Source: a bacterium (GTDB lineage Bacteria; Zhuqueibacterota; Zhuqueibacteria; Oceanimicrobiales; Oceanimicrobiaceae). Taken from it: a stretch of 58,204 nt of DNA. Of the stretch, positions 1 through 58,204 are shown piece by piece. Made by a program: the position numbers and the translations under genes. The DNA lies in NCBI GenBank assembly GCA_046757165.1, contig JBHHXT010000009.1, forward strand, positions 1 to 58,204, given 5' to 3'. The notes under the pieces are model-generated. The model was not told the origin of the DNA, ran no database searches, and worked only from the letters and a program-made list of their open reading frames with translations. The stretch's first letter is position 1. Each line of letters starts with the position of its first letter.

Positions 1-68
1 ACAAGCTGAAGCTTGAACACCGGCCGCCCCCCGCAACCTTGCGAAGGTTTCAAACCTTCGCAAGGTTC
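1..68. repeat. REP-like element (CAAGCTGAAGCTTGAAC hairpin) followed by AACCTTGCGAAGGTT/AACCTTCGCAAGGTT inverted repeat
   Basis: First motif recurs at 1169, 1322, 1475 and 39618; the inverted repeat recurs at 1513-1540. Confidence 0.75.
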
Positions 69-693
69 TTGATGGCACAGGAGGAAAAGAGCGAAAAAAA
101 GATCTTGTCGAATCAAACAACTCCTGAGCCTTGAGAAACCCACTAACCAAGGAGAGTTCCAACTGCGATGAGAGCAGGACGCGTCAGTACTTCTCTTATG
201 GCTAAAAGGGAGACTGTGAATTTGAGATTATCCAGAATTCAGTCAAGTTCACAGATCTCTTGTGCGCCTTGCGAATCACGAAGGTGGTGGCCGAGTTGCG
301 GCGCCGGCAGGTTTGTTGCGGGTTGAGAGCAAAATCGCAATCAGGGATAGCGATGCATTCATCCATCGCTTGTCCTATCATGTCACGATTCTGGGCAAAG
401 TGGTTGACTATGCCGCACCTCCTGTAGATTGAAGCTGAAGGCAGATCCTGCGCCTGCTACAGTTAGGCGCGGGATTTCTTTGTTAATCCGAAAATTCAAA
501 ATAATAGAAATAGTGGTCCTACACAGTCTGCGACTGTGTATACCTCCCGGATTTGACTCTGAATGGCTTACCATCGTAGTGCATAGTTAACAGGAAATGA
601 CCAACTGCATTCCTTTCAAGCTGAATTTTGTGAAATCCTTGTTTTGTCAAAAAGCTATCAAACACCAGAGTCTCGATATGCCAAATGAAAAAG

Positions 694-735
694 TTATCCA
701 CATATCCACAAAGAAAAAGAAATCTACTACTACTA
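694..735 (+). promoter_or_regulatory. Tandem DnaA boxes followed by DnaA-trio-like CTA repeats
   Basis: Perfect TTATCCACA (694-702), overlapping 1-mismatch ATATCCACA (702-710), then CTACTACTACTA (724-735), in an AT-rich non-coding region. Confidence 0.45.
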
Positions 736-818
736 ACTGTCAACCTTTTCTAGGACGGGACAGTTTTTTCGATTTTAGAGTTTTGGATTTCGAATTTCCG
801 GCTTGTCCGGCTTAGTCC

Positions 819-921
819 CTGAGTTGTAAAGCCTTGACGTTTTTTGGCAAGACTTTACAACTCAGGGCTGCTGATGACGCTATTATGTAAGTTACAGCGA
901 TAATTTTTTTCTAAACTTTTC
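819..921. repeat. 103-bp dispersed hairpin-containing element, copy 1
   Basis: Near-identical to 13214-13316; long stem CTGAGTTGTAAAG...CTTTACAACTCAG. Confidence 0.85.
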
Positions 922-944
922 CTACTAACAAAAAAGTAACTTTT

Positions 945-1016
945 ATGAATAGTGTAGAATACAAAACAACGCTTGACTTGTTTTTGGATGCTCTGGGAGG
1001 GAAATGGAAGCTTCTT
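945..1016 (+). pseudogene. Truncated HxlR-family winged-helix regulator (N-terminal fragment)
   Basis: MNSVEYKTTLDLFLDALGGKWKLL carries the HxlR 'LD-x-GGKWK-LI' motif; similarity ends where a REP-like hairpin starts (~1015). Confidence 0.5.
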
Positions 1017-1579
1017 CGGTGTTCACGCTTTAGCGTGCTATCATTACGCAACTTACAGTCGAAGGATAAAAACCGGACTTTGCGCTGCCAAATAGCTCTT
1101 CGCGCTCGAGAGACGTTCACGCCAGGCGTGGTTTTGGATCATCGCAACCGGACGGCCCAACCGCCCCACAAGCTGAAGCTTGAACACCGGCCACCCTCCC
1201 CCGCAACCTTGCAAGGATGAAAACCGGGCTCTGCTCTGTCAAATGGTTCTTCACACTTGAGAGATGTTTCACGAGAGACGTGGTTTTGGATCTGAGTAAA
1301 CTGGGTGGCCCAACCGCCCCACAAGCTGAAGCTTGAACACCGGCCACCCTCCCCCGCAACCTTGCAAGGATGAAAACCGGGCTCTGCTCTGTCAAATGGT
1401 TCTTCACACTTGAGAGATGTTTCACGAGAGACGTGGTTTTGGATCTGAGTAAACTGGGTGGCCCCACCGCCCCGCAAGCTGAAGCTTGAACACCGGCCGG
1501 CCACCCCAGTAGCCTTGCGAAGGTTCGAATCTTCGCAAGGTTTGGGATCAGTTCGGTGTTCACGCTTTAGCGTGCTATC
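1015..1579. repeat. Tandem REP-like array (153-bp period, ~2.3 units) bracketed by 28-bp direct repeats
   Basis: (A/G)CAAGCTGAAGCTTGAACACCGGCC at 1168, 1321 and 1474; TTCGGTGTTCACGCTTTAGCGTGCTATC at 1015-1042 and 1552-1579. Confidence 0.9.
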
Positions 1580-1656
1580 GAAAGGCCACTTACCGCCTGA
1601 AGACTGAACTCCGAATTTTACCGTTTGAAGAATCCACGGTTCCGAAAACGCCCACG

Positions 1657-2430
1657 AGCAACTCACATCCCGCTCCTCATCTCCATTGGCTGCGCAATCA
1701 ACCAAAGGCTGAACACCGAGAACAGAACCATCAAACCAATCATGGGAATTTGACTTTTCATGGCCGCTCTGCGGGTTTTGAAAATGCGGCTGGCGTGCTG
1801 ATGCGCGATCAGAATGCCAAAGACGTGACCAACGATGACCAGGCCGGCCTGCAGGTACCAGACCGTTTGTAACGACAGCAGCGGCTCGGGCTGCCAGGCG
1901 GCCGTGTCGAACAGATTCCACCCGTAACCAAAAGGATCGGAGACCAGCGCCACCAGCTTCTGACTCTCCATAAAAAAGTGCTCAATATTGTGCGCGATGT
2001 GGTAGAACAGAGCGATAGGAATCAGCGCATAAGCGTACTTGACAAACAAATGGCCGACTTTCTGGAGTCCCTCCCCGGCCAGAAATCCCGACACCCGGAC
2101 GCAGAGCGCGTAGATGAGAACCGGCAAGAGCAGGCAAATCGCCATCCCGATCGAGAAGGCTGCGATTTGGCTGACGGACAGCTCGATTTGCAGGGTGTGC
2201 ACGATGCGCTTCCAGGTCGGCGTCATGGTCAGGCCGTGGAAGGCCGTGAGGGCAAACAAGATGAGCGCCAGGTACGCTTCATCTTTGCGCGGTTTCGGCG
2301 TGTCCGCCAGGTCGGCGGCAAAGGGGCGCAGGTTGAAGGCGACGTTGTCATGGGGACAGGTGCGGAAACACTCGGCGCACATGATGCAGTAGGTGTTGGT
2401 CGTCATGGTCTTCAGGCACTGGCCCGTCGG
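1657..2430. repeat. 774-bp direct duplication of 3290-4063
   Basis: No differences seen on reading; ORF translations of the two copies are identical; offset 1633. Confidence 0.95.
1663..2430 (-). pseudogene. 5'-truncated duplicate of the FeS membrane protein gene at 3296-4831
   Basis: ORF 1663-2406 equals the last 247 aa of the 511-aa protein; N-terminal half missing. Confidence 0.85.
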
Positions 2431-2565
2431 TGAGCACGCCGTTGCTTGGGATGGCCGGGATTAGCAAGGGGCGCCGGTGGCCAGTGAAATTTATGTGTCC
2501 CCGCTCGTCACAAAAGACTTTACAATAATCCGGAAAATGCTTTTATTGAGATAGGGAGATAGCAA

Positions 2566-3085
<520 letters not shown>

Positions 3086-3295
3086 AATAACAAATCGACG
3101 GCGGCCACTGACTGCGGCCCAACCATTTTTTCCGACTCCATGGGAATTTCGTCTCTCAAGTTTACATCCAAAGCATCCACAATGTCAAATATTTTTCCGC
3201 AAAGGTAACACTTACAGCTCTACGCAGTGCTGGTGCACGGCGACAGCACCCTTGTGCTTTAGTTAGCTCCTCTCGGAAGCGTGCCGACCAGCAAC

Positions 3296-4831
3296 TCACA
3301 TCCCGCTCCTCATCTCCATTGGCTGCGCAATCAACCAAAGGCTGAACACCGAGAACAGAACCATCAAACCAATCATGGGAATTTGACTTTTCATGGCCGC
3401 TCTGCGGGTTTTGAAAATGCGGCTGGCGTGCTGATGCGCGATCAGAATGCCAAAGACGTGACCAACGATGACCAGGCCGGCCTGCAGGTACCAGACCGTT
3501 TGTAACGACAGCAGCGGCTCGGGCTGCCAGGCGGCCGTGTCGAACAGATTCCACCCGTAACCAAAAGGATCGGAGACCAGCGCCACCAGCTTCTGACTCT
3601 CCATAAAAAAGTGCTCAATATTGTGCGCGATGTGGTAGAACAGAGCGATAGGAATCAGCGCATAAGCGTACTTGACAAACAAATGGCCGACTTTCTGGAG
3701 TCCCTCCCCGGCCAGAAATCCCGACACCCGGACGCAGAGCGCGTAGATGAGAACCGGCAAGAGCAGGCAAATCGCCATCCCGATCGAGAAGGCTGCGATT
3801 TGGCTGACGGACAGCTCGATTTGCAGGGTGTGCACGATGCGCTTCCAGGTCGGCGTCATGGTCAGGCCGTGGAAGGCCGTGAGGGCAAACAAGATGAGCG
3901 CCAGGTACGCTTCATCTTTGCGCGGTTTCGGCGTGTCCGCCAGGTCGGCGGCAAAGGGGCGCAGGTTGAAGGCGACGTTGTCATGGGGACAGGTGCGGAA
4001 ACACTCGGCGCACATGATGCAGTAGGTGTTGGTCGTCATGGTCTTCAGGCACTGGCCCGTCGGGCACGGATAACCTGTGCCATTGCCGGTCAAGCAATCG
4101 AGGGTTTTGCACCTGCGGCAAACGTCCGCATCTTTGCTGCGAATCTCGACCGGCGAAAACATGGCGTACAGGCCGCTCACCCGGCCGATCAGGCAGCCGT
4201 ACCGGCAAAAGGATTTCTTCTCGAACAGCAGGCCCGGGACAAAGACGAGACCGAACATGATGAGTCCCAGCGTGGCGGTCGCCTCCGGGCTGAGGGTGAT
4301 GTGGTAGCCCAGCTCCAGCCACGTCAGCAAGACGAACAGGAGGATCGCCAGGGTGATATTCCTGAGCCAGCGCGGCCACTTCCAGCCCAGGTTGATGCCC
4401 TCTTTCTGAACCTTGACGAAAGAGAGTCGCGTCAGCCAGTTGGTGAGCGCATCCCAGGGACAGGCGTAGCACCACATCTTGCCGAAAAACAGAATGACGA
4501 AAATAAGGCCGATCCACCAGATGTTCCAGGTGAGCGTGGGCGCGATGTTTTTGCCCGGGTGTTGGTGGCCGTAGAAGCCGGCGAAAAGAATGACCAGGAA
4601 CAGGAAGACCACAAAGAGCTGAAAAGCGGCCTGAATCCCTCTCGACTTAAAGAAGGCTTTGACGGCGCGGATTCGGCTCAGCTCGAACGTCTTGCCGGTT
4701 AGATCCCTGGTCTCTTTGCGCTGGAAGAATTCGAGCGCGGCGACCGAAAAGAGCATGACAAACACGATGGACGAATAGTACAACCACTCAGGGATCCCTG
4801 CCATGCTCATGCCACTCAAACTGAAGTTCAT
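3296..4831 (-). CDS. Polytopic 4Fe-4S membrane protein (NapH/CcoG/FesM-like)
   Basis: Many TM helices; WCYACP and FCRYGC motifs, CRRCKTLDC, CIMCAECFRTCP. Confidence 0.8.
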   Translation of the reverse strand: MNFSLSGMSMAGIPEWLYYSSIVFVMLFSVAALEFFQRKETRDLTGKTFELSRIRAVKAFFKSRGIQAAFQLFVVFLFLVILFAGFYGHQHPGKNIAPTLTWNIWWIGLIFVILFFGKMWCYACPWDALTNWLTRLSFVKVQKEGINLGWKWPRWLRNITLAILLFVLLTWLELGYHITLSPEATATLGLIMFGLVFVPGLLFEKKSFCRYGCLIGRVSGLYAMFSPVEIRSKDADVCRRCKTLDCLTGNGTGYPCPTGQCLKTMTTNTYCIMCAECFRTCPHDNVAFNLRPFAADLADTPKPRKDEAYLALILFALTAFHGLTMTPTWKRIVHTLQIELSVSQIAAFSIGMAICLLLPVLIYALCVRVSGFLAGEGLQKVGHLFVKYAYALIPIALFYHIAHNIEHFFMESQKLVALVSDPFGYGWNLFDTAAWQPEPLLSLQTVWYLQAGLVIVGHVFGILIAHQHASRIFKTRRAAMKSQIPMIGLMVLFSVFSLWLIAQPMEMRSGM

Positions 4832-4888
4832 AGGCTTTTCACATCCCGGACTGGTTTATTCCCGGCGGGCGGAAGGTGGGCAGAATAT

Positions 4889-5473
4889 TCAAGTTCTTGC
4901 CGGCAGCACTCTTATGGCATTCCCGGGTGCCGGACAGAAAAACTCACAGATGCCGCAGCCTGTGCATGCCTCTTCGCACACCCTCGGTTTGTTATTCTCC
5001 ATCACGATCGCCTGGCCTTTGCGCGGACAGCGGTCGTAGCAGTAGTCGCACCTGTCCGCCTGGCTGTTCCAGGCGAAGCATTTGTTTTGAATCACATGGG
5101 CTGTGCCCAACTTGATTTTCTCCACCGGCTGCAGGGCGCCTTCAGTACACGCCAGGATGCAGGGCGTGTCCGGGCACAAATAGCAGGGCGCTTTGTCGGG
5201 CACGAGGGTTGGCGTGTCCACCCCGGCGCCGCACCTGGCTCCGGCCCGGACCAGGGCGTTGTGCGGGCACGCCTCGATACAAAGGTCACAGCGGGTACAT
5301 GTTGCCAGAAAGGACAGCTCATCGATGGCGCCGGGCGGGCGTAAAAGCGGCACAACCATTTTGGCGGCACGCGCCTCGACCTGGTCGTCCAGGACCCGGG
5401 CGGTGAACTCGAGGAACGATCTCAAACCACCGCGCAGGAATTCGGAGCGGGTCATGGGTTCATTTTGCTTCAT
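4889..5473 (-). CDS. NapG/MauM/NapF-type polyferredoxin (four FeS motifs), probably cytoplasmic
   Basis: LRPPGA..E..F..CTRCDLCIEACP plus three more Cys clusters; degenerate twin-arginine motif (TRSEFL) with no hydrophobic signal. Confidence 0.8.
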   Translation of the reverse strand: MKQNEPMTRSEFLRGGLRSFLEFTARVLDDQVEARAAKMVVPLLRPPGAIDELSFLATCTRCDLCIEACPHNALVRAGARCGAGVDTPTLVPDKAPCYLCPDTPCILACTEGALQPVEKIKLGTAHVIQNKCFAWNSQADRCDYCYDRCPRKGQAIVMENNKPRVCEEACTGCGICEFFCPAPGNAIRVLPART

Positions 5474-5482
5474 ATCGATCTC

Positions 5483-6064
5483 TCAAACTTCATTTGCCGC
5501 TTCTGAAACCGCCCGTTGTCTTTTCTTCGTCAATCCGACGCTGACAAAAATCAACAGAAAAACGGCGCCGAAAAAGACCGGAATCAGATTGAAGTTTGTC
5601 TTTCCGATGACGACAGGAAAAGGTATTTTCTCGATAAAATCTGGTCGTGGCTCGAAGGTCACGTTGACGTAGTACTTTTCTGCGGCGGGAAATTCGGTGC
5701 TCATCTTGTACTCGTTGTATTCCGAGGTGACTTTTCGCGAAGGCAGGATTTGCTGCTCCCCCCCCAGGAAGGTCTCCTGACTGACCGACATCTCGATGGG
5801 GCGGGTGTACACCTCGCCGGTTTGCTTGTGCCTGATGTACGTCTTGATGCGCACGGTCTGCCCCGGCAGCGGATTGCCGGGAAAAATAGAAAAGGTCACG
5901 AGGTACCCTTCCGCATCTGCTTCGACAACCAGGGTCGGGATTTGCGGGTAATCTTTCGAGTACAGGTAGTGCGGCAGGCCCAGTTGATGGTGGGAAAACC
6001 CGTTGGTCGTCAGCAGCAACAAAAGCCAGGCCACGGCGATGATCTCGTTTATTGGTTTCATCAT
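5483..6064 (-). CDS. Hypothetical exported protein with C-terminal membrane anchor
   Basis: Signal peptide, HHQLGLPHY after predicted cleavage, beta-rich core, C-terminal TM helix; operonic position. Confidence 0.7.
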   Translation of the reverse strand: MMKPINEIIAVAWLLLLLTTNGFSHHQLGLPHYLYSKDYPQIPTLVVEADAEGYLVTFSIFPGNPLPGQTVRIKTYIRHKQTGEVYTRPIEMSVSQETFLGGEQQILPSRKVTSEYNEYKMSTEFPAAEKYYVNVTFEPRPDFIEKIPFPVVIGKTNFNLIPVFFGAVFLLIFVSVGLTKKRQRAVSEAANEV

Positions 6065-6163
6065 TTCTTACGCCCTTGTTGCGTTTCCCCGGAAATGCGA
6101 CCCACAAGGGGTCTGGGCTACAAAATCAAATTCCTGGAAAAAAGAACCCATAAAAAGCAACGA

Positions 6164-6304
6164 TTGAGCTTCGCTCAGTCATTTGTTGTCATTTGCCCCG
6201 CGGGGCGTCATTTGGTCCTTGCTTGCTCAATGACGCCCGCAGGGCAAATGACGGCGCGAAGCGCTAATGACTTTTTTCGCAGCGAAGTCTGCAAAACAAA
6301 TTAG
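6164..6304. repeat. ~140-bp palindromic MITE/REP-like element, copy 1
   Basis: Diverged inverted copy at 25151-25289; internal GTCATTTG/CAAATGAC repeats. Confidence 0.8.
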
Positions 6305-6309
6305 ACAGA

Positions 6310-7218
6310 CTACATGGGCATGGCCTCTATAGCTCCTGACTTCCCGTAAGTATAGCTGAGCGCCCCCGGCTGACAGACCGAGATACACAAGCCACACTGG
6401 TCACATTCGGCCGTAAGCTCGCGCGTCATCGGTTTCAAGTCATAGGGACAAACCGGCACACAGTCACCGCACTGGTCACAGAGGGGCTCATTTCGTCTGA
6501 TCCTCAGCAATCGAAACCGGGAAAGCGCGGCGTAAACCGCGCCGCCCGGGCAAACATAGCGGCACCACCACCGCCTCGACAGGATCAGCTCCACAAAGCA
6601 GATCACCGCGATGAGCAGCAAGCCGTGGCTGAAAAAGCCGTCGTAAATCTTGTACAAGATCTCCCGGCTGATGACCGCCGGCGGATAGATGAGCGCCAGG
6701 AGTGGCCTGCCACTGACGAACGCCGCCCCCAGGCCGAGCAGCAGAACAACTGTTTTGGTGGAGGGCTTGAACCTGACATCTCGCGTATTGTACCCCACCC
6801 GCTCCAGCAGCCTGCGCAGTTTGTCGTTGATTTCGAGCACCAGGTTCATCGGACAAATCCAGCCACAGTAGACCCGGCCCAGAACCAGCGTGACACTGAC
6901 CGGGATCACGGCAGAAAGCAGCATCGGCAGATAGAAATACAGGGCGATGGTGGTCGATTCCAGCACCGCCAGGGGATCGCTGATCTTGACACCCAGGATA
7001 TCGATGCTCCACACCGACCCTTTGACCTTGTGAGTGGCTTCGACGACACGGCTACGTTCCTCGCCGGTGAACACCCCATGTATCAAGGAGAGTTCTCGCG
7101 CCTGTGTGATGGCAGAGTCGTCTTTTTGCTCGATCTTGATGCCGTAATAGTTGACGAGCGGGATGAGAAGCAGAAGAAGGAAAACCCCAATTTGACCTGT
7201 CCGTCGTATGATTTGCAT
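6310..7218 (-). CDS. napH: NapH/MauN-type quinol dehydrogenase membrane subunit
   Basis: GRVYCGWICP and WCRYVCP motifs, two C-terminal CxxCxxCxxxC, TM helices; follows napG. Confidence 0.8.
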   Translation of the reverse strand: MQIIRRTGQIGVFLLLLLIPLVNYYGIKIEQKDDSAITQARELSLIHGVFTGEERSRVVEATHKVKGSVWSIDILGVKISDPLAVLESTTIALYFYLPMLLSAVIPVSVTLVLGRVYCGWICPMNLVLEINDKLRRLLERVGYNTRDVRFKPSTKTVVLLLGLGAAFVSGRPLLALIYPPAVISREILYKIYDGFFSHGLLLIAVICFVELILSRRWWCRYVCPGGAVYAALSRFRLLRIRRNEPLCDQCGDCVPVCPYDLKPMTRELTAECDQCGLCISVCQPGALSYTYGKSGAIEAMPM

Positions 7219-7346
7219 TCTGATTCCGTCCGACCTGTATCATGCTCATAAAGGTGCCCCGGCGTATGCCTACGCCGGGGTTTGTATAAGGAGGTAGAGC
7301 TAGAAACAGCCGATGTTGTTTGTTTCCCAAAATACGCGGTTGACCG

Positions 7347-7991
7347 TTAGGAAATAGCCTGCCGCCGACCTCTCCGGTACTCCTCCACGGGAATGATTTT
7401 GATCGCCTGCGGATAGTGGTAGCAGATTCGCTCACACAAGCCGCAGCCCACACAGTTTTCCTGTACCAGAATGGGCGTTTCCCACAAGCCGATTTTGAGC
7501 GCCTCGTCCTGCAGCGGGCAGGCGCGGTAGCAAACTCCGCAGACACGGTCGTTATAGGAATAGCAGAGATTGGTGTCCAGCACTGCCACGCCCATCGTCA
7601 CATGCTGGCGGATGGAAGCCAGATCGTCCGCGAGCGGCTGCAGCGCGCCGGAGGGGCAAACATTGTTGCACTTCATGCACAGGATGCACCCCTGTTCCCG
7701 CGGCACGATGTAAGGCGAGCCCGAGTTCTGCCCGGAGCCGATGCTGAAAAAGCGAATGCACTGGTTCGGACAAACCTCACCGCACAGGCCACAGCGGATG
7801 CACTTGCGCAGGAAATCGTTCTCCGCCAGCGCCCCAGGCGGTCGCAAGAATCTGAAGCGGCCACCGGTGGGAACCCATTTGAACAAAGAGAAGAAGATGA
7901 CGCCGACCCCCAGCAGCAAGTATTTCAGCGTCTCGCGGCGGCTTCTTCTGCTCTGAATGGTACGGGTGATTTTCTTCAACAGATCTTGCAT
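7347..7991 (-). CDS. napG: NapG/MauM-type periplasmic polyferredoxin
   Basis: Tat-like SRRETLK plus hydrophobic segment; LRPPGALAENDFLRKCIRCGLCGEVCP; four FeS motifs; ATG 7991 preferred. Confidence 0.8.
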   Translation of the reverse strand: MQDLLKKITRTIQSRRSRRETLKYLLLGVGVIFFSLFKWVPTGGRFRFLRPPGALAENDFLRKCIRCGLCGEVCPNQCIRFFSIGSGQNSGSPYIVPREQGCILCMKCNNVCPSGALQPLADDLASIRQHVTMGVAVLDTNLCYSYNDRVCGVCYRACPLQDEALKIGLWETPILVQENCVGCGLCERICYHYPQAIKIIPVEEYRRGRRQAIS

Positions 7992-8102
7992 GCTCAGCCT
8001 AACGACTTGCCACGGATTTACACGGCAAAACACGGATTTTTGAAATATAATGTCCCTAAGCTGGATAATTCATGAAATTCTCCCAGCCAGGGCCAGCACG
8101 TA

Positions 8103-8152
8103 AGGAGTGAGATGCTTTAGCATTTCATGCAACGCTAAAGCGTTGCACTCCT
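8103..8152. repeat. Inverted REP-like doublet between napA and napG
   Basis: AGGAGTG...CACTCCT enclosing two hairpins with CTTTAG/CTAAAG loops, like the family at 1021. Confidence 0.6.
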
Positions 8153-8191
8153 CTTTATTCCGTTAAGTTATTCCATCCAGGCGCAACAAGG

Positions 8192-10918
8192 TTACACCGT
8201 CAACTGAATCTTCTCAATCCGCGCGGCCAGCTTCTTGTAATCCGCCTGCCCGGAGACGGGATCGAAGGCGCGGTGTGACACGGCATTGACCAGCCAGCGG
8301 TTCTGCTTCGGGTCCGAGCTGTCGGCCACGGACAGATTCCAGGGCGAAAAGAGCTGACCTTCAGCGACCAGGTTGCGCGCTGGCCGGATCCTGCTGTTCA
8401 AGCCAATGGAAACCCGGGCCTCGTAGCTGCCACGGCGCGTGCTAATCCGCACCCAATCGCCATCTTGCAGGCCGTGACGCCTGGCGTCGTTTTCGTGCAT
8501 TTCGACATATTGTTCCATGACCAGCCTGCGTGTCGTGGCAGCACGCACGGTTTTGGCCGTATGGAAATGTTCATAGACCACGCCAAGATTGAGCCAGAAC
8601 GGAAACTTGTCCTTTGGCACCCGGTCGCCCGGAACTGTTGCGTACTCGAGGTCGGGCATGTCCGGCGTCAAGCCATAGTCCCTGACCTTCTTGATCAGCT
8701 CCATGTTGTTGATGATCAAGAAATTCTTGTCCACGCCAACTTTGCGCAAATCTGCCATGACTTCCGGATATTTTGAATAATCCTGGTGGCACAGTTTGAA
8801 GTTGGCTTTGCCACTGGGGGTGCGGAAGGCGCCGTACGGTTTATCTTTCCACCCCTTTTCCTGCCCCAGGTACCGTCTCGAGGTACCGCCGGCGAGTGCG
8901 ATTTCCGCGGTTGGCGCCGGCCACTGAACGCCACGCAGCTCACGCAAGATTTGATACGGCTCCACTCCCTCGAGCTCGGCAGCTTTCACCACGCCAGAAA
9001 AATCAGCATCGCTGCCTTCGCTGGCCCGGGCGATTTCCACGAAGATTTCCTGCACATCATAGAACCCTTTTTCGTTCTTTCTGTATGGAAAAAGTTTCTT
9101 CCCGTCCATGCCGAGCAAATTGGCGATGTGAATCCCTTTGTCGATGACGATATCGAGGTCCGGCTTGCACCCCGGCGGCGGCTCGGCAGCCTTGTCCGTG
9201 ACATACATTCTGCGCTCCGATTGCACATAGACGCCGCCACATTCTCCCCAGGTGGCGGCCGGGAAGATGACGTCCGCGTAGAGATTGTTCGGCGCATGCC
9301 GGTAGATCTCCTGCACCACCACAAACATATTGTCGAGCGCGGGCCGCACCAGCGTCTCTGTTTCCGGCAAGTCGATGTGTGTGGCGTAGATCAAGAACAT
9401 ACCGCGGACTTTTCTGGGGTCATCATCCGGGAGCAGGCCGCGTTCCATCATACCGACCGCATAGCCCGGGTTGGTGGAATCTGCCACTTGTTTTAGCTTT
9501 TCAACCGGCACATTCCAGAGTCGAGAGAAAAGCTCTATTCCTTTCTCGTTGTACTTGCCGCCGGCTTTCAACCCCTGGTTGAACGGCAGTCTGCCGGTCA
9601 AGCCGCCGGTCAAGCGCTCTCCCATGGCGTTCGGCTGCCCGGTTTGCGAGTGGGGCCCGCAGCCGGGCCGGCCGATGTTGCCGGTCAGCAGGTGCAGATT
9701 GATGATGCTGATGACATTGTGCTGGCCATGGATGCTCTGGTTGTAACCGATGCCCCACCAGGTCAGCACCCCGCCGGTGCCGCGCTTGTTGCCTTTTCGC
9801 GTGGCTTTAGCCCATTCCCGCGCGATTCTTTGTACAAACGAAACAGGCAAGCCGGTCACGGCGCGCGTTTTACGGGGATCATATTTCGCTCTGACCCCGT
9901 CGACGTACTCTTTCCAGCCGGTAGTGTGCTTCTTCATGAACTCCCACGCAATGACGTCCTGATGTTCGGTGAGCAGGACGTAGGCGATGTTGTTGAGCAA
10001 GGTAATGTCGGCGTTGGGTTTGATCTGGGCATGATAGGAGTTGTCCGGGCTCACGTCTTCAAATCCCTGTACCGTCCCCGTGCGGCGTGGGTCCACCACC
10101 AGGGTTGGAATGCCGGCACTTTTTTTGTAGTCCGCCACCCGCCAGAAGATAATGGGATGCGCCTCACGCGGATTGTGGCCCCAGAAGGAGATGAAATCAC
10201 ACATCTCGGCGTCTTCGTAGCATGTGGGCGGAGCGTCTGAGCCGAGCGTTTTGAAATAGGCGGTGACGGCGCTGGTCATGCACATTCTCGCGTTGGCTTC
10301 CATGGTGTTGGAGCCGACCACGGCCTTCATGAATTTGTTTTCGAGATACTGCCCCTCGAGGGTCAACTGCCCGGAGCCGTAGAGGCCGATACAGTTGCCG
10401 CCATATTTTTTCACCAGGTGCGCGATTTTGTGCGCCGTCATCTCGCTCGCTTCGTCGTAGGAGACCACCTGCCACAGGTCGTCTTCGAATCCGCCTTTGG
10501 TTTTGGAGGTGAATTCCAGGTTGCCATGACCGGATTTTTTCCATTCAGCCCAGGTGTCCTTTCGCACCAGCACGTCGGTCAGCCGGTCGATATAGATGGG
10601 TTCGTTTGCGGTCAACCCTTTGATGCATTGCATGCCTTTGTTGGTGGGGTGGTTTTTGTCCGGCACCATGCCGACGATCTTGCCATTCTCGACCTGAATC
10701 ATCGTGCCGCAGCCGACGCCGCAGTAGGGACAGGCGGAAAGAAAGTTGGTTGTTTGCGTCGGTGCGGTCGCTGCCGCTGCAACCTTGATCTCCGACTCCC
10801 TGCCTTTGCAGCCAACGACGTTAGCGGCTGTGATAGCGGACATGGAGGCGGTGGCTTGCAAGAATTTCCGTCTGGTCAGGGTCCAGAGCCTGGTGGGTTT
10901 TGGGGGAGTTGATGCCAT
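8192..10918 (-). CDS. napA: Molybdopterin nitrate reductase catalytic subunit (NapA/Nas family), Tat-exported, probable lipoprotein
   Basis: TRRKFLQ Tat motif; VVGC lipobox; CPYCGVGC...C FeS motif; GSGQ; NARMCMTSA Mo-ligand Cys; TGQPNAMG; AGGAGG RBS; upstream of napGH. Confidence 0.8.
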   Translation of the reverse strand: MASTPPKPTRLWTLTRRKFLQATASMSAITAANVVGCKGRESEIKVAAAATAPTQTTNFLSACPYCGVGCGTMIQVENGKIVGMVPDKNHPTNKGMQCIKGLTANEPIYIDRLTDVLVRKDTWAEWKKSGHGNLEFTSKTKGGFEDDLWQVVSYDEASEMTAHKIAHLVKKYGGNCIGLYGSGQLTLEGQYLENKFMKAVVGSNTMEANARMCMTSAVTAYFKTLGSDAPPTCYEDAEMCDFISFWGHNPREAHPIIFWRVADYKKSAGIPTLVVDPRRTGTVQGFEDVSPDNSYHAQIKPNADITLLNNIAYVLLTEHQDVIAWEFMKKHTTGWKEYVDGVRAKYDPRKTRAVTGLPVSFVQRIAREWAKATRKGNKRGTGGVLTWWGIGYNQSIHGQHNVISIINLHLLTGNIGRPGCGPHSQTGQPNAMGERLTGGLTGRLPFNQGLKAGGKYNEKGIELFSRLWNVPVEKLKQVADSTNPGYAVGMMERGLLPDDDPRKVRGMFLIYATHIDLPETETLVRPALDNMFVVVQEIYRHAPNNLYADVIFPAATWGECGGVYVQSERRMYVTDKAAEPPPGCKPDLDIVIDKGIHIANLLGMDGKKLFPYRKNEKGFYDVQEIFVEIARASEGSDADFSGVVKAAELEGVEPYQILRELRGVQWPAPTAEIALAGGTSRRYLGQEKGWKDKPYGAFRTPSGKANFKLCHQDYSKYPEVMADLRKVGVDKNFLIINNMELIKKVRDYGLTPDMPDLEYATVPGDRVPKDKFPFWLNLGVVYEHFHTAKTVRAATTRRLVMEQYVEMHENDARRHGLQDGDWVRISTRRGSYEARVSIGLNSRIRPARNLVAEGQLFSPWNLSVADSSDPKQNRWLVNAVSHRAFDPVSGQADYKKLAARIEKIQLTV

Positions 10919-10934
10919 GATTGTCCTCCTGTTG

Positions 10935-10984
10935 CCATCCCACCGCAGTGCGGTCGCGTTTGCAGGGAACTGCGGTGGGAATGG
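10935..10984 (-). promoter_or_regulatory. Strong stem-loop in the napA leader
   Basis: 12-bp perfect stem TCCCACCGCAGT/ACTGCGGTGGGA just upstream of the RBS. Confidence 0.5.
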
Positions 10985-11057
10985 ATGATCGATAGTATTA
11001 CACTACATCTCATCCTTTGCATTTTTTGGCAAAAGATGAATCACAATAAACAATTAA

Positions 11058-13100
11058 TTAATGTTCAAACGCGATGACTTGTTTTTGCCATGTACGGATG
11101 TATGCGACAATATCATTGATCTGCTCTGCGTCGAGCTCCTCATAGCCCTGGGCCCCTTTGGCCCAGGAGCGCATGGCTGTGCCTGATCTGCCCAGGGCAA
11201 TGGTGGCCTGCAGAAAGCCATCGGTGGCGGCGTTGAGGAATTCCTGGTTGTTGAGAGCCGGCCCGTGTTTGCCTTCGCCGTTGACGCCGTGGCAGCCGGC
11301 GCACATGCTCTCGTACAGAACCTTGCCTCGTGTCGGGGTACCAGGCGTGATGTTGGTATAAATGGCCTCTCTTTTTACATCCTCCTGACTCCGCATATAC
11401 GCAACGATATCTTTCAGTTCACGGTCGGCGAGCTGCTCCATGCCTTGAAACCTTTTGGACCAGCTCCGCATCGCGCTCCGACTTCTGCCGCGCGAAATCG
11501 AGCGCAGGATAAATTCATCAGAGGCGGCGCTCAGAAAATCCTTGTTCAAAATAGCGGGACCGACCGAACCCTGGCCATATCGACCGTGACAGCCGACGCA
11601 CATCGAATTGAAGAGCATCCGTCCGTTTTCAACATTGCCAATGATTCTTCTGGCGGAAAGTTGTCTGGGCGCGCTGTTTTGCCAACTGCGCATGAACGCG
11701 ATCAAGTTGGCCACCTCGCGCGCTGAGAGCTGCGACCAGGAGGGCATGGCGGTATTCCTGCGTCCCTCCACGATGGTCTTGTACAGAAACATATCCGAAG
11801 CGATGGTGAGCAAATCCTGATTGTTGAGAGACGGGCCGATGCCGCCCTCGCCGTTGGCGCCATGACAGATTCCGCAGCGAGAACGGAACAGTTTGCGACC
11901 GGTTTCGGCATCTCCGCCGGCCGCGTTCACCCGGGCAAACGTGGGCGGCTTCGGCTTCCACCGCCGGATCAGATCCACCAGGGCGGTGATTTCAGCGCCG
12001 GATAAGCCGCCGTGGGCCGCCGCCCATGAGGACATGTTCCGGCCGCTGCGGCCATTTGCAATGGTGAACTCGATCATCTCGTCGGAGGCCACAGCCAGAA
12101 AATCCGGGTTGTTCAAAGCCGGCACGCTGGCCTGGAAAACCCGGTAGTCTTTGCCCGCTCCCTTTTTGCCGTGGCAAACCGCGCACATGACCGCATAAGC
12201 TTCCGCTGGCGCGAAAGGCTTGCGCCGGCCTTTGAATTCTGCGATTGGGTCGAGTGAATAGTAACTCGAGGCGAACTCTGGCTGATATAACGCCATCGTG
12301 AAGGTGATGAGCGCATCCATTTCATCCGCGCTCAACTCGATTGGCGGCATCTCGGAGCTGCCGGAGACTTTCTGCGGGTTGAGAAAATGCTCCAGCAGCC
12401 AGTTCTGCACGGTGTGTTCATCTTCGATGTTCTTGAAGCTATACTCGTGTTTGGTCTTGCTACCGTGGTCGGTCAGATCCGGCCCGACACTGCCGCCGAC
12501 GTCGCGCACGCTGTGACACCCAAAGCAGCCCTCCCGGTAGAAAATCGCTCTGCCCCGAATCAAGACCTCTGCCCCGGCAAGGGTTTGCTGCCGGTCGAAT
12601 ACCGCCAGGTGGCATTTGCCGCAGGAGGATTGGACGTAGTCGAGCGGCAGCACCGGATAGTCCCAGTGCACATCTTCGTCGCGTGCAAAGACGTTCTTGA
12701 TGGCCAGGGCCCGGTCCTGGCCGCCGTGACAGATGCTGCAGCCGAATTTGTCGATCGGGTGGTTTTGAACATAATCTCCCGGGTGACGCGCATGCGGTGG
12801 CACCTGGTCGGCCATTCTGGGATCCTCGATGCCGTTGTGGCAGGTGATGCACCGGTCGACGCGGTTGAAATCGTCCAGAATGAGCTGCTTGATTTCAATT
12901 GGGAAGTCCTCAGCCATGGCGCGCTCTTTGTCGGTTTCGGCTTTGGAGACAAGAATTTCCTTGTACTCCTGCTGATGATTTTTCCACTCGCGCAAGAAGT
13001 TTTCCTCAATGGCTGCCATGCCGAAAAACACGATGCAGACCAGGCTGCCGGCGATGGTCAGTTTTTTGTAGAGTCGGTCATAGTGGTGCTCGAGGTTCAA
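11058..13100 (-). CDS. Membrane-anchored octaheme cytochrome c
   Basis: Eight CxxCH (CITCH, CSICH, CGKCH, CFGCH, CAVCH, CGICH, CVGCH, CAGCH); N-terminal TM helix; TTG start with AAGGGAG RBS. Confidence 0.92.
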   Translation of the reverse strand: MNLEHHYDRLYKKLTIAGSLVCIVFFGMAAIEENFLREWKNHQQEYKEILVSKAETDKERAMAEDFPIEIKQLILDDFNRVDRCITCHNGIEDPRMADQVPPHARHPGDYVQNHPIDKFGCSICHGGQDRALAIKNVFARDEDVHWDYPVLPLDYVQSSCGKCHLAVFDRQQTLAGAEVLIRGRAIFYREGCFGCHSVRDVGGSVGPDLTDHGSKTKHEYSFKNIEDEHTVQNWLLEHFLNPQKVSGSSEMPPIELSADEMDALITFTMALYQPEFASSYYSLDPIAEFKGRRKPFAPAEAYAVMCAVCHGKKGAGKDYRVFQASVPALNNPDFLAVASDEMIEFTIANGRSGRNMSSWAAAHGGLSGAEITALVDLIRRWKPKPPTFARVNAAGGDAETGRKLFRSRCGICHGANGEGGIGPSLNNQDLLTIASDMFLYKTIVEGRRNTAMPSWSQLSAREVANLIAFMRSWQNSAPRQLSARRIIGNVENGRMLFNSMCVGCHGRYGQGSVGPAILNKDFLSAASDEFILRSISRGRSRSAMRSWSKRFQGMEQLADRELKDIVAYMRSQEDVKREAIYTNITPGTPTRGKVLYESMCAGCHGVNGEGKHGPALNNQEFLNAATDGFLQATIALGRSGTAMRSWAKGAQGYEELDAEQINDIVAYIRTWQKQVIAFEH

Positions 13101-13213
13101 TGCGGTTCTCCCTTGATTTCTTAAGGTTCCTATTCATTCTGCGGCCCGGGCCGTATTCCACACCGATTGCAACGATTCAGGTGATAGACTGTAGACTGTT
13201 AGACTGTTAGGCG

Positions 13214-13316
13214 CTGAGTTCTAAAGTCTTGACGTTTTTTGGCAAGACTTTAGAACTCAGGGCTGCTGATGACGCTATTATGTAAGTTACAGCGACAATT
13301 TTTTTCTAAACTTTTC
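13214..13316. repeat. 103-bp dispersed hairpin-containing element, copy 2
   Basis: Near-identical to 819-921. Confidence 0.85.
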
Positions 13317-13665
13317 AAAAAACCTGTTTGGTTCCGGCTCGTCCGGCTTAAGCTTGAGCAATACTCTAATCAAAGCGCCTAAAATTATTTTGTCTCTACA
13401 ATTCATAGTCGCCTTCACTTTCTCTTGCACATCCTTCGATCCCGAAGCTCAAACGCCGGGATTCGATGGAACCGAAACCGCAACTCTTCTCATCTTCCTA
13501 CGGCCCAAACGTCTACAGCCTATCGGTCTGAATAGCTACCACGGATTTCTCAAGTCACATCAAGATATTCCTCCGTGTGGTTTTTTGATCCGCGTGGACC
13601 AAACATCGACAAAGTTTTGTCAACAAGGCGCTGTAAGCGCCTCAGATCATCCATGACCCGGGGAC

Positions 13666-15228
13666 TCAATGCACCGGCCATTGCGATGGGGACCAGTAGA
13701 AATCCCAGTTTGGTCCTCTAAAATAGGTGCCCATCACGGTTAAAATCAAAAAGCCGACAATGAAACAGGTAAACAAAGCAATGGCTGCCATGCGAGTCGA
13801 CCCGGAGAATCTCAGGGTGTGCAACGACCACCAGGCAAAGATGAGCACGATAAAAGAGCCCGGGTTGACGAACACGATAACGATCTGCGGAATGTGCGGG
13901 AACCAGTTGCGCAGCCAGCCAAACTCGACGGTCAAGGCCAACAAACCAATCAGGAAGAGCGACGAAAAAATCGCCGATTTGATGGCCACGCTCTTGCCCG
14001 GACCTCCCGAAAACCAGACACCGAAATCCCGATCTTCTTTGTCGAGAAACGGGATGAGCATCAAGCCAACCAGCACAATGGTCGGGATGCCGATGCCGCC
14101 CATGAACGCCGAATAGGAAACAAGCTCCTGCAGGCCGAGGAAATACCACGGTGCCTTGGCCGGATTTTCAGGAATGGCAGGATTCGCGATCTCCTTCAGC
14201 GGTGCATCAAAGAAGTAGGCCAGAACCGTCATGACCGCCATCGTCAGCATGAAGACGGCGACCTCGGCCCAAACGCCGGTGGGCCAGGTCATGATAGTGT
14301 TATCAGGACCGCCGTTGAGTTGCGGCGACTTGCCTTTGACCAACGCCATCAACCCATAGGTCTTGTTGGGGTTGAGATTGAACTCGCCCTTTTGATGGGT
14401 GCCCGGAACCGTTTCACCCCCTTCCTGCGCGCGGATGATTTCGTCGGCATTGTCCGGCCGCGACAGCCCGCCATCTTTGCGAATCCGCCAGAAATGCACC
14501 CCGACCACCGTGATGAGCGCGATGGGCAGGACCATGACGTGCAGCAGGTAGAATCGCGTCAATGCTTCCTGTCCGACCGTGTTGCCGCCAATTAAGAGCT
14601 GCTTCGAGAAAGCCCCGACGTCAAAATACTCCGTCAGTCCCAGAGCGTCGGTCAGCTCTCGCGGCGAGGCGGCGATATTGGCGCCGATGGTGACGGCCCA
14701 ATAAGCGAGCTGGTCCCACGGCAGCAGATAACCGGTGTAGCTCAGCATCAGCGTCATGACCAGAAGCGCCATGCCGATGACCCAGTTGAAGTTGCGACCG
14801 CGCTTGTAGGAGCCGGTGTAAAATACGCGCACCATGTGCAGCAGCACGGCGAACACCATCCCGTGGGCTGCCCAGCGATGGATATTGCGCATGTACTTGC
14901 CCGTGGCCACAACAAAACTGATGTCCCGCACGTTGTCGTAGGCCAATCCCGTCGTTGGGTTGTAGTAGACCATCAGCAGGATGCCCGTCACGCACAGGAT
15001 GAGAAAAAGAAAGAAGGATATCAGCCCGAGCCCCAGGGTGTACCAGGGCTTCAGACTATATTTGTGGATGCGCGCCGATTGAATGTGCAAAAAGAAATTC
15101 TGAAAGATAGCCTGAGACTTCTCCCGGTCGGAGCTCGGCGGCCATTCATATCGTCGAACCGACTTCTTGACTGAGGTTTTGATGTCTTTGACATTGTCAA
15201 TAAATGTCTTGAGACCCTTTTCATCCAT
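13666..15228 (-). CDS. Cytochrome b of a Rieske/cytb complex (cyt b6 and subunit IV fused)
   Basis: RNIHRWAAH...LHMVRVF, TGYLLPWDQ, FYLLH-x14-HFW, NPAKAPWYFLGLQE; start MDEKG at 15228. Confidence 0.92.
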   Translation of the reverse strand: MDEKGLKTFIDNVKDIKTSVKKSVRRYEWPPSSDREKSQAIFQNFFLHIQSARIHKYSLKPWYTLGLGLISFFLFLILCVTGILLMVYYNPTTGLAYDNVRDISFVVATGKYMRNIHRWAAHGMVFAVLLHMVRVFYTGSYKRGRNFNWVIGMALLVMTLMLSYTGYLLPWDQLAYWAVTIGANIAASPRELTDALGLTEYFDVGAFSKQLLIGGNTVGQEALTRFYLLHVMVLPIALITVVGVHFWRIRKDGGLSRPDNADEIIRAQEGGETVPGTHQKGEFNLNPNKTYGLMALVKGKSPQLNGGPDNTIMTWPTGVWAEVAVFMLTMAVMTVLAYFFDAPLKEIANPAIPENPAKAPWYFLGLQELVSYSAFMGGIGIPTIVLVGLMLIPFLDKEDRDFGVWFSGGPGKSVAIKSAIFSSLFLIGLLALTVEFGWLRNWFPHIPQIVIVFVNPGSFIVLIFAWWSLHTLRFSGSTRMAAIALFTCFIVGFLILTVMGTYFRGPNWDFYWSPSQWPVH

Positions 15229-15260
15229 TGGGGGGGCTCCTGTTTTGCTTTTAGAGCGAC

Positions 15261-15734
15261 TCAAACCACGTAAATGTCGTCTGGCTTGACCTTCTTGTTC
15301 AGATCGATTGTCAATTGGCCATCCGGACTTTGACCTATCTTCAGCCATTCCAGTGCCTTTGGCGCCGGGCCGCCTGTCACGTTGCCCTGTTGGTCGAATT
15401 TGGACCCATGGCATGGGCAAGAGAAGCCCCAATCCATTTTCGAAACAATACACCCTAAGTGCGTGCACACCGCTGACAAAGCCCGGAAGCCCGTCTGGTC
15501 CCGCAGCACAAAGACGTTTTTTTCCGGGATGGCTTTGTAAGTATTGACCCCAAAGTCAGAGGGGTAGCCAATCTTGAACAGACTCGGCGGCTCGTTGAGA
15601 ACTTTGGGCAGCGGCAGTTGAATGGTTCCGATAAAAGCCATCGAGCCGGCGCCGATCAGCGAGCCGACAGCAACCTTACCGAGAAAATCTCTGCGACTCA
15701 TCTCGCCGTTTTCGTTTTGTCTTTGATCGTTCAT
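15261..15734 (-). CDS. Rieske 2Fe-2S subunit
   Basis: SRRDFL Tat anchor; CTHLGC and CPCHGS; ATGA overlap with upstream gene; GGAGG RBS. Confidence 0.95.
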
Positions 15735-17605
15735 GCGAACGCCTCCGTAAAATTGAAAGCTTCCATCGTGATGGCACCAACCGGACAGCGCTGGGCACAA
15801 AGTCCGCAACGGATGCAAATTGTTTCGTCTTTGATGATGGCCCCGCCCTCTGAAAGCGGCATGTCGTCGTAACGGGTTTGCAGAAGCTGCTCGATGTCGC
15901 TATTTCCAGCCAGGGCCGCGACCGGGACCAGCTTTAAGCACCCCTCCGGGCAGACATCCGCACAGCCGCCACAGAGAATGCACTTGTCGCCGTCGAAGAT
16001 GGTGTTGACCGAACAGTCAAAACAGCGGCTTCCCTGGCGCATGGCTTGCTCGGTCGTGAATCCCCTTTCGACGGTCAGGTTCATCGCTTGCTTGCGCTCC
16101 TCCGCCGGGAGAACCGGCACGCCCTCACGTCGAATCGACTCGAACCCGCTCTCCTTCGAGTAGCTGATAATCCGACGATGTGAGGCTCGTGTTTTGTCGA
16201 GAATCGGCTTCTTTTTCAAGTAGACATAGATTCTGCGCGCAGCTCGTTTCCCGCTGGCGATGGCATCGATCATCAAGGCCGGCCCGGTGGCAATGTCGCC
16301 GGCAGCAAACACATCTGCCGCCCGGGTTTGATTCAAAGACGCGTCCAGTTGCAACTGACCGCGCTCATTGAGCGCGATCTCTTTTGAATCGATAAACGAC
16401 AGGTCGCTCGCCTGGCCGATGGACAGGAGAACATTGTCCGCCTCCATGTCGATGGTTTGGCGTTCGTCGAATGTCGGCGCAAACTGCTTCTTTTCGTTGA
16501 ACACAGAGAGACAGCGCACAAAGCGCACGCCGCAAGCGCGCCCGGATTCGTCAACCAGAATCTCTTTCGGACCCCACGAGTTGTGCCGGACAACGCCTTC
16601 CTCCTCCCCCTCCTCGATTTCGCCGATCTCGGCGGGCATTTCGTGCAGGGACTCCAGGCAGAATAGATGCACTTCTTTGACACCCTTCTGGCGCAGAGCC
16701 GTGCGCGAGACGTCATATTCAGTTTGGCGAATCAGCGTGCGCGCGACGTCGTACGCCACATTGCCCCCGCCGATGACCACCAGCCTCTGTCCGAGCTCAA
16801 CTTCTTCTGCGAGCGCAACGTCGCGCAGAAACTCCACCCCTCCGTAGACTCCCGGAGCATCGATGTTCGGAATCGGGATTTTGCGCGATTTCTTGGCCCC
16901 CACCGCGATCAGGACAGCGGCGTGCTTAGCACGCAGCTCCTCCAGGGTGATATCACGTCCCACCTGCATATTGCACAGGATCTCGGTCCCCAGCGCTTTG
17001 ATGACCTCGACCTCAGCCTTGATCAGGTCGCGCGGCAGACGGTACTCGGGCACCCCCAGGTAAAGCATGCCAGCAGGCACGGGCTCCATTTCATAAATCA
17101 CTGGCTTGATGCCCATGAGACAGAGATCGTGTGCGGCCGCCAGACCCGCAGGCCCAGAGCCAACGATACCGACGGTGGGGGCGTCTTCCGAAAGCGGAGG
17201 GGGCGCAAAACGGGAAAGGAAGTTTTCAAATCGTTCCAGGCCCGAACAATCCCGGTTTGCCGCGGACAAATATTTCTTCAGAGCCTCGATGGGGCCTTTG
17301 TCAAACCGGGACGATTCAACGCCAAAACGCTCGGTGACAAAGCGCTTCAGGGCACGAATGGAGACGGCTGCGTCCAGGTCCAACCGCCGGCAGGCGGCTT
17401 CACACGGCGCCCCGCAAATCCGGCCGCAGATGGAGGCGAGCGGATTGGGGGCACGGGCGATCAGGTAGGCTTTTTCATAATCTCCTGCCGCAATGGCTCG
17501 CACATAACCTCTCGCGTCGGTGTGAACCGGGCACGCATTTTGACATTTTATCTGGCGCTTCCAGTAGTCTAAGTCCGGGATTTCAACAGAAAGTTTGGGA
17601 GTCAT
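15731..17605 (-). CDS. FAD/FeS NAD(P)H oxidoreductase (GltD/NfnB/DsrL family) with C-terminal ferredoxin domain
   Basis: [40 protein letters not shown], two CxxCxxCxxxCP; ATG 17605 preferred over GTG 17647. Confidence 0.9.
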
Positions 17606-18043
17606 GCGACATCTTTTGATCTTAAACGTGCAGTCCTTTGGCGCCACCTTTCCAGGGATGCAACTGTGAGTAGCGGAGCTTTCCGTACCGGGTACTTCTT
17701 TGCATCATACAACACAGTCTCTGACTCTGTTTTGGTGTGCTGGCCCGCACCCCGGGCCTCAAATACACGGTCAGAGACGGTGTAGGATCGGTTCTTGATC
17801 ATACGATGCCAACTCTTGTAACGAAGTACTGGAAACGCCGGATTAACTTATTCTGTTTGATTGATTTGGCTAGATGGGGCGGTCCGAAAGGCTACGAGAA
17901 TACGTACGCGACACCTTTATGTCGCTACAATCTAAATCACGACATGAATGCGTGCTCCGCAATCTTACCGGTTTTTTGGGACAACCCCACTTGGAACCTA
18001 TTCTCTTCTTCAAACAAAGTGAATCAAACACTGAACCGAGGAC

Positions 18044-18481
18044 TCAGACAGTTGTGACTGGGAATTCCGCGCCAATCTGTCGTTCGAGCTGAGCGATACT
18101 CTGGGTCTTGAGCATGGCGATGATATCCTCCTTGATGTGCGTCCAACGACTGTGCAACGGACACGGGAACTGGTCGTTACAGCCGGGGAAACCCAAAAAG
18201 CAATCGTCCAGAAACGCCGGGCCATCAATCGCCAGGATGACTTCGTAGGGTGTAATCTCTTCCGCGCTTTTTCCAAGGATGAACCCCCCTGTCTTCCCGC
18301 GCTGCGAAATGATAAGCCCGCTGCGTACGAGCATCTGCAATACCTTACCCAGAAAGTGTGGCGGGATGTCAAGGGCTGTTGCGATCTGACGCTGGAAAGA
18401 GGGTCTCGCTCCAGGCTGGGATGCCAAATAGAGAAGCGCCTGCAGCGCGTACTTACATCCTTTTGTTAGAAAGCCATCCAT
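18044..18481 (-). CDS. Rrf2-family transcriptional regulator, probably FeS-binding
   Basis: YALQAL...IPPHFLGKVLQ...RGKTGGF.L; three Cys (CFLGFPGCNDQFPC). Confidence 0.93.
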   Translation of the reverse strand: MDGFLTKGCKYALQALLYLASQPGARPSFQRQIATALDIPPHFLGKVLQMLVRSGLIISQRGKTGGFILGKSAEEITPYEVILAIDGPAFLDDCFLGFPGCNDQFPCPLHSRWTHIKEDIIAMLKTQSIAQLERQIGAEFPVTTV

Positions 18482-18516
18482 TGAATTCCGATAATCAGAG
18501 TTTCTTGTCCTTTTTC

Positions 18517-18545
18517 AGGATACAAATAATCTCCCGCTTTGTCAA
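18517..18545 (-). promoter_or_regulatory. Sigma70-type promoter of the rrf2 gene
   Basis: Minus strand TTGACA-17 nt-TATCCT, ~35 nt upstream of the ATG. Confidence 0.6.
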
Positions 18546-18574
18546 GCCGTTTTTGGTATTGTTTCAAAAGTTTT

Positions 18575-19309
18575 TCAAAAAGAACGGGAGGGATAAACAG
18601 CCTCTCGAGCAGGGAGAGCTCCCGCCCTCAAGTCAATCGAATACTCGAGAAGCTCATGCCCACTTGCCTGATATTTTTTCTCAAAGGCTGAAATCGGTTC
18701 CTGAACCGAAAGACGCTGAAGTGAGCCCTTTCTGCCTGTGGCGATCTCTGCTGCACGGGCGAATTCTTGTACATAGATTTTCCAGTTGCTGCGCACCTGC
18801 AGGATGCCCCCAAGCGCCAGCAGCTCCTTGAACACAGGATGTCCGTGCCAACGCCGGCGCACATGCCGCTTCTTGGGCCAGGGGTTGGGGTAGAGCAGAA
18901 AATGACGCTGTAGCCGCCACCCTGCCTGCTGCGCCAACCGCCAGATGTCGACCAGGTCTGCGCGCAGAAAGAGAAGATTGCTGCCGGGCTCGGCCTTGTC
19001 TCTTGCTTTTTGAATTCGGATCGACGACTTTTCCAGGCCAACCACAAGAGCCTCCCGAAAGCATTGGGCAAGAAAAACCGTGCTTTCCCCGGTGCCACAC
19101 CCTGAATCGAAAATGAGCGGCGCAGCACAGTTGGCGACTTCCTTAGAAAGCGCATAGAAGGTTTCCAGGCTAACTTGCTTGAACGGCCTGCGGTAATCGT
19201 GCTCCAGATGTTTCTTGACAATGGACTCCAGGTCTGGATGAATATCCGGTTGGTTGCTGGAGACTGTTGGGGAATTTCCTGACATGCGCCTGTTTCGCCC
19301 GGCAAGCAT
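18575..19309 (-). CDS. TrmB-like SAM-dependent methyltransferase
   Basis: DSGCGTG motif I; YPNPWPKKRH motif. Confidence 0.8.
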   Translation of the reverse strand: MLAGRNRRMSGNSPTVSSNQPDIHPDLESIVKKHLEHDYRRPFKQVSLETFYALSKEVANCAAPLIFDSGCGTGESTVFLAQCFREALVVGLEKSSIRIQKARDKAEPGSNLLFLRADLVDIWRLAQQAGWRLQRHFLLYPNPWPKKRHVRRRWHGHPVFKELLALGGILQVRSNWKIYVQEFARAAEIATGRKGSLQRLSVQEPISAFEKKYQASGHELLEYSIDLRAGALPAREAVYPSRSF

Positions 19310-19310
19310 C

Positions 19311-20531
19311 TCAAGGGTTCAGCATGACCCGCACCGAGTCCAGGCTGCCATCATTTGGCGCCGGCTCGAGGTTCAGGATCTTCGCCATCAATTCGTAAAG
19401 GTGGATATTCTGAAACGACCCGACCGTCAAACCGGACTTGAACGCCGGACCGTGCGCCACAAACAGCGCTCCCATGGATTCGAGCCGGTTGTCATACCCG
19501 TGTGTGCCACCTTCGAATCTTTCTGGCTGCTCGCGAAATCGGTCGCGGGTCGAGATGGACCAGCCTTCGCCGGCGATCACGATAAGACGTGGAATCCGCG
19601 GGTGGGTGTTGTAATGAAATCGTGCGGGAGTATCTTCTTTCTTATAGACCTGCAGATTGGGATGGGCTTTTCGCAGTTGCTCGTATATTCTTCTTTCCTT
19701 CCCCGGTTTTGGATTCATCGCGGCCACCGGATCCCAGTCCACCATCTGCACATCTTGCAGATCGATGTAGTCATCCAGAAAAATGACTCTTTGGGAACTG
19801 GTGGCGGCCATGCCGTGGTCTGACACAACCAGGATGTTGACCTTGTCGAGCAGTTTTCTTTCCGCCAGTCCCTCGAGAAGAATGCCGAGCACGGAATCTA
19901 TGGATTGCATGGTCCGTTTTACCTCTCGGGAGTCGGGATGGTAGGCATGCCCGGCGTCATCCAGCGTGCTGAAATAGACCGTGATGAAAACCGGCCGTCT
20001 GGCCGCGGGCAGATCCAGCCATTGCAGCACTTGCGCAACCCGCTCTTCGTTCGGAACGGTTCCATCGTACATGAACCAGTAGGTTGGCTGCACGCCCTTG
20101 ATTTTCGCTTCCGTGCCTACCCAGAAGTAGGAGGCGGTGACCAGGCCTGCCTTTGCTGCCGTGACCCAGATTGGCTCGCCTCCCCACCACGCCGGGTCCT
20201 GGACAGCATCGCGGAGACTCAGCGCAAACCGCTTTCTTCTCTCCGGGTCGTACATGTTGTTGGCAACCACACCATGATTCCCCGGATACAAACCGGTGAC
20301 GATGGAGTAATGATTCGGAAACGTCTTCGTTGGAAAACAAGGGATGAGCGATTTTGCCCGCACGCCCGTTTCAATCAGAAAGTCGAGGTTCGGCGTCTCC
20401 GCCTTATCTGGCATGTCCCAGCGGCAGCCGTCGATGGAAATGAGAATGATCGGTTGCTCTGGCGTTTTCGAATAAGTGCAGGAGAGCGAGGCTAAGATGA
20501 ATACAGCCGTCAGTTTCTTACCGGTCCACAT
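19311..20531 (-). CDS. Nucleotide pyrophosphatase/phosphodiesterase (alkaline phosphatase superfamily), lipoprotein
   Basis: ISIDG, TKTFPNH, DDAGH, SDHGM, GTHGY; LSC lipobox; ATG 20531 preferred. Confidence 0.92.
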   Translation of the reverse strand: MWTGKKLTAVFILASLSCTYSKTPEQPIILISIDGCRWDMPDKAETPNLDFLIETGVRAKSLIPCFPTKTFPNHYSIVTGLYPGNHGVVANNMYDPERRKRFALSLRDAVQDPAWWGGEPIWVTAAKAGLVTASYFWVGTEAKIKGVQPTYWFMYDGTVPNEERVAQVLQWLDLPAARRPVFITVYFSTLDDAGHAYHPDSREVKRTMQSIDSVLGILLEGLAERKLLDKVNILVVSDHGMAATSSQRVIFLDDYIDLQDVQMVDWDPVAAMNPKPGKERRIYEQLRKAHPNLQVYKKEDTPARFHYNTHPRIPRLIVIAGEGWSISTRDRFREQPERFEGGTHGYDNRLESMGALFVAHGPAFKSGLTVGSFQNIHLYELMAKILNLEPAPNDGSLDSVRVMLNP

Positions 20532-20725
20532 GAGAAGATTTTCCTTTGATCGTTGCCTGGACGCCAGAGAAAAAATAGCGACAATTTGTTGTCGATATTG
20601 GGCCCACACGGAGAACTTTTGCTCAAGAAATCCGCGTGGGTTTTTGATCCGTTCCGAATTGTATTCCTAAAATGACTCTCGGGGCTGGACATCTGGCCCA
20701 GCTTTTTCAAATTTGGAGCTCAGCA

Positions 20726-20781
20726 TTTCGAATTTCCGGTTGTTCAATCCTGCGCCTTCTGCGGGGCTTGTCCGGCTCAGG
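20726..20781. repeat. Dispersed ATTTCGAATTTCCGG...CTTGTCCGGCT element
   Basis: Related copies at ~786-815, ~13331-13350 and ~46760-46818. Confidence 0.7.
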
Positions 20782-20784
20782 GTC

Positions 20785-21300
20785 TTACTGATGTTTCCTC
20801 ACCAAACTGCTCACCACAAGGGTGACGCCAATGATGATCAAGATGATCGGCCAGACTGTCGCAAAATCGACCCAGTAAAAAACCTCGAGATGGTGCAGAA
20901 AAAAAACAGTGCCGAGGAAGAACAGGACCGCACCCGGGATAAGCACACCCCAATCTTCCGGTTTGAGCAGAAACTGCGCGATGAAGGCCGCGCCGATGGC
21001 AATGAGAAAAACCGGCCAGTACTCTCCAACATGATAAAAATCATACGCCAGGTCAAAGAAATCAAAGTTCCGCAAGAAGAAGAAGAGGCCCAAGACGAAC
21101 AACGCGGTCGCCGGAAAGGCTGCCCCGCTGTCCTTGCGCGAAAATGCCCGCACAAAAAAGAAACCGCTCAGGCACAACATGATGACTGGATAAGCATGGT
21201 ACCAGCTTAGAACGAACACACCAAGCTGTCGCAGCAGCAGGAACACGCCCACCAGGATCAGGATGGCGCCTGGAATGATAGATTTTTCTTTTGAGGCCAT
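20785..21300 (-). CDS. LiaI/LiaF-like (DUF5668) membrane protein
   Basis: Repeated G..LI..G..LL / WP..LI..G TM motifs; AGGAGG RBS before ATG 21300. Confidence 0.75.
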   Translation of the reverse strand: MASKEKSIIPGAILILVGVFLLLRQLGVFVLSWYHAYPVIMLCLSGFFFVRAFSRKDSGAAFPATALFVLGLFFFLRNFDFFDLAYDFYHVGEYWPVFLIAIGAAFIAQFLLKPEDWGVLIPGAVLFFLGTVFFLHHLEVFYWVDFATVWPIILIIIGVTLVVSSLVRKHQ

Positions 21301-21384
21301 TTTTCCTCCTGAATAAGAATCCGGTCGGAAAGCCCCGTCACACCGGCGAATGACGGGCTTTGGAGTCAAGCATGACCGGACTGC

Positions 21385-22236
21385 CTACTTTCTGCTCTTC
21401 GGGGTCTGCGTCCCACCTTTTGGTTTTGTGGGTGGTTTGGCTGGTTTGGCGGGTCTGGCGGGCGCAGGTGGCGCGGCGGTTTTTGTCGCTGTTTCGGCGG
21501 TCTCATCGCCGCTATCTTCCGGGACGATGACCATCATGACGATATAGGCGACCACACCGATAAATACGCCGCCTGCCAGAGTTAAGAGCACGAAGCCAAT
21601 TCTCACAAACGACGGGTCAATATTGAAGTACTTGGCGAGACCGCCGCACACGCCGGCGCACATTCTATCGTCGACCGAGCGCATAAACCTTTTTTCCATC
21701 GCAATGTCTCCGGTTGTTCCGCTACCTGTAGACTCTGTCCCCTCCTTCTCTCGCTTTCGCACCGCCAGGATATAGACTGCGCCCAACAAAATGAGCGCCG
21801 TTGGCAGAAGCCAATCAAATCTGAAATTGAACGACCAGAAGGGATACGAATCCCAGTCACGGGTGATGTAAAAGGGATAGAAATCAAACCAGTCGAGCTG
21901 GCGGAACAAAACAAGTGCTCCTACGACGACAAAGAAAAGACCCCAGAGTAAGTTAGAATCGGTCCTGGTGGTTTTCTCAGCATGTGTTCCCGCTTCATCA
22001 CCGCCCTCTGGAATGACGATCCAGGAAACGATGTAGGCGAGCCCCCCAAATCCGCCAAAACACAGAGAGACAGCCCAGATGATTCGTACTATCGTGGCAT
22101 CCCAGCCAAAATGCTCAGCAACCCCGCCGCAAACACCGGCGATCCAGCGGTTGGATTTGGAGCGATAGATGCGCCTGGAGGACGCGGGCTCCTCAGACGA
22201 TGCCATTTTGCTTGTTCCTTTTGTTTCTTCTGCCAT
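21385..22236 (-). CDS. PspC-domain protein (two PspC domains around a DUF5668-like segment)
   Basis: YRSKSNRWIAGVCGGVAEHF and RSVDDRMCAGVCGGLAKYF. Confidence 0.9.
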   Translation of the reverse strand: MAEETKGTSKMASSEEPASSRRIYRSKSNRWIAGVCGGVAEHFGWDATIVRIIWAVSLCFGGFGGLAYIVSWIVIPEGGDEAGTHAEKTTRTDSNLLWGLFFVVVGALVLFRQLDWFDFYPFYITRDWDSYPFWSFNFRFDWLLPTALILLGAVYILAVRKREKEGTESTGSGTTGDIAMEKRFMRSVDDRMCAGVCGGLAKYFNIDPSFVRIGFVLLTLAGGVFIGVVAYIVMMVIVPEDSGDETAETATKTAAPPAPARPAKPAKPPTKPKGGTQTPKSRK

Positions 22237-22327
22237 GATTCTCTGTAGCTCTCAATGATGAATACATTTGCCAACGAAGGAATGAACCTAAGTTGAGTAA
22301 CGCAAAAAATATCGCAAGGTTTCGAGC

Positions 22328-22966
22328 TTAAGCCCTGCGATATTTCCGGTCTATTTGCATGATCTTGTCCACCCGTCGCTTGTGCCGCTCTGCACCCGGG
22401 CCTGTCTGGAGCCAGGTCCGGACAATTTCTTTCGCAATGTCCACACCCGTCACCCGGCTGCCGAGCGTTAAGATGTTGGCAAAATTGTGCTCGCGGCTAT
22501 TCCTGGCGGTATGAACGTCATAACAGGCAGCAGCGCGAACACCGGGGACTTTGTTGGCAACCATCGCAGAACCCACGCCGGCACCGTCGACGATAATTCC
22601 CAGCAACGACAAGTCGCGGGCGACCTTTTGCGCCACCAGGTGGGCGTAGTCCGGGTAGTCGACAGAGGCCGTTGAAAAAGTGCCGACATCCTCGGTTTCA
22701 ACCCCCAGTTCTTGCAGATACTCTATCAAAACGATTTTCAAATCAAACCCGCCGTGGTCACAGCCAAGAACGATACGGCTCACGTCTGGCAATTTGTGCT
22801 GCGGGGCGGTGGCAGCGGACTCCGGGCTTTTCAGGAGGGAGATATTTCTGAATTTGGCGGCCTCGGCAGCGGCCGGCGTGATGATTCCGTCGGGTGAAAG
22901 GATGATCTTGGTTCGTCTTTGTTTCCAGGCTTCAAATACCTCGCGTTCTGTGATCAGCTTCTTCAT
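22328..22966 (-). CDS. rpiB: Ribose-5-phosphate isomerase B with N-terminal extension
   Basis: GCDHGG, VDYPD, ANKVPGVRAA, REHN.AN, RHKRRV. Confidence 0.9.
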   Translation of the reverse strand: MKKLITEREVFEAWKQRRTKIILSPDGIITPAAAEAAKFRNISLLKSPESAATAPQHKLPDVSRIVLGCDHGGFDLKIVLIEYLQELGVETEDVGTFSTASVDYPDYAHLVAQKVARDLSLLGIIVDGAGVGSAMVANKVPGVRAAACYDVHTARNSREHNFANILTLGSRVTGVDIAKEIVRTWLQTGPGAERHKRRVDKIMQIDRKYRRA

Positions 22967-22972
22967 GCAAGG

Positions 22973-23659
22973 TCAGTTGTTCTGTTCACGCTGGCGAATC
23001 ATGGGAACAAACCGCACGGGAATCCGCGCGTCTTTGCGGTAGGAGCCATCAGCGAGCCGGGTCACCAGAACCAGCTCCTGCTCGCTCTCCCCAACCGGGA
23101 TCACCATTTTGCCGCCAACCTTGAGCTGGTCTACCAGCGTCTGTGGAATGTGGTTCGGCGCCGCGGTGACCACGATGCCGTCGAACGGAGCTTCATCTGA
23201 CCAGCCCTTATAGCCGTCGCCAAATCTCAACCTGACATTGGTACACCCCATCTTCTTCAGGCGCAGGGCCGCTTCGATAGCGAGATTCTCATTGATCTCA
23301 ACCGTGTAAACCTGGGCAACAATTTCGGCCAGGACAGCGGCCTGGTAGCCCGAACCTGCACCGACCTCCAGAACCCTCTCATGGCCCATCAACCCAAGCG
23401 CCTCGGTCATATACGCCACAATGTAGGGTTGAGAAATGGTTTGATTTTCGCCGATCGGCAACGGCGTGTCATCGTAGGCCGCCTTCTCCATATTCTCTCT
23501 GACGAAGCGGTGCCGCGGCACCGCCTCTATTGCCTGCAAAACCAGTAAATCCTTGACGCCGCGCGCCTGAATCTGCAATCGAATCATCTTCTTGCGCGCA
23601 TGCAGATGACGCGAGGAATCCCCGAGCTTCAGGCTGGAATAGTTCTCCAAATCTATCAC
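22973..23659 (-). CDS. pcm: Protein-L-isoaspartate O-methyltransferase
   Basis: VPRHRF, QTISQPYIVA, VLEVGAGSGY, APFDGIVVTAA, VRFVP. Confidence 0.95.
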   Translation of the reverse strand: MIDLENYSSLKLGDSSRHLHARKKMIRLQIQARGVKDLLVLQAIEAVPRHRFVRENMEKAAYDDTPLPIGENQTISQPYIVAYMTEALGLMGHERVLEVGAGSGYQAAVLAEIVAQVYTVEINENLAIEAALRLKKMGCTNVRLRFGDGYKGWSDEAPFDGIVVTAAPNHIPQTLVDQLKVGGKMVIPVGESEQELVLVTRLADGSYRKDARIPVRFVPMIRQREQNN

Positions 23660-23671
23660 TCTTGCACGCTC

Positions 23672-24613
23672 CTAACCTCGTTGCAGAGTTTTAAGGTGCT
23701 CTTCCATGCTTAAAGCGAGCGCATCCAAGTTGTATCCTCCCTCCAGAACAGAAACCAGACGGCCGTTACAGCACTCCGTGGCACACTGCATCACAAGCCT
23801 GGTCATTTCTGCAAATCCCGTCTCCGTGACGTTCATATTGGCCAGCGGGTCGTCACGGTGAGCATCAAAGCCGGCGGAAATCAGGACAAACCCGGGGGCA
23901 AACTCCTGCACCGCGGGCACGATCTGCTTCTCGACCAGGTGCAAATAGTCTTTGTCTGCACAACCGGGCGGCGACGGAAAATTCAACGTGAATCCTTCTC
24001 CAGCGCCGGCTCCTCTTTCCTCGACCAGGCCTGTTCCAGGATACAAAGGGCTCTGATGAATGCTGGTGTACAACACAGTCGGATCTTCGTAAAAAGCGGC
24101 CTGTGTGCCATTGCCGTGGTGTACATCCCAGTCGATAATCCAAACTCTTTCGAAACCGAGCTCACTTTGCACATACCTGGCTGCGATGGCGACATTGTTG
24201 AACAGACAAAAGCCCATGGCACGCGACGGCTCGGCATGGTGCCCCGGTGGACGAACCGCACAAAAAGCATTGTCCACCGTTCCCGCCGCAACCGCTTTGC
24301 ACGCTCTCAGCACACCACCCACCGCCCGCCGGGCCACGACGTAAGAATCCTCACACACGACCGTATCTGAATCTAAATAATGCAAACCGCTTTTGCAAGT
24401 GTTTTGTATGTTTTCAATGTAGCTTTTGGGATGATTTTTTGCGATCCACTCGATCGCGGCGGTGTTGGCGGAAACTGGCGTAAGTGTATCGACAATCTCC
24501 CGGCTTCTGAGATGGTGAATGAGGGCTCGCAGCCGCTCAGGCCGCTCCGGATGGCCAAAGCCTGTTTTGTGCTGCAAATAGATGTCGTCATAGACGAAGC
24601 CGGTTCTACGCAA
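23672..24613 (-). CDS. Histone deacetylase family Zn-dependent deacylase
   Basis: HPERPER, RPPGHHA, DWDVHHGNGTQ, SAGFD, LEGGY; TTG start at 24613 or 24649. Confidence 0.93.
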   Translation of the reverse strand: MRRTGFVYDDIYLQHKTGFGHPERPERLRALIHHLRSREIVDTLTPVSANTAAIEWIAKNHPKSYIENIQNTCKSGLHYLDSDTVVCEDSYVVARRAVGGVLRACKAVAAGTVDNAFCAVRPPGHHAEPSRAMGFCLFNNVAIAARYVQSELGFERVWIIDWDVHHGNGTQAAFYEDPTVLYTSIHQSPLYPGTGLVEERGAGAGEGFTLNFPSPPGCADKDYLHLVEKQIVPAVQEFAPGFVLISAGFDAHRDDPLANMNVTETGFAEMTRLVMQCATECCNGRLVSVLEGGYNLDALALSMEEHLKTLQRG

Positions 24614-24655
24614 TTGGAGTCTCCCGAGCCTGCTGGAAAACCCGGTCAAACCGGG

Positions 24656-25093
24656 CTACTTCTGGACCTTTATTCTCTGGCCGGTGACCACGGCGTCCCC
24701 ACGCCCGAAGACCTTCACTTCATATGTGCCCGGAGTCAAATTCTCCACATTGCAGACCTCTTCAAAGGGAACGAGCACCTGGGCCACCATCTTGCCCGAG
24801 CTGTAATCGGCCAGAGGCGTAATCTCGATCACGGAACCCTGTACGTTGACCTCGAAGCGATTGAATTCATAAGCCGGAGAGGGCAAATTGCCCAGGATTT
24901 TGACTTCCAGCTTCTCCACTTTTGAAATGGAAGATTGAGATTTGACCTCATCGACATAAATCTTATGCAATGCTCCACCCTCCTGTCTTGAACTCCTGGG
25001 CTCCGGCACCTCGGAGCGCCCATTATATTTGGCACAGCTCGCAAACATCAGCCATGCTGCGAGAAAGCAAGATAGACGCAGGGGCTTCATCAT
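24656..25093 (-). CDS. Hypothetical lipoprotein
   Basis: FASC lipobox, AGGAGG RBS, operonic position. Confidence 0.7.
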   Translation of the reverse strand: MMKPLRLSCFLAAWLMFASCAKYNGRSEVPEPRSSRQEGGALHKIYVDEVKSQSSISKVEKLEVKILGNLPSPAYEFNRFEVNVQGSVIEITPLADYSSGKMVAQVLVPFEEVCNVENLTPGTYEVKVFGRGDAVVTGQRIKVQK

Positions 25094-25150
25094 AGTACCC
25101 TCCTTATGAGTTTATTGACGTTGACCTATCTAAGACTTGTATCTAAGCGC

Positions 25151-25289
25151 CTAGATTTTTTCGCAGACTTCGCTGCCAAAAAAGTCATTTGGCGCTTCGC
25201 GCCGTCATTTGCCCTGCGGGCGTCATTTGGTCATTGCTTGTTCAATGACGCCGCAGGGCAAATGACAACAAATGACGAGCAAAGCTCAA
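25151..25289. repeat. ~140-bp palindromic MITE/REP-like element, copy 2 (inverted)
   Basis: Reverse complement of 6164-6304 with some substitutions. Confidence 0.8.
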
Positions 25290-25308
25290 AAGACGGTTTT
25301 TCAGTTCC

Positions 25309-27123
25309 TCAACGCTGACTCTTTTTCGCCTGTTTGAAGTAGTCTTTGATGCCTTCTACGATCGCCTCCGCGGTCTTTCGACGAAACTCGGCAGAGTTGA
25401 TGAGCATTTCTTCATCCGGATGCATCATGAACGCCGGCTCTATGAGCACAGATGGCATCTGCGTAATTCGGCAAACAGCGAGGTTGTCATAATATAAACC
25501 ATAGTTAGGTAGTTTTAGTTTCTTTAACAGCCGGGTCTGAATCGCACTCGCCAATGGCAGACTCTGCGGATGGTAGTAGTAGGTACTCGTGCCGCGGTTT
25601 TGAAATGGGTTTACCCCATCGGGCAGAGCGTTATAATGCAGGCTCAAAAACAAGTCGGCTTCCAGGTAGGCAGCCATTTTGGTGCGGGCGAGCAAACTGG
25701 CGCCGTGAGACCCTTGGCGTGTGAGAAATACCACACCCCCCTTCTTCTCCAGCGCTTGCTTCAGTACCGCGGCCAATTGCAAACAAGCACCCTTTTCCGT
25801 TGTTCGGCTCGGACCGATCGCCCCGTCTTGCGGCCCGTGGCCCGGGTCCAGGCAGATAATTTTACCCTTCAGCGAAAACTTCTCGGGCGGTTTTCTGATT
25901 TCGAGCACAAGAACGCGATCGTCATAATACGGATTGTATCCCCACTGCGGCCCGCTGTTGAACAGAACAGTCACCTCATAGACCCGGTTTTCAGGCTGAG
26001 CCCAGGTGATCTCGCGAACATGAGTCTGATCGAAATCATAGCGAATCCAATCTGTGTTGGCGTCCGCTCCATACACAGAAATCTTCAGGGCAGAGGGCTC
26101 GTTGGACTGCTGTATTTTGAACGGCAATCGCTCCTGAAGATAAATCTTCAGCTTGACCTTGTCTTCGAGATTTTCGCTTCGAAGCACGGCCACTTTGCTA
26201 TGGGGCACAGGCGAGCCTTCGGGCAGGAAGTTCAGGTTCGGAGCCGGCAGCCATACGTCTTCGGAACGACTCAGGCGGGCACGATAGTGGTTGGCCTTCT
26301 TACCGGTGATCTCGACTTTTACGCCAGCGGGGACAAAGAGCTGGTAGCCCAGACTCGGCCCGGTACGCGCCACGGTCATGGGTTCGGTAAGCTCTGCGAT
26401 GCGCGGTGCGAACTCAGGCCGAACGGTAATGCGCGCGGGCGCCAGCGCCGCTGCCGTCACCCCATTTGCACTCCCGAGGGTTACATGAACGCGCGCGCTG
26501 TCCACTGTGACGCCCGCCGGGATGCGATAACGACCCCGATAGATCCCCGGGGCCACCGGCGGGTAGAACTGCCGACCAGCCCCAAATACGGCCTCCCCCC
26601 AGTAGGCTTCATGATTGGGCGGCGCTTCAACCATGCTGACATTTTCAACCAGGCCCGGGATGGAGAAGCGCCCCACCAGGCCCGGCGTGCCTTTGAAACT
26701 CACCTCTATTTCATCACCGGCGATCAACTCGAGATCCTGGTTCGGGAAGAAATACGAGGTGTCTATTGCAACCGTGTCCGGGGGCAGGGACATCAGATAG
26801 GGCGGGATAAAAACTGGTCTGGAAACTTTGAGTGTATCCGTGCCCGAAATGGCCAGACAATTGAAAACGAATTCTCCCCGCATGACGGGGATGTGGCCCA
26901 AAAAGGCGCCGTTCGGGTAGACTCGCACCGGGAGATCGTTGACGAGAATCCGGACATCAGGCCGGTTGGCTGCACCAAAAATGAACGTTGAGTCAGATGC
27001 AAGGACAACCTGCTCTTCCTTCGGATAAACGACATCCAGAGTGAGCTGGCCAAAAAGGGGAGATGCGAGACAAACCCAAAAAAAAATCTCTATCCAGGGT
27101 GTCAGCATTCCGCGCCGGTTCAT
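25309..27123 (-). CDS. N-acetylmuramoyl-L-alanine amidase (Amidase_3)
   Basis: LDPGHG, TEK, SLHYNA, LIEPAF; signal peptide; ATGA overlap with moeA. Confidence 0.9.
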   Translation of the reverse strand: MNRRGMLTPWIEIFFWVCLASPLFGQLTLDVVYPKEEQVVLASDSTFIFGAANRPDVRILVNDLPVRVYPNGAFLGHIPVMRGEFVFNCLAISGTDTLKVSRPVFIPPYLMSLPPDTVAIDTSYFFPNQDLELIAGDEIEVSFKGTPGLVGRFSIPGLVENVSMVEAPPNHEAYWGEAVFGAGRQFYPPVAPGIYRGRYRIPAGVTVDSARVHVTLGSANGVTAAALAPARITVRPEFAPRIAELTEPMTVARTGPSLGYQLFVPAGVKVEITGKKANHYRARLSRSEDVWLPAPNLNFLPEGSPVPHSKVAVLRSENLEDKVKLKIYLQERLPFKIQQSNEPSALKISVYGADANTDWIRYDFDQTHVREITWAQPENRVYEVTVLFNSGPQWGYNPYYDDRVLVLEIRKPPEKFSLKGKIICLDPGHGPQDGAIGPSRTTEKGACLQLAAVLKQALEKKGGVVFLTRQGSHGASLLARTKMAAYLEADLFLSLHYNALPDGVNPFQNRGTSTYYYHPQSLPLASAIQTRLLKKLKLPNYGLYYDNLAVCRITQMPSVLIEPAFMMHPDEEMLINSAEFRRKTAEAIVEGIKDYFKQAKKSQR

Positions 27124-28367
27124 CTCGCTGTGTAAAATGGAGTGAAGTGGTTGGATCCCTCCTGCCAAAAATCGTCGCGCAACATCGTCAGAATGGTTTG
27201 CCCCTGCTTGTACTCATCCACTTCCGCGGGCGCGATCACGTAGGAATTGCTGCGGGAAAATGCCATGACATCGGCGGAGCCCCTGGAATGAAGTGGAGAG
27301 GTGAAAAAAGTGCCGTTCTTCAAAACCGTGTAGGCTGGCTGATAATTCTGACGTCTGGTTTTGCTACGAAAGTCCTTTTCTAAGATTGCGGTGACCTGCA
27401 AATTGTGCAACCTGCTGAACCCCATCATCTTGCGCAGGGTGGGTTTGACCACGATCTCGAAAATCGTACTGGCAGAAACGGGATTGCCCGGCAGACCAAA
27501 GACAAGAGCATGCTCGCTCTTGCCAAAAACAGTTGGCTTGCCCGGCTTGATATTGACTTTATCATAATAGGTTTCAACTTTGCATTCGGCCAGCACATCT
27601 TCCACCAGGTCAAATTCGCCCATGGACACGCCGCCGGAAATCAACAGCACATCTTTGCTCAGGGCGGCGCCGATCACCTTCCGCAGGGAACTCGTATCAT
27701 CGGGGACGATACCGAGCAGCTCAGGCACCGCGCCCGTGGCAAGCACCTGGTGGTAAAGGGCGTAGCCGTTACTGTTGCGGATCTGACCCGCACGCGGACG
27801 CTGATCGATCTCCACCAGCTCATCCCCTGTGACCAGAATTCCGACTCGAGGCCGGCGGTAAATTTCGACCTTGTTCCTGCCCACCACCGCGAGCACGCCG
27901 ATGACCGGCGGAGTCACGCAGGTCCCTTTGGTCAACACGCGCTGCCCCGACTGAATGATTTCGCTTTTGCTGGCCACGTTCTGTCCACGCGAAACGGCTT
28001 CGAGAATTTTGACTTTGCCGTTGCTCACCCCCTCGGTTTTTTCGACCATTTGCACGCTGTCCGCCCCGGCAGGCAGAGGAGCGCCGGTCATGATTTTCGC
28101 AGCCTGGCCAGTCTGGATCCGGAAGTGTGGATAGACGCCGGCCGGAATGGTACCCACGACCGCCAGAATAGCAGGATCTGCGTTGCAATCCTCAGCCTTG
28201 ACGGCATAGCCGTCCATGGACGACTTATCGAACGGGGGCATGTCGAGGTCGGAATGGATATCCTCTGCCAGAACGCTGCCGGCTGCCGACAGGATGGGGA
28301 CCTCCTCCACTTCCAATCGAGAGGTCTCGCTCACCGCCATCTCAATGGCCTCGTCAATAGAAATCAT
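27120..28367 (-). CDS. moeA: Molybdopterin molybdotransferase
   Basis: PPFDKSSMDGYA, IMTGAP, TGDEL, GGVSMG, KPGKP, LPGNPVS. Confidence 0.95.
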   Translation of the reverse strand: MISIDEAIEMAVSETSRLEVEEVPILSAAGSVLAEDIHSDLDMPPFDKSSMDGYAVKAEDCNADPAILAVVGTIPAGVYPHFRIQTGQAAKIMTGAPLPAGADSVQMVEKTEGVSNGKVKILEAVSRGQNVASKSEIIQSGQRVLTKGTCVTPPVIGVLAVVGRNKVEIYRRPRVGILVTGDELVEIDQRPRAGQIRNSNGYALYHQVLATGAVPELLGIVPDDTSSLRKVIGAALSKDVLLISGGVSMGEFDLVEDVLAECKVETYYDKVNIKPGKPTVFGKSEHALVFGLPGNPVSASTIFEIVVKPTLRKMMGFSRLHNLQVTAILEKDFRSKTRRQNYQPAYTVLKNGTFFTSPLHSRGSADVMAFSRSNSYVIAPAEVDEYKQGQTILTMLRDDFWQEGSNHFTPFYTAR

Positions 28368-28382
28368 GCCACACTCCTGCCC

Positions 28383-29186
28383 TCATTTGCTCACAATGCG
28401 ATAGGGCTTGCCGTGTTCTTTCTTCAAGTTGTCGCCAAACACCTTTGCCGCCTCCCTGGTCTTGAACGAACCTATTAGCACCTGGTACACGGTTTGTTTG
28501 CCGACTTTCTTCTTGCGGATCTCAACCGGTTGGCTCAGTTTCGCAAAGTAGGTGCGCAGACTCAGAGCATTGTTTGCTTGTGTAAACGCCCCAACCTGGA
28601 CCGCGTAACTTTGGCCGCCGTTGCCCGGTACAGCTTTCGGCCGCACGGATTTGCCATTTACAAGCGAACCGTCTTCGTCCAAATCCTGCCGCGCGACCTC
28701 AACCATTTCCGAGTCCTGGAAGCGGTCCACAAATCGCCTCAGCTCCGCTCGACATTGCCCGGTCTGCTTTGCAGCACATAAGCACATGGCAGCGAAATAC
28801 GCAGCCTCGCTCTTGAGCGGCGACCGGGGATAGCCCTCGATCAGATTGAGAAAATGCTTGCGAGCGGTCACATAAAGTCCGCGCGCAAAATAATACAGCC
28901 CAATCTTGTAAAGGGCATCTTCCGCCTGGCTGGAGTTGGCAAACTTTGAAAAAAGCTGGCCGTAGAATTCCAAGGCCTGCTGCCCATCCTGCTCCATCAG
29001 GGCTTGCAGATAGATGGATTGAGCCGTCCCTTTATGCTCCGAGGCGTACTCGGTCACCCTCTCCTTGACTTCCTCTATGTCCTTGAATTTCAAAGCAAGG
29101 GTCAGATTGAACTCACGCTCCTGTGCATACACACCTGTAGAGAGCGCCAGCAAAATAAGAGCAAAGCTTGTCTTTTTTCCACTCAT
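28383..29186 (-). CDS. TPR and SPOR domain periplasmic protein
   Basis: Signal peptide, TPR-like repeats, C-terminal YAVQVGAF SPOR motif. Confidence 0.8.
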   Translation of the reverse strand: MSGKKTSFALILLALSTGVYAQEREFNLTLALKFKDIEEVKERVTEYASEHKGTAQSIYLQALMEQDGQQALEFYGQLFSKFANSSQAEDALYKIGLYYFARGLYVTARKHFLNLIEGYPRSPLKSEAAYFAAMCLCAAKQTGQCRAELRRFVDRFQDSEMVEVARQDLDEDGSLVNGKSVRPKAVPGNGGQSYAVQVGAFTQANNALSLRTYFAKLSQPVEIRKKKVGKQTVYQVLIGSFKTREAAKVFGDNLKKEHGKPYRIVSK

Positions 29187-29268
29187 AAAAACAAAAGCCA
29201 AACCACATCATCTCGTTGCCATTCAGAGAAGCGCAATTTGACTTTCACGTCACGAATGCTCGTGATAG

Positions 29269-30357
29269 TTAGAGAAACTGGGTGATATCAAATTTGTGCT
29301 CTTCCTTGTGTTTGGATGCCTCGTCAATGAGCTCGAGGGCAATACGGAGCGCCTCAGTGCTGTCGCCGGACTTGTGATAGAGACGCACCAGGTGCGATTT
29401 TGCAGTTTTGTTTTCAGCTTCTTTCTCCAGCACGGACAGGCACGTTGCGATGGCTTTGTCTGTTTCGCCTTTTTTCTCGTAGTTCTCGGCTAAGGCCAGC
29501 CGTGCCATGAGATTGTCGGGCTGAGTCTTGATGATGTCCAGATAGAGGTTCTCAATCTCACCGTAAACTCCGCCTTCATAAAGTAGCTCTTTGATGCGCT
29601 CGAAGGCCAAAAACGATTGCGACGGGACCTTTTCGACAAACTGCTTCAAGACGCTGAGCGCATCTGATTTGCGCTCTTCCTTGATATAGGAATCGGCCAG
29701 GTAAATGTAACCCGGCGGGCAGTTTGGGGCTATCTTGATGGCATCCTTAAACCGGGATTGCGCCTCTTTCTCGTGCTGGCTTTTGAGCAGTTTGAGGCCT
29801 TCCTGCACCTTGTACAGGGCGAGGCGGTCATTCTTGAGCTCGCCGTTCTTCTGTCTCAGGTCCTTGTAGGTTTGAAAAGCCCTTGGCCAATCTTCTTTGG
29901 CTTCATAGAGGGCCAACTTCATTTCTAGCGCCCACAAAACGTGACGGTCTTGCTCCAGGACCTTGTTGATCACATTCAACGCTTTGTCAAACTGCTGCGC
30001 GGCGCGATAATCTTCAGCCAGGCTGTGTAGAATATTTTGCTGCTGTTTTAGACTCAAGCCGCTCCGCACCGTCAGATACTTGTGGACATTGATGGCGCGC
30101 TCCACCTGTCCGAGCTCACGCAAGATGTCGCCGATTTTCAGGTAGGCATCGATATTCTGGCTGTCTTTGGCCACGGTTTGGCGCAATTTCTTGAGCGCTT
30201 CATCCTTCTTGCCGCAGAGCAGCAGATTCAATCCCTCCGCGTAATCAAGCGCTGCCTCGTCGACGGGTGACTCCGGCTTCTTCTTGAACAGAAGGAGAGC
30301 GATCAGAGCCGCCAATGCGCTCAAAATGATAAAAAGCAATATCACCGTCGCTTCCAT
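29269..30357 (-). CDS. lapB: LapB-like TPR protein
   Basis: N-terminal TM, YAEGLNLLL, GDILRELGQVERAINVH; follows lapA. Confidence 0.75.
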   Translation of the reverse strand: MEATVILLFIILSALAALIALLLFKKKPESPVDEAALDYAEGLNLLLCGKKDEALKKLRQTVAKDSQNIDAYLKIGDILRELGQVERAINVHKYLTVRSGLSLKQQQNILHSLAEDYRAAQQFDKALNVINKVLEQDRHVLWALEMKLALYEAKEDWPRAFQTYKDLRQKNGELKNDRLALYKVQEGLKLLKSQHEKEAQSRFKDAIKIAPNCPPGYIYLADSYIKEERKSDALSVLKQFVEKVPSQSFLAFERIKELLYEGGVYGEIENLYLDIIKTQPDNLMARLALAENYEKKGETDKAIATCLSVLEKEAENKTAKSHLVRLYHKSGDSTEALRIALELIDEASKHKEEHKFDITQFL

Positions 30358-30369
30358 GCTTTGCTCCTT

Positions 30370-30699
30370 CTAAGCTTCTTCCTTCAAATCAAACCCAGTG
30401 TCATCCTCACCGATTGAGAGGTTCCTCAGACTGTCCAGCTCGCTCTGCATCTCGAGCTGTGTCTTATTGAGCCTGCGAATTTGTCCCTTCAACTCCAGCA
30501 CCTGAAAAATGGAAACGACCAACCAGAATAAGACGCCAAGTCCAAAGGAGGCATATATCACCATCCAGAGCTGCACGTTTTCAAAGCGCCACATATCCGC
30601 CAGGAAAACGACCGTGACACGCTGGCTGCTGTTCTGCAGCGCAAATCCAAGGATGACCAGAATCATAATCACAGCCAAAAACCATTTAATCGCCCACAT
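30370..30699 (-). CDS. lapA: LapA family protein
   Basis: FALQN motif, two TM helices, coiled coil; rpsA-lapA-lapB synteny. Confidence 0.75.
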   Translation of the reverse strand: MWAIKWFLAVIMILVILGFALQNSSQRVTVVFLADMWRFENVQLWMVIYASFGLGVLFWLVVSIFQVLELKGQIRRLNKTQLEMQSELDSLRNLSIGEDDTGFDLKEEA

Positions 30700-30770
30700 G
30701 GCTTCTCCTCTAACTTAATCTGTTTGACCTTGACGTCCGAGCGTGCAAGCGAATGCACGATTCCGGTTTC

Positions 30771-32885
30771 TTATCCAGCCTCCCCATCCTGGGGTTTTGC
30801 TTTCTCAGATTGTGCTTCTGCTTTCTCTGGCGCGGTTTCGGGCTCGGAGGCGATGGCGTCGCCTGGTTCATCTTCATCCCCATCGCTTTTGTCCTCGCTG
30901 GCCTCGTCCGCTGCGGTCTCGGCGCCATCAGCATCTGACTCAGCCGCAACCGGGGCCTGCTCAGCTTCTGCTTCCGACTCAGCCACCGCATCTTCAGGTG
31001 CCGCCGCTGTTTGTTCGGCCTTTTTTGCAGAGGCCTTTGCCGCCGCCGCTTTCGCAGAGGCTTTCGCCGCAGCCCTTTTGCGCGCCCCTTCGCTGCCGGC
31101 CACTTCCTTCTCGAATTCGGCAATCGCCTCCTGGTCGTCTCTCGCCAGGGCTGCCGCGCTCTCGTCGACCGTCAGTTTTTCGGAAAGAATGATCTTCTTG
31201 TTTTCCTTGCTGAACTCGATGACAACCAGGGTTAGCTCATCCCCGACCTGGTACCCATCCGATGGCTTGCGGATACCCTCTTTCGTGAGCTGAGACATCG
31301 GCACAAACCCATCCACAGTCTCAGGAAGCTCGACAATCACGCCCTTTTCAATCATACGCACGATTTTGCCGGTGGTCTTGGTCCTGGGCTTGTAGCTCAT
31401 CTCGAACGTCTCCCAGGGGTTTTCCATTGTCTGTTTGAAGCCGAGGGAGATACGGCGGTTCCCCTGGTCGATATTGAGCACAACCACTTCGACTTCATCG
31501 CCCTTTTTCACCACCTCGCCAGGGTGCCTGATTTTCTTGGTCCACGAAAGGTCAGAAATATGAATCAGGCCGTCCACGCCCTCTTCCAGCTCAACAAATG
31601 CACCGAAATTGGTGAGATTTCGTACGACCCCTTTTTGACGCGAGTCGACCGGATACTTGGCCTCGATGCCATCCCACGGATCAGGTTCGAGTTGCTTGAG
31701 ACCCAGAGAGATCTTCCGGCCGTCGTAATCGATATTCAAAATCTTGGCATCCACGATTTCGCCCAGGGACAAGAGCTTCGATGGGTGCTTGATATGCTGG
31801 GTCCAGGACATCTCAGAGATGTGAATCAGTCCCTCGATGCCTTTCTCCAGCTCAATGAACGAGCCATAGTCTGAGATGTTGACCACTTTTCCTTTGATCA
31901 CATCCCCTTCCTTATATTTGTCCCGAACATTGTCCCATGGATGGGGCTGGAGCTGTTTGAGGCCCAGTGAAATCCGGTCCTTCGCTTCGTTAAAATCAAG
32001 GACTTGCACGCTGATTTTCTCGTCGAGCGACACGATCTCGGAGGGGTGACTGACGCGTCCCCAGGACAGGTCGTTGATATGCAGCAGGCCATCGACGCCT
32101 CCCAGGTCGATGAAGACGCCAAAGTCGGTGATATTCTTGACCCCGCCTTCCAGCACTTGCCCCTTTTCGAGATTCTCGAGAATCTTTTGGCGTTGCTCTT
32201 TCATGCCCTCTTCAATCAGAACCCGATGGGACACAACGATATTTTTTCGAGCTTCGTTTACTTTGACGATCTTGAACTCCATCTCCTGGCCGATCAGAGC
32301 GTCAAAATCACGAATGGGTTTGACATCAATTTGCGAACCCGGCAGAAAAGCGTCGACGCCCATCAGGTCAACCACCATCCCCCCCTTGATTCGGCGCGTA
32401 CACGTTCCTTTCAGGATTTCGTCATTGTCGTACGAGCTGATAATCTTCTCCCAAACGCGCAGGAAGTCTGCCTTCTTCTTGGAAAGAACCAATTGTCCGT
32501 CACTGTCTTCGACATTATCAAGAAAAACCTCAATATCGTCGCCGACATCGATGGCTTCGGGATGACTGAATTCCTCGATCGGAATCACGCCTTCAGACTT
32601 GAACCCAATATCCACGGCAACTTCTTTGTCGCTGACGGCTAATATCTTGCCAACGACCAGCTCGCCTTCAACAAAATCGGACATCGTCTTCTCGTAGAAA
32701 TCCAGCATCTGGTTGTACTCTTCTTCTGAGTACTCCGCTTCATCCTGCAATTCTTCGAGCGCGACTATCCTTTCCTCAGGTGAAGATTTGGGGACAACTT
32801 CTTCACGGTTGCCGACAGCGATGTTCAAATCACCTCCTTCCACGGGATCCAGGCTGTTGATGTTTTGATCATTGTTACTTGACAT
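30771..32885 (-). CDS. rpsA: 30S ribosomal protein S1
   Basis: Tandem S1 repeats (DIGFKSEG, AFLPGSQ, FGVFIDLGGVDGLLH); long acidic tail. Confidence 0.97.
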   Translation of the reverse strand: MSSNNDQNINSLDPVEGGDLNIAVGNREEVVPKSSPEERIVALEELQDEAEYSEEEYNQMLDFYEKTMSDFVEGELVVGKILAVSDKEVAVDIGFKSEGVIPIEEFSHPEAIDVGDDIEVFLDNVEDSDGQLVLSKKKADFLRVWEKIISSYDNDEILKGTCTRRIKGGMVVDLMGVDAFLPGSQIDVKPIRDFDALIGQEMEFKIVKVNEARKNIVVSHRVLIEEGMKEQRQKILENLEKGQVLEGGVKNITDFGVFIDLGGVDGLLHINDLSWGRVSHPSEIVSLDEKISVQVLDFNEAKDRISLGLKQLQPHPWDNVRDKYKEGDVIKGKVVNISDYGSFIELEKGIEGLIHISEMSWTQHIKHPSKLLSLGEIVDAKILNIDYDGRKISLGLKQLEPDPWDGIEAKYPVDSRQKGVVRNLTNFGAFVELEEGVDGLIHISDLSWTKKIRHPGEVVKKGDEVEVVVLNIDQGNRRISLGFKQTMENPWETFEMSYKPRTKTTGKIVRMIEKGVIVELPETVDGFVPMSQLTKEGIRKPSDGYQVGDELTLVVIEFSKENKKIILSEKLTVDESAAALARDDQEAIAEFEKEVAGSEGARKRAAAKASAKAAAAKASAKKAEQTAAAPEDAVAESEAEAEQAPVAAESDADGAETAADEASEDKSDGDEDEPGDAIASEPETAPEKAEAQSEKAKPQDGEAG

Positions 32886-32922
32886 ATAAACTTACCTCCT
32901 TAAGAATAGTGTGTTGTCTTTT

Positions 32923-33606
32923 TCAAGATTCATGCTCGATTTTGTTGAAGGCGTTGATGACAAAATCAACCGCCTCATCGATGGTCAAGTTCGTCGTATC
33001 CAACACGATAGCATCGGCCGCTTGCCTGAGCGGCGCAAGCTCTCGCTCAGAGTCATGTTTATCCCTGCGCGCGATATCCAGCTCTATTTCCTGCAAGCTT
33101 GTTCCCACGCCCGCAGCACGCAGCTCCTCGTACCGACGCCTTGCACGTTCTTTCAGAGACGCGCTCATGAATATTTTCAAATCAGCCCGCGGAAACACCA
33201 CGGTTCCAATATCCCGACCCTCGAGCACAACCGTTCTGTTTTCTGCCAATGCTCGTATCTTGTTATTGACGGCCTCGCGCACGCTTTTGTTCTCCGAAAC
33301 TGTCGACACATGTGCCGTGACCTGCGGGGAGCGTATCTGACGGGTCACATCATCTCCATTCAAAAGAACTCGAACACCCGTATCAACACTTTCCAGGTCA
33401 ATTGTTCTCTTTTGCAGCAGCGCCGGCATCTCGCCATTCTTGCGGCTGATGTCAACCTTGCTTCGGAGCAGCAGAAGCGTAACCGTGCGGTAAATGGCAC
33501 CGGAATCCAGATAGAAAATACCAAGCTTTTGGGCAACCTTCCTTGCCACCGTACTCTTTCCACAGCCTGCTGGTCCGTCAATCGCAATGACTTTCATTTT
33601 CTTCAA
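32923..33606 (-). CDS. cmk: Cytidylate kinase
   Basis: IAIDGPAGCGKST, EGRDIGTVVFP, RD..D..R..APL. Confidence 0.96.
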   Translation of the reverse strand: MKKMKVIAIDGPAGCGKSTVARKVAQKLGIFYLDSGAIYRTVTLLLLRSKVDISRKNGEMPALLQKRTIDLESVDTGVRVLLNGDDVTRQIRSPQVTAHVSTVSENKSVREAVNNKIRALAENRTVVLEGRDIGTVVFPRADLKIFMSASLKERARRRYEELRAAGVGTSLQEIELDIARRDKHDSERELAPLRQAADAIVLDTTNLTIDEAVDFVINAFNKIEHES

Positions 33607-33682
33607 CAGTTCCCCAACATGCGTTAAGCCGATGCCATCCCAAATCCCGACACTGCCACACCTTCGGTCGGAAAATGGCAGA

Positions 33683-33715
33683 CATCTGATTCCGGCCTTG
33701 TGCCGGAATCAGATG
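33683..33715. terminator. Perfect 14-bp stem-loop after the Rossmann-fold gene
   Basis: CATCTGATTCCGGC-cttgt-GCCGGAATCAGATG; no clear U-tract. Confidence 0.4.
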
Positions 33716-33721
33716 GCGGGC

Positions 33722-35431
33722 CTAATCTTTCATGCGCAGTCCCGCCTCTTCGATCGAGAAAAGCCAGCCGACGACCTTGCCGATGTTCAGCTCTTTGTCC
33801 TCTAGCCAATAGTTACGATCGCGTTGGAACCGTGAGCTCGTGTCGCCATCGGGAATGGACTCCAGTTCCTCAAAGATGAGCTCGATTCGGCACTTCCATC
33901 TCTCCATGTTTTCTGCTCGCAGGTCCACCCATCCGTCGTTTGCCCAAAGGTCGACCCTTTCTGGCGTCACTTCAACCTCTTGCTGACCTCGGAAAGGTGG
34001 AATCTTGATATGGGGTGCGCGCAAAAGTCTCTTGCCATCTTTCAGCAAAATGGGAATGCCGATGGAGAGAATCGAGGCGCGCAGTTCCTGATCCTTGCCG
34101 ATCAGCGCTTCCATTTTATCGGCGATCTTTTCCGCATCCGACTTGCGTACACGGTCCATGGTGCCGCATATCTTCTTGAGAAGATGGGCCTCATACAGAA
34201 GTTTGCTCAGACGCGGCGGCCCGAGCAGCTCGAAGGCGATGCTGTCGCAGCCATACTTGCGCATGAGGTCCTTCATTTTCGCCAGGGCTGCTTCCCGCAT
34301 CACGCCGGCGCGATAGGTCGGTCCCATGGTGGCATTGTCGAGCGCATTGATGATATCGTGGCCCGTGTTGCCGCCCTTGATCTCGTACACGACGTTTTTG
34401 GCGATTTCCTCTGGCGTCACCAGCTCCATTTGACCGGAGGAAGAAATCGCCGAAAACTCACCGTAGGAAAAAGTACCGTTTTCGCCCGTGTCAACATAAA
34501 CCGATTTCAATACTTTGCCATCCAGTTTCACCGAATGGCTGTCATCGCGCAGGGCAAGCGTGCCTCGTAACTCGAGAGCTGTATCGGGCGTGCAGTCGTA
34601 GAGCTCAACCGGCTGTTTCCCCTTTTTGATGTCCCCAAAAGCAATTCGCTTCCAGGCGATGGCCGCTGTTGGCTTGATCTCCTTGGTGATCGGGGCATCC
34701 GGGGTCCGCGCCATCAAAAACAACAACAGGCTGTGTGCGCCGGCCACGGTTGTTTTGCTCAGGAGCTGGCGCGATGGCTTCTCTTCGGAGTGCGTGTACG
34801 GAATATTGAGTCCCATACCACCAGTGCCGCTGGTCCCAATCTTGACGTAGAAGCCGGTTTTCGACTGTCGCATGGCCTCATACAGCACCTGCACATGCCG
34901 CACCAACTGTGGGATGTACAGCGTACACAGAATCTTCTCGATTTCTACCACAAACTTGTCAGAGTAAGTTTTGGTCTTTTTGAAATTCCGGAGTTCGCCC
35001 TTCAGATTGTAGTACCCCCGAAAAACGTCCTGGTAGGCAACGGCTGTGGCGGAGTTGATACAATCGATCAGGATATTGGGACGGAACTTGTCGATGGTCT
35101 GAAACAGATGGGCGCGCTGCAACACGGCCTCGTTCAGCTCTTCCATCGTGTCCTCGATGAGCCAATGACGATACTGGTCGTTCTCCAGAATCTCCACCCG
35201 GCTCAGTCCCCGCATGGTATCGCGCACGAAGATATTTCCCCAGTGGGGTTGAATGACGGTAACCCCATCGTGTGTGGCCCGCAGCTCCTGACACGCCTCT
35301 TTCGCCTCCTGCTCACTCAGGGAATGGACGATGAGGTCCCGCGGGTGTTCCTGCAGGACGGTGCGACAGATGGCCATCCCGACCAGGCCCCAGCCGCCCA
35401 GGACCATGACTTTTTTGTCCTTAATCTCCAT
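33722..35431 (-). CDS. Uncharacterised NAD(P)-binding Rossmann-fold protein
   Basis: N-terminal VMVLGGWGLVG; 569-aa ORF overlapping the rluB stop. Confidence 0.7.
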   Translation of the reverse strand: MEIKDKKVMVLGGWGLVGMAICRTVLQEHPRDLIVHSLSEQEAKEACQELRATHDGVTVIQPHWGNIFVRDTMRGLSRVEILENDQYRHWLIEDTMEELNEAVLQRAHLFQTIDKFRPNILIDCINSATAVAYQDVFRGYYNLKGELRNFKKTKTYSDKFVVEIEKILCTLYIPQLVRHVQVLYEAMRQSKTGFYVKIGTSGTGGMGLNIPYTHSEEKPSRQLLSKTTVAGAHSLLLFLMARTPDAPITKEIKPTAAIAWKRIAFGDIKKGKQPVELYDCTPDTALELRGTLALRDDSHSVKLDGKVLKSVYVDTGENGTFSYGEFSAISSSGQMELVTPEEIAKNVVYEIKGGNTGHDIINALDNATMGPTYRAGVMREAALAKMKDLMRKYGCDSIAFELLGPPRLSKLLYEAHLLKKICGTMDRVRKSDAEKIADKMEALIGKDQELRASILSIGIPILLKDGKRLLRAPHIKIPPFRGQQEVEVTPERVDLWANDGWVDLRAENMERWKCRIELIFEELESIPDGDTSSRFQRDRNYWLEDKELNIGKVVGWLFSIEEAGLRMKD

Positions 35432-36149
35432 GACAGAGTGCCCTCAAACGCGCGACCTCCTGGCTGGATAAGTGGCGAGACTGCCCTCTTTTCAGACCTG
35501 ACAGGTCTATAAAGGCAAACCGGACTCGCTTCAACTGCACGACGTGATAACCGAGAGCCGCAAACATACGCCGCACCTGGCGTTTCCAGCCCTGGTGAAT
35601 CGTCATTCTGACAACTGTTTTGTCCTTTGGCTCTGGTATTTCTACTCTGCACTCGGAGGTGATGCCTTCTTCCAGCTCGACGCCGCTTTGCAACCTGCAC
35701 TGGTCACTCCACTTCAAGGGGGCGTTGAGCTTGACTTCGTAGGTCTTGTCTATCTTGAATTTCGGATGCGTAAGTCTGTGAGCCAATTCCCCGTCGTTTG
35801 TCAGCAACAGGACCCCGGTGGTATCGCGGTCGAGACGGCCGACAGGAAAAACGCGCTTTGTCGGGCTGACGATATCCAGGACGGTTCGCCGGCCCCTATC
35901 ATCCGAAACTGTTGTAATAACATCTTTGGGTTTGTTCAACAAAATGTACTCCAACTCCCGGTTCGGCTTTACCACCGTATTCTGCAGCCGGATGGTATCG
36001 GCGAATTCATCCACCTTGACGCCAAGGTGTCGTGCGACCTGGCCGTTGACGGACACTTTTCCGGCAGCGATGAGCTCGTCGCATTTGCGCCTGGAGGCGA
36101 CACCACACTCTGCCAGATATTTATTGAGCCTCACCGTCCTGCGTCCCAT
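35421..36149 (-). CDS. rluB: RsuA/RluB-family pseudouridine synthase
   Basis: RLNKYLA...SRR S4 domain; GRLD; follows scpB. Confidence 0.88.
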   Translation of the reverse strand: MGRRTVRLNKYLAECGVASRRKCDELIAAGKVSVNGQVARHLGVKVDEFADTIRLQNTVVKPNRELEYILLNKPKDVITTVSDDRGRRTVLDIVSPTKRVFPVGRLDRDTTGVLLLTNDGELAHRLTHPKFKIDKTYEVKLNAPLKWSDQCRLQSGVELEEGITSECRVEIPEPKDKTVVRMTIHQGWKRQVRRMFAALGYHVVQLKRVRFAFIDLSGLKRGQSRHLSSQEVARLRALCHGD

Positions 36150-36786
36150 TGGTGTTTTCTGAGGTCATCTCGCCATCTGGCTCCGCTTCAGCAGGCTCAT
36201 CGACGCCCGCGAGCGCGTCGACGATGTTGTCGGCGATGTGCTCCGCCCCATCGAGCTTGCCCATGATCTCCTCTATCTCTCTTGGCCTGGGCAAATTGCC
36301 CAGGTCGTTGATCCCCAGGTAGCGCAAGAACTCCTTGGTCGTGCCGTAGAGCAGGGGTTTGCCGGGTCCGTTAGACCTGCCGGCGATTGTAATCAAGTTT
36401 CTTTCCAACAAATTCTTGATGACGCCCCCTGAGTTCACGCCCCGGATAGCATCCACTTCTACCCGGCTGATCGGTTGTTTGAACACAATAATCGCCAGCG
36501 ACTCGAGGCTGGCCTGACTTAATCGGGTTCTTATCCTGCCCTTGTAAAGCTTTTTGAGCCAGGGCGCCAGATCCCGGCGCGTATTGACCTGAAATCCGCC
36601 AGCGACGCGCGCGATGAAGAAGGCGCGTTTGTGCTCAGCGTACTCTGAATTGAGCTCATCCACGATTCTTTTTACTTTGCCGGGCGTGATATCTTCGATA
36701 ATGGCTGCGATCTTGTTTTCCGAAATGGGCACGTCGTTGGCAACGATGAGGGCCTCGACGATTTGCTTCTGATAATCATCGCTCAT
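36121..36786 (-). CDS. scpB: SMC-Scp complex subunit ScpB
   Basis: LESLAII.FKQP.SR.E...IRGV, GKPLLYGTT.EFL. Confidence 0.95.
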   Translation of the reverse strand: MSDDYQKQIVEALIVANDVPISENKIAAIIEDITPGKVKRIVDELNSEYAEHKRAFFIARVAGGFQVNTRRDLAPWLKKLYKGRIRTRLSQASLESLAIIVFKQPISRVEVDAIRGVNSGGVIKNLLERNLITIAGRSNGPGKPLLYGTTKEFLRYLGINDLGNLPRPREIEEIMGKLDGAEHIADNIVDALAGVDEPAEAEPDGEMTSENTNGTQDGEAQ

Positions 36787-37502
36787 CAGTTTTTTCGAAT
36801 CCAAATTTCGGCGAACGGTTCGCTCTGGTTCAGGGCAACTTTTTGGCTGCGGACCAACTCCAGGATGGCAATGAAGGTAACAATCAAAATAATCTTCTCC
36901 TTGACTTGCGTCATCAACAAATCTCTGAACAGGACGCGCTCCTTGCTGTCCAGAAAATCCAGGACCACTGCCGCCTGGTCTTCAATGGTGACAGGTATTC
37001 TCTCGACCGTGTGCTCGGTTACAGGCGGCACGCGTTTGAGTACGTCGACAAAAACGGCCATCAAATCATACAGCGCCACCTCGCTCTGAGCAACCCCTTC
37101 TTCCTGGTCCGGCTCATCCTCAAATGCGTAGTTCCTGGCCATAAAAAGCTCACGGCCCTCTTTTTCGAACTCGCCCAGGTTTTCCGCAACTTCCTTGAAG
37201 CGCTGGTACTCGAGCAGCCTTTGCACCAGCTCCTGACGTGGATCTTCGAGATCTTCGTCTTCTTCCATCTCCGGCTTTGGCAAGAGCAGATGCGCCTTGA
37301 TGCGGATGAGCGTTGCGGCCATCAAGATAAACTCGCTGGCATGGTCGAGGTCCAAAAGCTCGATCGCTTGCAGGTATTCCATGTACTGTTGTGTGATTGC
37401 CGCAATCGGGATATCGTAAATATCGACTTCGTTTTTCTTGATCAGAAAAAGAAGCAGATCCAATGGGCCTTCGAAGTTTTGCAACTGAATTCTATAAGAC
37501 AT
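36786..37502 (-). CDS. scpA: Segregation/condensation protein A
   Basis: FEGPLDLLLFLI, DPRQELVQRLLEY, TFIAILEL. Confidence 0.96.
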   Translation of the reverse strand: MSYRIQLQNFEGPLDLLLFLIKKNEVDIYDIPIAAITQQYMEYLQAIELLDLDHASEFILMAATLIRIKAHLLLPKPEMEEDEDLEDPRQELVQRLLEYQRFKEVAENLGEFEKEGRELFMARNYAFEDEPDQEEGVAQSEVALYDLMAVFVDVLKRVPPVTEHTVERIPVTIEDQAAVVLDFLDSKERVLFRDLLMTQVKEKIILIVTFIAILELVRSQKVALNQSEPFAEIWIRKN

Positions 37503-37532
37503 AAAAAAAGCCCACTTCTGATTGTCGGGCTT
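37503..37532 (-). terminator. Intrinsic terminator-like hairpin directly before scpA
   Basis: AAGCCC...GGGCTTTTTTT on the minus strand. Confidence 0.5.
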
Positions 37533-37677
37533 CCTTCATTTGACGCGCGAACTCCAGCATAAACAAAACGTCGCTGTGAAAAGAAAACTGATTTTCAGGA
37601 TTCATCTTGGCGTCCTTTTAGAAACCCCTTTTTCAAAGCAAAAAATCCTAAAAAGTTAAAACAAAAAACTTAAATAG

Positions 37678-38541
37678 TCAAGAGTTATTCGCGTAATTTT
37701 TCAAGAAGTTAACCAAAGCGTCCTTCCAATGCGGCATGTGGTCCAGGCCAATCGCCCGCAGGTTTAGATTCTCGAGCACGCTGTACAGGGGTCGTTTCAC
37801 CGGGGTCGGAAAATCCGCCGCCAGACACGGCTCAAGAGGCGTTTGCAAGTGCAGCTCCGAAAAAATGACTCCGGCAAACTCGTACCAGGAACACGCTTCC
37901 TGGCATGTCATATGGTATAAGCCGAAAGCTCCGCTCTGAACCAGGGCCAGGGTGTTGCGGGCAATGTCGCTCACCGGTGTGGGCGTGAGCACTTCATCGT
38001 CGACAACGCGCACTTCCGGCTTTTCCCGGGCAGCTTTCAGCATGGTCATGATAAAATTGCCCCCCTTCGCCCGGCACGGCGTGCGGCCATAGATGCCGGA
38101 GAGGCGCACGACGAAATGGCGCTGACAATGGTTCAGTACCAGGGTTTCACCGCTCAACTTGGTCAGCCCGTACATATTCAAGGGGTTGGTCCTATCCACT
38201 TCCAGGTAGGGTGTCCTTTTCTGACCGTCAAACACGTAGTCGGTGCTGAAATGCACCAGAACCGCGCCGATCTCCTCGGTGACGCGCGCGAGATTGAACG
38301 CGCCCAGAGCGTTGACTTTGAACGATTGCACCGGCTCCTGTTCACACAGCGGCACGTTATGATAGGCCGCCGTGTTGACCACAACAGACGGTTGCAGGGC
38401 TCGCAATCGTGTTTGCACACTTTCGAGGTCGGAAACTTCGACCTCATCGTGGGTCAACGCCATGACTTCGTGGTGTCGAGAAAACGTTGCGCACAGCTCT
38501 GTTCCGAGCTGGCCGTTGGCGCCGATGACGGCTATTTTCAT
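37678..38541 (-). CDS. rmlD: dTDP-4-dehydrorhamnose reductase
   Basis: GANGQLG, STDYVFDG, YGLTK, RP.YS.L. Confidence 0.9.
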   Translation of the reverse strand: MKIAVIGANGQLGTELCATFSRHHEVMALTHDEVEVSDLESVQTRLRALQPSVVVNTAAYHNVPLCEQEPVQSFKVNALGAFNLARVTEEIGAVLVHFSTDYVFDGQKRTPYLEVDRTNPLNMYGLTKLSGETLVLNHCQRHFVVRLSGIYGRTPCRAKGGNFIMTMLKAAREKPEVRVVDDEVLTPTPVSDIARNTLALVQSGAFGLYHMTCQEACSWYEFAGVIFSELHLQTPLEPCLAADFPTPVKRPLYSVLENLNLRAIGLDHMPHWKDALVNFLKNYANNS

Positions 38542-38577
38542 CGCATGATCCTCCGATGAACCCGGTCGGCCGGATTT

Positions 38578-39543
38578 CTATCCTCCCGCGTTGATGGTTT
38601 TGAAGACCTCGATGTTGTAGTAGTTGGGATTATCGAAGTCCTTGAAATTTTCGTAGTTCGCGATCAGCTCCTTGACAATCGCATCGATCTCGAACCTGGG
38701 CTTGAAGCTCAACACATTTCTCGCTTTCTCGAAACTGACTTTGTAATTGCGAATATCCTGCATATGGCGGATGTCGAGCTTGATGTTTCCCTTCTTTTCC
38801 TCCAGACCGGCTTTGACCCAATCCGCAATTTCGCCGATGGTATAGTTGCCGGAAGCCACGTTGAAGATGCCGGACACACTCTCATTGGCTTCCACGGCAC
38901 GGATATAGGCGCTGCACGCATCCTGAATGCTCAGGATCGGCCGCCAGATCGAAGGGTTGTTGACCGTGATCACGCCGTCCTGCATGGCCGTCTTGAACAT
39001 GGTGTTGACCACCAGATCCAACCGCATGCGCGGACTGTAGCCGCACACCGTCCCTTGCCGCAGGCAAATGACCGAGAGATCTTTGTCCCGCATCTGCATC
39101 ACCGCTTGCTCGCCCTGCAGCTTGGAAATCCCATATGGATAGTTGGACACGGCGGGCGATGTTTCGTCATAGAGGGCGTTTTCGGTGTAGCCATAGACAG
39201 AGCACGTCCCCGCATAGACAAATCTTTGCACCTCTGTCTGCCTGGCGATGTAACACAAATACGCCGGTGCAGAGGCATTGTAAATAAAGTTCTTGCCGGG
39301 CGAATATTCGGCCATCGGGTCATTGGAAAGACCGGCAAGAAAAATGAGCTGCTGATACTTCGACACCTCCTTGCTGGTGAGCTCAAAAACGTCCTTGTTT
39401 GTTCTCGTGACCCCATCAGGCAAGTGGTCGCCGAACCAGAACAGGTCGACAACATCAACGTCGTAACCGCGTTCGAGTAGCCTGGGAACCAAAGCCGAGC
39501 CGATGTATCCGCCACCACCTACAACCAGTAGTCTCATTTGCAT
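38578..39543 (-). CDS. NAD-dependent sugar epimerase/dehydratase (extended SDR)
   Basis: GGGGYIG, YGISK, SPRMRLDLVVN. Confidence 0.88.
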   Translation of the reverse strand: MQMRLLVVGGGGYIGSALVPRLLERGYDVDVVDLFWFGDHLPDGVTRTNKDVFELTSKEVSKYQQLIFLAGLSNDPMAEYSPGKNFIYNASAPAYLCYIARQTEVQRFVYAGTCSVYGYTENALYDETSPAVSNYPYGISKLQGEQAVMQMRDKDLSVICLRQGTVCGYSPRMRLDLVVNTMFKTAMQDGVITVNNPSIWRPILSIQDACSAYIRAVEANESVSGIFNVASGNYTIGEIADWVKAGLEEKKGNIKLDIRHMQDIRNYKVSFEKARNVLSFKPRFEIDAIVKELIANYENFKDFDNPNYYNIEVFKTINAGG

Positions 39544-39606
39544 TCACCTTTTTTTAGCACTATCCACGCGAGGCGTGGGTTTCGATGACAGTAAGCAGGG
39601 TGTCCC

Positions 39607-39641
39607 GGCCCACCCCACAAGCTAAAGCTTGAACACCGGCC
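39607..39641. repeat. REP-like element of the family at 1-25 and 1168
   Basis: CCCCACAAGCTAAAGCTTGAACACCGGCC. Confidence 0.7.
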
Positions 39642-39682
39642 CGGCCCCGCCCCGATTCGGGCGTGTTGACTTGCAAGCCTGT

Positions 39683-40252
39683 TCAGGAATATTTAAAATG
39701 GCGCGACTCCGCTTTGGCAAGCCATTCCGCCAGCGTTTGCGCTTTACCATCCTTCTCCGACACGATGGGTTCCCGAACCGGCCAGTCGATGCCGATCTCC
39801 GGGTCATTCCAGCGGATCCCGGATTCGCAGTTGGGATTGTAGATGCCGGTGCATTTGTATTGAATTTCAGCGAAGTCAGACAGAACACAAAAGCCGCGGG
39901 CAAATCCGGCCGGCGCCCAGAGCTGTTTTTTGTTCTGAGCCGAGACCACTTCCCCGTACCATTTTCCGAGCGTAGGCGAGCCTGTGCGAATATCCACCGC
40001 CACCAGGAAGGCCTCACCAACCGTAACCCTCATGAGTTTAGCCATGGCCGGCTGCCATTGAAAATGGAGGCCGCGCAGGACATTCTTTCTCGAGCGGGAG
40101 TGATTGTCTTGCACAAACTCGTGCGGCAGCCCCAACTCCCTGAACTTGTCCGCCCGAAAAGCTTCCAGGAAAAAGCCTCTTTCATCTTCAAACACTTGTG
40201 GCACAAGCACCTTGACCTCGCCGAAATGTACAGATTCGATCTTGATTTCCAT
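39683..40252 (-). CDS. rmlC: dTDP-4-dehydrorhamnose 3,5-epimerase
   Basis: DERGFF, VQDNHS.S, LRGLHFQ, VDIR..SPT.G.W. Confidence 0.95.
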   Translation of the reverse strand: MEIKIESVHFGEVKVLVPQVFEDERGFFLEAFRADKFRELGLPHEFVQDNHSRSRKNVLRGLHFQWQPAMAKLMRVTVGEAFLVAVDIRTGSPTLGKWYGEVVSAQNKKQLWAPAGFARGFCVLSDFAEIQYKCTGIYNPNCESGIRWNDPEIGIDWPVREPIVSEKDGKAQTLAEWLAKAESRHFKYS

Positions 40253-40255
40253 GAG

Positions 40256-41341
40256 TTATCCTTCCGTGTTCAAGCTGTGGTTCATTAACTCCGTGTAGGT
40301 TTTTTTGCCTTTGAAAAAATAGGCGAACAAAACACTCTCGTGGTGGATCATGCTTCGGAGTCGGTCGTCCGAAAGGACTCTTTTGCTCTGCGAATCCTTT
40401 CGCTTTTTTAGAATCAAAGGGAGATGGCAGATGAGCCAGGCATAGGCTTTGAGCACAGCAAACGCTTTCATGAAATCGAATTTCAGGGTCGCGCCGGCCA
40501 GGCAAACGGTATCGAGAAAAAAACGAATCGGCAAGACCTTGAGCAGATTGCCGGTTTCAAAGTTCTTGATGAGCATAAACAGGCTGTTCCTGAAATTCCA
40601 GTACACCTTCTTGAAGCTGTCGGGCGCGATGGTCGCGCCGGCGTAGTGATAGATCTTCGACTCCGGAATAACCTTCAATTTGTACCCGGCCAGACGGAGC
40701 CGCCAACACAAATCGATCTCCTCCATGTGATGCACAAAGTCTTCATCCAGAAGCGCGGTTTTTGCCAGCGCCTCGGCCCGCACGAACATGGCGGCGCCGC
40801 TGGTCCAGAAGACCTCGACCTCATCATCATATTGGCCCGCGTCCTGCTCCATCGTATAAAAAACCCTGCCGCGCAAGAACGGATAGCCATACCTGTCGAT
40901 AAATCCGCCGGAAGCGCCGGCATATTCGAACTGGCCGGGCTGCAGCATGGCCAGCAGTTTGGGCTGCAGCGCCGCGATTTGCGGGTCGTTCTCAGCCGCT
41001 GCCACCAGGGGGTGCAGCCAATCAGGGTCAACCTTTACATCGTTGTTCAGGAGGACGTAGTACTTGCCGGCGGCATGTTGAAAGGCAATATTGTACGCCC
41101 GGCTGTACCCGCCGTTGGCGCCTGTTTCAACGATTCTGACTTGCGGAAATTGACGCCTGGTGTAGCCGACGCTGTCATCGGTGGAATGATTGTCCACCAG
41201 CACGATCTCGAAGTTGGGATAGGCAGTTTTGACGAGCGACTCGAAGCAGTCTGGTAAGAATTTTCGGCCGTTGTAGTTCAACACCAGGACGCTGACTAAC
41301 GGATCGTGCTCTTTGTTCTCTGCGCTTCTGTTCTGTGACAC
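40256..41341 (-). CDS. GT2 glycosyltransferase
   Basis: VDNHSTD, LLNND, SGAAM, EEIDLCWR. Confidence 0.9.
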   Translation of the reverse strand: MSQNRSAENKEHDPLVSVLVLNYNGRKFLPDCFESLVKTAYPNFEIVLVDNHSTDDSVGYTRRQFPQVRIVETGANGGYSRAYNIAFQHAAGKYYVLLNNDVKVDPDWLHPLVAAAENDPQIAALQPKLLAMLQPGQFEYAGASGGFIDRYGYPFLRGRVFYTMEQDAGQYDDEVEVFWTSGAAMFVRAEALAKTALLDEDFVHHMEEIDLCWRLRLAGYKLKVIPESKIYHYAGATIAPDSFKKVYWNFRNSLFMLIKNFETGNLLKVLPIRFFLDTVCLAGATLKFDFMKAFAVLKAYAWLICHLPLILKKRKDSQSKRVLSDDRLRSMIHHESVLFAYFFKGKKTYTELMNHSLNTEG

Positions 41342-41403
41342 CTAAGTTCCTGTTGCTTGCTCTCTGGACGTGTTTTCACGGGCGCTCACACCTGTCTCCA
41401 TGG

Positions 41404-42363
41404 CTACGCTTCCTTCACGAACCCCATTTTGGCGTACTTGTCAATTCGCGCCTGCACCAGATCATCTGGTGGAATTTTCATCAGCTGCTCGATTTCGCGC
41501 AGAATGTGCGTCTTGAGAATGGTGGCTGCGCCATCATAATCGTGGTGTGCGCCGCCGAGCGGCTCTTTGATCGCCAGGTCGATGACTCCCAGCTCCAGCA
41601 AGTCCGGTGCGGTGAGTTTCATCGCTTCGGCGGCCTGCTCGGCTTTGGTGCTGTCGCGCCACAAGATAGCAGCACAGCCCTCAGGGGAGATGACAGAGTA
41701 CCAGGTGTTTTCCATCATCATGACGCGGTCGCCGACCCCAATTCCGAGCGCACCGCCGGAGGCTCCCTCGCCAATGACCACAATGAGGATGGGGACGCGC
41801 AGATGGGACATTTCAAACAGATTGCGCGCGATCGCTTCCGCCTGCCCGCGCTCCTCAGCGCCAATGCCCGGAAAAGCCCCCGGCGTGTCTACCAGGCAAA
41901 CGATGGGGCGGTTGAATTTTTCGGCGAGCTTCATGACCCGCAGCGCCTTGCGATAGCCTTCCGGATGCGGCATGCCGAAATTGCGGTGCAGCTTTTGTTT
42001 CGTCGTGCGTCCCTTCTGGTGGCCGATGATGGCCACTTTGCCGTGCTCGATTTTTCCGATTCCTGCGATAATCGCCGGATCATCGCCAAAAGCACGGTCG
42101 CCATGCAGCTCGAAAAAGCTGCTCGTCATCCGTTCGATGTAGTCTCTGGTGTACGGTCGCTGCGGATGGCGGGCCAGTTGCAGCCGCTGCCAGCGGCTGA
42201 GTTTGGCGTAGATTTCGGCGCGCAGCTTGTCTGCTTTTTGCTCGAGCCGGGAAATCTCATCCGAAATCTCGACTTTCTCATTCTGAGAATACTCCTTCAT
42301 TTCGCGAATGCGGCGCTCCAGCTCAACGATCGGTTTCTCAAATTCTAAGACATATTCACTCAT
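41404..42363 (-). CDS. accA: Acetyl-CoA carboxylase carboxyltransferase alpha subunit
   Basis: [39 protein letters not shown]. Confidence 0.97.
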
Positions 42364-42371
42364 GGTTCTCT

Positions 42372-44498
42372 CTAAACGTTCAACAAAGATTTAAAAATAA
42401 TCTCCATATCCAGCAGCGGAGAATAATTCTTGAGGTAGTAGATTTGATATCGCTGTTTATCCTCCAAACTCAACTGCTTTCGAGCGTTCACTTGCACCAG
42501 CCCGGTCAGCCCTGGTTTCAAGTCGAGATTCAGGCCTACCGAGGTCGCGCGGGATTCTGACGCCTCGACCATTTCGCTGCCGACAAAACTCAAATCCCCT
42601 TTCAGCACAGCCCAAAGATACAGGATCTTGTCAAGTATCGATTGGCTTTTGTTGCCAAGTTCCTGCACCGTGACTTCGCCGTTCAAGCCATGAATGGCTT
42701 TACCCTGCAAACTCGCGGAAGTTAAGGATTTTTTTAGCAAAAACAAAGGAAGAGTTATCAGCAAAGTCAAACAAGCCAGACAAACATCGAACCCTCGTTT
42801 CAACAGGCGATACCGTTTCTGGTGCAGCTTGTAGTCGATCTCCAGGAGCGGCACATCCTCGATGCGATCGATCGAAGCCTTGCCAATGATGACCTCCAGA
42901 TTACTTGGAATTAACTTGAAATTGACGCGCTGGTTCCCGGATTTTGCAATAATCGCAAGGATCTGATCATAGGAAAGCTCATGGGGGGAAAAAATGACTT
43001 CCTGAATGTGGTTCGCCTTGATAATATCATTGAGATCATCGATGGCCCCCAGCACTTCGACGCCGCTGAGCACCTCGCCAGTCTGCGAGCCGTTCATGCT
43101 GACCAGCCCGGAGATGTCGTAGCCACTATCGACCTGAGAATTGAGTTTCTGAATCAGCTTTTGGCCGGACTCGAGGTCGCCGACGACGAGCGTGTTGCGC
43201 GCCAGCAGCGTCTTGCCCAACGTGCCCTTGAACGGCAGCAACCCGGTCCTTGCCAGCATCTTGAAGGCCAGCCGCCAGGCCGGAATGGCGAAGATGCTGA
43301 TCATGCTGCTCATCAGCACCACCGCACGCGAGAAGGCATACTGCTTGAAAAAGAATGTCAGACTAGCATTGATCAAAAAACCCGTCGCCATGGCAAGCGC
43401 TGCCTTTGAGGAGGAAAACTTGTGCTGGGTATAACTGCCAGTGAATGTCAGCAGCACCATCCAGATCAACGAATAGACAGCCAGAACCGGCACAAACTGC
43501 GCCAGGGTGTCGAGGCTGCCAAAGCGCCAGTAAATGCTGAAAATAATGGTCGAGCACAGAAGCACCAGGTCGGCAGTCGGAGCTGCCAGGGCCTGCAAGA
43601 GATTGCCCAGAAAGGAAACACCGGCGCGCAGCCAGATGGCAAGCCACAACATCCAGTACGGCATCAGGAAATAGCGCTGGCTGAAATGTTTGCGGGCGAA
43701 CTGGCCCATCGCCTGGTAAAACACCTTGAGCCGGTCGAACTGCGCTTTTTTCGAGCTTTCTCCTTTGAAATGGATGATCTGGGTGCCCGGGTAGTACATC
43801 ACTTTCCACGGGCTCTGCCCGATGCGGTAGCACCAATCCAGGTCCTCCCCGTACATAAAAAAAGACTCATCAAGCAGCCCGACATCTTTGATGGTTTCGC
43901 GCCGCACCATCATGAAGGAACCGGAAATCGCCTCGACCGCACAGGGTTCATCCGGGTCGAGATAGGTGAGATTGTACCTGCCGAACAGTTTGCTCCGCGA
44001 GAAGATCGTGCTCAGGCCGCTTAGTTTGGTGAAGGCCACCCACGGGGTCGGAAAACTGCGGCGGCAGGCCAATTGCAGGCTGCCGTCCGGGTTCAGAATC
44101 TTGCAGCCCACCATGCCGGCGTCCGGATTCCCCTCGAAGAACTCCAGCAGCTTGACAAAGGTGTCCTCCTGCACGATCGTATCCGGATTGAGCAGAAGCA
44201 GGTACTTGCCTCTGGCGGCTTTCACGCCCTGGTTCGAGCTTTTGGCGAAGCCCAGATTCTCCCGGTTGGCGATGAGCTTGACTTCGGGAAACCGCTCACG
44301 CACAAGCGTCTGGCTGCCATCGCGTGAGGCGTTGTCTACCACGATGACCTCCGCGGAAATCTGGCTGAGCGCCTTTTGCACCGAAATCAACGCTTGCTCC
44401 AGGAACTCTTTGACGTTGTAGTTGACGATGATAATGGAGAGATCCACGGTTTGAAGCCCGGAGAGGCGAGGCTTGCGCTTTGTCGGATTCTTGATCAA
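42372..44498 (-). CDS. GT2 fused to membrane, CoA-binding-like and sugar-transferase-like domains
   Basis: N-terminal GT2 (LLNPD, GEDLDWC), TM region, KRGFD, KPGLTG, YLKNYS..LD. Confidence 0.85.
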
Positions 44499-44684
44499 AT
44501 CTGCGCTTTTGTAACGATTCAGGGTGTTTAGGTGTTTAGACTGTAGGCGATTAGGCTGTTAGTTGCTTCCGACAGCTAAAAGTCTACCGCCTATCTACAC
44601 GAAACACGCAGAGAAATGACGGACAGAAACGAACAAACTCTGCGGTCTCAGCGACTACGTAAAAATAACAAGATGGTAGTTCAC

Positions 44685-44746
44685 CGTAGCCATACCCCCT
44701 TGTGGGGTATCCTCGCAGAAGCGACCCACAAGGGGTCGAGGCTACG
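44685..44746. repeat. GTAG-type REP doublet
   Basis: CGTAGCC..CCCCTTGTGGG...CCCACAAGGGG..GGCTACG; half copy at 6097-6121. Confidence 0.65.
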
Positions 44747-44776
44747 ATTCAATGTTACCGCCTCAAGTCAGTCAGG

Positions 44777-45511
44777 TCAGTCCTTCCTCATTCTAAGCTT
44801 GTGTAGCAAGCTCAACAACCTGAGCTTCCAAACCATCCAGGTCGCCTCGCGCATCACCTTATAAGTCATCTTCGAGGCGCCTTTGGTGCGGTCCACAAAA
44901 ATGATCGGGTGCTCCACAATCTTGAACTCTCGGCGCCAGGCTTTATAAGCCATTTCGATCTGGAAGGAATAGCCGTCGCTCGAAATCCTGTCGAGATTGA
45001 TGCTTTCCAGCACCCTTCTTCGAAAACACTTGAAACCGCTGGTGCAGTCATGGATCGGCATTCTGGTGATCAGGCGTGTGTAGAAATTGGCCATCAAACT
45101 AATCAAGAGCCGGGAAAACGGCCAGTTGATGACGTTGACGCCGGTCAGATACCTCGAGCCGATGACGAGGTCACATGATCTGGCCTTGTGCAGCATCTTC
45201 GGGATCTCCTGAGGGTCGTGCGAGTGGTCGGCGTCCATTTCAAAAATGAAATCGTATCCCTGCTTGATAGCATACTTGAATCCATCAACGTATGCCGTGC
45301 CCAGCCCGAGCTTGTTTTGACGTCGAATCAAATGCAGGCTGCCATTATTTTTGCCCAGGTTGGCGACGCACTCTCCGGTTCCATCCGGCGAGTTATCGTC
45401 CACGACCAGGACGGCCAAATTGGGAACCTTCAAAGCAAAAACCTTGTCGATAAGACTCTCGATGTTATCAATTTCGTTGTAGGTCGGGATTATTACCAGT
45501 ATTTTCTCCAT
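44777..45511 (-). CDS. Polyprenol monophosphomannose synthase (DPM1-like GT2)
   Basis: IIPTYNE, DDNSPDGT, KLGLGTAY, MDADHSH, GYSFQIE. Confidence 0.9.
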   Translation of the reverse strand: MEKILVIIPTYNEIDNIESLIDKVFALKVPNLAVLVVDDNSPDGTGECVANLGKNNGSLHLIRRQNKLGLGTAYVDGFKYAIKQGYDFIFEMDADHSHDPQEIPKMLHKARSCDLVIGSRYLTGVNVINWPFSRLLISLMANFYTRLITRMPIHDCTSGFKCFRRRVLESINLDRISSDGYSFQIEMAYKAWRREFKIVEHPIIFVDRTKGASKMTYKVMREATWMVWKLRLLSLLHKLRMRKD

Positions 45512-45566
45512 GCAGATATGTCGTGTTCCTTTCCCCGATGGTGCGGTAGCCAAACGTTCGGTGCGC

Positions 45567-46481
45567 TTAACTGTCGAGCTGCTGCTTCAGTTTGGTCAAC
45601 CCCTCCTCGATGCCGCCTAACTTGACCCCAACTTCATCGTAAAGTTTGGACAGGTCGAAGCTGCAGTTGAGGGGCCTGGGTGCTTTTTGGTTCAAGTCTT
45701 TTGTCTTGATGCGGGCAATCAAAGATTTGTCAAAGCCAAAAACGTCAGCGAGTTTCAGTGCAAAATCATAGCGCGTATCACAGTCAGAGCCAGTCACGTG
45801 ATACAGTCCCGTCTTCTTCAATTCCACAATCTTGTAGACAGCAAATGCGAGATCATCGGCCAGCGTCGGGTGGCCGTACTGGTCATCCACGATGGTGACC
45901 CGCTCCCCGGCACGCAGCTTGCCGACCAACCAGGTTGCGAAGTTGGGCTTCACGTTTTTGCCGGTGCCGTAAAGGACCATGGTTCGCAAGATTGCGTACT
46001 CGGCGCCGCTGAGCATAACGGCGTTTTCTCCGGCGAGTTTTGACCGGCCATAATACCCCAGCGGGTGGGGGACGGATTCTTCGTTGTAGTTCCCGTCGAC
46101 GCCATCGAAGACATAATCGGTCGAGATGTGAATCAAAACGGCGGCCATCCGCCGGGCGGCATAAGCCAGGTTCTCAACGCCGGTAACGTTGACCTTCCAA
46201 CACGTCTCTTTATCCTCTTCGCTGCCGTCCACATTGGTATAGGCGGCGGCATTGATGATGTAGTTCGGCTCCAGGGATTTTACAAGCGCGAGCACATTTT
46301 TTCTTCGGGTGATGTCACACTGCACGTACTCATACCCGTCAAGCTGCAGCGCTGAATCGGGCTTGATCCCCAGGCCGTGAACTTCAAAATCGTGCTGGAA
46401 GGTTTCCACCAGCTTCTGGCCAAGCAGGCCATTTGCGCCGCTGATGAGCACCTTTTTTTTGAGGAGTTTCAAATTAGCCAT
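45567..46481 (-). CDS. rmlD: dTDP-4-dehydrorhamnose reductase family protein (second paralogue)
   Basis: GANGLLG, STDYVFDG, YGRSK, APRP. Confidence 0.8.
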   Translation of the reverse strand: MANLKLLKKKVLISGANGLLGQKLVETFQHDFEVHGLGIKPDSALQLDGYEYVQCDITRRKNVLALVKSLEPNYIINAAAYTNVDGSEEDKETCWKVNVTGVENLAYAARRMAAVLIHISTDYVFDGVDGNYNEESVPHPLGYYGRSKLAGENAVMLSGAEYAILRTMVLYGTGKNVKPNFATWLVGKLRAGERVTIVDDQYGHPTLADDLAFAVYKIVELKKTGLYHVTGSDCDTRYDFALKLADVFGFDKSLIARIKTKDLNQKAPRPLNCSFDLSKLYDEVGVKLGGIEEGLTKLKQQLDS

Positions 46482-46845
46482 GTAAAGTGAACTCAATCCC
46501 TTTCATCTTAGCGTCTGCAATGTGACGATTAACACCGTAAATTACACCAAATTACCCTAATTTGCAAACAAAAATACGCGTTTGCCGTGGAGCGAAAAGC
46601 TAATCGCTCAAGTTAGGCGCTGACGAGTCAAGTTCTGTCATTCTTCGGCAAGAGTTTTTTATGGTTCAGTTTTTTTCAATTTTAGCCCGATATAACTTTC
46701 TCTTCGCGTTCTTCGCGCCTTTGCGGTGAATGAATTGTTCAGGTTAGAGTTTAGTTTAGGATTTCGAATTTCCGGTTGTTGAATCCCGCGGCCTTCTGCG
46801 GGGCTTGTCCGGCTTAGGTGCAAACAAAAAGCCCGTGCCTCCCAC

Positions 46846-47760
46846 CTACCCGATCATACGCTGGATTTCCTTAATTCCCGTGCTCCCCAAAAACGTACAA
46901 TTCGCGGCCGCCACTCGGTGCGCAAAAGCGGTCGCGGTGATTTCATCCGCGCCGCCAAGCGCTTTTACAACGTATGCAGCTTCAAAGGCATCGCCGCAGC
47001 CGATGATGTCGACCACATCGGAAACGTGTTGCGCCGGAACGCGCTGGACATGAACCTCACCTTGCTTTGAATAGCACAGATACGACCCCTTATCCGCCAG
47101 CGTGATGTGGCAGACAGACGGCCGTAATTGTAACACCTGCCTGCCAAACTCGACCAGAAGCTCGACTGGCGCAGCTTCTGTCAGACCTGCCAGCGTCCTC
47201 GCCTCCATTTCATTCACCTGCAAGACGTCCACCTGATCGATCCATTCGCGCCAATCCGGCGGACGACTGTAGAAGCGTTCTCCGTGCTGACCAATTCCGA
47301 GCGCGTGGGAGTGAAAATCCAGATAGACAAGCGCTTGCGAAGCCTGCCGGAACCGTCTGAGCGCCGCCAGCTCCACGTCGCAGCCGGTGATCAGGTTGAC
47401 GATGACCGCGTCCGCCTCTTTCAGCAACAGGGTCTGTTCAAAAGTCACGGGCGGCATGGGCGCGGTCGTTATCTCGTCGCGCTCTTGTGGCCCGGTGTAG
47501 TACAGACGCACCTGCGTGTTGTCGCGCGCCAATTTCGTCAGCCCGTCCAGGCGCACGTTAGGATATGCCAGTAACCTGCTGCTGACTTCATCATAGAAAT
47601 CCGTTCCGATATTGCACACCGGGTAGATTTCATCAGAGCTGCCGAGCAGATTGGCCAGGTACGAAACAGTGAAAAAAATTCCGCCGATGCTGCTGAGCTC
47701 CGGACGCTGCCAGGGGAAGATTCTATCGCGAATAAACGTCCCGATCACACCGATTTTCAT
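46846..47760 (-). CDS. PfkB-family carbohydrate kinase
   Basis: QVNEMEA; DIIGCGDAF signature. Confidence 0.85.
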   Translation of the reverse strand: MKIGVIGTFIRDRIFPWQRPELSSIGGIFFTVSYLANLLGSSDEIYPVCNIGTDFYDEVSSRLLAYPNVRLDGLTKLARDNTQVRLYYTGPQERDEITTAPMPPVTFEQTLLLKEADAVIVNLITGCDVELAALRRFRQASQALVYLDFHSHALGIGQHGERFYSRPPDWREWIDQVDVLQVNEMEARTLAGLTEAAPVELLVEFGRQVLQLRPSVCHITLADKGSYLCYSKQGEVHVQRVPAQHVSDVVDIIGCGDAFEAAYVVKALGGADEITATAFAHRVAAANCTFLGSTGIKEIQRMIG

Positions 47761-47763
47761 CGT

Positions 47764-49077
47764 CTAATTGTAGGGATAGAAGATGTAGAACAAAAGCGAT
47801 AATCCGGCCAGCACCCACAAGCCCGGACTGACCTCCTTTTCCCTGCCCGCAGCCACCTTGAAAACAGGATACAGGACGAATCCGGAGGTGATGCCAACGC
47901 CAATATTGTAGGTAAAACTCATCAAGACCACGACGGAGATGGCCGGAAAGAGCTCGGTAAGATCGTCCAGCTTTATCCTGGTCAGGGGCGCGAGCATGAG
48001 AAAACCGACCACAATCAGCGCCGGTCCGTACGCGTGTGGTGGCACAGCAGTCAAAAAGGGCGCAAAGAACAGCGCCACCAAAAACAAAAACGCAACCACC
48101 ACCGCGGTGAATCCCGTCCGGCCACCGGCTTCAATTCCGGCAGCAGATTCGATGTAGGCGCCGGCCGTGGTCGTCCCCACTACAGCCGCAAACGTCGTGG
48201 CCAGGGCATCCGCCATCATCGGTTTTTCGATTTCCGGCAAGTTACCGGTTTCGTCCAGAAACCCGGCACGGGACGAAACCCCGATCAGCGTGCCCATCGT
48301 GTCGACGAACGCCATCACGAACACGGTGAGCACGACGGCAAAAAACCCCCAGTCAAATACGGCCGCCAGATCGAGCTGCAAAAACGTCGGTGCCAGACTG
48401 GGGGGCAGGCTCATCCACTCGTCAGGCGGCTGGGCAACCCCCAAAACGAAAGAGAGCAATGTCGTCCCCAGGATTCCCAGAAGAATCGCCCCGGGAACCT
48501 TCCGAGTCATCAGGACCGTGATGAGAAAGAAGCCAAAAATCGACAGTAAAACGGCAAGACTGGTGACGTCGCCGATCTTCACTGGCGCATCTGGCACGCC
48601 GAGGGTGACAATGCCGCTTGAATTCAAGCCGATGAACGTCATAAACAGACCGATGCCTACCGAAAAACTGTAGCGCAATCCTTCCGGCACCGCCTCTACC
48701 AGCCACTGACGCAAGCGCAAAGCCGTCAGCAAAATGAACAAAACTCCGCCGACGAATATCGCGGCAAGCGCCGCCTGCCAGCTATATTCGAGCACCACGA
48801 CAACGGTGTAAGCAATAAACGCGTTCTCTCCCATGTACGGCGCGATCGCAAACGGCCGCCTGGCATAAATCCCCATCAACAACGTACCGAACACGGCCGT
48901 CAGAATCGTGGCGACCATCGAGGCGTCAAACGGAATCCCGGCGGCCGCCAGAATCTTCGGATTCACGACGATGATGTACGACATGGTCAGGAACGTCGTG
49001 ACGCCGGCAATGATCTCTTGCCGGAATGTCGTCGCGTGCTTTTCGAATTCGAAAAATGTTTGTATCCGGGACAACAT
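47764..49077 (-). CDS. NCS2/AzgA-type purine permease
   Basis: E..AG.TTFLTM.YI..VNP, YIESAAG...GGRTG; next to purE. Confidence 0.92.
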   Translation of the reverse strand: MLSRIQTFFEFEKHATTFRQEIIAGVTTFLTMSYIIVVNPKILAAAGIPFDASMVATILTAVFGTLLMGIYARRPFAIAPYMGENAFIAYTVVVVLEYSWQAALAAIFVGGVLFILLTALRLRQWLVEAVPEGLRYSFSVGIGLFMTFIGLNSSGIVTLGVPDAPVKIGDVTSLAVLLSIFGFFLITVLMTRKVPGAILLGILGTTLLSFVLGVAQPPDEWMSLPPSLAPTFLQLDLAAVFDWGFFAVVLTVFVMAFVDTMGTLIGVSSRAGFLDETGNLPEIEKPMMADALATTFAAVVGTTTAGAYIESAAGIEAGGRTGFTAVVVAFLFLVALFFAPFLTAVPPHAYGPALIVVGFLMLAPLTRIKLDDLTELFPAISVVVLMSFTYNIGVGITSGFVLYPVFKVAAGREKEVSPGLWVLAGLSLLFYIFYPYN

Positions 49078-49143
49078 GATGTTTGAGGGGTTAGCCTGAA
49101 TGATTCACGAAATATTAATCTGACGACGTGTGCACGCCAACGC

Positions 49144-49614
49144 TCACAACCGGCTCCCCTTTCCCTTGAACTCGATCAGTTTTTTCTTCACGGCCGGCTC
49201 GGTCAAGGCGATGATCTGCGCCGCAAGCACAGCGGCGTTGACGGCTCCTGCGGGGCCAATCGCCACCGTTGCCACGGGCACGCCCCTGGGCATTTGCACG
49301 GTCGAGTAGAGCGCATCGACGCCGTTCAGATGTGAGCCCGGCAGCGGGACACCGATGACCGGCAGCACGGTATGGGCGGCAAGCGCTCCTGCCAGATGCG
49401 CTGCCATGCCGGCCGCACCGATGAGGACACGATAGCCATTCTTTTCGGCGTTGCGGGCGAACTCGGCGGTCACATCCGGGGTTCTGTGGGCGGACAGGAC
49501 AAACTCCTGGCACGGGATGCCAAAATAATCGAGATACTTCTTGCAGTCAGACATGGCGTCCCGGTCGGAGTCACTGCCCATGATGATAGCCACTTTTGTC
49601 TCTCCTGCTGCCAT
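49144..49614 (-). CDS. purE: N5-CAIR mutase
   Basis: [33 protein letters not shown]. Confidence 0.97.
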
Positions 49615-50700
49615 CTAACTGGCCTCCGCGGCTTTTTCCTTACGGACCTCCTCGAGCGTTCTGAATGTGTGCGCCATGACATCGAGCTGGCGCAGGAAAG
49701 GCTCTTTGTCTCCGCCCGGGAAATACACCGCAATGTCGATCAGATAGATTCTGCCGGAGGCTTCGTCGTAGAAACAGTAGGTTCGAAAGGGGCCACCGCC
49801 GCCTTTTGACTCATGCAGATTTTCCCACAGACCTTGCACCCTCAGGGCGTTGCGGCCCTGAAAATTCACTTCCTCGACCCTCAAGTAGTTCGACTGCCGA
49901 TACACTCTGTCGGCGACACCGTCTTCGTTTTTGTAGAACTTCGAGGTGAGCTCATCTCTCTTGTTGAGCACCCACGTCTCATTCAGAACAGACCTGTCAG
50001 CGTTTTCGATCCAGTGGACAAACAGCCAGCGCTCCCGGCCCGGCAAACTGCGGCGCAACATGTAGAAGTTCGCGTCTGCCCGCTCAATGTTGACAAAGTA
50101 GTCGTGTTGAATCCGGAGCGTCCAGCCGTATTTCTCGAGTGCTTCCGCCGCGAGCTCCTTTTGCTCCAGCCTGCTGTACATTTGCCGGCGGGTGTCTTCC
50201 AGCAGACGGTTTTCCAGCAGCTCGTAGAGATATCTTTTGTTGGTTTCCAGATGATGGGTCAATTCCGTCACCGAGGTGCTGGTCAGCACCAGCAACATTT
50301 GCCGCTTTGCCCAGGGATTCTTTTTGGGGAAAACAAAAGCGGAGCCATCCTCCACCCGCGCTTTGACGCCTGGTGCAAGCATCCCGTCGACCTTCTGGCT
50401 GATCTCGCCATCGGAGTCAAGCGTCCCGACCAACGCCACGTTCTTGCGGGTGGCAAAATCGTTGAATCGCTCTGGCGCGACCCAGATGACCTCAAAAACT
50501 TTTTCAGGCTCTGGCGTATAAATCGTTTTTTCGAACGCGTTGCGCAAAGCGGGCTCGAGGGCGTGCCAGACCTCCGGGTCGGCAACGACAAAAAGACGCG
50601 TGCCCTCACCATATCCTGAAGGCTTGCTGACACAGCCCGGCAGATAGAGCATCCCCAGCCCGAAAGTACAACACAAGAAGATTCTGATTTTATTCATCAT
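49615..50700 (-). CDS. DUF4837-like lipoprotein
   Basis: LPGC lipobox; WAK.Q; GLWE...GGGPF; P...K...LRQL. Confidence 0.7.
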   Translation of the reverse strand: MMNKIRIFLCCTFGLGMLYLPGCVSKPSGYGEGTRLFVVADPEVWHALEPALRNAFEKTIYTPEPEKVFEVIWVAPERFNDFATRKNVALVGTLDSDGEISQKVDGMLAPGVKARVEDGSAFVFPKKNPWAKRQMLLVLTSTSVTELTHHLETNKRYLYELLENRLLEDTRRQMYSRLEQKELAAEALEKYGWTLRIQHDYFVNIERADANFYMLRRSLPGRERWLFVHWIENADRSVLNETWVLNKRDELTSKFYKNEDGVADRVYRQSNYLRVEEVNFQGRNALRVQGLWENLHESKGGGGPFRTYCFYDEASGRIYLIDIAVYFPGGDKEPFLRQLDVMAHTFRTLEEVRKEKAAEAS

Positions 50701-51739
50701 AATTGCTTCGCTTTTTGATGGTGTAGAGAACTGAGGACCCTGATCGTTTTTTTCGTTGCAACACCCCGGATGCCACCAGGATAGAAAATTTCGCAATGCC
50801 GAAGGCGCGAACATACTGAAGCAGCGTCATCCCCTTGGCGCTCCTGTTGGCCGCGGCGATCAATCTCTCACTCATCAGACAATTATAGAAGGCATCCGCC
50901 ACCATCTGTTGAGACCGCACCAGCCGTAAGTCCAGCTGCTCGCACAGCCGGGTCACGCTCTGAGGCGTGAAGTGTGTGAGATGTCGAGGGGCGTCGAGGG
51001 GCACCCAGTTAGCGCCATAGTAACCTGCGTCCCAACTTGCGATGTTGGGCATGGCAGCCAGAATGACCCCGTCTTCTCTCAAAAGGTCAGCCACGCGCTG
51101 CAAGAGTGCCCCGGGCTCATGAACATGCTCCAGCACATGCCAGAGGGTTACGACATCAAAGCTGCCGCTCTGAAAGTCACACGCAGCCAGATCACACGTT
51201 GCGACCTGCAGGCCGTATTCTTCTTGCGCAAACCGGGCCGCATGGGCATCTTGCTCCGTGCCCGCCACCTGCCAGCCATGTTTCTTCATTTCATGCAGAA
51301 ATTCGCCAGTACCACACCCCACATCCAGCAGCGAACCGCTCGCTTTCATGCGTTCGATCTTGCGCCGCTTGGCGGGAAGGGTATAACGGCGCACCAGCGT
51401 GTAAAGCCAGTCCCACACTGCCAGCGAGGCTCTTGTTGACAGGAACGGCTGGTACGCCTCGTGTTCGTAAAAGGCGGAGATGGTCTCCGCGGCCGGGCGT
51501 GGATTCAAAAACACAAAGGCACACGCATCACACCGGACCAACTGGAATACCGGCCCGGAAGCAAGGTTGAACCGGTCGGCGACCTTGCGCTGCGGAGTGT
51601 TTTTTGTGCTGCCACAAAGCGGACACGCTGTCGTTTCCAGCTCAACTCCAGCTTTTGACTTTGTCGCATCCGGCTGCAGGCGTCCTTGCCGGCTGTCCCT
51701 GAACGCAAGAGCGCGCGGCTCACGACTAGGGTTTGCCAT
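50690..51739 (-). CDS. Class I SAM methyltransferase with N-terminal Zn ribbon
   Basis: CPLC...CDAC, LLDVGCGTG, WHVLEH, PRHL.HF. Confidence 0.88.
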   Translation of the reverse strand: MANPSREPRALAFRDSRQGRLQPDATKSKAGVELETTACPLCGSTKNTPQRKVADRFNLASGPVFQLVRCDACAFVFLNPRPAAETISAFYEHEAYQPFLSTRASLAVWDWLYTLVRRYTLPAKRRKIERMKASGSLLDVGCGTGEFLHEMKKHGWQVAGTEQDAHAARFAQEEYGLQVATCDLAACDFQSGSFDVVTLWHVLEHVHEPGALLQRVADLLREDGVILAAMPNIASWDAGYYGANWVPLDAPRHLTHFTPQSVTRLCEQLDLRLVRSQQMVADAFYNCLMSERLIAAANRSAKGMTLLQYVRAFGIAKFSILVASGVLQRKKRSGSSVLYTIKKRSNYDE

Positions 51740-54455
51740 CGGTCCGGGTCGTATCGGTATCGGCATCCGCGGCGTTTGCCAAATCGATGGAATCTTGCTC
51801 GACCAGCTTCAGCAGATTTGTCAACTGCCGTTGGGCAATCCGGTCGTCGGGCTTCCTGGCCAGCCATGTCTCGAGGATGGCGATCGCTTTCTCATATTCC
51901 TTGTTTTTGGCATGATGACTCACCAGCCAGCGATAAGCATCCTGATAGTCCGGATGATCCTGCATGATTTTAACCATCATGGCCTCCGCCTTTGACTCAT
52001 CCTTGAGCTCGAACGAATAGGTCTGGGCGATGAACAATTTCTCCCGTGGACTCAGTGGATAGGTTTCGATGATGCGTTCTAATCGTCTCTCAAGTTCTTC
52101 CGGTCTGCCGGCGTCAGCGTACAATCGCCCGAAACTGAGGGACAACCGATAATCCCGCAGCGGGATCACCTCCTCAGGCATGACCTCTGCCATCTTGTCC
52201 AGCACAGCGATAGCCTTCTCAGACTCGTCAACGGTCTGGTAGTAGTTCGCCAGGCGGACAAAGGCGGAGCGGTAGTTTTGCAGCAGCCCCTTGATGTTGC
52301 GATTATAATAGACGTCCGGATTGTTTAGATTGCGATACTGAAATTTCTCGAACAGGTTGGTCTGCAGTTTCTTGTGCGAAATGAAATCCGGCGGGCCGCT
52401 GTACGGCATCACCCGAAACGCCAGGCCATCCATCCTGAGATAGTTGGGATTGCCGCGGCGTCCTCCCAGGCCGAGCATGTTGGACCCTGCCACCGTGACG
52501 GCAAAATAAACCGGCCGGCGAAATCGATTTGCTCTCAGGATGCGGTCTATCATAAAGTCCTGCACCAGAAGCACCGGTGTGCCAGAAAACTTCTTTGAAT
52601 GGGACAGCGTGTAGGAGACCACCGGTTTTTCAGGAACCTCCTCCGGCTTGAGGGTGGCGTTGTCTTGTGCTTTTTCCAGCTCTTTGACGATGAGCTCGCG
52701 GCTTACCGGGATGCTGCGTTTTTTGGCCTTCCACCGTTGCGCCTGCAGACGGTCAACCTGCGAATCCGGAAACCTGCCCATCGGCACCCTGGGCTCCTCA
52801 TCGCGGAGCTGTTTGACGTACCAATGTGTATTCAGCAGACTGAGATTGACCACGCGCACATCGGGCCGGACGCCGTAAACGTATTGCAAGAACCACAGCG
52901 GGAAGGTATCGTTATCACCGTTGGTGAACAAGATGGCATTGCGCTCGCAGCTCTGCAAGATGTTGTAGGAGTAGTCATAAGCGACGTAGTTGCCCGACCG
53001 GTTGTGGCTCTCATAGTTGTGCTCAAAGAGTTTATGCGGCACAGCCAGGAACAACGCCACCAGAGCCAGCGCCACCCCGACTTTGCGCAGCACGGCGCTG
53101 TGCTTGATGATTTTCAACACAAACTCGACCAAGGCGCTGGCTCCTAAACCGATCCACAGCGAGAAGGCCAGGTAGGAGCCCACATACGTGTAGTCTCGTT
53201 CCCGCGGCTGCGGGTCCTCCTGGTTGAGGTAGATGGTGATCGCCAAACCCGTGGCGAGGAACAAGACCGCAATGACGGACGCCCCCTTCCAGTCATTCTT
53301 GAAGTGGTAGTACAGGCCTAATAATCCCACAAGAAACGGCAACCCCATCAGCCCGTTCAGTGACAGGGTTTCCACAACATAGCCGTCCCGGCCGATGGTG
53401 TTACCGTGCCCGATGAATTGCCAGCCAAAATAGCGAATGTTCATTTTCTTGATCTGATAATCCCAAAACGGAGCCCGGCGCGTGGTGAACGGAATGTCGC
53501 CGTATTGCTCGCGGTTGAGGTAGCTGGCAAGTTTCTTTGGATTGTCCGGATGATTCTCGTTGATCGCCGGCTTCAGGCCCGAGCGAATGTACAGCGCCGT
53601 GTAGGAGGAATAGCCGACCAAAATCAGCAGCATGCCCATCGAAAGCAGGCTGAGCAGGCGCTTGCGGTTCTTGACGGCGTAGAAAGCAAGGAACACCGGA
53701 AACAGCGCCATGACGCCCAGAAAGAGAAATGAGAATCTTTCGATGACCCAGGGCACCCCCTTGACAATTCCCGGATACATGACAAAAAACGTGCTGACAG
53801 AGGCCACGCCCAACCAAAGAAAGGAAGCCAGCGTGACCTTGAATCGCTTGAAGTAGAAAATCAAGCAAAGGGAAAACCAGGCAACAATATTCAGCAGATG
53901 GACCCCGATGGCCAGGCCGATCAAATACATGATGAAAAGAAGAATCTTGTCCCCGGCCGGCTCGTCCGCCTTTTCCACCCAGACCAACATGAGCCAGACC
54001 ACAATGGCAGTAAAAAACATCGACAGAGCATAGACCTCCGCTTCTATGGCGTTGAACCAGAAGGAATCCGTAAAAGCAAACCCCAGCGCACCGATCACCC
54101 CGCCGGCATAGAGAATAAAGCGCTCTTCCACCCGCTCCGGAATGCCACGCCAGGCCCGCAGCAAGCGCACGATGATCAGATAGGTGAACAACACCGACAG
54201 GGCGCTCATGAGCACCGAAATCATGTTGACCCTCAGGCCGATGTCCTGCACAAATGGAATCATCGAAAAGACCCTGCCGATCAAGATGTAGAGCGGCGCC
54301 CCCGGCGGATGAGGCACGCCCAGGATGTAAGAACAGGTGATAAATTCGCCGCAATCCCAGTACGAGGTCGTAGGGGCCACGGTCGCCGTATAGACCACAA
54401 AGGCGATTGCAAAAACAATGGCGGCGATGATTCGGTTTAGTTTCTTGTGCTCCAT
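51726..54455 (-). CDS. DUF2723 (TMEM260-like GT-C) membrane protein with C-terminal TPRs
   Basis: WDCGEFI...HPPGAP, EAEVY, PRERDY, GDNDTFPLW. Confidence 0.88.
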   Translation of the reverse strand: MEHKKLNRIIAAIVFAIAFVVYTATVAPTTSYWDCGEFITCSYILGVPHPPGAPLYILIGRVFSMIPFVQDIGLRVNMISVLMSALSVLFTYLIIVRLLRAWRGIPERVEERFILYAGGVIGALGFAFTDSFWFNAIEAEVYALSMFFTAIVVWLMLVWVEKADEPAGDKILLFIMYLIGLAIGVHLLNIVAWFSLCLIFYFKRFKVTLASFLWLGVASVSTFFVMYPGIVKGVPWVIERFSFLFLGVMALFPVFLAFYAVKNRKRLLSLLSMGMLLILVGYSSYTALYIRSGLKPAINENHPDNPKKLASYLNREQYGDIPFTTRRAPFWDYQIKKMNIRYFGWQFIGHGNTIGRDGYVVETLSLNGLMGLPFLVGLLGLYYHFKNDWKGASVIAVLFLATGLAITIYLNQEDPQPRERDYTYVGSYLAFSLWIGLGASALVEFVLKIIKHSAVLRKVGVALALVALFLAVPHKLFEHNYESHNRSGNYVAYDYSYNILQSCERNAILFTNGDNDTFPLWFLQYVYGVRPDVRVVNLSLLNTHWYVKQLRDEEPRVPMGRFPDSQVDRLQAQRWKAKKRSIPVSRELIVKELEKAQDNATLKPEEVPEKPVVSYTLSHSKKFSGTPVLLVQDFMIDRILRANRFRRPVYFAVTVAGSNMLGLGGRRGNPNYLRMDGLAFRVMPYSGPPDFISHKKLQTNLFEKFQYRNLNNPDVYYNRNIKGLLQNYRSAFVRLANYYQTVDESEKAIAVLDKMAEVMPEEVIPLRDYRLSLSFGRLYADAGRPEELERRLERIIETYPLSPREKLFIAQTYSFELKDESKAEAMMVKIMQDHPDYQDAYRWLVSHHAKNKEYEKAIAILETWLARKPDDRIAQRQLTNLLKLVEQDSIDLANAADADTDTTRTDGKP

Positions 54456-54517
54456 AAACAGATTGCTCCTTCAGTGTAAGGTCTCAAAAAATACTGAGCG
54501 ACAATCGGAAAGTGTGG

Positions 54518-56689
54518 CTACCCTACCCCTGCCAGCTCGAACTTCTCGCGATATTGTTTGAAGAAATGTGCCCGCACAGGCATGTTTTCGACCCGCAGAA
54601 TTTGTTTGTCCTTGCGCGCCAGGTCGAACGCCTCGTCTCTGGCCTTGATCAAAAGCTCGGTGTCTTTGACGAGGTCTGCGATGCGAAGCTCCGGCATGCC
54701 GCTTTGCCTGGTACCAAAGAACTCGCCGGGGCCGCGGAGCTGCAAATCCACCTCTGCGATCTTGAAGCCATCGTTGGTTTGCGTCATCGTTTCCAGACGG
54801 GTTTTGGCTTCCTGGGAAATGGGGTATTTCGCGATCAAAAAGCAAGACGACGCTTTCTTGCCACGCCCAACTCGGCCGCGGAGCTGGTGCAACTGCGGCA
54901 AACCGAAGCGCTCGGCATTCTCGACCACCATGATGGTTGCGTTCGGGACGTCGACACCAACTTCGATGACCGTCGTGCTCACCAGCGCCTGTAATTCGCC
55001 CGCCTTGAAAAGGGCCATGGTCGTTTCTTTTTCCTCGCGCTTCATGCGGCCATGCAGCAAGCCAACTTCGAATTGCGAAAAAACCCCTTTCTTTAGATTC
55101 TCATAGTTGTCGATCGCAGCCTGCAAATCGATCTTCTCAGACTCTTCGATCAGAGGGAAGACAATATACGCCTGGTCGCCGGCGGCCATCTGCTTCTTGA
55201 CCCAGCGGTAAATGTCGTTCCGCTTTTTGTCGCTGCGCCAGTAGGTCTTGACCGGCATCCTCCCCGGCGGCAGCTCATCGATGACTGAAACGTTCAAATC
55301 GCCGTACAGGGTCAACGACAGGGTGCGGGGAATCGGGGTCGCGGTCATCACCAGCACATCCGGAGTCAGGCCCTTTTCGATCAGGGTGGCGCGCTGGATG
55401 ACCCCGAAACGGTGCTGCTCGTCGATGACGGTCAGGCCAAGCTGGTCATACTCGACGCCCTCCTGAATGAGGGCGTGGGTGCCGACGATGATCTCCGCCT
55501 GCCCTTCTTTGATCCTGCGCAGCACGGCCTGGCGCTCCTTTCGGGGCTGGCCTCCGATGAGCAGCACCACCTCGACGCCGATCGCTTCGAGCTGCCGGCG
55601 CAGGGTCAGATAATGCTGCTCTGCCAGAATCTCGGTCGGCGCCATCAAAGCGGCCTGGTAGCCATTCTCGAGCGCCATCATCATCGTGATCAGCGCCACA
55701 ATGGTTTTACCCGAGCCCACGTCCCCCTGCACCAGCCGGTTCATGGGCGCGTCTTTTTTCATGTCGTCCCGAATTTCGCGAATGACCTTCTTTTGCGCGG
55801 CGGTCAGCTCAAACGGCAGCGACTCGATCAAGGTTCGCGTCCGGGCGCCCACTTTCAGAAATTCGATCCCCTTGCGGGTGACTTCAATATGGCGCTTGCG
55901 ATAGGCCAGCATCAGCTCGAGATAGAACAGCTCATCGAACTTCAGACGCCTGCGTGCGTCGCGCAGCATATTCCTGCCGGCCGGGAAGTGCAAATTCTCG
56001 ATCGCGGTTTGCAATTCCACCAGCTTTTGCCGCTTCAGAATCTCTTGCGGCAAGGTTTCTGGCAGGTCGTCCAGACAGGCGCGCAGCGCCTCGCGCACCG
56101 CCCGGCGAAAGCCACGGCTGTCCAGACCGACTTTCCCGAGCACCTCGGTAGACGGATAGAGCGGAATGATCCGCCCGGTGTGCAGAAAATCCTCCTCGCC
56201 TGCGTCGGTTAGGCGGTCAAATTCAGGATGCACCATCTGGTATTCCTGATAGTAGCTGACTTTGCCGTTCACCGCAAGCGTTTCACCTTTTTCGAAGAGT
56301 CTTTGCCAGAATTGTATCCGGTTGAACCAGACGCAGCTCAAATGGCCGGTGCCATCAGAGAGAACAAGCTCAAACCGTTTCCGCCGCCCCTGCTTGATGC
56401 CAAAAAACTGCACCTGGCCCACGACGGTCGTGCTGACGTCCTCGGTGAGCTCAGCTATCCTGGTGATATGACTGCGATCCAGATAACGGCGGGGAAAATA
56501 ATACAGCAGGTCCAGAATTGTCTCCACCCCGACTTCTTTCAGACGGTTGGCTCGTCTTTCGCCAATACCTTTTAAGAACTGTACGTTCGTACCGAGTAAT
56601 TTCCGCTGGGCACTGACCACTGTTTTGGACTGAAAGGTTATAGGTGGCCGTTCACAGCCCCCTTCGACAACTTCGACAGGGGCACGCAC
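54518..56689 (-). CDS. recG: ATP-dependent DNA helicase RecG
   Basis: GDVGSGKT, DEQHRFGV, MTATPIPRTL, QLRGRVGRG. Confidence 0.97.
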   Translation of the reverse strand: MRAPVEVVEGGCERPPITFQSKTVVSAQRKLLGTNVQFLKGIGERRANRLKEVGVETILDLLYYFPRRYLDRSHITRIAELTEDVSTTVVGQVQFFGIKQGRRKRFELVLSDGTGHLSCVWFNRIQFWQRLFEKGETLAVNGKVSYYQEYQMVHPEFDRLTDAGEEDFLHTGRIIPLYPSTEVLGKVGLDSRGFRRAVREALRACLDDLPETLPQEILKRQKLVELQTAIENLHFPAGRNMLRDARRRLKFDELFYLELMLAYRKRHIEVTRKGIEFLKVGARTRTLIESLPFELTAAQKKVIREIRDDMKKDAPMNRLVQGDVGSGKTIVALITMMMALENGYQAALMAPTEILAEQHYLTLRRQLEAIGVEVVLLIGGQPRKERQAVLRRIKEGQAEIIVGTHALIQEGVEYDQLGLTVIDEQHRFGVIQRATLIEKGLTPDVLVMTATPIPRTLSLTLYGDLNVSVIDELPPGRMPVKTYWRSDKKRNDIYRWVKKQMAAGDQAYIVFPLIEESEKIDLQAAIDNYENLKKGVFSQFEVGLLHGRMKREEKETTMALFKAGELQALVSTTVIEVGVDVPNATIMVVENAERFGLPQLHQLRGRVGRGKKASSCFLIAKYPISQEAKTRLETMTQTNDGFKIAEVDLQLRGPGEFFGTRQSGMPELRIADLVKDTELLIKARDEAFDLARKDKQILRVENMPVRAHFFKQYREKFELAGVG

Positions 56690-58108
56690 CTACCTGTTGT
56701 AGCGAACCAGGTATTCGACCACGACTTCGCCGTCGCTGGGGACGGTGACGACAAACTCGATTGTAAACGCATCTTTTTGCTTGAAGTCATGCGACTTCTG
56801 CAAAATCTCCCAATTGGGTTGCATCCGCTCAACCACGACGATTTCCACCGTTTCCTCCTTATGGTTGCGAAGCTTGATCTCCCAGGTCTCTTCCCAACTC
56901 TCCTTGCCGATGGTGCGCCGCTGCTTTTGCGTCCGCTCCCCCACGACATCAAACGCGTTGCCAACATGGATCCTGACCTGTTCATCTTTTGGCGTGTGGT
57001 CGACAAAATCCTCCCCGATGAAAATCAAAGCGCCGTCCTCGTCCCGTTTGTACACTCTCACTTTCCCTTTCGGCAACGGGATGCCGAGGCCCAATTCTTG
57101 CCGGTTCTTGAATTCCAGATTCACCTGAACTCTCTTGCTGTTGCGCTCGCCCCGGTAGAGGTATTTCTTTTCGACCTGCACCTCAGTGGACGGAAAGAGT
57201 GAGATTTGCTTGATTTGATTGTTTGCCACGGTTGCAGGCCGCTGCAAGGTGTAGAGATGGTATTCAAAGAAGGCTTTCTCCGCAAAACCATCTGGCGCTG
57301 CGGCAGCCTGCGCCGTGAAACGCTGCACCTGCCTTTCAAGATGAATCCGTTCGCGCGCCCGGTGCACGTCACCCGCCACCAACTTCAAAGCGGCGTTGTG
57401 ATAGGTGGCCCCCGACTTGTTATCAATTGAAACCCAGCCGCCAAGCTCGATTTTCGTATCGTCGTCATTGACCACGCCGACGTATTCTGCATGCCATTGC
57501 AGGCCGCGGGTCAGATAGCCCACCTCTGTTCGGTGGCGGCCAGACTTCTTGCAGTCAATCTTCCAGACCAACGTCGGTCGCGTGATCAACCCCTCCGGAA
57601 GGTTTGGAAAGGACATATTCTCGACCGAGTTCATGTTGACAATCTTGAGGCCGCCGTCTGCCTCGCGCAAGATGATGTCCCGACCAGAGGCGCTCAGCAG
57701 CGTGCCGGCATAACTGACGCCCTCTTTGGCATCCAGGCGGATGTTCTGGTCGATATATTTCTGCAGGATCTTGCTGGAATTCACCAGGTCGTATTCATAG
57801 TTCTGCTCCAGAATCGCCACCTCATCCGGCGCCGTCAGCGAGGTGAAGTAGACAGAGGTAGGGTCGATCAAGGCTGCGACATCCTGGAATTTGACTTCAC
57901 GCCGCCCCTTTTCAAGCTCCAGGGTGCGCACATCTCTCACCAGGGCAAGGTTGCTGTGGTAGATGGTCACCGCCACATCGTCGTCCTGAGCCAGAGATGT
58001 CTCGCCTACTCTTCCAGGCCCCGAGACGACTGCCGCGGGCTCAGCCCTTCCAGAAGAGAAGAACGCCAGGCTCATGAGGAGAACGATGATCGATGCTTTC
58101 CAGTACAT
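56690..58108 (-). CDS. DUF4139 domain exported protein
   Basis: Signal peptide; VTIY..NLALVRD.R, LEQNYEYDL, FEYHLY, PLPKG.VRVY. Confidence 0.85.
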   Translation of the reverse strand: MYWKASIIVLLMSLAFFSSGRAEPAAVVSGPGRVGETSLAQDDDVAVTIYHSNLALVRDVRTLELEKGRREVKFQDVAALIDPTSVYFTSLTAPDEVAILEQNYEYDLVNSSKILQKYIDQNIRLDAKEGVSYAGTLLSASGRDIILREADGGLKIVNMNSVENMSFPNLPEGLITRPTLVWKIDCKKSGRHRTEVGYLTRGLQWHAEYVGVVNDDDTKIELGGWVSIDNKSGATYHNAALKLVAGDVHRARERIHLERQVQRFTAQAAAAPDGFAEKAFFEYHLYTLQRPATVANNQIKQISLFPSTEVQVEKKYLYRGERNSKRVQVNLEFKNRQELGLGIPLPKGKVRVYKRDEDGALIFIGEDFVDHTPKDEQVRIHVGNAFDVVGERTQKQRRTIGKESWEETWEIKLRNHKEETVEIVVVERMQPNWEILQKSHDFKQKDAFTIEFVVTVPSDGEVVVEYLVRYNR

Positions 58109-58204
58109 GCTCTTTTTCAGATTGTCCACAAGTGCCAAAAGATCTAGCCACCGATTTACACTGATTGCCACCGATAACATTTTATCTCTTCATAATTCAA
58201 ATTC

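Follow-up and report, generated by a model that had tools for sequence, protein, structure and literature searches.

In the anammox bacterium Kuenenia, two gene sets (Kustd1480-1485 and Kuste4569-4574) combine an NAD(P) oxidoreductase with a Rieske protein and a b6-like cytochrome b (bioRxiv 10.1101/2025.06.25.661457). As described in the available part of that preprint, quinol-based bifurcation to NAD(P)+ by anammox bc complexes has been proposed and never shown, and no acceptor had been proposed for Kustd1480-1485. In Campylobacter jejuni and Wolinella succinogenes, electrons pass from menaquinol through a bc complex (Qcr) to the periplasmic nitrate reductase without NapC, NapGH is retained in an unclear role and H+/2e- = 2; mutant work in C. 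jejuni has shown this bc-fed Nap to conserve energy (PMC6195509, available sections). Caldithrix abyssi carries a Rieske/cytochrome b pair, proposed as an electrogenic donor, in a napMAGH cluster with eHao and without napB or napC (PMC5317091, available sections). The original prediction for the present locus had offered an energy-conserving, bc-fed Nap as a combination not known as a described system; in its general form it is preceded by these systems.

The operon described here carries the same set as Kuenenia, and shares with those complexes the five-transmembrane (5-TM) subunit IV, a multihaem cytochrome c and the Rieske Ser/Phe pair of Kustd1480; an extra N-side His is a putative counterpart of theirs, and an RK motif lies at matching spacing. 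Unlike the Kuenenia complexes, as far as the available text describes them, its cytochrome b and subunit IV are fused, the haem cN Cys is missing and there is no HAO-like subunit; it does not come from an anammox host, and the operon itself names a candidate high-potential acceptor, a molybdoenzyme. Whereas the C. jejuni and W. succinogenes system (PMC6195509, in part) uses a general QcrABC with canonical NapAB and no flavoprotein, the bc complex here is a dedicated one, encoded together with the enzyme and joined by fusion with the donor cytochrome. The C. abyssi type, which the same genome holds on contig C156, differs in its canonical NapA, NapM/NapD, Rieske protein without the Ser, PEWY-type cytochrome b and lack of a flavoprotein. 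No description of this combination or of the enzyme lineage was found in the literature searched, where a prior mention is possible, and the available portions of PMC10732223 and PMC10100899 contain no mention of either.

We tentatively read the operon, with a chance just short of even, as a menaquinol:oxyanion oxidoreductase that is hard-wired, most likely uses nitrate and has an NAD+ branch. It offers anammox-type bc complexes a candidate enzyme as acceptor, together with a physical wire to it, and a concrete case for testing whether such complexes make NADH during nitrate respiration.

Operon organisation

Eleven open reading frames (ORFs), all on the minus strand, occupy positions 3296..18481 of the window (the whole 58,204-nucleotide stretch of DNA analysed). 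They are listed 5' to 3' with the associated features.

18517..18545, minus strand: sigma-70-like site ahead of rrf2 (10 such sites against 7.1 expected, a chance level)
18044..18481, minus strand: Rrf2-family regulator (PF02082, 102 bits)
~17707-17830, 8055-8176 and 6164-6304: dispersed genomic repeats, similar to those at 13207..13545 (similarity matches)
15731..17605, minus strand: cytoplasmic Fe-S/FAD pyridine-nucleotide oxidoreductase of GltD/NfnB/DsrL architecture, with a C-terminal 2x[4Fe-4S] domain
15261..15734, minus strand: Tat Rieske [2Fe-2S] protein with the Ser/Phe pair of Kustd1480 (PDB matches, motif)
13666..15228, minus strand: cytochrome b6 fused to 5-TM subunit IV (profiles, predicted helices, motifs)
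13207..13545, no strand: dispersed genomic repeats filling the cytochrome b-octahaem gap (similarity matches)
11058..13100, minus strand: membrane-anchored octahaem cytochrome c (exactly eight CxxCH)
11067..11366, minus strand: last class-I haem domain of the octahaem cytochrome, residues 579-678, predicted docking domain (conservation, complex model)
8192..10918, minus strand: Tat-exported Mo/W-bisPGD enzyme of an unnamed third Nap/Nas-group lineage (profiles, alignment, tree, fold)
7347..7991, minus strand: NapG/MauM-like 4x[4Fe-4S] protein with RR leader and hydrophobic anchor
6310..7218, minus strand: NapH/MauN-like membrane Fe-S protein
5483..6064, minus strand: exported, C-terminally anchored 193-aa protein with a conserved N-terminal HH motif
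4889..5473, minus strand: second NapG/NapF-like polyferredoxin, no hydrophobic leader, probably cytoplasmic
3296..4831, minus strand: multi-TM (~9 helices) NapH/NosR-like Fe-S membrane protein

The original prediction had set out eleven co-oriented, linked genes in this order, and the ORF check, coordinates and family assignments agree with it. Its statement that napB, napC and napD are absent from the window also holds, with genome-wide profile searches giving 0 matches on this contig. The flavoprotein stop codon overlaps the start codon of the Rieske gene. Four larger intergenic gaps consist of the gene-free repeats, which match 35-86 contigs per gap, and a promoter and terminator scan of the operon gave chance-level, uninformative results. 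An rrf2 gene lies likewise upstream in loci L021 and L038, and not in L022. The gene order is not a product of chance: it recurs in family relatives, in a Spirochaetia record and in Poribacteria records.

The flavoprotein, Rieske protein and cytochrome b

The flavoprotein ORF was called from position 17647, and its relatives begin at Met15. It shares the N-terminal Fe-S, FAD and NAD domains of the DsrL/NfnB family and a C-terminal ferredoxin domain as in DsrL; in contrast to that family, as covered by the available part of PMC7596348, it has no YRR motif and no equivalents of NfnB Glu117, Cys39 and Cys42. Unlike NfnB and DsrL systems, the operon encodes no NfnA or DsrAB partner. An NfnB-type bifurcating enzyme was rejected because the Cys39/Cys42 distal-cluster positions, the Glu117 ligand, YRR and NfnA are all missing. 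Since YRR binds NADP, NAD(H) is likelier than NADP(H), and from its motifs the flavoprotein is probably NAD(H)-specific; of the suggested reduction of NAD(P)+, the NAD half is favoured and the NADP half is not.

The best PDB matches of the Rieske protein are 9rk4 and 9rk3, the two Kuenenia proteins; the Kuenenia Rieske proteins were measured at +303 and +335 mV (bioRxiv 10.1101/2025.06.25.661457, available part). The Ser predicted to raise the potential is present in 16/16 flavoprotein-linked Rieske proteins, compared with 2/7 others. A bifurcating step with a Rieske centre near +320 mV leaves only ~0.14 eV for one transmembrane charge, which speaks against bifurcation.

Cytochrome b, numbered on the 600-aa ORF (likely start Met81), contains the four b-haem His residues, an extra His128 and a Qo motif variant, APWY, with Gly146 in place of the haem cN-binding Cys. 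His128 is conserved, and its place in the motif and its spacing (202 versus 204 residues to Arg) make it the putative counterpart of the Kuenenia His; the extra His is found in all 16 flavoprotein-linked proteins and in three of eight others. The missing haem cN Cys was rejected as an indicator that the flavoprotein route is in use, as non-flavoprotein cytochromes b lack it too, and the Rieske Ser and extra His are weakened as strict flavoprotein markers by L147, L152 and C34. Among three genomes with the same cytochrome b type (G048, G104 and G117), the two with a complete Rieske flank keep Ser and His despite having no adjacent flavoprotein; these marks therefore track the cytochrome b clade rather than the flavoprotein.

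We lean slightly towards NAD+ reduction as the direction of the flavoprotein. The opposite direction, with the same wiring and substrate, would have NADH supply the N-side quinone site, giving a self-contained NADH:nitrate oxidoreductase moving ~2 charges per 2 electrons; FNR presumably feeds b6f in an analogous way. We regard this as unlikely. A heterotrophic lifestyle with plentiful NADH is probable for the host, the Rieske step leaves little thermodynamic margin for NAD+ reduction, and related DsrL enzymes work both ways in vitro (PMC7596348, in part). Against it, the genome encodes NuoF (alongside MenB), so that the route would bypass proton pumping, an argument that the Kuenenia authors also make (bioRxiv 10.1101/2025.06.25.661457, available part). 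A high-potential-type Rieske protein in a menaquinone organism is, moreover, not expected of a plain Q cycle, and the haem cN Cys is missing, though it is also missing from non-flavoprotein cytochromes b. The futalosine route to menaquinone was rejected, as MqnC was not found in five genomes and MenB was found instead.

A molybdoenzyme lineage beside NapA and NasA

The molybdoenzyme had been named a nitrate reductase of the NapA type, an identity that we rejected. With the NapA profiles it reaches 316 and 296 bits, where the cut-offs are 904 and 931, and it shares 29% identity with the canonical NapA of contig C156. In a quick IQ-TREE phylogeny, which does not settle the branching order among the three groups, NapA (8 rows, support 100), Nas (5 rows, support 97) and the new lineage (7 rows, support 100) form separate clades that group together against FDH (support 100). 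NasA/NasC/NarB was rejected on the Tat leader, the position outside the Nas clade and scores of 279 and 230 bits against cut-offs of 1000 and 1100. The family comprises at least 523 confirmed metagenome stretches, and has Shewanella benthica (WP_193630839.1) and Thiohalobacter sp. IOR34 as cultured carriers; curated NapA profiles do not pick it up. If nitrate is the substrate of the enzyme, surveys based on marker genes give too low a count of nitrate respiration in marine and sediment lineages, or the wrong name to it.

The twin-arginine pair (residues 16-17) is nearly invariant in the family, and the N-terminal [4Fe-4S] motif (C63, C66, C70, C98) is followed by Lys (K100). The Cys213-Met214 pair (FDH has His in place of the Met) and the Gln428 and Arg435 of the GQP..R segment, residues to which we assign presumed active-site roles, are kept in 48/48 family rows. 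The second active-site Met, found in all NapA-type rows shown, is replaced by Ile390 in all 48; we take this to be the position of Met308, which lines the NapA site. His397 and Glu434 are clade-specific. The top sequence and fold match is the monomeric NapA of D. desulfuricans (PDB 2v45/2jio; E 3.5e-69; TM 0.75, query-normalised), with FDHs scoring almost equally (TM 0.73). The two enzymes share the Cys-Met ligand pair, Gln, Arg and the Fe-S motif, but differ in clade and partner cytochrome, with a structural identity of 26%.

Because the enzyme belongs to a sister lineage and not to NapA itself, nitrate is a substrate that we infer, and hold to be probable. It is rather improbable that the wiring is right and the substrate is another oxyanion or an N- or S-oxide (iodate, (per)chlorate, selenate or other), with the canonical napDA(M) serving nitrate. 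The long stem and fixed active-site changes of the lineage speak for this, as do its coexistence with canonical NapA in G000, G012 and G014, a sister cassette serving an idr-like cluster, and the reduction of chlorate and perchlorate by C. jejuni NapA (PMC12769810). However, both sister lineages are nitrate reductases, chlorite dismutase gave no match in the five carrier genomes, the module has no peroxidase genes, and G013, with no canonical NapA, NarG or other Nap/Nar match, retains an eHao-type octahaem gene. NrfA and NarG were likewise not found in 5/5 carrier genomes, nor was NirK, and clade II NosZ gave no match above the cut-off in these five.

The canonical napDA(M) lies elsewhere in the genome, on contig C156, with its own Rieske/cytochrome b, and a second nitrate reductase beside it is puzzling. 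The molybdoenzyme locus lacks the NapB or NapM donor and the NapD chaperone. We considered whether napB, napC or napM from elsewhere could serve the enzyme: NapB was not found by genome-wide profile search, a true NapC-type query had no match in the genome, and the napD and napM-like genes at C156 belong to the operon of the canonical NapA. A PF03264 match at C232 (27 bits, cut-off 24) was rejected because the protein, of 569 aa and with five haems, has unrelated surroundings.

The octahaem cytochrome and its predicted docking

The octahaem cytochrome is built from a three-haem N-terminal part and five single-haem domains. The portion with haems 1-4 is common to other bc cassettes; haems 5-8 lie in class-I domains that recur one after another and are homologues of the free dihaem cytochrome with which the molybdoenzyme family is partnered. 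For 76/76 free dihaem cytochromes beside non-bc members, the window octahaem is the best match among the 46,894 ORFs of the genome (median 106 bits; next ORF 51). An HAO/OTR-type (HAO/eHao) octahaem was rejected: PF13447 does not match the window protein, and its sole match in the genome is on C156.

The last haem domain is the best conserved in distant fusions. Modelling it with the molybdoenzyme, a check proposed with the original prediction, gave a predicted complex with an ipSAE of 0.74, compared with 0.00 for the best of three controls; the mark used was reached by 116/157 solved complexes and 2/215 mismatched pairs, counts that apply only roughly here. At least 92% of contacts agree between runs, and partner pLDDT is at least 83. 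The model places the edge of haem 8 on the Fe-S domain of the enzyme. Cytochrome-side interface residues are not conserved (31% versus 39% overall). The model and the domain homology together point to the octahaem cytochrome as the likely direct electron donor to the molybdoenzyme.

Linkage across relatives

Cytochrome b is present in 10/97 loci of the molybdoenzyme family, and 87/97 have no bc genes; most non-bc relatives carry a separate class-I dihaem cytochrome. The bc-linked loci form one clade (branch support 100), in which the dihaem cytochrome is fused into the bc octahaem; the sole row without bc genes in this branch (L033) is from a contig that ends upstream of the enzyme. Within the phylum, 5/167 genomes hold the enzyme, in all five behind cytochrome b/octahaem genes. 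The linkage of bc genes to the molybdoenzyme module is thus borne out across phyla, within one clade. NapC-type pentahaem genes (PF03264) occur in 38/97 loci overall and in 0/10 bc loci, counts in which kin are not independent.

We consider it likely that the bc complex is the electron donor to the molybdoenzyme. The proposed route from quinol through Rieske/cytochrome b and octahaem to NapA thus keeps its linkage and its likely octahaem donor, and loses NapA as its end point. We give little probability to a co-regulated yet separate arrangement, in which NapGH would oxidise quinol without conserving energy and the bc complex would serve other acceptors. NapG and NapH do occur in nearly all complete molybdoenzyme loci, three genomes (G048, G104 and G117) hold similar bc cassettes with the octahaem tail and no such enzyme, and the window genome holds four flavoprotein-Rieske-cytochrome b cassettes. 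Yet the enzyme's own cytochrome partner exists here solely as part of the bc octahaem, the docking model and the missing NapC-type genes of bc loci count against separation, and in C. jejuni NapGH is unable to sustain nitrate reduction when Qcr is missing (PMC6195509, in part).

Nap/Nas enzymes are reductases, and the non-bc members travel with quinol-oxidising NapC-type and NapGH genes, so that an oxidative direction (for example with nitrite as donor, and proton-motive force spent on reverse electron transfer to NAD+) is very improbable, despite the sister cassette joined to a NarG/Nxr-like enzyme (L148) and family members in lithotroph-labelled records (Mariprofundus, Nitrospinaceae, Thiohalobacter).

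Proposed mechanism

Returning to the menaquinol:oxyanion oxidoreductase, the observed linkage, phylogeny, domain fusion and motifs, and the predicted docking, can be read as the joining of two modules. The first would be a Rieske/cytochrome b complex of the anammox type, served on the cytoplasmic side by an NAD(H) flavoprotein, the second the widespread Nap/Nas-group molybdoenzyme with NapGH-like helpers. Most relatives pair the second module with the free dihaem cytochrome, often with a NapC-type quinol dehydrogenase; in the bc clade, the bc complex would stand in the place of NapC. Menaquinol would be split at the Qo site, one electron passing from the Rieske centre through haems 1-8 and the [4Fe-4S] cluster to Mo and nitrate, the other reaching the flavoprotein across the membrane by way of the b haems and a dimer haem with His128 as ligand. 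The flavoprotein most likely would reduce NAD+, and complex I could re-oxidise the NADH.

Sister cassettes are joined to idrABP1P2-like (iodate-reductase-like) genes and to the Tat NarG/Nxr-like enzyme, which are links to further strong oxidants and favour the NAD branch. It is conceivable, though we doubt it, that the flavoprotein-Rieske/cytochrome b cassette is a module in general use among ordinary heterotrophs for splitting menaquinol, in which strong periplasmic oxidants pull one electron through interchangeable molybdoenzymes (third-lineage nitrate reductase, IdrAB-like, NarG/Nxr-like), the other is pushed to NAD+ and the NADH is re-oxidised by complex I. If so, the loop could move up to ~6 charges per net menaquinol (standard potentials), compared with 2 in the Q cycle and close to the ceiling of 5.6-6.7. 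It would then be a new way of conserving energy in respiration, and would put the anammox proposal to its first tractable test.

Putative helper genes and neighbouring families

A role in maturation or reductive activation is most likely for the NapG/H-like proteins, the HH-motif protein and the Fe-S membrane protein. The 193-aa protein, which has no Pfam or NCBIfam match, had been called His-rich; it contains 4 His (2.1%), conserved solely as the N-terminal HH. A weak lead is YtkA-like, with PF13115 on 18% of one atlas cluster. NapGH, being present too, could oxidise quinol. Among the top 25 neighbour families listed, only two of the 125 neighbouring proteins scanned (168 collected) match NarX/NarQ, a point against the proposed reading.

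The operon and its conservation

The operon lies in a 6.1 Mb genome, G000 (99.98% complete), whose contig C9 is the window. Its eleven open reading frames, all on the minus strand, bear out the order given in the original prediction, with the flavoprotein stop overlapping the Rieske start.

3296..18481, minus strand: operon (rrf2, flavoprotein, Rieske, cytochrome b6-IV fusion, octahaem cytochrome c, molybdoenzyme, napG-like, napH-like, 193-aa protein, second napG/F-like, Fe-S membrane protein)
8192..10918, minus strand: Tat molybdoenzyme
11067..11366, minus strand: domain 8, last class-I haem domain of the octahaem

Profile searches supported most of the predicted gene labels. Two do not stand: the ‘His-rich’ 193-aa product has four histidines, and the ‘nitrate reductase NapA’ label falls on grounds set out below. 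Downstream of napH, relatives carry a third napG-like gene of which the window has neither a copy nor a remnant. Missing genes in the four larger intergenic gaps were ruled out, as these are filled by repeats with copies on 35–86 contigs per gap. Part of the Fe-S membrane gene, its 3′ half, is directly duplicated over 781 bp (1650–2430 and 3283–4063, 99.7% identity), either a recent event or an assembly artefact; the copies flank a DUF4160–DUF2442 gene pair (2566–3085, plus strand) of a toxin–antitoxin-like kind. A 153-bp tandem repeat (1116–1518, ∼2.5 copies) is made of a dispersed element also found at 2–35.

We compared 97 enzyme loci, comprising 15 from genomes, 80 from metagenomes (the best 80 of 523 confirmed stretches) and two from family relatives. 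Cytochrome b is present in 10/97, or in 8/51 of the loci with at least 5 kb upstream; a flavoprotein accompanies it as seven strong matches and one fragment, the other two contigs ending before that point. In a FastTree phylogeny of the enzymes (L038 and L041, whose genes are cut, excluded), the bc-linked enzymes form a single branch of 10 rows (support 100) from the window's family, Spirochaetia, Poribacteria and three metagenome contigs, where the sole row lacking bc genes is a Poribacteria contig that is cut off. The enzyme occurs in 5/167 genomes of the phylum, which belong to a single family and in each of which it is bc-linked (these genomes overlap with the 97 loci, and the counts are not additive). 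The linkage in relatives, one of the points that the original prediction put to the test, is kept within one branch. Under thin sampling, the tree of cytochrome b partners shows two groups apart from each other, which hints that the cassette (flavoprotein, Rieske, cytochrome b and multihaem c) may have been swapped once, remaining of the flavoprotein type.

The operon is real and conserved, and its parts are of known kinds in a new combination. A bc-driven Nap is not in itself novel, since Q-cycle-driven Nap with menaquinol is reported as demonstrated in C. jejuni, where a maturation role is suggested for NapGH (PMC6195509). A search of the literature outside subscription journals and bioRxiv supplements found no account of this enzyme lineage or its flavoprotein–bc fusion.

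The low-potential branch

Our best explanation, a tentative one, is that menaquinol electrons would pass through Rieske, octahaem and molybdoenzyme to nitrate, with the second electron reaching NAD+. Both NuoF and MenB are encoded in the genome. The top PDB matches of the Rieske protein are two Kuenenia proteins, with reported potentials of +303 and +335 mV (bioRxiv 10.1101/2025.06.25.661457), and it shares a Ser/Phe pair with Kustd1480. Cytochrome b has four haem histidines and an APWY Qo motif; motif inspection found no haem cN cysteine, and an extra His128 lies at a spacing like that of the predicted dimer haem. The Rieske serine occurs in 16/16 flavoprotein-linked cases versus 2/7 others and the extra histidine in 16/16 versus 3/8, but both follow the cytochrome b clade and so provide no independent proof. 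The window flavoprotein lacks the YRR motif, given as the mark of NADP use in DsrL/NfnB (PMC7596348), and the NfnB bifurcation ligands. Standard potentials give 0.25 eV to spare when menaquinol is split between nitrate and NAD+, and 0.14 eV at the Rieske step, so the reaction is feasible with a narrow margin. That the flavoprotein instead feeds NADH electrons inward is unlikely, although the best placed of the alternatives. For anammox bacteria, descriptions of bc complexes with an NAD(P) link exist and are still unproven (bioRxiv 10.1101/2025.06.25.661457).

A molybdoenzyme outside the NapA family

The enzyme shares 87% identity with its counterpart in an ‘uncultured Calditrichaceae bacterium’ record and carries a Tat leader and a four-Cys Fe-S motif. 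Cys213-Met214, Gln428 and Arg435 are as in Nap/Nas, unlike FDH. It cannot be called NapA: its profile score is one third of the NapA cut-off, position 390 is Ile instead of Met in 48/48 family members, and a tree (23 rows, quick search) separates FDH (support 100), NasA (97), NapA (100) and the enzyme's own lineage (100). The last three unite against FDH (support 100), their order being without resolution. The AlphaFold model (pLDDT 87) has D. desulfuricans NapA as its nearest fold, with FDHs only slightly behind. Sequence and model suggest an enzyme that works like a Nap-type reductase, yet stands outside the NapA family; action on a substrate other than nitrate is a rather improbable alternative. 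The family is large: among the best 120 homologues identity nowhere falls below 58%, and at least 523 metagenome stretches with the enzyme were confirmed. The commonest specific neighbour is moaA (5/125 neighbours scanned); in the window, moeA, for molybdenum cofactor synthesis, lies ∼9 kb upstream (27120–28367) amid housekeeping genes.

The octahaem as probable donor to the enzyme

In most family members without bc genes, a free class-I dihaem cytochrome adjoins the enzyme. For 76/76 of these, the best match in G000 is the window octahaem, at domains 5–8. The remaining bc cytochromes of G000 resemble it chiefly in the N-terminal part. Domain 8 is best conserved in distant fusions (60–62% versus mostly 32–47%), and a NapC-type pentahaem accompanies 38/97 loci but 0/10 bc loci. 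In a predicted complex, one of the structural checks proposed earlier, enzyme residues 59–904 and domain 8 score 0.74 against 0.00 for the best control, a mark reached by 116/157 solved versus 2/215 mismatched pairs (rough counts for the alignments and ligands used). Runs agree in at least 92% of contacts with partner pLDDT of at least 83, and the haem edge of domain 8 touches the Fe-S domain of the modelled enzyme. The interface is conserved on the enzyme side (77% versus 62% overall) and not on the cytochrome side (31% versus 39%).

That cassette and enzyme are independent modules is quite improbable, despite three genomes (G048, L147; G117, L151; G104, L152) in which window-type cytochrome b and octahaem are followed by no molybdoenzyme, weakening any exclusive pairing; L147 and L152 also have no flavoprotein before the Rieske gene. 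At L153 (G019:C542), a second cytochrome b/octahaem pair (81% and 71% identical) is followed by the contig end before the next gene. Donor repeat number varies across the family, since the free partner cytochromes at L096, L118, L129, L056 and L057 have 3, 4 or 6 class-I domains in tandem.

Sister cassettes and other Nap operons

The cassette's nearest paralogue adjoins a pair of genes of di-haem peroxidase type together with AioB/AioA-like genes, which exceed curated cut-offs at L149 (G013:C21). Gene order is the same at L150 (G004:C52) and L154 (G014:C42), and contigs C329, C328 and C267 of G000 are collinear with L149. The cassette here is flavoprotein–Rieske–cytochrome b–pentahaem, and the AioA/IdrA-like product has 889 aa. 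This cluster matches the idrABP1P2 arrangement, presented as a marker of iodate reductase, and the idr cluster as described there has no dedicated quinol oxidoreductase (bioRxiv 10.1101/2020.12.28.424624). Ours directly adjoins the cassette, and so it looks like a putative iodate reductase equipped with a dedicated bc complex. At L148 (G128:C131, 548–12116), an rrf2–flavoprotein–Rieske–cytochrome b–heptahaem cassette adjoins the genes for a 1150-aa Tat molybdoenzyme of type II (NarG/NxrA-like) and its beta subunit. Such repeated pairing with predicted reductases of strong oxidants fits the NAD+-reducing model, although the Nxr-like partner could also work oxidatively. For the window's system, running in that direction is the least probable alternative.

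The window lacks napB, napC and napD; genome-wide, no NapB was found in G000, and its sole NapD lies in a second operon on C156 (483–7007), with Rieske (no Ser), cytochrome b, eHao-type octahaem, canonical napA (29% identical to the window enzyme) and tetrahaem. This operon is of the Caldithrix type, in which Rieske/cytochrome b are reported within the nap cluster (PMC5317091). Its Rieske–cytochrome b–octahaem part occurs without nap genes at L137 (G013), and a relative, G014, carries three distinct loci of Nap type that all have a Rieske/cytochrome b of their own: L138 (C18), L040 (C76) and L036 (C65). Three more flavoprotein–Rieske–cytochrome b cassettes are present in G000 (C328, C45 and C313), those on C45 (∼13800–23000) and C313 each preceded by a ∼317-aa dihaem protein and a homologue of the Fe-S membrane protein encoded in the window.
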